Shown here: one piece after another, positions 1 to 64,000 of the stretch
How the letters are laid out: every line of letters begins with the position of its first letter
Position numbering within the stretch: position 1 is the first letter of the stretch
Assembly (NCBI GenBank): GCA_038496445.1
Contig: JALMLS010000207.1
Coordinates: 1-64,000, forward strand
DNA length: 64,000 nt
Direction of reading: 5' to 3'
Source: Trichosphaerium sp. ATCC 40318
Taxonomy: Eukaryota > Protista > Tubulinea
Notes under the pieces: generated by a model
Told to the model about the DNA's origin: nothing
Databases searched by the model: none
The model's input: the letters and a program-made list of their open reading frames with translations, nothing else
Made by a program: the position numbers and the translations under genes

Positions 1-2952
1 ATTCTTACTTCTAGTTGCTGATACTTTATTGTAGTTACCCTGCAAATGATTCGTTGCTGGTTGTATTATTAACACAAGCTATTGATACCCTTATTGATAC
101 GTTCTACGCATCTAATAGGGAGAAGGTGATGCGTGAGTACATCTACCAACCAAGTGGTTCTGTGGAGCGTGTTTTCTCTTATCAACAGCTTGTGAATGCT
201 GTTATGCAAGGAGAAAAGACCGTAAATGCCCCAGAAACCAATGAAACCATACAAATAGATGCCATCGCTCCTGAGATTGCACTGAGCCACTTGCCTCTTT
301 TGACTAATGTTGAGAGACAAGAGAAACTAGGCGAAGGGGCTTTCTCAACCGTGTACAGAGGGTTCACTAGCTCAGGGAGGAAGTTGCTGTTAAGGAGCTC
401 AAGAATAATACCGGTGAATCAGACTTCCGTGAGTTTACAAAAGAGGCGTGGGTGATGAGGTATGTTAACTTTTCTTTTTTGATCAAACACTAAGTCATAT
501 TCTTTAGTACCTTGGACCACGAGAATCTTGTAAAATTGCTTGGTATCGAGCTACAACCACTTTCCCTTATTACAGAGTATATTCCTGGCAACACACTTCA
601 TCATCATCTTCATGATGCTGACTTGAGTGACCAGCAATTTGATTGGGAAATACGTATTCGCATAGGTGTGCCTAACGGATGATTTATAATCAAATACTTT
701 TACTGACTTGATAATTTCTAGCAATTGATATTGCACGTGGTTTGCTGTACCTTGCAACACGCACACCACCAATTATTCATCGCGATCTAAGGTCCCTAAT
801 ATATTTGTACGTGAATGATAGATTCATTTGAGAAATGTATATTGACACAATTACAAGATTGCGTCATTAGATCCATCACAAGATGTTATTGCAAAGGTTG
901 GAGATTTTGGTTTAGCGCAGGTACGATCTTGGAAAAGAATATCATAACTCATCTAATGATAAACGTAGCATGCTGCACATGGTCTCAATGAAACATTGGC
1001 TACATTCCAATGGCTAGCACCTGAAGTATTGGATGATAATTCAAAGTATGATGAGCGTTCTGACATTTACAGTTTTGGTGTTGTACTATGGGAGTTAGCT
1101 TCAAGGTAATTATACTCGTTTAGTAGAGATTCATGACTAACCTTCTTATTTAAGGCAATTCCCATTCTCTGCAAACACAGAGTTTATTACACGTCGTACA
1201 GAGCCATTAACACCCCAGCAACTCTCAGACCCTGCGTTTGTTGAACAGCTTCGTTCTTCAGGCTGGACAATTCGTGATAACCTTGCTGTTAATGAAGAAT
1301 ACAAGACTCAAGAGATCAGACATGCCATTATTGAGGGGTTACGCCCTACAATACCGAAAAACTGCCTTCCAGAGGTAGCAAGGGTTATGGAACGTTGCTG
1401 GGCAAAAGATCCTTCAAAAAGACCTGAATACGCTACTATTATCAGAGTATTCAGTGATATGTTCAGCTATGAGAATAGCTTTGATGAACACAAAGACCCT
1501 ATTGATAGACGCAAGTCAGCTCACAACCTTGCCTTATCATGGAGTATGTCTCAGTTGTCACCAACTGTCAGTCCTCGCGTGTCAGCATCTCGCAGCTCAT
1601 CTTTTCTGGCACCTCCACTGACGACTCCAAACAACACAACATCTTCCGCTACTCTAAAACGACCAACACCACCTACAAGCAATCAAAACCTTGCAGCTAT
1701 AGCTAAGAAGATAGAGCCTACAGAACCTCCAAAACCAGTGCAACCTCAACCTCCGAAACAAGTTGAACCTCCGAAGAAGGTAGAGCCAGCACAGCCTCCA
1801 AAGCCAGTGCAACCTCCAAAACAGACAGAACCTTCGAAACTAGCAGAGTTAGTACACAGTGTAACTGGTAGCGCTGCATCGAAGTCAATATTCCTTATGG
1901 ATGGATATGTTTGGTGTGGTAGCGAGGATGGTCAAATTACTACATATAACTTTGGCGATCACGTATGTTTTGGTCAAATGTTACATGGTTCTAACCTTAT
2001 TTAGGCTCAACCTCCATGGGGTTTTCAAGGACATAACCAACCTATCAATGCAATGCTTAAGGTTGGCGAAAATGTGTGGACAGCAGCAGATTCACTTAAG
2101 TTATGGTCAATAATGGTGTGTTGATTGTAATAGTAAAATAATATTAACGACTTCTTTTAGGACCTTTCTAATGGTGGTACTGAACTGTCAGGGCATGCAA
2201 CTAAAGTTAATGTAATATTACGCGTTGCAAATGACTATATGTGGACAGCTGATTCCAGTGGTAATATTGTAATGTGGAGCTTGGTACGATAATTTTTTTT
2301 GGAAGCTTTTTTTTGGTTTGAAAAAGAGATTAACGTTTTCTTTTAGGATGGCAGTAAACTGCATCAAACTTCCATTTGTCAGGAATCTATAACCTGTATG
2401 TGCTTCGTAGAGGTAGGTGCAGGGTCTCAGTTTGTTTGGGTGGGAACAGAGCAAGGTAACATTCACGTTGTCAGCCTTGAAACTGCCCAGAGTACTGGTA
2501 CTTGGAATGCGCACGCTTCGCCTGTACACTCTATTATTTGTGTAAATAATGGGCAAGAAGTGTGGAGTAGTGGGGACACAAAGGTAGCCGCATGGCCTAC
2601 TAACGTACGAGCTTGTCCTTAGTAGACTCTTTTCTGATCTTTTTTTAGTGGCAGGGTGGCGAACAACCGACTTTTATACCTTGTAGCTCACCTGCTACTT
2701 GTTTAATTAGTATAGAAGACCGTGACCACGTATGGGTCGCTCTAGGTAACAGCGTGATACAGATTATGAATAAAAAGGTGCGAACTACAACCAAAAACTA
2801 TTGTAATGGTGGTTAACCTCTTAATGCTTTAGACAAAAAAAGTGGACTCCACGTGGAGTGGGTTTAATGGCCGCGTAAGAACGTTTGCTCTTGGCGGTGG
2901 CTGTGTATACAGTGGTAGTGGTAATTCAGTTTATTGTTGGCGCTACAAGTAG
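1..2952 (+). CDS. TKL-group (Roco/Pats1-like) protein kinase with Pro-rich linker and C-terminal WD40-like repeats; 5'-partial, multi-exon
   Basis: Spliced translation gives LGEGAFSTVYRG, VAVK, HRDLRSPNI, KVGDFG, WLAPE and SDIYSFG. A COR-tail-like IDAIAPEIAL precedes the kinase. A PKPVQP linker and VWCGSEDG/VWTA/VWVG/VWSS beta-propeller motifs follow. Two 1-nt homopolymer deletions (~376, ~795) must be corrected. Confidence 0.85.
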
Positions 2953-3152
2953 CCGCACAAATATAAAAACCACTCACTGTAATAAAAATGTACATTACGT
3001 AAGTCGCTTGTAATTGTTCTGGAAGTGCGCCTTATGGCGCTCGGGGGTATGATCAGCCGAGTGTGAACTGAAAGCTTCTTCTAGCGAAAACACAGTTTGT
3101 TACGACATTACGTTATTCCAACAATCCAAATAACTCAAGGCCTTGTACGCTC

Positions 3153-3804
3153 ATGTTCAATAAACGAAAAGGTTGGTTTGGGTAACATTCGAAGATACCG
3201 ACAAAGTCAAACGATTTCTCACTAAACCGTATAATTTTCTATTTACGTATTAGACAAGCGTAAGCAGTACTACAAGGCGTTTCATATCATAAATTATACA
3301 AATGGAACGACTTCAAAGCTCGTCTCAGGTAAAAACAAAAAAATACGCTACAGCGAAACTTTATCGGCGTTACGGCCACAAAATGGTTTTTATCGCTTTT
3401 TCCAACGCCAATTACGAAGTAAAAGATAAAACGTAGTTGTTTTCGAAAGAGTTATTACGAAATTACGAGTTTTTCGTACTGAATAGTATTTTAAAGGGCC
3501 CAGGTGGTGCGCAATCACGCATAGAAATAGCACAAGAAGAAAGTAATGACGGAGAACAAAAAATACAGAATACTCAAAACGCAACGAACCCAGCAGTTAG
3601 ACCGCGCCATCAGTGCGCGCCCAAGAAATTTTTTTGCTATTACCATCCCAGTGCGTCTTGATGCTGACTTTGTCTTTTTTTAGGTCAATAAAGTCTCGTA
3701 GTACACCTATAGCAAGGAATATACTCACAAAATTACCACACTCTTCTCGACATATGTTTATGAGTAGAGTTTTCCTCATAGATGGTGAAACACTTCTTGT
3801 GTAA
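3153..3804 (+). CDS. Small hypothetical spliced protein
   Basis: ATG at 3153, GT-AG bounded segments and short ORFs ending in TAA at 3804. No recognisable motif and the frame joins are uncertain. Confidence 0.3.
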
Positions 3805-4167
3805 CGTCATCGCTTTGTATAGAAAAAAAAAGAAAGCGGTACGCTTTGTGGCATCATCACCCTTTTCACTAAAAAATCGAAAATGGATATGACTTTTTTA
3901 CTTACTTTTTTACGTTTAGGTAAACTGGTACCATTGAAATACTTGCTTTTTTAAGGGTGAATTACAAAAAAACGACTTTCCGGAATATTCGTCGTACTAT
4001 CGCATTGACCTTTTTTTGTTTGTTATCCGTACTGTAATATAATATATAATAGAACGTAGTGTTAAAAAAACGCTTCTGGACCAAGTTTATTTTTTTTCAA
4101 TCTGAAAAATATTTGTCGAGCAACTTTCTGAGTTTTTTCTGATTTCAATGTGTCAAAATTGGAGTGT

Positions 4168-6228
4168 CTAACATTTCATTGCATTTGCGAAGGCTTCGAT
4201 ACCAGCTCCTTTTTTAAACTCGTAGTTACATTCTGCGAGTGCTGTTTCAATTGCTTCAACTGTTTTGGTCCTTAAAAACAAGTTAATCTTGTAAATGATG
4301 GTAACGACATACAAATGACCAAGTGCTGGTCTTGTTGCTGATATTGACATGTGACCAACTCTGAAGTATTCTGCTTTTATGTCTTTGTGTAGTCCTCCTG
4401 CAAGAATGACGCCCTGGGCTTTAATTTTTGGTAGAAGAGAACCAGCTAGAGATATGTTTAGTCGTAACACAATAATAGTAACTCTTCTAAACTTTCCATA
4501 CCATTTATGCCTTCAGGGAAGCGTACACAAGAAAGCGTATTTGCTTCCAAGTACGATTCGACTGGTACTGTACCTAATCCGAGAGCTTTTACAGCTACAT
4601 AACAATATTAGGACGAGTAAAAACAATTACATCCTTTCTAAGGCGTGTTGTGGTATACCTGATTTGAAAGCTGCAGCTGCCTACGCTCGGTAAATAAGAG
4701 AATGACAATTATGTTACATACCTTCTTGTGTTTGCTCCAGTTTGCTTCCATACCACCTTGACAAATAGGATTAATAATTCAGTAGTCTACTAATGGAGTT
4801 TGCTGATGATAATTGTACACATACCATCGGCGAGCATTTGGGTCAATGACACGTGCAACGCAGTGATGAGATTAACTGGAGGTGTAGCAAAATATGATGG
4901 TTTCAGTGACTCGTATGCTTTCATAATTGGAAGCCAGTTTTGCCAGTCAGCATAGTAATTAGGAACCTATTTTAGAAAACAAAATTACAACCAACAAAAA
5001 AAAATTAAAAAAATGCAAAAGGTACCTTTTTTACTCTTGCTCCGTGTGTAGCCTGTTGATAATATTAAAACGCTAAAAAGACGTTGGTTTATATGCAAGA
5101 CGTACTATGGCACGTTCTGATGCCATTGAAACAGATAGACCTTCGATTTAAGGTTAAAAGACGTTACGAAAGTTTTTAAGAAAACTTACCTGGAGGAACG
5201 CCAAGAGCTTTCTGGCTTGCAGTCATTACGTAATCGATACCCCATTCATCCATTCGCAACTCTTCTCCAGCTAATTAAATTTTAGAATTTCATGTATCTT
5301 AAAGTATGATTACCTGATGCACAGACGCCATCAACTATAATTAATGTATCTGGTGATACTTCTTTTACAACTGCAGCAACGGATTTCACATCTAAACTTT
5401 GTTAAGCGTGATTCACGTGTAAAGGTTTACCCGCTAGTACTCCAGTACTGGTATCAACATGGGTTATCGTAACGCCACGATACTTCTTACTCGATAGAGC
5501 TTTCTATTTACAGTGTTAGCGTTGTTTTTACCTAATGATCACTTGAACAATTAAAACAACTCGTACCTTTATATCTTCCATTGATGGAAAAGTTCCAGCA
5601 GGTCCTTGGACTATATCTGCATTTACATTGTATGATTTGAACCTAACGATACTTTGTTGGCACAAAACAACAAACGTGATTATACGTTCACGCACGTGTT
5701 CAAAAATCGGTCACCGAACTATTTTGTAACTGTCAGTACAACAAAAAAACCGCTTTAAAAAAGGTCACGTACGTATCCTGAGCTAATGATAAGAGCGTCG
5801 CTGTCCTTTTTGGAAAGAAAAAGTTACAAACACTTTTTGTAAAATAGCTAAATACATACTTGTTCAAACAAGTTAACTACAGTTGCATCCCATCCTAAGG
5901 TGCCTATTCGTTTATTAGACGATGTTTACTGAGTTTTTAATGTACCTGAGGCTGAAATTACAAACGGTTGCCCTTTTTTACAGCAAAATACCTTTCTATA
6001 CATCATAAGCTACAGTCAGCGTAAACTACCAGTACCTTAGGTTTATTAACACTTCAGAGAAGATTTTAATGAATACAGGCGATACGTGGCTCTCTGGGCG
6101 CCTTCCTAGGCGACTTGTCATTTGTTTTTTAGTGAAAATGACATAAACATACCTAGCGCTTCGAGAACTTGTGGATCGACCTCGATTGGTCCTGGTATCA
6201 TTAAAATAGGGCTTGAAGATGCGCTCAT
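4168..6228 (-). CDS. AGXT: Alanine-glyoxylate / serine-pyruvate aminotransferase (class V PLP enzyme), many micro-exons
   Basis: N-terminus [45 protein letters not shown]-lysine motif [18 protein letters not shown], and C-terminal GGL..YFRVGHM. Confidence 0.92.
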
Positions 6229-6939
6229 GATTGTTTAGAATGGATGAAAAGTCAAAAGATAGTTCAAAAGAAATAAAGACTTCGAAATTATTATTATTAT
6301 TTTATTTAACGTCAACGGTCTTCCTTTCGGAAAACCTAAGTTCTACTGGTCCACTAAGACACTACAAGAGGTAAACTCTGAACTTCTAGACGCAGCCAGG
6401 TTATTATGGGCGACTGATAAAAAAAAAAGGGGGAAAAAAACAAGAAAGAATACCAATATACAGAAAAGGAGACGAGGTGACCTAGAGTTTCTAAACAGTG
6501 TGAGACCATTATGCCAATAAACTTATAATAGTGAACCATGCTATAACGTAAGCTTCTAACCTAACTTCTCCATAAACTAACTTCAACTATAAAAGGAAAG
6601 CCCGGTAAGAATAGAAACAAATGTAAAAGAAAGAAAGAGGAGAAATTTCAAGATACTAAAGACCTAAGATATTTCTAATATTGTCATTAGCCAATGCAAA
6701 AACCCTCGGCCCTAGGTAAGCGCCCACCGATTTCTTATATGTGATATCTTTCTTACAACGTGATATATATCTTCTATATAATAATGCAATCAGTACCAAT
6801 TTCAAATATGGATTTTTAAGGAATTCCATATGATTTGGTAGACTTATTATTCATTGTTTTGTAGTTGAAAAATACTAGCCTTTTAGACATGATTTCCATA
6901 TGTAAATAAACAAAATTAGTTCTTAATTAATGTCAAATA

Positions 6940-7285
6940 GTAAGGTAGAATTCCAGATGAATACCAAGGTAGAATTCATATTGAAAAATAAGCGTGAATT
7001 CAGCCCCAAAAACAAGCTAGATTTAAGCTGGAAAATAAGGTAGAATTCAGACTGAAAACCAAGGTAGAATTCATATTTAAAAATAAGCGTGAATTCAGCC
7101 CCAAAAACAAGCTAGATTTAAGTTGGAAAATAAGGTAGAATTCAGACAAAAAAATAAGCGTGAATTCAGCCCAAAAACAAGCTAGATTTAAGCTGGAAAA
7201 TAAGGTAGAATTCAGACTGAAAAATAAGCGTGAATTCAGCGGAAAATAAGGTAGAATTCAGGCTGAAAATAAGTATGAATTAACC
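6940..7285. repeat. Subterminal array of the left end (AAGGTAGAATTC / AAGCGTGAATTCAGCC units)
   Basis: Repeated GAATTC-cored units. A longer unit (aagcgtgaattcagccccaaaaacaagctagatttaagctggaaaataaggtagaattcaga) occurs three times. Confidence 0.9.
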
Positions 7286-7376
7286 ACAAATAAAAATTCT
7301 ATTTATTACTAAATACTACAATTGCAAATCGTATTCCAAGCTGTCGTTCAAAAAACTTTCTAAGAAACAAACCAAT

Positions 7377-9472
7377 TCAAGGGTTTACAGGCAAGATGAA
7401 ATAATCTGAATGTTGCTCCAGTTGATCGTGCAAATAATCTACAGTCCATTTATTGTGTTGCACTAAAAAAATAAGCATCAGCATCAAACACTTGCAATTG
7501 CAAAACAACAACGCACAATGAGGATACTTGGAGCAGATGTCAATGCCAGTGTGGTGATGTATTTTCTGAGTCAAGTCTTTACGCTGTTTGTATGTGCCTG
7601 AAACTCTGATAGCGTTCTTGTCAGTATCACATGTTTTAATCCAATCATAGCAAACAGCTTTAAGGAGTATGAGCGCTGATGCGCCAGGAGATGCATTGCC
7701 CGAAAATGTGACCTGGTGAATGTCTTTTTGTTCATCTATAGTAAAGTGCTTCCTCACAGCTACACACGCATTATCCATCAAGTTCTTTCTGGCTAAAACA
7801 AAATAAGTTTATTGCAAAGCCAAAGACATTTAATCAGTACGTACCCACAAAAGAAAAGGAGCCTTTATAAAAAACCAACATGGACCAGTGCCACTGTGCA
7901 TTCGCATCGTACTTTTCCAAAGTAGGGTGTTCACACACACAAACACTGGTGTTAGTGTAACATAGAGGAACAACAAAGATTGAGGTACAGTCTTCATCCA
8001 AGTTGTGTTCATTCTGCAGCATAAAAGTGTCAGTGTCACCGCCTTCATTTAACACATGGAACGTACAAAGTTTCCCTGAAGAATAGGTGCTTTAGCTACT
8101 AGCGTGTATTGTGTATCGTCGTGCAAAAAAGCCAAAAGAGCATCCATGGTAAAGATGTAATCCTCGCAAAAGAGTGGCAAACAGTCCAACAGCTTCACTT
8201 TGTTCTCGCCAATTTCCACCTCTTCGTTAGCAAACAACTTGAACTACAAAAACAAAGGTGTTAGGTGTGGAATTCAAAAGTAGTGCAAGTACAACAGGAC
8301 TCTCCACAACACTGTCCTGGCTCACAACGCCTGGTTCTGGCGGGAGGCTAATGTGATCATTGAACTCAGGCAAAGAATACCCTTTATTACCAGCTTCCAT
8401 GCGCTTCCCCGCCGACTGCAAGTCCACCACTACTCCTGAACCATCTTCTAGCAATATAGCCTATTAGAATGGAGCGTTAGGTGCATATAAAGTAAAGAGC
8501 ATTAGGATACCGCTTCAGCCGCACTGTTCTGAGCAGTCAAAAGATCTGGGTGCCTGTAGTTAGGGTCATTCGCTATTCTTTCAAATCTTGGAAACTCGGT
8601 TATGAGTTTTGAATACTCGGCAGATACAGACTCATCCGTTACTTTTCCAGTTGCCCACTTGCCAAACTCCTTTCTTATTTTCTATACCAAGGTTATTCAA
8701 ATCAGTGTCAGTTTTGTACATGTTTGTAAAAGATCTGCATGGCGGCATAGTCTTGCTTGGGTTCATGGTCAGATGATATCAAAGCGTGGGCAATGTTCCA
8801 ACACTTGTGCACTAAACGTGTGTCAGTTGACCTAAAAAAAAAACAAAGAAAAAGAGTACCCAACAAATCCATATCTAGCAACGCTTCTTCTTTGACATTC
8901 TTGTTTTTGAACTCATAGTGTAACAGCTTGTTAATAGTTCTTGCCGATTTATGGAACACAGTCTTAGTTCTGAACGCATCTAGTTGTGCTAGATCCTTAA
9001 CACGAACTGGTCTATTCATATTACATAGCGCCAGCTCATTTATCTCTTTCTTCAAGCAGTCGTCATCCAGCATGGTCGTGTACGAGTGACAGTACCAAAG
9101 ATACCTTTTAATTACTGCTTTTTTGAACGGCTAAAATGGGTTACAAGATTAGTAAGAATTTTAAAAAAAAAGTAATCGTACCAAAGGAATTTCGTCTTGG
9201 TTTTTGTCCAACTGTTTAAGCAGTTGCTGTAGTTCGACTTTTAGCTTCTGTATCTCAGCGTTATGGGATTTGCTAGCCTTTTGTATTGACAATAGCATCG
9301 TTGTCTGTTCACTCATTCTATTCAACACCACTTGAATGCTGTCTAAAGGTTACAAGTTAAAAGCTTGCTTACAAGCACATTGTAACGTACCATACACCTG
9401 CTTTTGCTGAGCAGCCATCGTTTTGGCCATATGGTGGTACTCCAGTGTCTTTTTGGGCTTTGGTTGGGACAT
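7377..9472 (-). CDS. Transposon gene 2 (left arm): coiled coil plus degenerate Ulp1/C48 peptidase-like domain, multi-exon
   Basis: Spliced ORF MSQPKPKKTLEY...; KVKLLDCLPLFCEDYIFTMDALLAFL and IFVVPLC...WHWSMLVF resemble Ulp1 catalytic-domain motifs. The exact 3' end is uncertain. Confidence 0.6.
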
Positions 9473-10370
9473 GCTGCTCTTGTGGGGGTGATTCACGCGT
9501 TCTAAAAGGTTTGGTAGGCAAAGAGCAGTGTGAGCTCTAAGAAATTCTTAGAAGTTCTCAAAAAGAAAAAAAAAACACTGCTTGTGCTAAAGCCCAAACA
9601 ACAGCTAGTTCAAACTGGCATTACCTTTCCTATGAAACTCCGTGAAAACTCACGTGGATCTACTGTGGAATTACCAGAAAACTTGAAAGTGAAAAAAAAA
9701 GTAAGAACAATAAAATAATATGAAAATACATTATTTTATTGTTGGGATTTTTTTGAAGTTCTTCGCCTCTTTTGCGGTGGCTCTTCACTAGACTTGGGTG
9801 GATCTTTGTCAACGTCCATAAAATCCTCTGCGTCTTCTTCCGAGGTGCGTTTACGTTTCAGAGACCTTGTTAGCAAGAATTGTTGTCCCAGGTCAAATTC
9901 CCCACCAGCTTGCTCCAAATAGTGGCGTTGCACTATGTCACATGAGTACTTTGCACATTTGGACAAACACAACTGCAACAAAAAAAAAAAAAAAAAAAAA
10001 CTGTCGTACGTTTCTGTAGCACGGGCAAATACTCTTTGGGAAAACACATCATAGCCATTGCCATTTCTACATTTTGTTGGGTTTTAGAGTCCTTGAACGA
10101 TACCAGACCATCATGGACATAGGGTACCATAGCTTTAGCAACATTTAGTTTTAGTATTGGTAAACTCAACATTGCACTGGTCAAAGGCCCAGTAATAGGC
10201 GTTGTAACAGCTGTTCCATGTGCAGCTGATTGTACATCTTCTTCTTGTTGCTGTTGCACGTCCTTCTGATGAGTATCTGGTGTCTCAGCTTGTATCTGTT
10301 GGGTTGGTTTTTGTGTGGTAGGCAAACTGGGCGTTGTAGGAGCTGTTCCGTGTGCAGCTGATTGTACATA

Positions 10371-11493
10371 CAGTGGTAAATTTAAATCGGGGTTTTTAAG
10401 GGATTCCGTCTTAAAATCCTAAGGATTTATAAGCGGAAAATCTCTTCCTTTATTCCTATGGAATCCGGACGGAATTCCCTATGGAATCCAAATGGAATTC
10501 CCTATGGAATCCGGATGGAATTCCTTAAAGAATCTGGACGGAATTCCTTAAGGATTAACAACGGAATTCCCAATGGATTTTTTATGAAATTCCAAACAAA
10601 TTACAATATTTACATCAAGTTTTGTAGCACAAAATTCGTTTTATTTACCAATGATAATTTAGTTACGAAACGCAAATGTTCCACACGCTATCGTGTACAG
10701 GTCAAACTCATCAAATCTTTCCAATCTTTGGCCAAGAATTTTATCGCACCTGGTATTGCAATCATAAATTGCTAATAACGCATTCGTAGAAGCTAAAATA
10801 AGAAAAGAGTAGTTTTTTGATAAATTAAATGGAAATAACCTTCAAAAACAACGTACTTGAGATTAATGCCCTAAATGCGTGTCCTAGTGGTGTGTAAAGG
10901 CCTTTGAAATGCTTTACAAGCCTCAAAACGGATTAGTAAGCGATATAGAAATATCACTGCTAACGAAAATCACCAAAATACTTATCTCGCTTACTTTTTG
11001 ATTAAACGTCTTTTCGTTGTATCCATTGGTTTTCTACACCAATAAAAGGGTGACGATGTGGTTTACTAAAAAAAAACTTGGTTAGGTAAGGCTTTGATAG
11101 TTGTCGAAATAATGAATAATTTTGAATTTTCACCAAAAATATTTTTCAAAGGAATTCTCACAAAATCCATACGGAATTTCGTTAAAAATCCCTATGGAAT
11201 TCCATTAAAAATCCCAAGGGAATTCCCTACAAAATCCATATGGAATTCCGTTAAAAATCCCTTCAATTATTCCCGTTGATATGCTGCCAACATTTGCCAA
11301 TATTGTTGTTTGGGATTTTTTTACAAATCCCAAGGAATTCCTTATTTTAATGGAATATAGCAGAAATCCCATCAAAAATCCAATCGAAAATTCAGATTGC
11401 TTAGGGATTTTTTCCACAATTCCGCTAAAATCCTTAAAAAACACGGAATTTAACAGGATTCCAGAGGAAAATCCCGTTTTTAATTTACTACTG
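10371..11493. mobile_element. Nested non-autonomous TIR element 1 (~1.12 kb)
   Basis: Imperfect TIRs CAGTGGTAAATTTAAATCGGG / CAGTAGTAAATTAAAAACGGG with dense GGAATTCC/GGATTCC subterminal repeats. It is inserted in the repeat GATTGTACATCTTCTTC, leaving ATA/ATC flanks (AT duplicated plus one base). Confidence 0.88.
10659..11026 (-). CDS. Spliced mini-ORF (~76 aa) or captured gene fragment inside nested element 1
   Basis: Removing two introns (gtaagc..tactaat..gag and gtacgt..ttttag) gives MDTTKRRLIKKLVKHFKGLYTPLGHAFRALISTSTNALLAIYDCNTRCDKILGQRLERFDEFDLYTIACGTFAFRN*, followed by AATAAA. Confidence 0.5.
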
Positions 11494-12107
11494 ATCTTCT
11501 TCTTGTTGCTGTTGCACGTCCTTCTGATGAGTATCTGGTGTCTCAGCTTGTATCTGTTGGGTTGGTTTTTGTGTGGTAGGCAAACCTGACGTTGTAGGAG
11601 CTGTTCCGTGTGCAGTTGATTGTACATCTTCTTCTTGTTGCACGTTACCCTGAGCAAGATTTATCTCTATGGTCGGTTCTTGCGAAGCCGTTAAATCAGG
11701 CGTTGTAGGAGCTGCACCATGTGCAGCTGATTGTACATCTTCTTCTTGTTGTTGCACGCTATCCTGAGCATCTGTATCAAGATTTATCTCTCGGGTTGGT
11801 TCTCGTGAAACTGTTGTAGCAGCTGGTGAAGATGGCACATTTGTTGTCCTACGATGTTGTTCTGGATTTTGAGCTCTGTCTTCATCTTGTTCTTTTTGTT
11901 GGTTTTCTTGTGTTGGAGCAGGTGCATTTGTAGGAGTGGTAGCATTGTTACCTTTAGTGGTGGCAGCGGCAATGGCTTGAGCAGCGGCACGAGCTTCAGC
12001 AGCAGCAGCAGCGACACGAGCTTCGGCAGCGGCAATGGCTTGAGCAGCGGCACGAGCTTCAGCAGCGGCAGCAGCAGCAACATGGCGAGAATTGACATCT
12101 GTTGGTG

Positions 12108-12410
12108 GAGGATCAGCAGCGGCATCTGGTTGAGGGCTGGGCTCATGTGGTGGAAGATTAGTAGTGGCATCTGGTTGAGGGTTGGGTTCATGAGGAGGAT
12201 TAGCAGTGGCATCTGGTTGAGGGTTGGGTTCATGAGGAGGATTAGCAGTGGCATCTGGTTGAGGGTTGGGTTCATGAGGAGGATTAGCAGTGGCATCTGG
12301 TTGAGGGTTGGGCTCATGAGGAGGATTAGCAGTGGCATCTGGTTGAGGGTTGGGTTCATGAAGAGGATTAGCAGCGGCATCTGGTTGAGGATTGGGTTCA
12401 TGTGGTGGAC
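12108..12410 (-). repeat. 42-bp coding tandem repeat, ~7 copies (NPPHEPNPQPDATA)
   Basis: Unit ggattagcagtggcatctggttgagggttgggttcatgagga is visible directly and in ORF 11488-12684. Confidence 0.95.
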
Positions 12411-12794
12411 CATGTGCATCACGCTGACGACGAAGACGATGACGATGATTAGGAGGGGGTTGGTTATTGTCGATAATAGTGAAACGAAAGTCAGGATTGC
12501 TCAGCCTAAAACGTGCAAGAGCAGCATTGAATGAAGCATTCATATGCCGAGTATCACGAGACCCATCAGGCATAATCCGTTGCTTGTGAATAACATCTAA
12601 ATCATCAGCCATCATATGTTTCTCATCGCTATCAGGTGTACTATAGTCCTCTGAACTGTCGGAACTGTCGTCACTGCCTCCCAAATGATAGGTGGGTCAA
12701 CATAGCCTGAAGGCATGTCTCCATCCCACTGTGGGTATTCATCAATGTGTTTTGTTGACTCTACCATCCTTTTAATGGTGGCTGCCATGTGATA

Positions 12795-13945
12795 CCTGTT
12801 GATAAAATTAAAACGCTAAAAAGACGTTGATTTATGCAAGACGTACTATGGCACGTTCTGATGCCATTGAAACAGATAGACCTTCGATTAAGGTAAAAGA
12901 CGTTACGAAAGTTTTTAAGAAAACTTACTGGAGGAACGCCAAGAGCTTTCTGGCTTGCAGTCATTACGTAATCGATACCCATTCATCCATTCGCAACTCT
13001 TCTCCAGCTAATTAAATTTTAGAAATTCATGTATCTTAAGTTGATTACCTGATGCACAGACCCATCAACTATAATTAATGTATCTGGTGATACTTCTTTA
13101 CAACTGCAGCAACGATTTCACATCTAAACTTTGTTAAGCGTGATTCACGTGTAAAGGTTTACCCGCTAGTACTCCAGTACTGGTATCAACATGGGTTATC
13201 GTAACGCCACGATACTTCTTACTCGATAGAGCTTTCTATTTACAGTGTTTGCGTTGTTTTTTACCTAATGATCACTTGAACAATTAAAACAACTCGTACC
13301 TTTATATCTTCCATTGATGAAAAGTTCCAGCAGGTCCTTGACTATATCTGCATTTACATTGTATGATTTGAACTAACGATACTTTTTGCACAAAACAACA
13401 AACTGATTATACGTTTCACGCACGTGTTCAAAAATCGTCACCGAACTATTTTGTAACTGTCATACAACAAAAAAAAACGCTTTAAAAAGGTCACGTACGT
13501 ATCCTGAGCTAATGATAAGAGCGTCGCTGTCCTTTTGGAAAGAAAAAGTTACAAACACTTTTTGTAAAATAGCTAAATACATACTTGTTCAAACAATTAA
13601 CTACAGTTGCATCCCATCCTAAGGTGCCTATTCGTTTATTAGACGATGTTTACTGAGTTTTTTAATGTACCTGAGGCTGAAATTACAAACGTTTGCCCTT
13701 TTTTACAGCAAAATACCTTCTATACATCATAAGCTACAGTCAGCGTAAACAACCAGTACCTAGGTTTATTAACAACTTCAGAGAAGATTTTAATGAATAC
13801 AGCGATACGTGGCTCTCTGGCGCCTTCCTAGGCGACTTGTCATTTGTTTTTAGTGAAAATGACATAAACATACCTAGCGCTTCGAGAACTTGTGGATCGA
13901 CCTCGATTCCTGTATCATTAAAATAGGGCTTGAAGATGCGCTCAT
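12795..13945 (-). pseudogene. Truncated, frameshifted 5' copy of the aminotransferase gene
   Basis: Retains the ATG at 13945 and [12 protein letters not shown], but has many indels and lacks all exons corresponding to 4168-5051. Confidence 0.75.
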
Positions 13946-14648
13946 GATTGTTTAGAATGGATGAAAAGTCAAAAATAGTCAAAGAAATAAAGACTTCGAA
14001 ATTATTATTATATTTTATTAACGTCAACGGTCTTCCTTTCGGAAAACCTAAGTTCTACTGTCCACTAAGACACTACAAGAGGTAAACTCTGAACTTCTAG
14101 ACGCAGCCAGGTTATTATGGCACTGATAAAAAAAAAGGGGAAAAAACAAGAAAGATACAATATACAGAAAAGAGACAGGTGACCTAGAGTTTCAAACAGT
14201 GTGAGACCATTATGCCATAAACTTATAATAGTGAACCATGCTAAACGTAAGCTTCTAACCTAACTTCTCCATACTAACTTCAACTATAAAAAGGAAAGCC
14301 CGTAAGAATAGAAACAAATGTAAAAGAAAGAAAGAGGAGAAATTTCAAGATACTAAAGACCTAAGATATTTCTAATATTGTCATTAGCCAATGCAAAAAC
14401 CCTCGGCCCTAGGTAACGCCCACCGATTTCTTATATGTGAAATCTTTCTTACAACGTGAAATAATATCTTCTATATAATAAAGCAATCAGTACCAATTTC
14501 AAATATGGATTTTTAAGGAATTCCATATGATTTGGTAGACTTATTATTCATTGTTTTGTAGTTGAAAAATACTAGCCTTTTAGACATGATTTCCATATGT
14601 AAATAAACAAAATTAGTTCTTATTAATTCAAATATAAGGTAGAATTCC
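12795..14648 (+). repeat. Direct copy of 5052-6954 (AGT 5' half, its upstream region, and the first 164 bp of the element)
   Basis: Colinear near-identity with 5052-6954, differing mostly by 1-nt deletions. A second CAGTACC end begins at 14488. Confidence 0.93.
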
Positions 14649-15436
14649 GTATGGATTTTGTGAGAATTCCTTTGAAAAATATTTTGTGAAAATTCAAAAT
14701 TATTCATTATTTCGACAACTATCAAAGCCTTACCTAACCAAGTTTTTTTTTAGTAAACCACATCGTCACCCTTTTATTGGTGTAGAAAACCAATGGATAC
14801 AACGAAAAGACGTTTAATCAAAAAGTAAGCGAGATAAGTATTTTGTGATTTTCGTTAGCAGTGATATTTCTATATCGCTTACTAATCCGTTTTGAGGCTT
14901 GTAAGCATTTCAAAGGCCTTTACACACCACTAGGACACGCATTTAGGGCATTAATCTCAAGTACGTTGTTTTTGAAGGTTATTTCCATTAATTTATCAAA
15001 AACTACTCTTTTCTTATTTTAGCTTCTACGAATGCGTTATTAGCAATTTATGATTGCAATACCAGGTGCGATAAAATTCTTGGCCAAAGATTGGAAAGAT
15101 TTGATGAGTTTGACCTTACACGATAGCGTGTGAACATTGCGTTTCGTAACTAAATTATCATTGGTAAATAAAACGAATTTTGTGCTACAAAACTTGATGT
15201 AAATATTGTAATTTTTTGGAATTTCATAAAAAATCCATTGGAATTCCGTTGTTAATCCTTAAGGAATTCCGTCCAGATTCTTTAAGGAATTCCATCCGGA
15301 TCCATAGGGAATTCCATTGGATTCCATAGGGAATTCCGTCCGGATTCCATAGGAATAAAGGAAGAGATTTTCCGCTTATAAATCCTTAGGATTTTAAGAC
15401 GGAATCCTTAAAAACCCCGATTTAAATTTACCACTG
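14643..15436. mobile_element. Partial inverted copy of nested element 1
   Basis: Reverse complement of 10371-11178, ending ...AAATTTACCACTG at the same insertion junction. Confidence 0.9.
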
Positions 15437-15437
15437 T

Positions 15438-16064
15438 ATGTACAATCAGCTGCACACGAACAGCTCCTACAACGCCCAGTTTGCCTACCACACAAAACCA
15501 ACCCAACAGATACAAGCTGAGACACCAGATACTCATCAGAAGGACGTGCAACAGCAACAAGAAGAAGATGTACAATCAGCTGCACATGAACAGCTGTTAC
15601 AACGCCTATTACTAGTTTGACCAGTGCAATGTTGAGTTTACCAATACAAAAACTAGATGTTGATAAAGCTATGGTACCCTATGTCCATGATGGTCTGGTA
15701 TCGTTCAAGGACTCTAAAACCCAACAAAATGTAGAAATGGCAATGGCTATGATGTGTTTTCCCAAAGAGTATTTGCCCATGCTACAGAAACGTACGACAG
15801 TTTTTTTTTTTTTTTTTTTTGTTGCAGTTGTGTTTGTCCAAATGTGCAAAGTACTCATGTGACATAGTGCAACGCCGCTATTTGGAGCAAGCTGGTGGGG
15901 AATTTGACCTGGGACAACAATTCTTGCTAACGAGGTCTCTGAAACGTAAACGCACCTCGGAAGAAGACGCAGAGGATTTTATGGACGTTGACAAAGATCC
16001 ACCCAAGTCTAGTGAAGAGCCACCGCAAAAGAGGCGAAGAACTTCAAAAAAATCCCAACAATAA
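15438..16064 (+). pseudogene. Transposon gene 1, 3' fragment (right arm)
   Basis: Inverted copy of 9736-10370 with the same C-terminus (PPQKRRRTSKKSQQ*). Confidence 0.8.
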
Positions 16065-16327
16065 AATAATGTATTTTCATATTATTTTATTGTTCTTACT
16101 TTTTTTTTCACTTTCAAGTTTTCTGGTAATTCCACAGTAGATCCACGTGAGTTTTCACGGAGTTTCATAGGAAAGGTAATGCCAGTTTGAACTAGCTGTT
16201 GTTTGGGCTTTAGCACAAGCAGTGTTTTTTTTTTCTTTTTGAGAACTTCTAAGAATTTCTTAGAGCTCACACTGCTCTTTGCCTACCAAACGTTTTAGAA
16301 CGCGTGAATCACCCCCACAAGAGCAGC

Positions 16328-18423
16328 ATGTCCCAACCAAAGCCCAAGAAGACACTGGAGTACCAACATATGGCCAAAACGATGGCTGCTCAGCAAAAGC
16401 AGGTGTATGGTACGTTACAATGTGCTTGTAAGCAAGCTTTTAACTTGTAACCTTTAGACAGCATTCAAGTGGTGTTGAATAGAATGAGTGAACAGACGAC
16501 GATGCTATTGTCAATACAAAAGGCTAGCAAATCCCATAATGCTGAGATACAGAAGCTAAAAGTCGAACTACAGCAACTGCTTAAACAGTTGGACAAAAAC
16601 CAAGACGAAATTCCTTTGGTACGATTACTTTTTTTTTCAAAATTCTTACTAATCTTGTAACCCATTTTAGCCGTTCAAAAAAGCAGTAATTAAAAGGTAT
16701 CTTTGGTACTGTCACTCGTACACGACCATGCTGGATGACCACTGCTTGAAGAAAGAGATAAATGAGCTGGCGCTGTGTAATATGAATAGACCAGTTCGTG
16801 TTAAGGATCTAGCACAACTAGATGTGTTCAGAACTAAGACTGTGTTCCATAAATCGGCAAGAACTATTAACAAGCTGTTACACTATGAGTTCAAAAACAA
16901 GAATGTCAAAGAAGAAGCGTTGCTAGATATGGATTTGTTGGGTACTCTTTTTCTTTGTTTTTTTTTAGGTCAACTGACACACGTTTAGTGCACAAGTGTT
17001 GGAACATTGCCCACGCTTTGATATCATCTGACCATGAACCCAAGCAAGACTATGCCGCCATGCAGATCTTTTACAAACATGTACAAAACTGACACTGATT
17101 TGAATAACCTTGGTATAGAAAATAAGAAAGGAGTTTGGCAAGTGGGCAACTGGAAAAGTAACGGATGAGTCTGTATCTGCCGAGTATTCAAAACTCATAA
17201 CCGAGTTTCCAAGATTTGAAAGAATAGCGAATGACCCTAACTACAGGCACCCAGATCTTTTGACTGCTCAGAACAGTGCGGCTGAAGCGGTATCCTAATG
17301 CTCTTTACATTATATGCACCTAACGCTCCATTCTAATAGGCTATATTGCTAGAAGATGGTTCAGGAGTAGTGGTGGACTTGCAGTCAGCGGGGTCGCGCA
17401 TGGAAGCTGGTAATAAAGGGTATTCTTTGCCTGGGTTCAATGATCACATTAGCCTCCCGCCAGAACCAGGCGTTGTGAGCCAGGACAGTGTTGTGGAGAG
17501 TCCTGTTGTACTTGCACTACTTTTGAATTCCACACCTAACGCCTTTGTTTTTGTAGTTCAAGTTGTTTGCTAACGAAGAGGTGGAAATTGGCAGGAACAA
17601 AGTGAAGCTGTTGGACTGTTTGCCACTCTTTTGCGAGGATTACATCTTTACCATGGATGCTCTTTTGGCTTTTTTGCACAACGATACACAATACACGCTA
17701 GTAGCTAAAGCACCTATTCTTCAGGGAAACTTTGTACGTTCCATGTGTTAAATGAAGGCGGTGACACTGACACTTTTATGCTGCAGAATGAACACAACTT
17801 GGATGAAGACTGTACCTCAATCTTTGTTGTTCCTCTATGCTACACTAACACCAGTGTTTGTGTTTGTGAACACCCTACTTTGGAAAAGTACGATGCGAAT
17901 GCACAGTGGCACTGGTCCATGTTGGTTTTTTATAAAGGCTCCTTTTCTTTTGTGGGTACGTACTGATTAAATGTCTTTGGCTTTGCAATAAACTTATTTT
18001 GTTTTAGCCAGAAAGAACTTGATGGATAATGCGTGTGTAGCTGTGAGGAAGCACTTTACTATAGATGAACAAAAAGACATTCACCAGGTCACATTTTCGG
18101 GCAATGCATCTCCTGGCGCATCAGCGCTCATACTCCTTAAAGCTGTTTGCTATGATTGGATTAAAACATGTGATACTGACAAGAACGCTATCAGAGTTTC
18201 AGGCACATACAAACAGCGTAAAGACTTGACTCAGAAAATACATCACCACACTGGCATTGACATCTGCTCCAAGTATCCTCATTGTGCGTTGTTGTTTTGC
18301 AATTGCAAGTGTTTGATGCTGATGCTTATTTTTTTAGTGCAACACAATAAATGGACTGTAGATTATTTGCACGATCAACTGGAGCAACATTCAGATTATT
18401 TCATCTTGCCTGTAAACCCTTGA
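16328..18423 (+). CDS. Transposon gene 2 (right arm): coiled coil plus degenerate Ulp1-like domain
   Basis: Inverted copy of 7377-9472 with a few substitutions and canonical introns. The stop could be ~18348 if gtatcc..tttag is spliced. Confidence 0.6.
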
Positions 18424-18514
18424 ATTGGTTTGTTTCTTAGAAAGTTTTTTGAACGACAGCTTGGAATACGATTTGCAATTGTAGTATTTAGTAATAAATA
18501 GAATTTTTATTTGT

Positions 18515-19790
18515 GGTTAATTCATACTTATTTTCAGCCTGAATTTTACCTTATTTTCCGCTGAATTCACACTTATTTTTCAGTCTGAATTCTACCTTAT
18601 TTTCCAGCTTAAATCTAGCTTGTTTTTGGGCTGAATTCACACTTATTTTTCTGTCTGAATTCTACCTTATTTTCCAACTTAAATCTAGCTTGTTTTTGGG
18701 CTGAATTCACGCTTATTTTTAAATATGAATTCTACCTTCAGGGCTGAAACTAAATAAGGCTTTTTTTGCAAAAGCCTTTTTTTTGCCACCAAATACAGCC
18801 TTATTTTTCACCAAATTGCCTTGTTTTTGCCAAAAAAAATGGGCAAATATGAGGCATTGCCTTGTAATTTTGGGCTTTGAAGCCTCATATTTGGGCCAAA
18901 TAGCAAGCAACTGGTTCACTAATTAGCCTTAAAATAGCCTGCATTGTTGGTCCAATAATGCCTCATTTTTTGTGCAACAATAAGGCATTTTTGCCCTCAA
19001 TTTTTGGGCATAACCCAGGCACCATATACTCATAAAACAAGGCTTTATATAGGCATACAATAGTGATTCATTTATTAAAGTACAGTACACAAAACACAAA
19101 AAACTTCAATGTCCTCCATGTGAAAAAAAACCTTTAGTTAAAAAAAAAAATTAACAAATTATTGGTATAATTTTCGCGGACTGGAAAAATGGTTTAAAGT
19201 ACCTATACTCCTGTTGTAGGTGTATTTGGGTGCTGCGGTTCGAATGGCGGTGGTTTCGTTAGAATCCATAAAATACTAAGAGCGTGGTGACGGCGTCTAT
19301 ATAAAACGTCAGTAGTAAATGAAAAAAAATGTTTAGAAAGTGTTGGTGTGGTGGAGACTTACCTTAAACCAATGTATCCTTAATGTACAATGTGTACACA
19401 ACCAATGCCTAATTGGTGCCTATAAATTTAAGGCTGGCAATGCATAAAAAAACTAGGGCAGGCATTGCCTAAAAAAAACAAGGCATTGCAACAATTAAGG
19501 CATTGCCCAACAAAACCTTATTTCAATGCCTGATTTTTGCCTTTTCTGCCATTGCCTTTGCAAAATCAGGCATTGCCATTTTTGCATGCCTGATTTTTGC
19601 CATCAATGCCTGATTTTAAAAAAATGCCTTCATATTTAAGGCAAAGCCTTGTTTAGTTTCAGCCCTGTTGGTTTTCAGTCTGAATTCTACCTTATTTTCC
19701 AGCTTAAATCTAGCTTGTTTTTGGGGCTGAATTCACGCTTATTTTCAATATGAATTCTACCTTGGTATTCATCTGGAATTCTACCTTACT
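18515..19790. repeat. Subterminal GAATTC array of the right end, split by nested element 2
   Basis: Reverse complement of 6940-7285, interrupted at 18739-19667. Confidence 0.88.
18739..19667. mobile_element. Nested non-autonomous TIR element 2 (929 bp), 2-bp TSD TT
   Basis: 25-bp TIR CAGGGCTGAAACTAAA(T/C)AAGGCTTT. The empty site is visible in the left arm (ctacc-TT-ggtttt), which fixes the TT duplication. Many subterminal GCCT/AGGC motifs. Confidence 0.93.
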
Positions 19791-19973
19791 ATTTGACATT
19801 AATTAAGAACTAATTTTGTTTATTTACATATGGAAATCATGTCTAAAAGGCTAGTACTTTTCAACTACAAAACAATGAATAATAAGTCTACCAAATCATA
19901 TGGAATTCCTTAAAAATCCATATTTGAAATTGGTACTGATGTTCCGTTTTTACCATTGATGCTACCTGTTCCA

Positions 19974-21289
19974 TTAATTGTTTGAATTGGAAAGAATGTC
20001 CTCTTCACCGTTGATAACATTCTGAGTTGCTAGTTTCAAATACCTTTAGGAACAGAAAAAGGAAGTTGTATTTCTCTGACAATTCCTTTCTGTTTGACTC
20101 AGAACTCTTCTCTGTACGTTTTATATGTTTGAGTTTTCCGCTTTTTTGGGCATGAAACAAAAAACATCGCAGCTACATATGCAACTCAAATCACGTTAAG
20201 TAAACTATTTTTATTATACACTTTACAGTTTAAAGACATCCTTTTGATCAATCAGCGAAGAAACCTTCACCTATAGCAATAATTCCTCTCAACCTTTGGT
20301 TTTCTGCTAGGGCTGTATTGAGGCGCTCGACCATATCCAAGCACATGCCACAGTACCCACACATTTCTTGTTGTGTAGTGACTGGATTATCGTTGGGACA
20401 TCGACTTAAATTCAACACAATACTCATAGAGGGTACATTGCTCTATGAGTTCACAATATTTCATTTGAGAGCACCTGAAATGAGTTGTCACTTTGTCCCT
20501 CATTGTTACAACCGAATAAAACAAGACCCTGAACGTAGTACTGGTACCCTTAATTTCAACGTGTTGTATTTTTAGAACAAAAAAAATTAATTGTATACTT
20601 ACTACGTACTGCAGGCTTTGAAAAAGTCTGTGCAGACAATGAAAACCCATTACCAGAAATGGTTATTCCTGACAGCCCATCACCCTTTGATTCTTTTATA
20701 CCCGTATGTCACGACAATGCAATGGATATAGACTTTGTCGACCCACCTTCGCCTGCCACAGAAGAGTTTCAATACTTAAAAAAAGGATGAGTTGATTTTC
20801 ACGTGGTTCACTGTTTTTTGATTTATACGTACTGGAATGGTTGATCTAATACAGAACTTTAGAAGGTTCTTACTTATTGACTCTGTATTTTTACCACAAG
20901 TCCATAATCGTTCGAAATCTATTTGGTCGATGTATACAAACCAACCTTTTTGTCTTCTTCCACTGTTGAATTGAACCTAGTAGATTCGTAAATTGTAGAA
21001 GACAAATAAAGTAAAACTATGTACTTACTTGGCATTTGGAGGCGTGGCGTATATTTTCTGTGCCATTTGTAAAAATGTTACAAATATTGTTGGCTTCTTT
21101 GCTTTGATGTTGCGCTCCATTGTTGTTGGTGTTGGGTTTTAACAAATGTGCAGATGGTCATAACACTTCTGTTCAATGAATTTGTTCCGAACGCTTAGTT
21201 TCGAACATTGTATTGTTTAATAAGGTACAACATATAACGGAGAAGTAAATGTAAATACAAAAAATATAATTATTGTCGACCATCGACAT
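19974..21289 (-). CDS. Hypothetical multi-exon protein (contains CGYCGMC)
   Basis: GT-AG bounded exons, e.g. QVQFNSGRRQKGWFVYIDQIDFERLWTCG and QQEMCGYCGMCLDMVERLNTALAEN. Both ends are uncertain. Confidence 0.5.
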
Positions 21290-21640
21290 TCTTTAGCGTA
21301 AAGAAAACTCGTACATTTTCAGAAAAAAAGTCGACTACAATCTGCTCTTTTTTTGCGTTCTGAACGGCCTTTGAAATTTGCTCCCCTGTAAACAACTTAC
21401 TTACTATGTGTACAAAGTTGAAAAATCAACAAAAACCAGCGTACGAACCTAGCTGATTTCGTACGACCAAGACTTAAGGAAATACAAATTACGAAATTTT
21501 TTCTGGTTCGAGTTAGGCAGAATTTCTCAATTTGCAACCGATTTGCATTACTAACACGTCTGGACAAACATACTTTATTTTGTTTGTTGTATTACAAGCA
21601 GCAATATGCAAAAGGGTGTTTTCTTTTTTCTTGATAGTTC

Positions 21641-22767
21641 TTAAGGAGATAGAACAGCTCTCTGCCAAACATCCAGTTCAGTGGTATCACGTGTGTATGA
21701 AGTGACATCATCTAAACCATTCTTGGCGCCAGCCCAGAATTCAAATCTTGTAGGTTCAATACGGAATGAGCCATAGTTCTCTGGGCGAGAAATGCCTAAA
21801 TGAAGCGTTAAGTTTTTCTTTTTGAAAGTGTTGTGTTTTGAACGTACTCGCTACTTTCTTTAACTCAACGTGTTTCTTGTTTATTTTATTTGCAACCTCT
21901 CCAATTGATTCTACTTCTTGACCAGGAACACTTGTAAGAGCAACTACAAACAACGTTAAGCGGGTAACTAAAAATCATTGAAAAAAAAAAGAACGCTGTC
22001 ATTGAAACAACTTCATATTAACGACGTTCCAGTAGTGAACGACGATAAAATATCCCTTACTGTCTATAGCTCAAATGGGGCAACGTTGATTATGCTTTAA
22101 AACACGTACGTAGTCGCTGTTGATGAGTTTTTGTGAAAAAGGCGCTATCACTTTCCTTATCTCCTGCCTCAACAATAGATCCTTCAATCCTGACAGATTG
22201 GTCACCTTTTGCCCAGTAGAACACCATGGCGCCTTTTGGATTTTCTAAAGCGTTGTGTAAGCCAAAAAAAAACGAAGTTGAATAAAGCTTATGTGCAGTC
22301 ATGGTATGCTGTAGAGAATGCACAACGTGGGTACCTTTAATTTCCTTTGCTTTACGGCTTTCTTTGTGTGTTTGGAACTGAAATCCACGCATGTCCCACT
22401 GTGTGAGTTTTACTACTCTGTTTGATGGTACACCATCAGGTGTCGCAGTTGCTAGTGTACATTTGCTAACTTCTACGTTTCCTTCCAATCGGACCGCTTC
22501 GTCATACCACTGTTTAAACACATTGAAAGGTGAAGATTGAGGCTTGCTACCAGAGAAATCATCGCCGTGAATGCGTTTAGCGGCAATACGCGTCAATGGC
22601 GCCTTTTTTGTTCTAATTCAGCGTCAATTGTTGTATTCAAGCATTGTAAAGAGGTAAAAGGCAGGCCCTGGCCTTTAGACTTTTGCGTACCTTTTGCTCT
22701 CTGTACGTCCTGTCATTGATGTATTGCGTGCGCATGTCGCATATCTAGAGAATTTTGAAACAAGCAT
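21641..22767 (-). CDS. PNPO: Pyridoxamine/pyridoxine 5'-phosphate oxidase
   Basis: PFNVFKQWYDEA, TLATATPDGVPSNRVVKL, SRKAKEI, NPKGAMVFYW, QSVRIEG, RFEFW and W...LSP* motifs. The N-terminus resembles a mitochondrial presequence. Confidence 0.88.
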
Positions 22768-23084
22768 TCGCCCCGTTGTGGTTTTTAGGTTTACTACGCG
22801 TTTAGTTAACCAACGATTGTGTTTAAGCGTTTTGAGATGTTAATTATGGTATTTAACGCGGTTTTACAACAATTTGATTATAACCCACAAAATGCAGCGC
22901 ATACGCTTATAAACACTGATAGCAGCCGATGAAAATCAAGCGTAAAATGCTAGCAAGCAAAGCTGAAAAAAACTACCATGATCATGACGTACTTGCGTAG
23001 GAGTGGGCTCGCCAGTGTTTTTTACAATCTTAGTGATTTCTTAGTTAAGCCAAGTGATTTCAACCTCATTGGTCATTCACCTTG

Positions 23085-24846
23085 ATGTTTAACGCTTGCC
23101 CTCGTGCTTTGATAGCGTTTAGAAGTCTTAGACATGTGACTCGCAACGTACGAATTGTATCTAAACGGAATATTCTAATATTTACGCGGTATAGCGTGTA
23201 GTGGGTAGGCGTTATGTGTCAAGGGAAGCCGTTAGAAACCTGAACCGCGAAGATTACGTTGGGTACTCCTAATTTCAATAAAACTGTTCTTACACGTCTA
23301 GCAATGACACTTTATACGGAAAAAAGCCAATGAGCCCAAAGTACTCGTACACTAAAAAAACAGCTGGTACGTTAAATAAAACAGCCCAGAATATAATCCA
23401 CGCGCTGGGGGCTCGCTAACATTTTTTTTTATAGCCTACCATCGCAACGCGTACTTTGAAACGATGAAACAAGGTGTAGATCCACTTAACGCGTTTATAC
23501 AGCATATGCCGCATATTCGAGACTACACATTAGCCAAGGATAGCCTTTTTGAACTAAAACGCGCTAAACGCATATCAGGCGGTAGAAGATCACGTCGCGC
23601 TTATACAATAATACTGTCATTATGTCCAACAGGATCTGATGCGGAATCTTGGTACAGCGAGATGAAACAACGGAATATACGTCCAGACACATACGTATTC
23701 AACCAATTAATCAGATCTGTCGGCGGATTGACGAATAACGAGATTTTGCCTGGACGTGTCAAGAGATGCTTAGAACTCTTCAACGAGATGCATAAAATAC
23801 GTATAGAGCCTAATGTATTAACATTTGATGCATTAATACGTGTTCACTCAAAATACGAGCTTTATGGTACTGCATTTAAGTTATACCAAACAATGATTAA
23901 GACATACGGAATCAAACCAGAGGTTGTTATTTATCAAGGTTTGTTCCATATGTGTGGAAAAGCAAAAGAACCTAAAAAAGCTGTACAGCTTTTCCATGAG
24001 ATGCGTGCACAGGATATATATCCAGATCAAGTTACATATAATATACTTATACAGTGTCTTGGAGAAACAGAGAAGAATTTAGCACATGCTATTTTTAAAC
24101 AGATGGTCAAAGATGAAAAAGTCCGTGTTGATAGTGTAACTCTTAATCATATTCTACGTATTGAAGACGATGTTGGTAATGCTTTAAAGATACTAGATGA
24201 TATGAACACAGGCGTATATGATGGTATTAAGCCTGATAGTGTATCGTACACTATGGTATTACAGTTGATGATAAAAAACAGTAGAATAGCTGAAGCTTTA
24301 GATCTTTTTCACAAAGCGAAGATTCGTATCATCAACGAGAAGACTGTTGTTCTTGATTCTGTTACATGGCATATTGTGATTAAAGCATGTATAAATGATA
24401 ACGAATTAGAGATGGCACGAGACTTATTCTATGAGCAGAAGGAACATATAAAACCGATAGCAAAGACTTTTGCTTCTCTGATTTCTGCTTTTTCAAAGGA
24501 TGATCCATCAACTGGTTTGAACTTCTTTGAAGAATATAAACTACTATATGCGCGTGGTAGACGTGATGTAGTGGTATATGAAGCAGTTGCAAGGTTACAC
24601 ATAGAACAAAAGAAATGGAGATACGCTTGTGACACAATGAGAAGCATGAGAGAAAGAAGTATGCTTCCTCCTATTCCATTGTACTTGGACCTTATTAAAG
24701 GATTGGAAGAGGCAGGTTTGTTTGTTGAACAAGATGAAATGCAAAAACAGCTAGATAGTGTTCGTGAAGGAAAGTTTAAAAAGGAACAAACCGTTTTTGA
24801 GAAGACATTACCTGCAAGCAATAACAAAAGAAACAATACAAAATAA
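23085..24846 (+). CDS. Pentatricopeptide repeat (PPR) protein, probably mitochondrial
   Basis: Repeated 35-aa motifs (IRPDTYVFNQLI, IEPNVLTFDALI, IYPDQVTYNILI, IKPDSVSYTMVL). Arg-rich N-terminal exon MFNACPRALIAFRSLRH. Confidence 0.9.
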
Positions 24847-24905
24847 AAAAAAAAATTCAAAACCTTGTAACCAACGTTTTTATTCGTCTTACAGTACATG
24901 TAGTC

Positions 24906-26765
24906 TCATTTGAATACTGAGTAACTATCTCCTTTAATGGTGGCGAGTGGTTCACTATGGTTTGTTGCATGTGTTACAACTGCCAGTATAGCTATTTAGC
25001 CTTTATTGGCCGTAAGATACTGATTTTACTTTACCAATTGCAATCTGTCATAACATTTAGCGAATAGCTGCATACATGTTAACATACTTGCTTGCGCATG
25101 TTACACATACTAAATACTCCTAAAGGAGTATTTTCATCTGCTGCGCAACAATACAATGGTTTGAGAGGAATCAGTGTAACCAACGCGGTTTGATCTTGCT
25201 CTAGCTGTTCAAGATTGCTCCCTGTAGATTTCTTCAGTTTACGATCTATTATTGCAATTATTTTATCGACTTGGCATTCCACATGCGCTGCGTGTATTTC
25301 TATAAAGCGGTGAGTTTAAATGCTAAAACAAAATGAATTGTTGTTGAGGAGAAGGTGTGACAAACAAAGAGAAACCAACGTAGTATAGCTCAACATTTTT
25401 ATCCTAACTTGGGTTTATGTACCTACAACTGCGGAAGATCCTACGATTATACTTTGTCCTAGAATTGCTATATGTGCATTAAACTCTGAAATACAGTAAT
25501 TATTTGCTGTTTGTTCGTTGTACGGTAGTAAAACATATCCTCTTTTGATGTCCTTGACTGAATCTACCCCTGTCATAACTAAATCAAAAAAAAATTGATA
25601 TCCGGCAGCGCTAATTTTCTCGACTTTTTTTTGGTCATACTCCAAGCCTGCCACTTCTACTACCTTGCCTGTTGGAGCAATGATCAATTTCTGTCCTAGT
25701 TTGACTGTACCAGCAACAATAGTTCCACATGTAACAATGCCTACATCCTTGATATTGTATGTATCGCGAATTGATATTTTCAATGACTTTTCTAAAGAAG
25801 GTGCAATGACTTGTATATCATATATGGCTTCTAAGAGTGTTTGACCTCTCCACCAAGGCATATTATTAGACTGCTTTATAAGATTATCTCCGTATGATCC
25901 TGTAATCGGTACATATGTCACATTATCCAGGTTGAAATTAAGCCTACTTCGTTTAGGTTCTACATTTACAAACAAAAAAAAGCGATTGAGTTAGAGAGCT
26001 CAGCCGTGGTTTTTAAGTTAAACACGTGCATACCCCTTCAATACAGACGTAATTTTTGATACCGTACTAATAAATATTTCTTCATTATATGGATGAGCAG
26101 ATTCATCCATTTGAGTAACAGCTACGATCACTTTGCTTCTATCTAAGAAACTTGCAATTTTCAGGTTTCCAGTGCAAACCTTGAAATCAAGTGGACCATT
26201 TGGTTTTGCAACAAGAATAACACCATTGGCTTTTTTTAAAGCAGTCATAAAACGGCTTGTAATATAATTAAAAGACGGCATATCCTGAATTGTAACCTAA
26301 AGAAAAAAACATCAAAAAAACTCTGCTTTGGAGTTGCAAACAAAACCAAGACCGAGTTATCACGTGATATTTATAACTTGGAAAACTGGTGTTTTTTACT
26401 TGCACAAGAAGAAGGGTAAAGTAGATAATAGAAGCTCAAAAGCAATAAAAGCATACTTGCTACAATGAAGAACTAAAAAAAAAAAGCCAGTCTCGTACCT
26501 CGTATTTATCAGTTATAAACGTGTGTATGCTACTAGCAGGAAACTTACTGCGTGTAAAGTTTGGTATTAATGCACGTAAAGCAGCGGCATATTCAAAGTG
26601 ATCCTTGTTATGGTGAGTACGCTCTTGTCTTATTTTATCCAATGTTCTTTTGCTTATTGCACCACATTTATGTAATAAATGACCACACATCGTTGATTTA
26701 CCACTGTCGCTCTCTCCTAAAACACATATAGTAATTGCAGGCTTTTGTAAGTTGTTCTCTGCCAT
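24906..26765 (-). CDS. Divergent EF-1alpha/HBS1-like translational GTPase paralogue
   Basis: ICVLGESDSGKSTMCGHLLHKCGAI, PITGSYGDNL..NMPWWRGQTLLEAI, domain II GIVTCGTIVAGTVKLG, and domain III remnants. Confidence 0.85.
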
Positions 26766-27139
26766 TTTGAAGCTTCGCTAGGCGTATAATGTCAATTAAT
26801 CTATGTAATTTGCAATTGCGAGCCAGGAGCGCTATGTACTTGTGGCTAACGCAAGGGAATATCTAAATATAGATTTGAATGTCGTTGACAACATGTTTTT
26901 TGGATATTACACAATTATCTAGCGCTTATTTCATTTTTGCTTCAACGGTAACAGTACAAATGTACTTTTGAATGTCACTTGGAAGATCGATGAGGTTACG
27001 CTTGCAACGCAAAATATCGTATAAAACAGTATCTGTATACGTGTTGTGTTATCGCCAAACGTTTTAGATTGTTCATAGAAGCTTAGCTCGTTTAAGTCGT
27101 TGTTTTTTATTTCAAACATAACACAAACACATCATCAAA

Positions 27140-28263
27140 ATGGAGTCGACAGGTACCGCTCTACCAATAGAACGCATTGCAATCGATTTTCGGTTCTATT
27201 AGCTCTTGTGACCGTTGATAGTTTCTAAAAACGATGTAAAGCGTTGAAACAACAACTTTCATAACTAACATGTATACAGAGCAATTATGGAACAAAACGA
27301 AGCTACCAACAGCAAAACTGCGTTCAAACATTGCTTCGGCGAAACTAAAATCAGAGAAAAGTATTTTTGTTGTTCTCATGCTTAGTGGCTCGTTCAATCC
27401 TGTTCACAAGATGCATATTAAGAGTACGCTTTAGAAATATAACTAGGGATACTAATAATCACGTGGTAAGGCTTTGAATTAGCACGTGATGCTGTTAACT
27501 CACAAAGTGATAAAATAGTTGTTGGTGGTTTTATTGCACCATCTTCTGAAAGTTATGTTAACCGTAAACTTAAAACAGGTATCGTGTGAATCCAATATGC
27601 AGTTTTGTTGTACTGGTATTTATACTAAGCACTCACGTAGAGGCCATGAGTCTTGCAGATCGCGTTAAAATGTGCCAAATAGCAACACAAAGTTCAGGTT
27701 TGTTGGGTTTTTTTTTTGCAACTTTTCTCGTGAACTTACTAACTGTTTTATTATCAGATTGGCTAGATGTTTGTGATTGGGGTATCGCTAATTCTCCAAG
27801 AATTAGGGAATCTATGAACAAATCTTTGAGGTATTAACCGCTGATGGATGATACAAATTAAGCTAAAGCTACTTTATTAGTAAATGTATAACAGATAAGA
27901 AAGTGTTGGTAATGGAAATGTGTGGTGCAGATCACGCAGTCAGAATTTGCTTGTGGACAAGGTGTTTTTCTCCGTGTGTATGTATAGGTAGAGGCGAAGA
28001 TACTCAGATTGTTAAAGAAGGTAGAACACAGCACATGTTGTAGTTACATTGAATAATTTGTTTTTAAAGGTTCAAAGGGAGTTGAACGTGCGAAGAAGAA
28101 CTTAATTATTGTTGATGCTTCTGATGAACCACCTGTCAGCTCTACTGCTGTAAGGAGATTACTTGTTGAATCAAAGTACAACAAATTGAGAGAAACAAAT
28201 TATTTAGATCTTGAGGTTGTTGATTATTTACAACAAACACAACTTATTGCACGAAGTAAATAA
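27140..28263 (+). CDS. NMNAT: Nicotinamide/nicotinate mononucleotide adenylyltransferase-like
   Basis: Spliced LSGSFNPVHKMH, VVGGFIAPSSESYV, RVKMCQIA, SDWLDVCDW, MCGAD, VSSTAVRR and YLDLEVVDYL. Confidence 0.85.
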
Positions 28264-29006
28264 AGTTTCCTTGTTAACTCCAACATATATTGAATAAATT
28301 ATCTAGAGCTATGTGGCCAGTATCGCTTTTGAAGCAGTTTTTCAACACTTGACTGTCGTGATAGATAGAACATTAGGTTTTTAGCATAATGTGTAAAAGA
28401 CCCCTGGTTAGAGCGAAAAGATCCTAGGCTAGAGCCAACATAGTCTTAGCAATAAATCAATCACAACAAATACCTAGTGTTTTATAATAGTGCACACTCA
28501 AGGTAAGATGTATTAACAACTGACGTCTAATTGTGGTCATTTTGATAGTTTTCACACAAGAAAAGGTGAACAAATACTTTTTGTTTGCGACCTCATGTCA
28601 AGGATAAGTAGTACATCACAGTTTCCGCGGATTTAGCCTATTCCTTGACGAAAAGATTGATGCTCTTAATTAAGGTAGTTAAAAGTACTACGTCCTTTGT
28701 TGCTATGATAATTGCGCACAAAGCCGGAGTATATTATTACAGCTAGTGATGTAAGAATAAAACTGATGGTGCAGAGATATCACGTGATTTTTAGTTTTGC
28801 AAGGTTTGAAAGCGTACCTTTGATTGTAATATCTAAGATACCTTCGGAATATAATTTCTACATTTGGTTCAAATGTTGATACTTAAGTGACAGGTAACGG
28901 AAATCTCGCACTTACTAGCACTCAAGTAGTAATAGAAGCAGTTTTTCACTTCTAAAATAACAAATAAAACAAGCAATTGATCTTGTTCTCAATTTACTCT
29001 AAGCCT

Positions 29007-29835
29007 TTATACCTCTACACCTTTACAGAACATACAAGAATCTACTAGTACCCCATTTATGTCCCATTCTTTATATTCTCCTTCTTTGACACCATCCTTC
29101 ATATAACAAACAAGCTGTAATTGACCACTACTAAAAAACTCTTTAACTTGTCCATTTGCTTTACCTTTAATATAATATTCTTCACTCTTTAATACTCCAT
29201 CACTATACCACTCTTTACGCACTCCTTGTCGTTCACCTCTGTCATAGTTTGCAAGAACCTTTAATGTTCCAATATCATGATAAACCTTATACTCTCCATG
29301 ATGAACATCTTTCTCATAGTGACACCTAACATGCATCTTACCATTTCTGTACCATTGTTCATAAACTCCTTCATACAAGTTATCCTTACAGGATCCACTC
29401 AAATGAATCTGACCATTATCATACCAATCATAGTACGGTCCTTCAGCCTTACCATCCTTGTAAAAGTATTTTACCTTCATTTTACCGTTTTTATACCATT
29501 CGATGTTCTCTCCATGTATTATACGATGTTTAAGCCATTTTAGTTGCGAAATCTCGCCTGTGCTGTACCAACAACGCCATTCACCGTGCGGAACTAAGTT
29601 ATCATCAAAGTGAGTGGCTAGTGCTGTACGTTTACAGAGCGTATGCCATATTATAAACGAATCCAAGGTATATCTGCTTAATTCTTTTTGAAGCTCAGAA
29701 GGGAGGTCTAGCCAGCTCCAATTAGAGGCTACAACAATTTTATAAGCGTTTATTCATTTATAGACATTGTGGAGTAACATCCCCACTAGGATTGAATACC
29801 GTACCATTGGTGGCGGGTTTATGGCGTTTCTCCAT
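29007..29835 (-). CDS. F-box-like plus MORN-variant (MORN_2/YwqK-type) repeat protein
   Basis: WLDLPSELQKELSRY..LCKR is followed by ~8 repeats of the pattern HGE..EWY.NG......Y.DG. Confidence 0.8.
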
Positions 29836-30745
29836 GTGGTTAAAAAATAGTTCGCAGAAAAATTCAGAGACACATGTTGACTAAAGTTACACGTGACATT
29901 AAGAATCAGTAGCGGTTCAGACTATGTTGTTGTAGTTGGAGCACCAACGGGGCAACTGTTATTTAGAACTCATTAGCACATGTAAAGTTTGTATGAAAGA
30001 CATTTTGACTATTTCTAATTACGATTCAAAAGTAAGAAATTGTCAAACGATTTAACAGTCAAACTATTTATTAAATACACAGAAAGATTTTTAAACAGCG
30101 TAGGAGCCGAATTAATATTTGGGGTTTTTTGAGCAAAAAATGCGAAGAAACCAATCCGGTTTTTTTCCATATTTTGCTCAAGTCGAAACCGCTTAGTTTA
30201 ACATCTCTAGTTGAACTATTGTGCTTACACAGCAATACCAAAAGCAAGGTTTGATAGTGCGTATAGAGCGCTGCAGTTTCTTGAGGCTGCAAAGTAACGC
30301 TCTTGAGAATAAAAGCGGAATTTTCGACTGGAAATAAATGGATGACATCTTGACTTTTGTTTCTCGTCTACTAGGCAGCTTTATCATCATATGTTAAAAT
30401 ATAGTGTATCGATTGCTACAGGGGCAGCATCGCTTATACAGTTTCAAAAATCGTGATTTTATTTTTACATTTTCGGAATCTTTTACGTGTTTTTATTAAG
30501 AATCATCGTACATTTCAATTGTCACTTTTTCATGTATGTATACTTGTTGGAGTAGCTTCGTTTGTGATGTAGGAAAAGTGACAAAAAGTTCTACCTTTTG
30601 AAGTCGACTTCAAACCGTTTATTTTTTTCAAAAGTCAAGTCGAACCGAGTCGTTAACAGACTACACATTAAGTCAGCCACACCATTGTACAGTCAACCGA
30701 ATTCCTTATTGATCGCCAGCACTACAACGTACAACTTGCTCTGAT

Positions 30746-33700
30746 ATGAACCCACAATTCGCTACGTAAGATTAATGGACAATACCACAATTTACGTTTT
30801 TACGTTTAAAAATAGGGCTCAACAACCAAATTGGCGTCAAGGTGTTACGGCAAACACAAGGCGGGAGCTTGTTCGTCGATTGTATGAATTTAATTTATTT
30901 AGTTGTTAAAACACGCTAATACTTCGTTATAGAATGCAAGTATTATATTCGATACAATCTTATTCGTTTGCAGTGAAAGGAGAGAAAGTAACGCGCGAAG
31001 CCATACTTCCTGGTGTAACAACACTCGCCAAGAAAATAGAAGAGAAAGTACGAGCTAAAACCGAAGCTGTCATTTATTTTGACGTTTGCTTTGTTGAAAT
31101 TCCTTACAGGCCTGGAAAACTGCTCTTTCAAAGCAAGCTTATGGTGCTCAAGTGAATATGAACCTAGAAAATGGCAATAAAAAGTTACAAGCCTTAAAAG
31201 CTGAACTAGCCGCTACACAACAGAAGACAGGTCAGCCATTCATAACAAGCCAAGTTGGCGCTATGCGTGCGCAACAAAACGGTTTAAACAACGCCGCTAG
31301 ACAAACAATGAGTCGCGCACAACAGATTCCAGGCGCGTAGAATACTTACAAGACATATCTAACGTGCCCAGGCACTCAGCGACCTATTAACACTGCACAA
31401 AGGATGACCCAGGCACAGCGTATTGCTTCACAACAGCAATATTCAAGACTACGACAACAGCAACACAATGCAGCACAGGCTCGTGGTGTTCTTCAAGGAG
31501 GAACCCAGCAAGTTATTGGAGTCCCTGGTCAAACCATACACGCGCGTAATACGATCCAAGGGCATGTTAGGCCTGGACAACAGACACTACAAGCGCAAGC
31601 TATTCAGCAAAGACTATCGCAAAGGATGAATACGCAGATTGCCAGTCAGCAAGGTCGTCAAAGGCCTGCGTCTAGTCTTGCAGCTCAACGTAATGCTATG
31701 ATAAAGGCTCAAATGCGCGCTTCTACTGGTGTTGGACAAGTTAATAATGTAGTGGCTCGGAATAACGTACGTGTTTGGTTATTACTCAAAGTGTTTATTG
31801 GAGCTTTTTTTTATTCCAAAAGCGGGCCCAGAATTTTGTGTTTTGCGTTTAGACCTTCTAATCTCAAAATTACGCTCACAGCGAGAAAAATGTAGAGAAC
31901 TGTTTCTCTTGTTTTTTTGTTTTGTATTCGCCGTTAATTTTTTTGTTCAGCTTGCTTCAGCTACTGCTCAGCCGCGTAGTACGCTTAATAACGGTATCAC
32001 AACGTTAGGTGGTGGCTCTGTTGTTTCAAAACCTATTCAGATGCCTACTACTCTTGGTGGCGGTAATGTTAGGACTGCAGCTATTGGTTCTACAGTTGTT
32101 GGCCAGAAGGTAACGAACAATAACAATTTGCTTGTTGCAAGAGCTCAGCATAACAGAAATAACCTTGCTGCTCGTGCCCAAGGGCAAGCTGTTGTTCAAC
32201 CTAATAAAACCGCCTTGGGCTTAGGAGGCGTTGCTGGAAGACCAACGATACCTAATCAGAACCAAACTCAACAACAGCAACAACAGGCTATAAAAAATAG
32301 AATGATTAGAGAAGCAAACTTCAAAAAAACTGTTAAAAAGGTACTTATTGCTTGAAGGTTCTTTTTTTTTTTGCGATGATTATGTGAGCTTACTGGGTTT
32401 TTTAGCATACTGATACACTTGTTACAACAAAGAAAAATCGATCTATGATAAAGGATATACTAGAAACAAGGAAAGCACAAATGAACCCCGAACAGAGGGC
32501 TAGTTATCATAAGATTGAAGTGAAGTTGGATGAGATTTTGGTACCTAGCAAAACACTCTTTCTGTTTATATTCATTTAACTAACTCCTTTTTTATAAAGA
32601 ACTTCTTGGAGAAGAAACCACCTAATCCTGCTGCTATGCCATTAGAACAAAAAGAGTATTACGGGAAACTAGTGCAAGTTGAGAAATTCAATACTGAGCT
32701 TCTTACAAAGTACGACAAAAAAATTTGCTTTTTTTTTTCGATTGATTTTTTTTCTGTCAATCAAGTCCTTTTGACATATGGTTGAAATACTATTAATTTG
32801 AACCAGCGACCTAACTACGTTTGGGGGGTTTTCAACTTCTCTAGAGCTTGCCTAATGATAAGTTGATTTTGTTTTTTTTTTAATTGGATTTTTTGGCTGG
32901 TTCGATAAAAACGCTTTTTTTACAACAACACTTCTACAATGCTTGTTCATTTTATGTAGTGCTACTCGCTCATCTAAAAAAATTAGAATGGGGGTAAGAA
33001 AAAACCCGTACAGAGCTCAGTTTGATAACGAAGTGGAGCATCTTTCTCGATCTAAAAATGGGCATAAAGTCATAATAGAAAATCTTTTAAACATTCTTAA
33101 AACGAGACCAAATCAAATACCACCTCGTGAGAATATGTTATTCAGCAAGCTTCAGATGATGTGTAGGATACATAAAAGAAGTACAACCAGACCAGTAAGC
33201 CCATTAGGACCACGTACGGAAACTTTTTCTTCAATTTTCGAAAAAACAAAAAAAGCATTGTTTTCTCCAAGAACTTTTTGTAGATACCCTCTTTTTACTC
33301 CTTTATTAGGTCCTCGTAATCATCTAAGAAGCCCAAAGCTTCTATGGTGGAGTAATATAAGCAAAGGTGTTACTAAACGTAAACGTCGAACGCCAAAGAT
33401 TATCAAAGCAAAAGCTATGGTTGAGGCTTTTAATGGTATGAAAGAAGAGATACTTATTAAAGTACTTGATGGTATGCGTCAACGTGTTGAGCAGTTCATA
33501 TCTCAAGATCCTTTCTTTAAAATATCTGGTAACAACACCACAACCGATGATAACTCTCACGTGATTATTGTTATGCCTTCAAACCTAGCTTATGATCAAG
33601 ATTCTTCTTTGCGTGTTTCTTTTGATCAACCTTATACTTCTTATGGGTTTAATGAGCCTGGAGAGTCTAATTTACTTAATGTATTACCTCAAATCCTTTG

Positions 33701-34080
33701 TCAGGGTGGTGGTAATCAATTGAGTGAAAACCTGCAAAAATGGGTACGTTAGAAAAGAAAGCTGTTTCGTAAACAAGGAAAATAATTTTTTGGCAACATG
33801 TTTTCTGTGGTTTTCTTTGAAAGAAAACACATGTAATTTATGCATCTTTTGGTTGGTTACATCAGTTCTTTGTTTTTTGTTCTACCTTAAATTTATGTTT
33901 ATTTAGGTACGTGAGGCTGCGATTAATGCTGAAACCAAAATGAAAGAACGCCTTAAAGGAGCCAGTAAAGAAGATCAACAAATTTTTGCAGGATCAGCTA
34001 CTCTTGTTCGTGTTTTGTCTGATTTTAAGCAATATGTCCTTTCTGCAAACAAACCTGATTCAAATATGGGTTCAGTTTGA
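30746..34080 (+). CDS. Med15-like protein: N-terminal KIX domain and Q/N-rich region
   Basis: Spliced NWRQGVTANTRRELVRRL...LAKKIEEKAWKTALSKQAY fits the KIX pattern, followed by a long Q/G/N-rich tract. Exon structure in 32700-33300 is uncertain. Confidence 0.6.
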
Positions 34081-34350
34081 CTCTACCTACACGCAAAGAC
34101 ATACATCCAAACCATTAATTATAGCACACACCGTACCACGGTAATTGTATTCTAGTAAACACTGCAAATAAATAAAAAATATTGAACAAAAACACTGATA
34201 TGCAACAAGAGAAAATTGTTTGGTTGTAAAAACAACCGATGTGACAATGTTGTACTCAATTTGATACAAATCTCAATGAAATTGCAAACATGTTTTCTTT
34301 TTTATTATTTGATATATGGCATTTGTTATCACATTGTTATTTCGTTAAAA

Positions 34351-37300
34351 TTAATCTGAAGATGATCCTGATGAAATATCATCAAAATCAGATGATTCAT
34401 CATAACCAGACTCTATTTCTTGTCCAGATGAACTTGAATAATCACTGCTGTATTCAGAATCTTCTACTGAGCTACTGTCCGTAAATTCATCACTTTCACT
34501 GTCGCCTTCATCACTTTCACTGTCATCTTCATCGCTTTCATCTGAATACTCATCGCTTGAGTATTGTTGACTGTCAACGTCAGATCCAGAGTCTTGTGTT
34601 GAGCCACTCACGTCACCCTCAGCACTAATGTAACTGGATTCACTTTCTTCTGATCCCTCGTCCGATGATGATGAATCTCCTACAGCAACTGTAGCTTGTG
34701 TTGAAGATGCAACACCTCTAGGAGACATTTGTGCTGTATTTTCATATTTTCTCTTTGTACTCATTCCAGGTAGTTTTTCTTGCCAGTATAGTATAGCAAC
34801 TATCAAAAGGACAAGCACGAGGAATGCAATAATGGCTACAAATAAAATTAGTTCAAACTTATCACTAAAAGAGTGGAAAACAATCACGTGGAACATCAAA
34901 CACAAACGTACCACAAATAATTATTAGTCCTAAGATGTTGGTTGATTCTGAAGGTTCTTCAGTTCCAACTGAACCTGAATCAATTGGCGATGCTGTAGGA
35001 GATGAAGTTGGTACATTTAAAACTACAGAACCACAGGAAGTTATAAAAATATCTGGCATTACAGACGATATTTGATTCAGTGTGGATGCAACGCAAAGTG
35101 TAGATTCAATATCTCCAGTGCTTACGGAGGGAGATGATAACACTGCTTGAAAACTTGAATCTACTTGACGCTTGGTAGAAACACGTGTTATTGATTCAAG
35201 TACTAAGTCTGTTGCGGCTTCTAGTGCTGGTTTTAGCTGAGAAAGGGTTTCAGTATCTGTTAGGTTCCCATTACTGTTTAGACCAAGAACGACCTATAAT
35301 TGTAAATAAGGAGCTTAAACAAGGAGCGTACTATTATTGTAGCGTTAGGTTGGGTCGGAGATACAGTTGTTGTACTTGGAGTTAAGGTAGTTGGCAGTGT
35401 TGGAACTGTTGGCGCTTCCGTTGTTGGCATCATTGTGGGTGTCTCAGTTGTCGGAGTCATAGTTGTTGGCACTACTGGTAACGTTGGAGCTTCAGTAGTT
35501 GGTGTCATAGTTGTTGGTGCCAGAGTTATTGGTACTTCAGTTGTTGGTACTGTTGGTTCGGCAGTTGTTGGTGGCTGGGTTGTTGGTAGTGTTGGAGCTT
35601 CAGTTGTTGGTATCATTGGTGCTTCAGTTGTCGGAGGTTGGGTTGTTGGTGGTAGTGTTGTTGGAGGTTCAGTTGTTGGGACTGTTGGCGCTTCAGTTGT
35701 TGGCAGCATTGTTGGAGCCTCGGTTGTTGGAACTGTCGGTGGTTCAGTTGTTGGTACAACTGGAGCCTCAGTTGTTGGTATTGTTGGTGCTTCAGTTGTT
35801 GGAGGCTGGGTTGTTGGTGGTAGTGTCGTTGGAGCTTCGGTTGTTGGAAGATTTGGAGCCTCAGTTGTTGGTATCATTGGTGCTTCAGTCGTTGGAGGCT
35901 GGGTTGTAGGTGATTCGGTTGTTGGAATCATTGGTGGTGGTGTCGTTGGAGCCTCGGTTGTTGGAACTGTCGGTGGTTCTGTTGTTGGTAAAACTGGAGC
36001 CTCAGTTGTTGGAGCTGAAGTAGGTGTCACGGATGTAGGAAGGAGTGAACTAACATTAGCTGGAGGCAAAAAAGCCAACCGCAAAATTGTACAACCTGTG
36101 CCACACATAGTCGTTGCATCTGCAATATAAGCGTACTAAAAGCAGTGTCAACGTCAAGCAAACTGAGAAAAAAAACAATGTTGACTTACCATGATACTGT
36201 TGCTTGTCGTGTCATAAGCGATGACTGGTGTTATAGGATTAGTTATAGTAGCTACTACAAGTGCTGCAGCGTCACTACTGTTTCCATTGAAAGAGTTTAT
36301 AATGATAGCGTCAGAAATCACAGCAAACACTCCTAGGAATGTATCTGGTGTCTGAAGAACAGCTTCAACATCGAATGCGAATGAATCTGATTTAGTTTCA
36401 GCTTGAGCAACCCCTTCATCAACTAGTATTTCTTCTGCAGGTCCAGTGGAGTTTGTAAACTCAAATAGACTGTAATTGACTGTATCTATTGCTGTTATAG
36501 TTCCTCGTCCTAGAGAAGCAACTTTATTACTTGTTGGATGGTAACCAAGTTTAATGTTAAATGAATCAAGGTTTGTTGTTTCAAATAGGTGTTCTGTTTC
36601 TCCCTAAAAAACAGCAACATTAGTACACTTATTTTTTTCTTGTATTATAGCTATTTTCTTTAGCTTTTGCAACATTGTTTAACAATAATATGTGATGTTG
36701 TGTAAGGACTTATCCAAACATAAGGAGTTTGAGTATTTAGGTTTCGTTCAAATCGAATAATCTTGTAAAACAGTTGGCTGCTTTGGCTGCAAAAACAAAA
36801 TAAAGTGTTTCGTACGCTGCTTGTGACAATAAGATATATAGACTGTTCCACTCCGGGGTACATAATAACAAAACAATCACATTGATGTCCTCCATAAGCA
36901 ATATCGTAAGCTCCAGACGTAGCAGTGTAATTGATATCTAAAGAAAGTCAGCAAAATAATAAAAACACATTTTGTAGTTTCAAAGTAGTGACGCCATACT
37001 TATTGCATTTGCGGTACCAACCATCCTACTACTATCTATGGTTACATATTGGTCCTGTTCAGTTTCAGAATTGAATACAACCATAATTTCATCGCTACCT
37101 AACATAATGATTAGCAAGTATTTTTTTTTCATTCGTCAAAGTGAAAATTACCACTATTATATGCTACACGTGGTGCTCTTACAGGATCAACCAGGGAATT
37201 TGAAAAAACTTCTAAAGACAAGCCCAGTTCTAGTCCCTAATGAGAGATAGATTAATATCTAAATTAGGCAATTTCTTGCTAACTTACGCCAGTAGCACTA

Positions 37301-38044
37301 ATTAAAAATTGACATTTAGCACGACGCAAGCCCATAATATCAGGCAGTTTATCATAGTAAGCAACGACAAACTCGTCATTAGTAACAGTGATTGATGGAT
37401 CGATAGCATTAGGAATAAGCCAATGTTGCATTTGTCCGTTAGTGTAGTCTAAATTAGAGCGTAAGCAAAGGTAAACAAAAAAAAGGCTAAAACGTCAAAG
37501 TTGGTCTGCCAACAAAAATGTGATTCTAGTTTGACATCATTGTATGTCGCGACATTTTGAAAGTTTTCTTTTAATGCAAGAGTTTATTGGGAGCTTAGAA
37601 TATCCAAGAGAGAAAGAAAGAGGGTTTATGTTTGTCTTTTTGATACAAATGTATACAAAAATATTTTGGTTTTTTTTTCGTACTCTCTTTTGTGAACGCT
37701 ACTACAAGTACATCGCCAAGATCACTTATTTCAATATCAGGCGTTATGCTCATAGCAAGTACAAAATAAGTCTATTGAAAAGTAAGTGTAAGTACTTCAA
37801 AACAGCGATTATACGCGTGGAAACACAGTTTCTACATGGTAGCGTATTTCTAACAAAAACGTACTTCTCCATCGATTGTGCCAGCTGTTAAAGCGGGGTG
37901 ATCCATGCTATAGGTTGAATTTATAGGTAGCTGTGTGAATGCGGTAATATCAAGCTCAAAGAAAGGGTCTGGGGGTGCTGTTTGTGAAAACACTGTGTAT
38001 GCAAGCGCACACAGTATTATAAATACACTGTGTCTAATGTGCAT
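34351..38044 (-). CDS. Type I membrane mucin-like surface glycoprotein
   Basis: Signal peptide MHIRHSVFIILCALAYTVFS, a PTTEAP-rich stalk, a TM segment (AIIAFLVLVLLIVAILYW), and a Ser/Asp/Glu-rich tail. Confidence 0.8.
35380..36020 (-). repeat. Coding Pro/Thr repeat (PTTEAPT / PTTQPPTT)
   Basis: Visible in ORF 35278-36108. Confidence 0.93.
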
Positions 38045-38643
38045 TGTTTTGTATAGAGAAACAACTGTTTCTATGTGCTGGGCCGTACTTTATGCCTTTT
38101 TAGGAAATAGGAAACTTGGTCCTTTTATGGTTCGAAGTCAATGCAACCATTGTTACGTGGCAGTATCTGTTTGAGCTCATGTATTATGGGTCTCGTTAGT
38201 ACAACATTTCTTGAATGACGTAAGCGGATCGGAGTACAAAAAACTCTAAATGTGTTCATACGCACTAAACTAACGCTCAACGCGACTAGAAGAACACCAG
38301 AAAACCGTAAAAAGAGCATTTCGTAATGAGATTCGCAAAAGAGCCTGAACATGGCCATTCTTTAAGCTTTTGTTGGTACAATAGCGTTTGGGAATCACTT
38401 GGCTGTATTGAGAACATTTTTCTTCACCAAAAAAGGCTTCAATTTCTGATAAGTTGAACCAACGATTAATTGGCTATCACATGCTCCATACTCAATATCA
38501 ATTATAACAGTATTCATCCAGCCGCTAAAACTATGTTATAATCCACATACTAGTGCGTACTCATCAAAACTTTCAGTTAATGTTATTTCTTTTTTTTGAA
38601 TTTTTGAATACAATTATTTCGAGTTAGTTTATAGCTTGATGTG

Positions 38644-41600
38644 TTAGATCCCTCCTTCGATCTGATTAATAACCTTGTTTATGTCATCAAAACCATGAAC
38701 ACTTCGTCTTATCTAAACAATTAATACTTGGTTAGTCTGAGTTATTTTATGTAGAGTTTTTTTTTCTTACCTCCTCAGCCATGTCGTTAAATCCTGCGCT
38801 TTTTGCAAGTTCGTAACGCAAAAAGTCGTCTTCTAGAAACCACAAAAATGACTCCATATTCTGAACAACATGAGGTCTCGAGTCCCTCGATGACAAATAC
38901 TATTTTTTTCAATTTAATTAATTCGAACTTGAAAAAAAGTTTTGGTGTTGCTTACCTTCATTGTAAGTGATACAAACAGTTTCTTTGTATCTTCAATTAT
39001 CCCTGAAGATAACATTTTCTCATAATACTTGATATTAGCGGACAGTATAACTTGTCTATAAATCGTCCTAAAGCAGTATGATTATGAGAAAAAAAATACT
39101 TTTATAGTAGCCACGTGCTTAACCCAACAATCTGATGTATTGATATTGAACGCTTTAGCAATAATCAATGCTTCTTCAAAATCACTTGTAAGAGTCATTA
39201 TATCTTCTGCTTCGCCTTTAGACACATTTATAATCTTTCTATCATCGATGTGGTCAATTTGCAACTCAACAAGCAATGCCTAGGCTAATGTAAACAAAAG
39301 AAGATGTAAACTAAAAAAACAGCTTTGAAGACTTTTCTATCATCGCAACATACCATGTACATGCAATGTTCTGAGTGTTCACCACAACTAGCTTGATTAT
39401 AATAACGTGCTGCTTCAGTTAATGTCTCCATGCATTTTGTTAAGACACCTATAATATCTCTAATTTTTGCTTGGTTCGTAGTCATCCAGTTTATTGGAAT
39501 ATTTTCAGAAGCACTTTTAATCCTTGTTATGGCACTCCTGTATTAATGGTTATATCTCTTGTATAAATGTTGCTTGATTGCTATAGTACCTTCTTAAACT
39601 CTCTGCATAGTCCCTTTGAGAAAGTAAGTTGCTTTACAAAAAAGATGGTTGCCTAAAATAGCTTACCTGTGCATCCCATATTTAAAGTAAAGAATACGCA
39701 ATTTTCGCTTGTGGTCTGGGTAATTAACCTTTAAAAAGTCTTTAAGAACACGCCCAAGTACTCTGCGATCATCGGGATCTTTAGGTATAAAGGAATCTTT
39801 TGACAATAACTGGAACTTGTTGTGTCTTGGTAAAGTTAAGGTTATTGTAACAAAAAAACTGTTGTCAATTCACGGAAAGGATACTCAACTAGAAGCCTTA
39901 GAATATACTCTAAAACATCAAACTCCTTCGTTTCTACAAAGATGTGCGCTGCAAGATCCCAGTATTCTTTTTCTTCGTACATCTATTTCATAGTCAGAAA
40001 AAAAGAAGAAAACGTTTCTTCAGCTCAATTTCTTCTTAGTAAAATTACGTACCCTCACTCTGTCAGCAATGATACCAAGTATAGTTTCCCTTCCTTCATT
40101 TGACGATGCCCACAAGAAACAGTCAAGGGCTCTAAAGAGCAAGGTGTGTTAATTTTTCGGTTTTCCGTCTATTTTACATAAAAAAGCCTGACTACCTCAC
40201 TATTGCTTCAGCTTCTCCTGAAATTGCTGACGGATCTTTACTTCTACGCATAAGCTTGGAAACTAACGAGTTACCAATCACTTCAGAATCCTAAAAATAA
40301 GGTTATCAACAAACCAATCTTTCTGACAGAGTCAGTAATACTTGCGTTTATTATTTGTGTAAACGCGTTCCATGTTGCACTTGTCCATACTGGCCTATAT
40401 TCTACCCGGTCCATATCTGTCAGAATTTCTTCTTCTAGCCTTTCAGAAGTTTCAGAAGCTCGTTTATCACCATTAGCTTTTAGCTATCAAAAGGTTACGC
40501 TGACTGTTACTAACGAACTGCTTTACCTTTGGATTGGTGACAACACGAATATGTCCATTTCCTGGACTTGTTTCTTCAGCCGTTACTTGAGCCATAGGGT
40601 ATGGGTCATGTTTTACACGAGTCATTTGAGCAAAAGCGAAATCAGCAAGGATTACACCAACTTGCTCTGCGTTCAGCCTCTTCATTATAACGAATTGACG
40701 TATAGTATCGTAATTTTGAGGTCCGGATTGAAGCGCAGCGTGTAATACAACATATGGGTCTATACTAAGGACGGAAACGCTTCCAAGGCTTGGCGGAAGT
40801 ATCTGCGCGATCTAAAGACAAAGTTTTAAAAAACTACTTGGGTTGATGATTCTTACTTTATATTGTGCTAGAACGCTCTGGCAAGCTGGTTGAACTGTCA
40901 GTGTGCAAGCTCCTGATAATTTTTTCAGTGTTGCATCTGCACCAAGAGTTACGAAATCAACTGGTTCTTCAAATAACTTCAAGAGAGTTCTATTAAGTTC
41001 TGTAACCAGCTTAATTAGTACAGTTTTTCTTGGTTGTTTTGACCTTACCTTTTAGTTTATATTTGCCTGTGGCAATACAATTCATGGTTTTAATGATGAT
41101 CATATTTCTGTTGGTTGTGTTAAACGACTTGCCTATCAAGGTTAAGAAATAAGAAAAATTAAGAAACAGTTCCCATAGTGTGCATTGTCGTACTCAATGA
41201 CATGGCCATCATTATATCTCTTCGTCTCAATAGAGTATCTAATGCAATATCTAATATTCCATTTCGGTCCAAATTCTTTTTTGTTCGTTTGATGTCATCA
41301 AGAAGCTTGTAAAATTGAATTTCAACTGATATTTCATCAAGCTCTTCGTCTGTTACCCAAGCGCCACTATCGTTGAGAGGCCACTGTCCAACAGCCTCAT
41401 TATGCTTCCCTAAAGAGATTTAGATAAGATAAACAAATGTGGTTGGTTTGAGTTCACCTGAAAGCCATTCTTTGGCGTTCGTTAGGCTTTGGATATTTTC
41501 AAGTGGATTCATCTCGCTTTGGTATTGATGCGACATTTTTGAAGCTGACAAGAAGAATGTGCCTACTTCTTCCGGATTTGTTCGATATTTTTCAAACAGA

Positions 41601-44600
41601 TTACTCAAAGCTTTCCACAAGAGCTACACAAAATATTGTTAGTACACAGTAAGCTGTAAAAAGATGTGCGAGTTTCAAACAAAAAAAAACTTAAAAAGAA
41701 TGTACGTTTTTGTTTTTACTAAGTTTCCATCTTTCCATTATTCCTTCAGCTTGTGATATTGTTATTTTATCAACACTCATACCACATTCTTCAGCAAACT
41801 CTCTTGCTTCATCGAAATGTTCTATTGAAGAGAGTTAACGCAACATATTGGAAACAAGGTACCAGTTTGGAGTAAGTAGTTAATGACAACACTATTCGGT
41901 GTTACATCGCCTGAACCCTCTACAAAGTAATATGTATCTGTCTTCCTTGCCAATACAGAGAGATTGAGCATTGGTTTATACATATCCACAAAATCAAAAG
42001 AGCGAACAAGGAACTCCAAAAAAGGTATTCTTTTGTGACGCTTAACTCTGTTGCTAAGGTATGTTTTGAACATTTTATTGCAGCAAGTGATAGTCCAAGC
42101 TATTTTCGATGTTAATTAAACAGATGTCACGTATTAACACCTACCTGATGGGAACAAGTCACATTTTTGAGATGAAATTAATGTCCTGCAAAGAGCAAGG
42201 GATTCACTACTTTGCTGTCGACGATCAATATCGAAGTAATGCAAAAACATCAGAGCGTGAGTTATTGCACTATTGGGTTCAAAGACGTCAATACAACCCT
42301 ATAATTTGAATTATCATCAAGAAAATATGGTGCACTGTATAGATAGGTAATTGCCATACCTTAGCTGCAAGGAAAGCGCCATGCTCAGTGGCTAAACAAA
42401 GTAAATGTTCGAGTTTGTCCTTCAGGTCATTTTCCGTTTGTTCTTTAGGAGCGTTTGTAGAAGGTACTTTCAACCATAACCAATCCACTAGTACACATAA
42501 CTTGATGTTTTTAATGGTTTCTTTGGTAATGGAAGAAAGCATAAGCACAGGATTACATAAAGAGAAACCCAAATCAAGCAATTTTTTGCCACTAAACATT
42601 CAAAGTTAAACTATGTAATATTGGAACACAAGACAAATATCAATTACCTGTCGTCATTACTGATAGATATCACTTTCTTGCATGTGTTTATGAAATCATT
42701 ATCTGGCATAACAAGAGGTTCATGAAACAAGGCATATTCAAGGTGATCCCTTGTAATACGTTAAGCCAAACGAACTTTTGAAAGGTAAATTTCGAGGTTT
42801 TCAGTACCTTGACGGTCCATAAGGAAGAGATGATAGTAACGTATTGATCTGCTCAGTATTGGGCTGTATAGGTACCAAGATTTTCGAGAATTTTAGCCAA
42901 CTATGTTGCTCCTCATTTAAGCTTTTTGTCAAGTCATCTGAACTCTTCAAAAAATAAAATGAGAACATGTATTGCAATACATCGAATCCTGTAGACTCAT
43001 CACAAGTGTCACATAACACTCGATAAATCTTTTTGTATTTTTGTTCTTTAAAATCCTCTAGCAGGCCTTGAAGCGTATCTTCCTTGTCCCTATTAATGCA
43101 TTAGTACACAGTAAAGAGTTGAGAGTTTTTCTGAGTACGTCTTTGATTGAAGCACTGTTTTTATAACTGAAAGTGCAACTCTTGTCTTTAGAACGTCTAC
43201 GCCACATAGCTCATAGAATAATATAAAGCTTGATGTCTTTACTGGGTTAAGTACACATGAAAGAACACGCATCATGTCTACATTCATACCAGTAGAGACC
43301 GACTTCCAATCATCTTGAAAAATCAAAATTAATAAATTTAGAGGCATATTTAAGCGTACTTGAGTACATTAGATTGGAAACAGCCTGAAGAGGCTGTCCA
43401 CTTTCTACAAAGTAGAATAAGTCAGACTCTAATTTGTGACGATATTCATCAAGTATAGGACAGGAAATGGATGTATCATCGGCTTCTATTAGTGAAAAGA
43501 GATCATTGGTGTTAAAATCTGCGTTTGTTTCTATGATGTTTTTGAACTTCGTTGGCTTTTTGTCACCTATAGTCGACTCAAACTCGGAACCCCAGTAATC
43601 TTTCTTTTCTAAAGCTCTAGATGGCATGTGTCCGGTTAAATAAGGGTATTTATCAGCAAGCGATTCAACAACTTGCGGATCCCAGTCTAAATCTCGAATA
43701 TCAGTAACAACGAAAGAAAGCTATAAGGTAGTATACCTTTGGTTGTTTTTCCTAGGTATATTAACATTCCGAATGCCGCTCCAGGGCACCTCTTGTACAG
43801 CACACGAATACTCTGTTCCTCTGAAATACCATTGAATACATTTTGCGTATGTTCTTTAAGAATTGCGCCGACATCTCCTTTAAAAGATATCAGAAGTCAT
43901 GGTAAAGATTATATTTACCTGATGTGCTGTGAAGTGTCATCCGTGCTGAAGGCGTCCACTCAATGTCACCAGAAGATAACAAATCGACCTTGACTTTCTG
44001 TAAACCCCATTGGCTCATATAACTCTTTAAAAGATCGGTTTGATTACTCTTTATCAAGGTATCAATAACTCGGCTATGGAAAGATGATACACTTCCAAAT
44101 GGCATAAGATTTTTGAGTTTCTGAGAAACATCTACGTTTTTAAGAGGTAACATTGTTTGTGACAGCATGAGTCTTCTTGTTATATCCTCAAAAGTTTCTT
44201 CCACAAATATACCATCACGTGCAAGTTTATTGAGAATTTCATGGCGCATGGGACCCTAAAAAGAACAAAAAATGTCAGTACCGTAATTTTGACACATTGT
44301 TTTAAGAATAAAATGAGAATGTCAAACTCAGAATTGAAAACTTTTTTTTTTGCGTACAATGCATAACTCCTTGTGCTTTCGTAGTGCTGATATTATATCT
44401 GTTTCATTTTTACTATTATTATCATTCCCATTAGATAATATACTATCGTCAATGGCATCTGAAATTGAGTCAATGTCGTTATGTCTCAGCCAATAAAACA
44501 CTTTATTACAAGCGTTGATGTCTTTCTACAGAAAAATCAGTCAAAATCCACTTTGTATTACTACAACCTAATTGTATAAAAGCTACCGTAAATGGCTGTG

Positions 44601-47600
44601 AAAAGAAATTTTGTCGTACATATTGATTGTCAAATAAGACACAATCACGAGTTTTTTGGTCCCATTCTTTCAGCCACTCTAACCTAAAGCAAGCATATCC
44701 TTTACCATCTGATTTCTTAGGCGATTCCATAGGAAGATGGATAGAATCTAGAGCCACTATTCCACAGTTAACTAACAAACTGCACAAAGCAAATCGCGCA
44801 CAAAATGTATCTGATTTTTCAAATGAAAACCCATGCTTCGTTGAACTCTTTGGTGGAACATCTTTGAATTCTGCAGCCAGAAAGCTTAAAGGATGGGCAT
44901 CAATATCTTCACACTTAGGTCGCTTTTTGGATTCCACTTCATAGCTTGAGTTGGCGTACACCTCAGATAACAGCCCACCAAATTCTACGAAAAGGATTAA
45001 TTTTACTTCATTGACAACGTTACCTTTGTGTGTCTGCTCGTGAGTCAATAACTTTTCTTCTGATATTCGCGATTCTATAGCCGATCTGATGTCACGTCTG
45101 TGAGTGAACCAATATACCTCTGCTAAATGATCTATTGGATCTTCACCAATGCTTAGAAGTATTCGTTCAGCGGACTTAAAGTCATGTTCGCACAGCTAAA
45201 AATTATTATTGTAAGTAATTAGAAATTAGATCAGTTCTACCTTCTGATATACAATAGGGTAGTACTGAGATTTTAATGAATCTAAGGACAACCCTCCTTT
45301 GTTTTGTTCACATAAAAATTGATGGAGAAGAGGGATTTTTGATTCAGAAATAGCCATCGAAAGTAAACTAGACATTGTCGCTGTAGACCAAGATTTTGGT
45401 ATTGGAGCGATATGTCGATTTTCAGTGATTACTTCTGTAATGCTAGTTTCTTTGCGTATACGTAAAGAGCTTGGTGAAGGATCTTCAGGTGTAGAGAACT
45501 TCGCTAGACCATGTAAAATTTCCAACTTTTTGCAAAGTTGTTGTATTTGCGGCGACTGAGCATCAAAACTATTAGAGTCGATGTTCGATATCACCAATCT
45601 CAAAAATCCATTCGACGCTGTGAATAATAATTAATGACTGTATATCTTTTAAACACTACGTGATTAGATTACTCACCAGCATGTAAAAGTTCGTTCCAAA
45701 TAAATTCTAAAAATACATTCGAATGTCTTTCGTCTTTATGTTTATGAATAAACACCATGTACTTATCCAAGTATGTTTCAAGAGTACTTAATAATACTTG
45801 AGTATACATATATAATAACTAGAATCTAAGGTACATACCTTAAATCATCAATTGCATCAAAACATGAATTGATTGTATCAACTTGAAGACTTCTAACTTG
45901 ACATTACTCACTTTCCATTTTATTACTTACGCACTCTCTCGATCTCTCAAATATCCCATCACGTTCTTTAACGAAATCCCATTCATTATCCGTTGCAATT
46001 CCTTTTAAAGCGGAGACACCATATAAGCTAACAATAAATTCATTTTCATCAGTTTGAAGAATAAAATTAACTTACCTTGCGTATATATCCTTTACTGCAT
46101 TCAACCCTTTAACATAACTAGTGATTGAGTGTAGTCCCTTTGCACTCCAGAATATAGGATAGGTATCCATGAAATGCAAGAATAAGCTTCCGCCAAGCTC
46201 AATATCGACAGTTCCCTTCAATCTGTTAAACAAAAAAAAAAAAAACTTAAAGCATTTACTGCACCTGTAACACCGATGCTTTCTTCAAAGTTGTTAAATT
46301 AGTCAAAAATGCACATCCCAAACCGCCTGAGATAACATCAACACTCATATCAAGCTCTTCAGATGATTTTATTGTCCATATAGTTCGCTCTGGTAGAATA
46401 GTTCCGTGCTTGTTAAACCCGTTTATTGTCCACTTGTTTCGTGCACCTCGACGTTTTCCCAAAGACCAAAACTGATCGGTGTCGTCAATTTCATTGCTAT
46501 TATTAGTACCTCCATTATTAAAAAGGTCACCAATACCACTTCCGATAGTTGTTTTATGTTCTCTTTTTCCTACCTATTTTTTCAAAAAATTCAGTTGAGG
46601 TTTTTTTCAGTCACGTGGGCCGGGTAACTGTACCTGTAGTGCTTTTGGTTTCTTTATAATTGTGTAAAGGTTTTGGTTGGATAGTATATAAATTATGTTA
46701 TCCTCAAGAGATACCGTCATACGAGGTGGCTCATCGCCTTTGATCAAATTTAGTATTCAAAAAAGTTTCTCCGTAAATTTTGCACCTTCCAGATTTATGT
46801 TCAGGCTTGTTTCATGTTTCTTGTGACATGATTCGATATCGTATACTTCTTTTAGCGGTTAAGTAATTATACGAAAGAATTGATGAAAGCTATAGGGTAC
46901 ACAAAGGATACGAAGAAGACCGCTTTTGTAAACAGCAAAAACTTCTTTCTCACAAACAGCCATTGTACACGGTTTACCTTCCTTTCCATGTCTTAGGTTT
47001 ATATATCTCGAGAATATAAGACCAACATTCGATAGTGTAATAACAGCAACACCAGTTTTGTTAACACAAAGGTAAATCTCATCTTTTCTATTACCCTTCA
47101 TGTACGAAAGAGATGTTATGTCAGCTTCTATAATAAACTTAAGAAACAAGATATCAAATGCTAGTACTTACCTCCTGTGACCCCACGAATAAATTCACGT
47201 AACCTGTCACTATCTATAACATGGTGTTCATCTCCGTCAGTATCTACTAAGATGAGTAACGCCCGAATAATTAGTCTCTATTAAAACTAACCTTGGAACT
47301 TTAACAACAAGTATGGGAGTTGCTTTCTATTCACTACTAGCTTCCTTCCTGTTCAAATAGGCTGAGTTATAATAACGATATTCAATCTATACATTGACAC
47401 TTTACCTTTGATAGTATAGGTACGCTCGAGTATATAAAAGTGCAGTTGTTGATCAACATCGAAAGATACTAAAATAATACCAATTTTCTGGGTATGTATA
47501 AAAGCATACGACGTCACGTGAGATATACTGACTTTCTTACGTAGCTTAGAAGTGTCGTTGGGCTAAAACAAACATCATGTAAGCACAAGAAGTAAACGGC

Positions 47601-48027
47601 AACGCGATTGTAGAGTGCTAGAACGAATTTTTGGATGCAAGCAAAAACCGTGCGGCACTAAAATTTTAAATCATAGGCTTTAATTTCACCAGTATTTAGC
47701 GCCACCATACACGATACGTGTTTTTCAAAAAATGTCGAAAAGTTGAAAAGAAAAGTTTTCAAGTCTGTAAATCCTTGTGGTTGTGCTTTCGGCGTCGAAA
47801 AGATGATTTAAGGTACTGTACTTGCCAAGGTCTGTAGTTCAAACGCGTGAAGCGAATTGTCTTTTTTCTGAAGCGCTATAAACTTGAAAGCGTGCGAAAC
47901 AGCTCCACTTATAACACCTCGAAGCTTTTTTGGTTTATCCCACCTTGTCAAGTACACCTATTACAACATGAGCTGATTGTACCTAATATAATTGTATTAC
48001 ATGTCCTGCAGAGCCACGCTCTGACAT
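38644..48027 (-). CDS. SPG11: Spatacsin (AP-5-associated SPG11 homologue), very large multi-exon gene
   Basis: The C-terminal LTEAARYYNQA..C, LVELQI, FEEALIIAKAF, YRQVILSANI and NMESFLWFLEDDFLRYELAKSAGF follow the order of the spatacsin C-terminal domain. Gene size also fits. Confidence 0.8.
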
Positions 48028-48211
48028 TGAGCGTTGGTGTCGCTTGTGGCGTGAAAAATAACCGTTGAAGTCAATAGACTAATGTGACGCCATTCAATAA
48101 CCTCATTCACGTTTACAGTGGGTATCAACGACGCACCGCAAAAACTACCACAGAATTTAACATTTTACAATTGCGCTACTTTGACTGAAGCAAACTGCCC
48201 AAAAAACCACA

Positions 48212-48865
48212 ATGTCCGACGATGGAGGCACAGACGTGCTATTTGCGGGTACACCAAGGTAACGTTAGATTTACAAGATAGTTTTCAATTGTACTGATAA
48301 TTGCTTGTTTAGCTGTTGTGTCGCTTGTCCATCGTATTGTGCAGGTACAAAATGGGTCATAACCACTAAGTACATAGAATATGAGTATGGTACTAATATC
48401 ACCCTAAAACGACCATAGATGGTTGCTAAACACGCACTAGGGATTTGTTGTAAATCAGTACATAACTTAAACCTTATTCGCGTGCAGGTACATTGTAACG
48501 TGTTGTAAATAGCCGTTAATGGCGCCCTAGGATGTTCAATACAATGTACGATGGTGTTGGCAATAATCATGAAAATAATTTTGACATCCTTTAGTCCAGC
48601 TGTTGTTGTTGCTGCAGTTGTGGTAATATTACAGTATGGAGGTACGTTAAAATGTCATCACACAACATCGTGCTAGTATATTTTTCTGACACATAGTAGT
48701 ACCGATGCCTCTCATAGCACTCTGGAAATAACCGGTACGTCTATTCACCTCGAACTAAAATTCTCAAAAGCCACAGGTATTAAGAATGCAAAAGCAGTAT
48801 ACCAAGGATTGCGTGACGCCATTCTGGCGTTGCAAGCAAACGCACATCTAGAGCTAGAAATTTGA
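48212..48865 (+). CDS. Small Cys-rich protein with bacterial-type PH (bPH_2-like) domain
   Basis: Spliced NLIRVQDVQY..SSCCCCCSCGNITVWSTDASHSTLEITGIKNAKAVYQGLRDAI. Confidence 0.6.
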
Positions 48866-49075
48866 TTTTTTGTACAAAAACAGAAAAAAGAAACAAAGAT
48901 GACGAGATTAATAGCGACTAATGTCGCTTATTATAGTGATTTTAATACTCACAAAAATACTGTCATTACGTATATGTACAGTAAATTGTAAATAGACGGT
49001 CTTGGGCCTTTTTTTAGACAACATGACTTAAAACAGTTTTTGTTAAGCTAAACACACCAGTACAACATCAAGAAA

Positions 49076-49432
49076 ATGGCAAAAGTGCCAACACTGGAAG
49101 ATTTAGTCGGGGACATTGGAGAAAATGAGTTGAAGGAGAGGTTTCAGCATTTTGACGCCGAAGAAAAAGGTCACTTTACACCTGATGAAGCTACAGATGT
49201 ACTGTTTGTTGTGGCTGTGCCTTTTGACGTGTTCTAGACCTTTTTGGAGATGGGCGTAAGCTCTGATATCGCCAAAGAACTTACAAAACAATTCTTTGAT
49301 AGATTTGACGCTGATAATGACGTACGCGGTTAGTATAACGTTCTTGAAATAACACTCTGACAGGGTGAACTAACATACGCTGAATTTCTTGTTGCTATCA
49401 AAACGCTCTCAAAGAATAAACCAACGAAGTAA
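49076..49432 (+). CDS. Small two-EF-hand calcium-binding protein
   Basis: FQHFDAEEKGHFTPDE and FDRFDADNDGELTYAEF loops after removing two introns. Confidence 0.8.
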
Positions 49433-49500
49433 AAATCAAATAAAACCGTTTTAATACACTACGAATTACATTTTAACTTTCTCACATTCCTAAACCCCTT

Positions 49501-50219
49501 ATGATACTACCGACGCGTATGCGCGCACGTATTGAGACGTTAAAACCGGTTATGGGTCTGCTAAAGGGTAAACCCCACAAAGTCAAATTTTTTTCAATGA
49601 AAGCAATGAAAAGTAGACGTAAGAATGATGGCAGAGCTCTGGAAGCGCGTGTAGCCGCCATATATAGGCGTTATGGCAACAGAGTAGCTACCAACGTCAT
49701 AATTAAAGACAGACATGGCAATATATCTGAGATAGACGTTGTGGTTGGTCGTTTTTTCAAACGGTATATTGAGTGTAAGGACTACAGAAGTATTCCAGTG
49801 CCACTAAAGGAAGTGGCTAAGTTTAAAACCGTATTGCAGCTAAATAATATATTCCTTTGGCAGTACGCTATTCCATACTATTTACAAGCTTATGACAGTA
49901 TTTAAGAGGACTATTTATTACAACTGGAACGTACTCACCTCGCGCCACTAAAATAGGTATTAATACACGCTCTGGCGCGCAACTAAAGCGAATGCAGATG
50001 CTTTCATACGTTTTAGGACCTATTGTACGCGTCACCAAGGTATACAGGTTAAACGATTACACAACAAACTAAAACACTGTTATTTAGCTTCTACCATTGG
50101 CCTTCACTATCTATGCTGGCTTTCAACTGTATAATATGACACCCAGAGCCCGTACACGCCTGTACAAGAAAACATTGCATGATGGCAAAAAGTTTTTGCG
50201 GAAATACAACATAATTTGA
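49501..50219 (+). CDS. Mrr-like PD-(D/E)XK restriction endonuclease-domain protein with hydrophobic C-terminal segment
   Basis: GRALEARVAAIY..EIDVVV..YIECKDY..V..F; splicing adds GLFITTGTYSPRA..SGAQL. Two introns. The start codon is uncertain (49501-49606). Confidence 0.8.
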
Positions 50220-50281
50220 CACCTTTGGCACGTGCTTTCAAGTACTTAATTTCTTAGTATATAAACATTGTTTTTTTGGTT

Positions 50282-51500
50282 CTACAAGAATGAACTCACA
50301 GTGTTTACAGCTAGATGTGTGAATATATGTTCTCTTTCTTCATATAATTTTAAAAATTGAGTTCTTGTTATTCTGTCGATGAGTTCTCCAGATTTAACCG
50401 ATGGGTAGACTTGTTGGATTAATGAATGTGCCAGTTCACGTTCTAATTCATCAAATACTTCAGCCACACCTCTTCTCTATGTACAAACGTAAATAATCTA
50501 CTTACCATTTTTAAAGTCTTTTTTTTTTCTTGTACCTTGAGCACAATGAGATTTACAGTGCGCTCATGTGATTCTTCTGTCTCTTCTTCTCGTGATGTAT
50601 TTTTTACTTCCACTATTTCTTTATTTAGATACCTCTTAGTTGATGTCAAACAGTAAGATATGAATTCTCTTAGTTCGCTCTCCAGAACTATCTCTTGGTG
50701 TTTCTTGTCGATGGCATTATAACACACTTATATTATGGTCAATACGACGTTGAAATATGTTGATATAACTTACAGATTGCACGTTGTTGTGGTGTTCCTT
50801 TAGTAGTTATTGAGAAGCCACACATGAAAGTCTTTGCGAAATTCGTTTAGGGAAAGTGAACAAGTGATTTGACGAACCTGAAAGGATACCCACCCGACTT
50901 TCTTATGATCGAACATAACGAAGAGCATATCGATATTGTTACAACAAGCGTAAAGCATATTCGAACCAAGTTCATGATGTAGTGCATCATAAACGCCTGA
51001 GATCACAACATTAAATCCTTGTTTATTTAGCGGTTTAAACTGTGGATCATAGAGTTTGTACTGATCTAGAAAGATTCGATAAGATATTTACTCCGACGTC
51101 TTTTTACATACTTAAAATAAGGTACGCAGTAGCTTCATCGACTAAATTATCACGTGAGGAATAAAACTAATAAGAAGAAAACGAACTATTTTTTTGATCT
51201 TACGTTTTTTCACGTGATCAAGAACGTATTCCAACGCAAAAGCGTACTTGACAGGTTTCCTAATGTCAATTACGGCTTGTGACGCAATCAAATGGGAAAT
51301 ACCACTTACCTGTAGCGTGGAGTCATCGGAAATACTTGTAGCTCTTCTACTTTAGGTATACTGCGCTTAAAAGCAGGCGTTGTACATACTAGGCCCATCT
51401 GAAGGCTATATCAATGAAGACGCATTACCAACGCACAGGAAAGAGGTTAGGTTGGGTAAGGTGAGTTTGCAGCATATGGCGCTTGTACTTAACTATATTA
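50282..51500 (-). CDS. Hypothetical multi-exon protein with EF-hand-like segments
   Basis: DMLFVMFDHKKVGWVSFQ, CYNAIDKKHQEIVLESELREFI and ITRTQFLKLY. The 5' end is uncertain. Confidence 0.5.
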
Positions 51501-51971
51501 CTCACTACTTAATCAATCAATCTGACAGGCGTCTACATTATGCTGGACGGACCTAAACATTATTTCGTATTTCTTGTGTAGCACACTTTTTGTTGCGTGA
51601 TAGAGAAAAAAGTTGTGCGCATCTCACTTGTGAAATTTTGAGCTTTTTTGGCAAAGGTAAACGCTTTTAAAGGGCTGATTGTCATTAATCCTAAATAGTT
51701 CGAAACGATTCAACACAAAAGATAGTTGTGCTATAGAATAGTTTTGCAGAGCATTGCAAAATATGGTAGCTACAATGCTCAAAAAAGGAAACCCGTAAGT
51801 ATTTAGTACCGTTAACAGAAGTTCCATACTTGTGATGACTTCACACTACGCCTTGTACAACGTAATGGCTATGTGATAGAACCACAGCAACTTAGAGGTA
51901 CTATCAAATTAAGAAAGTAAACTTCACGCGAAAATTACGCGTTTTAATGATATTACTGTAAAACTCACTAA

Positions 51972-52799
51972 ATGCAACACAACACTCGTTTTCTCGTCGT
52001 TGCTCTATTTGCCGTAACTGTACAATGCTTTCCGTTCGATTCAATGACCGGCAACTACACTACATGGGTTACAGTTGTAGCTGTTCCAAGAGAAGTCGCT
52101 ATGGACATGGTAGAACATGGCTCTTTCTTATCGCCTAACGAATTCGAACTCAAACCTTTCGACAACCAAAAGCTTGGAATAGCCGAAGGAATGCACCCAG
52201 TCATCTTATACTACGGAAACATATCAGGGCTTGTGACACAACCTCCAATAGTCAAGATACCGGCGTATAATGAACTTGCAGTTGCTATTCCGTATATTGG
52301 ACGTATTGGTAACCCAAAAGTCATGTCTACGGCTCCAGCAATTTTCCTCACTAATCTTGAGGCTATGACGGGCGGACGCATATTCTACGGTATGCCAAAG
52401 ACAATAGAGCAAGTAGATAGAACCGATACAGCGTTTACCGTGAAGACGGCGTTGTTTCCACACACAGACATGCTTGTTGCCAAGACGATGCAAACTGGTC
52501 CATTGAGACCGTACCATGAAGTCATTAGCGGCTTCAATGCTTACGGAGACATGTTCAACTTCCAGCTCATCCAGAAAACGTTGACAGGCCAGCACTTGTG
52601 CTACTATTTTAACATTCACCTTCCAACATCCCTGGTCGCTCCAGCAAGAGTACAATCACTGTGGGCTGAACCTGTCATTGAAGGCATGGGTCCTATTGTG
52701 AATAAGGTCTACGACGTATCACCTCTCGGTACTGTACCGCTTGGTGCGTTTTTGGTTCAAACTTGGTGGCACCTATCGGAGCCACTTGACTTTTGTTAA
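51972..52799 (+). CDS. Secreted acetoacetate-decarboxylase-like (ADC fold) protein, intronless
   Basis: Signal peptide; YNELAVAIPY and AMTGGRIFYGMPK match the ADC-family Y.E...iP and GR...G.PK motifs. Confidence 0.7.
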   Translation: MQHNTRFLVVALFAVTVQCFPFDSMTGNYTTWVTVVAVPREVAMDMVEHGSFLSPNEFELKPFDNQKLGIAEGMHPVILYYGNISGLVTQPPIVKIPAYNELAVAIPYIGRIGNPKVMSTAPAIFLTNLEAMTGGRIFYGMPKTIEQVDRTDTAFTVKTALFPHTDMLVAKTMQTGPLRPYHEVISGFNAYGDMFNFQLIQKTLTGQHLCYYFNIHLPTSLVAPARVQSLWAEPVIEGMGPIVNKVYDVSPLGTVPLGAFLVQTWWHLSEPLDFC

Positions 52800-53140
52800 A
52801 ACGTCAATAAAAATTACTTGAAAAAACAAAGTCCCTTTGTGAACTTGCTAAAGGATCAATTGGATAGTGACCAGGCACTGTATGACCAGTAATACTGACA
52901 CCAGTTACACTCATTCAAAAACCAGTATGGGCGCGCTAGAAAGTAATTTACGTTCTCCGTTAAAATCTCTTCAGGGAAACAAGTTCATGATTCAAAAAGT
53001 GACCTAATTGTCAGGTTTTTAGGTGGGACAGTCCATCTATACTTGCTGTGGTACACAAGTAGTTGACTTAAGTCAACGAACTCAGCGCTTTTGTTGAACA
53101 GAACTCAACAACAATAACTAAATTTATAGCACGTTAAAAT

Positions 53141-54475
53141 ATGAGCAAAGCTGCTGTTGTTGGATTAGGAGCAATTGCTGTTGCTGGAGCGGCTGCTCTT
53201 GGTGTATACTTAATTGAAGTAAAGAAAAGCAGAGGTACGTAATTCAGACGCGTGTGGAGTATGTTCTAATGGCATTTGTAAAGATAAACAGTATTTCGAA
53301 GCTAATTTACCTCAGAACAATAACTACCCAGGTACTACATTGCTGATGTATCAGAGCTAACGAATCGTGAAGAGTTGGCAATTCCTGAAGACCTTGTCAC
53401 CTACGTAACGGTTTACGGCAAACAACAACGACAGATCAACATAGAGTTATTCTACAGTAAAGCGCAAGAAGTTTTGAAGCGAACTGTACATAATCCTCCA
53501 AAGGTACGTGGCAGTTTCCCAAACTACTTTATATCATTAGCATAATGCGTTGGGCAGTATAAAAACGCGTTTTACCATTTATTCACGTTGACCGTTACTT
53601 TAGTTCGCACATCCCGCTGAACGCGAAGAGACAACGAGGTTATTAATATGCTTATTGAGAAACTTTGAAATGTTCAAAGCAGACTTTGGTACAAGACTTT
53701 TTTTTGTTTCTTCGTTCTTTACCATCTAATTACAATTTAGACCTTACAACATGGCAAATGTGTGCTACTGTAGGCGAATTATATAGGTAAGAACGCACAC
53801 AAACCTTCTTTGATTGAAAATTTCATTCTCGCTTTTTTGCGTGATTTCTTTTTGGTTTTGACTTGTTGACCGTTTCTTTTAATTCCTTATTATTACTTAG
53901 TGCTGCTTTCTACTTGGACCTTGCAATGGCCAGAGATTTAACTAAAGATGATAGAACAATGTGGCAGAAGATTTCACGACAAGTCGATTTCTTCAGTATC
54001 CACAACGCAACCAAAAAAAAACTTCGAAACTGAAAGAAATTTTGAAGCTTTTTTCGCTATCTTCTGGTATTTGTCCTTCACTAAATAAGCCTTAAAAGCA
54101 ACACAGTATTATAAATTAGCATTAAAAGCATGTGGTACATCACAACCGAACGTTAACTGGCGATATGGCGTGTTTTTGTGTAATACAAAAGAATTGGCTA
54201 ATTCTCCTTTCAACAAAGGAATTGAGCAATTGTTTGTAGCCGCAAACCTTGGTAAAAGTGAAGCATGGTATGTCTAATATTTTGTCGTTCAATTAAGTAA
54301 CTGATATTTTAGGTACTCTCTTGGTGTACTACATCTCAAATTGAGACAACCAGAAAAAGCAGTCGAGTATCTTGAAAATTATATTAAAGCAAATCCAAAA
54401 GATACTGCTGCTTTCCAACTTGCTGATACTATACGCTCTAAACATATTAAAAAAGACCACTTACATACTGTGTAA
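53141..54475 (+). CDS. N-terminally anchored TPR/Sel1-like repeat protein
   Basis: Hydrophobic anchor MSKAAVVGLGAIAVAGAAALGVYLI, then AWYSLGVLHLKLRQPEKAVEYLENYIKANPKD (TPR consensus). Confidence 0.65.
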
Positions 54476-55188
54476 TTAGAAATTAATAATAAAACGTTTA
54501 ACACTTGTAGAAAGACCGTAATTTTAAGACAAAGTGTCTTGCCACTAATCACTTTTTGAATAGAATATTGTCAATCAAAAAATATTAGTTGCCTTTAGTT
54601 GTAGTGCATCACGTTAGAAATCGCGAAAAAAGTATTTAATTAGCTGGGTAATACACAACAATGGTGCAACAACAAAAAAGACAATTTTGTGATTGAAAGC
54701 GAATCGAAGGTTGATTGAATTGTGGAACTAAAGTTATTGCAAAATAGTTCTAAATCGCTTTATATTGTATGCAATGAGCATGTAAACGTATCTCTACAGA
54801 CCACTTTTTTTTTGTGAGCAAGAAATACGAACTGAAAAGCGAAAACGGTTGTGAAATATTTCAAGGAGTTGTAGTGGTTACACATCCGGTGGGAGCGCCT
54901 GCTGTCGGCTTTGGGAGCTGAAAATAACACCTGACAGATTATTGTGCTAGCCTTTGATCATGGCTTGTACTGTTCTTCAATGAACAAATAGTTAGTCAGT
55001 AAACTTTTTTTATTTTTTTCTTTCAACGACCAAATTGCCTTTCAATCAAAAACAATAATCCAAAAAACTATTTCCCGGTTTTAGGTTTCTCCAAAAGCAC
55101 GTTTTTGTTGATGGATCCATTCATAATGGAAGAACATAAGGCATGTTCTTGCTTAACGTCATGTCATTATTTGTGCTAAAAACAAAAC

Positions 55189-57276
55189 ATGAAACTACTT
55201 GTACTTTTCTCAGTACTCTTATTTGTTACAGTACATGTACATGGCGCTTATGAACCAAATTGGGCTAGTTTAGGTAATCACGTGATTGTTAAACACAAAA
55301 TGAATAGTTTCTAAACCAAATGTTGTAGATGCAAGGCCTATACCCACGTGGTATGATGAAGCTAAATTTGGTACGTTGGAAAAAGTGTAGTAAATGTAAG
55401 TTGACAATGTTTCTTGCTTATTTTTGTTTAGGCATCTTTATACATTGGGCGTTTATAGGTACCACTAATAAATTACTTACTCTTTACTCAACGAGAGGTT
55501 ATCAATAGTGTACCGGCGTATGGCGCAGTAGGTCATTACAAGTTACCTGACCAGGGCCTTGCAGAATGGTACCAGTACAACATGCGTCAAGTCAACAGCA
55601 CAGGTAACCTCCTTTCTTTCGTTTGTTTTTGGTTAATTCTTTGTAGTATGGCGTTTCCATCGTGATACCTACGGTAGCGCGTCTTATACTGACTTTGCGC
55701 CAGAATTTAAGCCTTATCTCTGGGACCCTGAAAGGTATATTGGTTCATACTGCCGATAATTAAATATAAAATAGGTGGATGGATACTATTCAAAAAGCAG
55801 GTGCAAAGTACGTTGTTCTTACGTCCAAACATTGCGATGGATATGCTCTATGGCCTTCTCAGCAGAAACAACATTGGAACGCCATGGACGTCGGCCCACG
55901 TGCGTGAGAAAAGTATATTCAAGGATTTCTTTGTTGTTAAGTTGAAACAGAAAGAGATTTGGTTGGACCTATTATGGATGCAGCAACAAAGCGTGGTATA
56001 CATAGAGGGTTGTATTATTGTAACTATGAATGGTATAACGATGATTTACTTAGTAGTCAACCGCATAATTACATCACAAACGTATGCGAACGCTTAATTG
56101 TTTGACCAGAAAATTAACCTTTTTTTAGACGTGGCTGCCGATGTACAAGGACGTCATTAGTACATATAAACCTGATGTTATTTGGGCTGATTATCCTATT
56201 AATCACCCGTCTTCTTGGTGGAATAGTACTGATTTATTGGCGTGGATGTATAACGAATCACCAGTGAAAGACAGCATTGTAACAAATGACAACTGGGGCA
56301 CTGACACTCATGGTAAGCATGGCGGTTTTTACGTTAGCGAGGTAAGTCCATAATTACGGAATACTTCATTCTAAGCTAACATGTACCAGTCTGGTCGCGG
56401 TCATGAACCCTTGGATCATAAGTGGGAGTATAACAGGTACAACTTTTTATAAAACAAAGTATTTTTCTGATGATTGTTTTTAGAGGACTTGCTTTGTCTT
56501 TCGGATACAACCGTCAGGAAAATGTGTGCACCTCTCTGCTACAATTCGATTGTCTATTAGTTTACGTTATAATTAGGTGACTCTTTATGCAACAGCACAA
56601 GAGCTTATAACACTGCTTGTTAATACAGGTAAACTCAGATATCCAGTAATAGTTTTTTCTTAGTTCTGCTTAGTTGCTCACAACGGGAATCTGCTTCTAA
56701 ATGTTGGTGAGATCTAGAAAACGGTTATTTTATTTACAAGCTTACGTTTATCTCCAAGGACCTACTGCAGATGGTCGCATAGATGACTTACAAGCTGAGA
56801 GAATTCTCGAAATTGGATCTTGGTTGAAAATAAACGGCGAGGCGATTTATGGAACAAAGATTTACTCTACTCAAAAAGAATTGAACCAAAATATTTGGTA
56901 CACACAAAAGAAAAGTGAATCAACAGTATACGGGTTTATACAGGAATGGCCAGAAAGTGAGTGACATGAACAAAACTGTTTTTCCTTTTCAATTCTCAAA
57001 CTTTTCTCATTTGCCTTCTTCAATGTTGTTGACTGTATAAACTTTAGGCGGTATTGTTTCCTTTCCTAGCATAGAAGAAAAACCAACCCAGGTATTATTA
57101 TTTGGATACGAGAATCCACTTGAATTCAAGATTGAGTCTAAAGGTATGTTCAAGTAGACAGTTGTTTCCACTCAACTAGTACATTTATCTTACTAATAGG
57201 TATCTCCGTCTCACTACCTCCTTTTGAACCAAGCCTTTTATCACACATGTGGGCTTTTTCAATTAAATACGTTTGA
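55189..57276 (+). CDS. FUCA: Alpha-L-fucosidase (GH29), secreted/lysosomal, many micro-exons
   Basis: [34 protein letters not shown] (one G deletion corrected), [15 protein letters not shown], nucleophile motif [17 protein letters not shown], and [12 protein letters not shown]. Confidence 0.93.
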
Positions 57277-57477
57277 TTAACTCAACAATATACAGTGGTG
57301 ATAAACTGTTGATAGCTCTTTGTAATAAAAGTATAAAGATAACACTGAGAATCAATTGGAACGTTTTTATTTCTTAACTTGATGACGTGTATTAAGTTTG
57401 GCATTTGATACAGTCTATTGCTTATCTTGTGATCGTTCACTTTGAATACAGCAATATATTGTTTGCTTTTTGTGGTG

Positions 57478-58661
57478 TTATGCTTGCTCTGGTGGCTTGC
57501 AATAATACCCCAACGGAACATCAAGTAAGTATACATTATATCCGCGAAAATACCTATCAGTGACAAGTGCAGCGTCCTCACCAATTCTAAAGTAAGGCGA
57601 ATCTTCTCCAGAACCCATTGCCTGCCCAGAATGCTTTTGTAGAAACAGTTGACCATCCATTGGCCAAAATATTGTTTGCTGGTCCTAGTACATTATATTA
57701 ATATCACGTGGTGGAGTTACATCAAAAAAACACCAGCACCAGTAACAACTCTTCAATCAATTTTTTTGGAACGAACAAAATTTAGGCTACTGTGCTGGCA
57801 CGTGCAAAACGGTAAAAAGGCATAGGAAAGTCTTATTAATACTGATAATAATAGTAATACCTGGATCATAAAAATGCCACGAAAACGCGTTGTAGCATCT
57901 ATCCCAATCTTGGAGAGTACCATTACAAAACTGTTTTATCAATTCATTCAAATGTATGATACAATTTGTTTGCACAGTTGTAATTGATTGCGCAAAGAGC
58001 GCTTTTAACTTTACCACGTCTTGTTCTCTATTACCTGAAAACTTGGAGAGTAGTTATTCTTACACCCCAATTTAGTCAACCCATGAATGATAACACCAAC
58101 ATCCCAAGAGGTTCCTTTCTCTGTAATAAAATCTGATAGGACTTGTATTCTTTGTGGAAATTGCAAGTCGTCTATATCAAAAAAGATGATCCACTTTACT
58201 TCTTCGTCATCCCTCAGTGTTGTAGCCGCCTTATTCCTATTTTCTCCAGCAGTGTACCCTTGTTTATGAACCAAAACATTTATAGCTACTCCAGAAATTG
58301 AACGGTTAAACGTTGACAAGATTTCCGTAAAATCCTCTTGGTTGTGAATGCACGTGTTAAGGTGAGAAATACTAAAGACTATTCTACCTGGTAGTGTAGT
58401 AGATAACGTAGTGATAGTAAAAAGTACTCTTCTGAAGTAATACAGAGTACTATCATCACATTTTGCGCCTATTATTTGGGCAAACATGGTTATAACTGTT
58501 TTTTCTGTTATGACCATTGGTTTTTCTTTTACCTTTGTAATAATAGTTGTGGTTGTAACTGTATTGTTGGGAATTTGTACCATGATGTATATAATAAAGA
58601 AAACGTTCAATATCAGGCACAGTATACCAGTTATTTTTATTGATAAGATAAACTTTGTCAT
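57478..58661 (-). CDS. Type II membrane glycosyltransferase, GT-A/GT2-like
   Basis: N-terminal TM, AGENRNKAA, DxD motif IIFFDIDD..PQRI, and C-terminal GEDAALV..LDVPLGYY. The last exon needs a frame correction. Confidence 0.7.
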
Positions 58662-59610
58662 GACAGATGATTTGGTTTGTAGTTCGTTTGAATATTGTTG
58701 AAAAAACACGTGATGTCTGGCGTTGCACATTAGAGTGTTTCGAAGTTTTGGCCAGTAAAACCGTCTTAGCAAAGAGATCAAGGTGTGTAGGCAACTTTCA
58801 AACTTGAGGAGATAAAAGATCTTACTAGAGTTCATATATGTGGCAGATCCAACCATCATCGGAGTAGTCTGAATAAGACCGATATTCACTAGCATCATGT
58901 TAAAGGGTACTGGTCTAGCAGTGAGCGTAAAGGTGTCCGTTAAGGTATTTTAGGTTCCTAAATCGTGGCGAAGATAATATCTTTGGTGCGTGAGTATATC
59001 TCCTTTTCTACATTATCTAATTACTTGTGTAGTAAATCACTACCTTTATAGATGTATTAGGTAACGATAATACTGTATTACAAGTTGCAGATGTCACACC
59101 AGAATCAGTACACGATTTCGTAGTCTATACCTTGGTAAGTTCTTTTAGACAATCATTCACGCTAATGTTCTCCGAATCTGTCAGTAAAAAATACAGCCAA
59201 AGTTACCGTTGAAGAGGGCCAAGTGGCAGATTACTATACATGTAACGTACCAGTACGAATAAAAGTATGTTTGGACTTGCATACTATAGCACAAGGGCCT
59301 ACACCAACTGATTCTGGCTTCTGGGTAAGCTGTTTAAGAAAATTAAGAAAACAAGAAAGCAATTCTATCACTTGTTCTCGTTTGACGTTGTTGTTCGCCT
59401 GGATGTGAGGTAAAGATTTACATTAAAAAAAGAAGGATTAAAGAATTAAATCAATAAAAGCTTAACTTCATAACGTGGACACTTTTTGCCTAGCTAAAGT
59501 TTGTTTTATTTTTTTTTTTGAGTTTTTTGGTAAAAGAACTTCGTTCTTCTTTTTCTTTCGCTTTGTTATTGTTATACCAATAAATATTCGTTAAATAAGT
59601 CCTCCCGTTT

Positions 59611-62190
59611 TTACATGCCTTGAGGGTTTCCACGTTGAGGTCTAAACTCAATCTCTTTGTCTGCTGGGAAGTCAATACTGTAAGAAATCTTTGCGCGTAT
59701 TTCTTTTCCTGGAGCGATTTCACAACGGGTCTTAAGTAAGCTGTATGCGTCAATACTGACGTTTGGATCGGATTTAGAAGGCTCTTCAAGCTTTACTTTA
59801 ATACCATTTGTAGATGAGAAAGGTAATTGGAAGAAAACCAATACAGCAACCTGTAAACAAAAGTAACAATTAAAACTATCGCAGCTTTGGGATTTTTATA
59901 CTCACGTCTTCTGATTTGCAATTCTTAATCACTGCAGTTCTCGTAGTTGTTTCATGTTTAGTCTTTGTAAACATACCACCCTTTCCTTTGTTGGAGACAG
60001 TTGGCTAAAATGGTGTTAGCATTGACATGGCATAAAACCTTAAAATAGCAATTCTTTGAGTAAAATCCTTTCGGTTAAAGCTGGGACCAGCAGTCGTCTA
60101 TCTCGATTCTTACCTTGCAATCTACCTTAATACCATTGTCGACTCCCAGGTATAATTTAAATGTTGCTCCGGGTTGAGTGTTCTTAAGAGTAGTGTAAGC
60201 TTTGGCGTGATATAAAAGTGACGAACCAAAAGCCTCGAATTAGCAACGAAAAAGTTATCAACGAATACGTTCATCTTGCCATCAAGTAATTGGTATGCAC
60301 TCATGTTGGTAGCTACAGCTTTGTAGTAAGCATTATTACTCTTAGTAGGAACCTATACACAAACCATTAGAGCCACAAAATACCAGAACACCCAAAAGGA
60401 AAATAATAAGAAAGTACAACTACTTACCACAACATATTCAAATCTAGCGTCTAGCTCGATAAAAGCAACTGTTACTTTATGAGGTTTATTATCAGACTCA
60501 ATAGTAGACTTTCTAACAATCCAGGTTAATGCAAGCACAGGATAAAAATAAAACTAATTTCTTTGATTACCTTCTAATTTGATATGTTGCACTAGTAGCG
60601 CCAGCTTCAACGCCAGCTGTGAGCAGGTTTGGTTTCTTTTCTTCAATTGCTTTCCCTCTTGCTTGTGGAGGAGGTGCTGCCGCAATAGATGCTTCAGACA
60701 TGCTGTCCATCGATGATTCATCGGAGTACATCTCTACTACGGAGCTTCTTCTCTGAAGTTGTTTGCTGGCAAAGAAATCACTCCTTTCAGTCTTCCAATC
60801 TACCTTGAGTGGTACCAACAAAGGAGGCTCGCCGCCAATGGAAGGTACAGCAGTAGAAAGGAACAAATCAATCTGTAACAAGCAGGTTAAAATAATTTTA
60901 GAGGATTGCACTTTTCTTACATTGTCCCAATTTTCTCCTGTTGTATTTGTGATCATTGCGTTGTATACAAGTCCAATAGTTTTTTGTTTACTATCCACTC
61001 TAGCATCGTATACACTTTCCCAACTTGCTCCAAGTATGACGTAGGACAAGAGTAATGATACCTATTGCGTTGTAAGGCTCTAGGAAACTTTCGGTTCACG
61101 TACTTTTCCGGTTTTCTGAGCAGCAAGAGAAATGGTTACTTGAGACTTATCTCCTTCGGCGATAGGTCTCTTTCTTTTAATCTCATCGTTAATGTCCTTT
61201 ATTTGTTTATCCAAATCTATAGCGGGTATGAGAAGATAATTTTCTTAGTAAAACCAGAAAATTCACAAATATTTGTAAAAAAAAGTACAAAGTAAGTTAA
61301 AGAGACAAGTACCTTCGTTCTTAGCTTGTAGCGCAAAATCCAAGTTATCAAGACGTTCTAACTCAGTCTTGTAAAAAGCCATAAACTCACGTGCTGTTTC
61401 AATAGAAATAGGAGAAGATGCGACGACACCATCTTTGGAAGTAGGACTAAGAAGATTGGTTGAATAGCTTTCAACCCATTTTTTTTCTTTCTAAGGTTTT
61501 TGTGTTAACACAAACTGACGTGTTTATATTTTATCTCTGGAGGACGAACCTTGATGCGATTGCTTTCAGCTGAGAGTTTTGAACGTGCTTTCGATAATTC
61601 TTTTTTCTTCTCTCTGAGTGGTAGGTTTTCTGTGTTTATTTGGTCTTTAGGCACCTCCACGCGTTTTGATCTCTCATAAGATACCTTTTAAAGCCATCAG
61701 AGAATAAACCGTTAAAGACTTTAACCAACCAACGTACCTCAAGAATAATCCTCTTCTTATCTCCCCCACGCACGCTGATACTATCCTTTCTTATTATAGC
61801 TAGTATTGATGAGTTTTGGTGACTTTAATCTATAAAAGCCAGTACCTTCAGTCAGCATGTTATGAACTACGATATCTTGGATACCTGAGCAAGCGTAAGC
61901 GATTGCCAGTCTGAAGAAAGAGAATAGTACAACGCACCTTCTTTCTCAATGTCAATGTCTATTTTACGCGTTATCTCTGCTCTGTCGGCGTATACGGTGA
62001 CTTTGCTAATAGGGCATTCATCTGTGCTTGTTTTATGAATAATGCCTGTTGGTTCTTGATCCCATAGGTTGTATTCTTCGCTTGATTGTTGTTTTACTTT
62101 TGGAGTGTCACCAGAAACGGTATTCTTGCGAGAACTCTTTTTACGCTTGCTATGCTTCTTATCACTCTTTGTGGACTTGGATTCGGCCAT
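59611..62190 (-). CDS. DUF4140/DUF4139 (MuiA / F37C4.5-like) protein
   Basis: ISKVTVYADRAEITR, LSYVILGASWESVYDARV, NTTGENWDNIDLFLSTAVP, and TIESDNKPHKVTV. Confidence 0.85.
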
Positions 62191-62619
62191 TGTAACTCTT
62201 GTTGAATACAAATGAGACTGACTGACGGTGGAATCTTAAGTCAGTTGAAAACCGAAAAGTTTGGCGCTCAAAATCCTAGCGAAAAAACAGGCCAAACTCA
62301 CTTGATCAAATACAATAATGACGTCTCAGCAGGTATACGTTGGGGAAGGGAGTAATCTGACAACCATTGGAAAATTTCAATGCACCAGAAACGTCACATC
62401 TAAAAACCAAATCTCGCGTTTCTTAAAACCAGGTTTTCAAATAAAAGCTACGAACCATTATAAGTATCGTTGATTTTTGTTCCGCACGTCACCTTTCACG
62501 TCAGTATAAAAAGCCGTAAAATGTTGATGCTCAAAAGGAAAGTTGCTTCGTTCGCCTAACCAAACTTGTGTGAGAAGTTTAAGGACTTAAAAAATGAAAA
62601 AATCACTGATACTTTTTGC

Positions 62620-64000
62620 CATTTTTATTTATGGGCGCAGGACTTCACTGTAATAGTAGCAGGAAACCAAGTGGTAAAATGTGGTCCATAAAACAGCTTT
62701 TTCTCGAATATTGTTCGAACCACTGCATGTTCTGAATACATACACTGCTACCGGAAGTAGAAATAATCGATTAGGTTAGGAAACATACTTACAACAGCTT
62801 TGTTTCGTGTATAAAATCCACGCTGAGGTTCATATGAATTTTGTTTTGTGCACTAAAATCAGTAACTCCTTTGGCAAAGGTTAGCGTTGTGTAACAAGTT
62901 TATGTTTATTTTTCGCTAGTAGTTTACTTTGGTATGTGTTTTGAGTCCAGTAATCATACCTTCTGTTGTATTTTACCAAGTTGAATGCCTCATTCTTGGC
63001 TGAAAAACCTCACCAACGCAACTGCTATTTTACAATAAGCACTGAACTTGTTGCAATCGCATAGATGTAAATAAGAAGTGAGATATTAGAGATATACTAA
63101 AACACCTACCGAGCATTTTTTCTACAAGAACTCAGGTTGAGGTCTTGGCCTGACGGAAAGCGAAATGTTCTACTTTCCTTCCGCTCTTCGAATCTTTTTG
63201 AACAAAGGCAAACAAATTCGAATATTACAGCCTGAGGAATAATTGTTTAGACCTAAGCCAGTAAAGGGCACCTGAAAACCAATGCAAAGAGGTATCAGTC
63301 TGTTCAATGCGATACTGGACGCCGGAATATTTGTAGCAGTAGTAATTTTATTTACTTTTTTTTTGTTAGTTTATAGTTTTTTTTACAATGTAGCGACAAC
63401 TGTTGAAAACTTTGGTGAACATTTCTGCTATCATAAGCACTGACTTCTTTGTATAATACTTTATTCTTCTTTGCCCATCTCTTAGCCTGTTTTTTCGTCA
63501 CTCGCCGTATATCTTCTTCATCTGTTTTATTTCCGACAAGAATAATGGGAACTTTTCGTCGTGATGCCTGTGCTTGAAGTATAGAATAATGCAAGTACTT
63601 AGCTTCTGTAAAAGAGGAGTAATCTGTGATATCCTAGGAGGAAAAAGGATTAGAACATGTGAACTTCATATGAAAGAAACGTGACAGGGCAAATGTTTTT
63701 TTTTTATCACGTGATATTTTTCATTTGAGCTAAGGTTTTGAAAGGATAGGCTGTACTTACGTAGACAATCATGAAAGAACAACCACAAGAAATAGCCGCT
63801 TGTCTTACATTCTTTAAGTTTGAAGAGCTCGGTGTATCCCAGATATCCAATACGTGATGATCGCCCTCTTTCTTTGAGACCTTTATTTTAACAAGGTATT
63901 GTTTACCAACTGTAGGTTCTAATGAAAAGAAACTGTTAGAACATTAGAGTAAGTACACGGGATGATTTCAAGCGGAAATTAGAAAATAAAGATTAACACG
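62620..64000 (-). CDS. Ras-family small GTPase-domain protein, 5'-partial, probable C-terminal extension
   Basis: LDIWDTPS, FMIVYDITDYSSF, PIILVGNKTD and EVSA. The GTPase ORF stops at 63352 in an A-run, but in-frame spliced exons appear to continue; the left coordinate is approximate. Confidence 0.7.

Follow-up and report, generated by a model that had tools for sequence, protein, structure and literature searches.

The window analysed here, a stretch of 64,000 nucleotides from the draft assembly of Trichosphaerium sp., contains what reads as a single 13-kb transposon with two inverted, gene-carrying arms of 4.4 kb. The question raised by this locus is whether such an element exists in the amoeba or whether it was put together on the way to the assembly. 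The description of the structure given in the original prediction was largely borne out. CAGT starts at 6791, ACTG ends at 19938 and AT adjoins each. A self-comparison of the window aligned 6789-7062 with 19940-19668 (99.3% identity, inverted) and 7061-11178 with 18738-14643 (98.7% identity, inverted), so that the mirror reported for 6791-11178 and 14643-19938 is present in the assembly and lies far beyond chance. The 929-bp insertion is indeed confined to the right arm. The amino acid differences between the arms were seen as described (GKRM/GSRM, PEFN/PGFN and DDDC/DDHC, with the LKLNVA/QKLDVD sites at 10138-10153). A copy of the left flank does precede 14488-19938, as 5052-6990 recurs as a direct repeat at 12795-14681 with 95.4% identity. 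Two features had been overlooked, namely a nested element at 10371-11493 and an error-rich stretch at 12789-15616. The window also encodes a PPR protein. The coordinates of all features are compiled in Table 1.

Table 1. Features of the mirror structure and its surroundings (positions in the window).
Feature	Position	Strand	Remarks
Flank F, host DNA, polished	5052..6790	.	Left copy inserted after ...GCAAT
Left end of the 17.9-kb parent element	6791..7281	+	TIR of 22 bp (6791-6812), followed by subterminal repeats of 23-24 bp in an array, each with GAATTC
Orphan cargo gene, probably a single one with several exons	7380..9547	-	Mirrored at ~16253-18420 (+)
Low-complexity gene (Q/P/A-rich, internal repeats)	9700..12788 (lower limit approximate)	-	Split by MITE1, cut at J1
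MITE1, nested non-autonomous element	10371..11493	.	Ends CAGTGG...CTACTG; duplication of AT with an additional A
Junction J1	12789..12794	.	Direct jump, 7.7 kb backwards, from within the element into flank F; ~4-nt imperfect overlap
Error-rich copy of F	12795..14487	+	48 deletions, 7 insertions and 10 substitutions in 1.7 kb
Third copy of the element left end, error-rich	14488..14648	+	161 bp, ends at J2
Junction J2, inverted	~14648		Jump of 4.2 kb to the opposite strand of MITE1; 6-nt overlap AATTCC
Error-rich inverted MITE1 and ~180 bp of element	14643..15616	-	0 substitutions and 13 deletions vs left-arm MITE1
Polished left end of a different parent copy	15617..19938	-	~30 substitutions vs left arm, 10 vs C412
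MITE2, 929 bp	18739..19667	.	CAGGG...CCCTG ends, TT duplication; right arm
Flank G, another locus	19939..20775	.	Matches C346, C164 and C15

First, the origin of the arms was traced through other copies of their terminus. A search of the genome for such copies, as proposed originally, found the complete terminal 170 bp outside the window on two contigs only, C412 and C560. Over 3.58 kb both agree with the left arm; the segment 10371-11493 is missing from them, and they then run on through window positions 11494-12788. C412 overlaps C448 by 10.5 kb with 99.99% identity. C448 and C165 are alike up to C448:13731 and C165:14347, respectively; there the terminus recurs on both contigs in reverse complement, and these right ends have just 22 bp in common with the left end. 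The parent element is ~17,919 bp long, has a perfect TIR of 22 bp only and occurs in several near-identical copies in Trichosphaerium. A pattern search located nine termini: three in the window, those on C412, C560, C448 and C165, and both ends of a 277-bp element on C286. All three termini of the window are left ends. Thus, both mirror arms are the left end of a multi-gene CMC/EnSpm-like transposon of about 17.9 kb.

This bears directly on the first of the three models offered originally, a single 13-kb foldback element with gene-bearing TIRs of 4.4 kb and a target duplication of AT. Foldback-type elements such as Galileo, FB/FARE and the long-TIR Mutator types have true long TIRs, are bordered by one target duplication and recur in the genome. 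The structure in the window shares a superficial likeness with them in its kilobase inverted arms, and the CAGT...ACTG ends with AT on both sides and the arm identity of 98.7% suit the model. Unlike foldback elements, however, it is single, its flanks stem from two loci, as detailed below, and it derives from a short-TIR family whose other copies measure 17.9 kb; moreover, its centre is host flank DNA and is without a transposase. Short TIRs in other genomic copies had been named beforehand as the observation that would decide against a foldback, and because the other copies have TIRs of 22 bp only, the model is refuted and retains practically no probability.

Second, the affinity of the parent was assessed. 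A kinship with CACTA/CMC elements had been proposed for the whole mirror structure; it is supported for the parent, which combines CA..TG ends and subterminal repeats with CMC-type transposase motifs on C448 and C165. The predicted transposase and the right end lie on these two contigs, whereas the window is without any part of the transposase. The right-end gene is spliced, has 25 relatives in the genome and displays the motifs HDNFT, CRVC, CPFH and HxxxH and a later E, as read by eye at L013:1180-2700. Look-alikes of the predicted transposase in the ESM Atlas belonged to Transposase_21 and RAG1 clusters (0.92-0.96). Pfam scans of its exons and a search with PF02992 yielded nothing at threshold, and no match to Transposase_21 exceeded the cut-off in the genome. 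A phmmer search with one transposase exon against 1.8 billion proteins returned one true-looking match of 76 aa and one repeat artefact.

The CMCT clade is defined by CA..TG ends and C(2)C / H(3-4)H motifs, and EnSpm/CACTA, Mirage, Chapaev, Plavaka, ESTA and Lanisha are members of CMC/CMCT (PMC12730594). The CAGT...ACTG ends of the parent fit the 5'-CA..TG-3' termini with TIRs of this clade. Further points of agreement are short TIRs accompanied by subterminal repeats and the presence of several extra genes; the motifs read by eye in the spliced predicted transposase may correspond to C(2)C and H(3-4)H. The parent departs from the clade in its CAGT ends, where CACT or CAC would be found, in its orphan cargo and in the lack of a Pfam match at threshold; with CAG termini it also falls outside strict EnSpm/CACTA elements, which end in CAC. 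By its sequence features the parent may be regarded as a CMC-like element. Given what is known of this family, its most likely mode of movement is ordinary cut-and-paste, in which the DDE transposase encoded by the spliced right-end gene would act together with the 22-bp TIRs and the subterminal repeats.

The two outward-pointing genes that had been assigned to each arm fared differently. The open frames from 9547 to 7380 can all be linked by GT-AG introns of ~50 nt that preserve the reading frame, and they probably represent one multi-exon orphan gene. The second gene of the arm is a low-complexity gene of which merely the 3' tail is present; in C412 it forms one long open frame of 560-589 aa. 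Its interruption by MITE1 accounts for 0.8 kb of the 4.4-kb arm. Exon by exon, the arm-gene exons gave no significant match in Pfam or PDB, and one exon of the multi-exon gene was present in the four element copies only. A single-sequence fold of one arm exon had a pLDDT of 41. The motif HWSMLV in exon 7837-8091 recalls ULP1-type proteases; tests of this likeness gave no support. For an F-box/MORN-like cargo ORF, no homologue was found.

No contig carries both ends of one parent copy. The four left and two right flanks do not pair, the left end on C412 lies inside the pol of an LTR retrotransposon and the right end on C448 lies inside a small-GTPase-like frame; therefore, the genome probably holds six or more insertions. 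All four other contigs with long element parts (C412, C448, C165 and C560) start or stop within the element; evidently, the assembler was unable to span it. The copies are 0.2-0.9% apart and the family is young.

The 929-bp insertion and the element at 10371-11493 are ordinary multicopy MITE-like elements. MITE1 has 13 other copies with 91-98% identity and is absent from this site on C412, C560 and C165. MITE2 has at least 40 copies with 96-99% identity, with 2-bp duplications of AA, TT and TT. The 277-bp element on C286 has the same TIR as the parent and is flanked by CAA/CAA; thus, the duplications of the small relatives are 2 bp long for MITE2 and possibly 3 bp for the C286 element. Target site duplications of 2-5 bp are characteristic of the CMC/CMCT clade. 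Statements on C346, C445, C441, C537 and the other MITE copies rest on match coordinates.

Third, the flanks were compared with their counterparts elsewhere in the assembly. C107 matches window positions 1-6790 with 99.7% identity, and the match stops exactly at the insertion point; over 5052-6790 there were 0 indels. On C107, C226 and C171, the empty sites are followed by ATAAATACGG and not by what comes after 19938 in the window. On the three contigs paralogous to flank G, matching stops at 20126, and 20395-20775 is in the opposite orientation. Because the empty site of F does not run on into G, the two AT dinucleotides are not one target-site duplication but mark two insertions, each next to AT. 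The two flanks therefore do not come from one duplicated target site, as those of a foldback element do.

The same comparison weighs on the second model, in which the insertion was tandemly duplicated in flipped orientation. In its most concrete form, 14488-19938 is a natural two-ended element of 5.4 kb, duplicated together with its flank. The 22-bp TIR is present at both edges of this unit and a copy of F precedes it, so that its description as two-ended was correct as far as the TIRs are concerned. The unit, however, consists of two left ends and has no right end, errors abound in its first 1.1 kb, the sequence on its outer side belongs to another locus instead of continuing the left flank, and the genome is without a second copy of it. 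This explanation is exceedingly improbable.

Very improbable, too, is the strict form of the third model, one insertion in opposite orientations on two haplotypes that were merged by the assembler. The assembly is redundant, as the left flank is repeated with ~99% identity on C107, C414 and C85, and element sequence follows the duplicated flank, which is what a merge could produce. A flip would, however, have placed the right end beside F, and both copies of F adjoin a left end; moreover, the empty site does not continue with G. Of the explanations offered originally, an assembler merge comes closest nevertheless, if what was merged is two loci, via a chimeric low-quality piece, and not the two orientations of one insertion.

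This low-quality piece is distinguished by its errors. In 12795-15616, 18-33 indels/kb were counted, the vast majority 1-bp deletions (70 of ~80 indels were deletions). Measured against independent copies, the indel counts per kb are 0 for F, 1.8 for the left arm and 1.0 for the remaining right arm, and the error profile returns to background at about 15616. Errors come close to both junctions (12-40 bp for J1, within 30 bp for J2), and neither junction was found on any other contig. Old divergence as the source of the 95% identity between the flank copies was rejected, since what separates them is, almost without exception, private 1-bp deletions. No deletion in the copy of F is an allele shared with C107 or C414, and this copy retains the alleles of the window's own F at 6149, 6357 and 6567. 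The inverted MITE1 has 0 substitutions over 794 bp relative to the left-arm MITE1, where the rate of the arms predicts 7 (P ~7e-4); other MITE1 copies are at most 98% alike. The retained alleles and the MITE1 free of substitutions identify the left locus as the source of the whole patch.

Beyond position 15616, 23 sites separate the right arm from the left arm and agree with C412 and C560; 7 more are private to the right arm. Two sites (9210 and 9565) are common to both arms and set them against C412 and C560, which suggests that the arms may be sister copies. With a patch from the left locus up to 15616 and C412/C560-like sites beyond, the right arm is a mosaic of an error-rich piece of the left locus and the polished left end of another copy. 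A simple read fold-back of the whole arm was ruled out by 31 substitutions and MITE2; the arm substitutions that had been cited against a fold-back stem from the second copy.

The history of the DNA offers a source for such a mosaic. The draft assembly of Trichosphaerium sp. was obtained with Canu from Nanopore and PacBio reads of REPLI-g MDA DNA and was polished in three Pilon rounds (PMC10521059), i.e., phi29 MDA preceded long-read sequencing. MDA yields direct and inverted chimeras, usually with jumps of <10 kb and overlaps of 5-8 nt (PMC9984789), and long-read MDA assemblies contain thousands of misassemblies (10.64898/2026.06.11.730069). The patch at 12789-15616 resembles the MDA chimeras described (PMC9984789): it combines a direct jump of 7.7 kb with an inverted jump of 4.2 kb, both local and below 10 kb, has a 6-nt overlap at J2, comes from an MDA library and is unique to one contig. 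It differs from them in that the long arm is derived from a second copy and not from a fold-back, and it is known here from the assembly alone. Elsewhere in the assembly, 24 deletions were counted in a 400-bp stretch of C9 at the same end of the element, and C445 and C441 show mirror-placed match pairs with equal scores, as known from match coordinates alone.

Combining these observations, the giant inverted-arm unit is most likely an artefact made of real parts, namely an MDA chimera joined to another copy by a repeat-mediated misjoin. During phi29 amplification, a molecule of the locus-F copy would have switched template from the element interior back to its own flank (J1). A second switch would have led from the GAATTC repeats of the TIR region to the opposite strand of MITE1 (J2). 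Since the thinly covered chimeric molecule would then have ended in outward-pointing element sequence, the assembler would have carried on through the left end of another copy, which is ~99% identical, and so have arrived in flank G of that copy. The product would be an apparent single element with inverted arms of 4.4 kb.

The same geometry would result from a real and very recent rearrangement in some nuclei that fused two loci head to head. By microhomology-mediated template switching or abortive transposition, the flank, the left end and MITE1 would have been copied from locus F and joined to the left end at locus G. Short overlaps at the junctions, a young family with copies 0.2-0.9% apart and a multinucleate organism are consistent with such an event. 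It leaves unexplained, however, why the many deletions are found precisely in the copied segment and, after three Pilon rounds, still extend to both unique junctions; in addition, the DNA was MDA-amplified and the junctions are on no other contig. A genomic junction should recruit unique Illumina reads and be polished, so that errors close to the junctions argue for an artefact. Conversely, a real recent duplication could keep an unpolished interior because short reads prefer the better copy. A real rearrangement is, on balance, unlikely.

Returning to the chimera and misjoin as the favored explanation, the proposed new protist transposon family, with genes on giant arms, is most likely not real. 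Before any biological meaning is given to a mirror structure or a local duplication in this Trichosphaerium assembly, which was built from MDA DNA, the error profile and the empty site should be checked. There is a small chance that the structure is real and that the left ends of two copies at different loci were fused by a template switch between the GAATTC repeats and the nested MITE of a CMC element. If true, a short-TIR family would have gained multi-kb, gene-bearing inverted arms in one step, rearranging an amoeba chromosome. As for the parent, its sequence points to a new family member of the CMC-like kind already known. What remains as real is a young, CAG-ended, apparently CMC-like family of 17.9-kb multi-gene elements with orphan cargo in an amoebozoan.

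The error-rich patch that runs up to window position 15616 may begin earlier than the direct junction J1 (12788/12795). A frameshifting change lies at window 12682-12684, 106 bp ahead of J1, and three other copies do not carry it. In the right-hand flank G (from 19939), matches to contigs C346, C164 and C15 all end at 20126, and the segment 20395-20775 is inverted in the same three contigs. These are additional breakpoints in flank G, either real or chimeric. Elsewhere in the assembly, hit pairs with equal scores were observed in mirror positions, centred at about 3759 in C445 and at about 7306 in C441. These pairs, located by match coordinates only, suggest that the assembly contains more fold-backs.

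The cargo ORF of the parent CMC/EnSpm-like transposon (Table) starts with an F-box-like region and gave a weak match to MORN_2 (E 0.005), while a search for homologues of this ORF found none. Giant-virus-derived genes with F-box/MORN-type domains have been reported (PMC10521059). At C560:1139-1140, a 1.8-kb stretch of the parent that corresponds to C412 15821-17621 is missing. The identical flanks of the short C286 element hint at a 3-bp duplication.

Table. Coordinates of cargo, short element and window genes
Feature	Location	Strand	Remarks
Parent cargo ORF	L003:4051-4881 (C412 about 24050-24880)	-	intronless, 277 aa
277-bp element with the parent's TIR	L007:4718-4994 (C286:17717-17993)		CAA at both flanks
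Pyridoxamine 5'-phosphate oxidase	window 22093-22617		ordinary host gene
PPR protein	window 23464-24846		ordinary host gene
MORN_2-repeat protein	window 29010-29666		ordinary host gene
Mucin-like ORF	window 35278-36130	-	P/T/V-rich tandem repeats, 15-bp-based

An end of the nested element MITE1 is also present at C5:908767 and C2:5192, and a transposase is located at C5:919314. Within MITE1, window 10632-11074 contains a short minus-strand frame that looks coding, and sequences matching this segment at 69-73% recur at over 20 further sites. This interior is probably a gene remnant derived from a related autonomous family.
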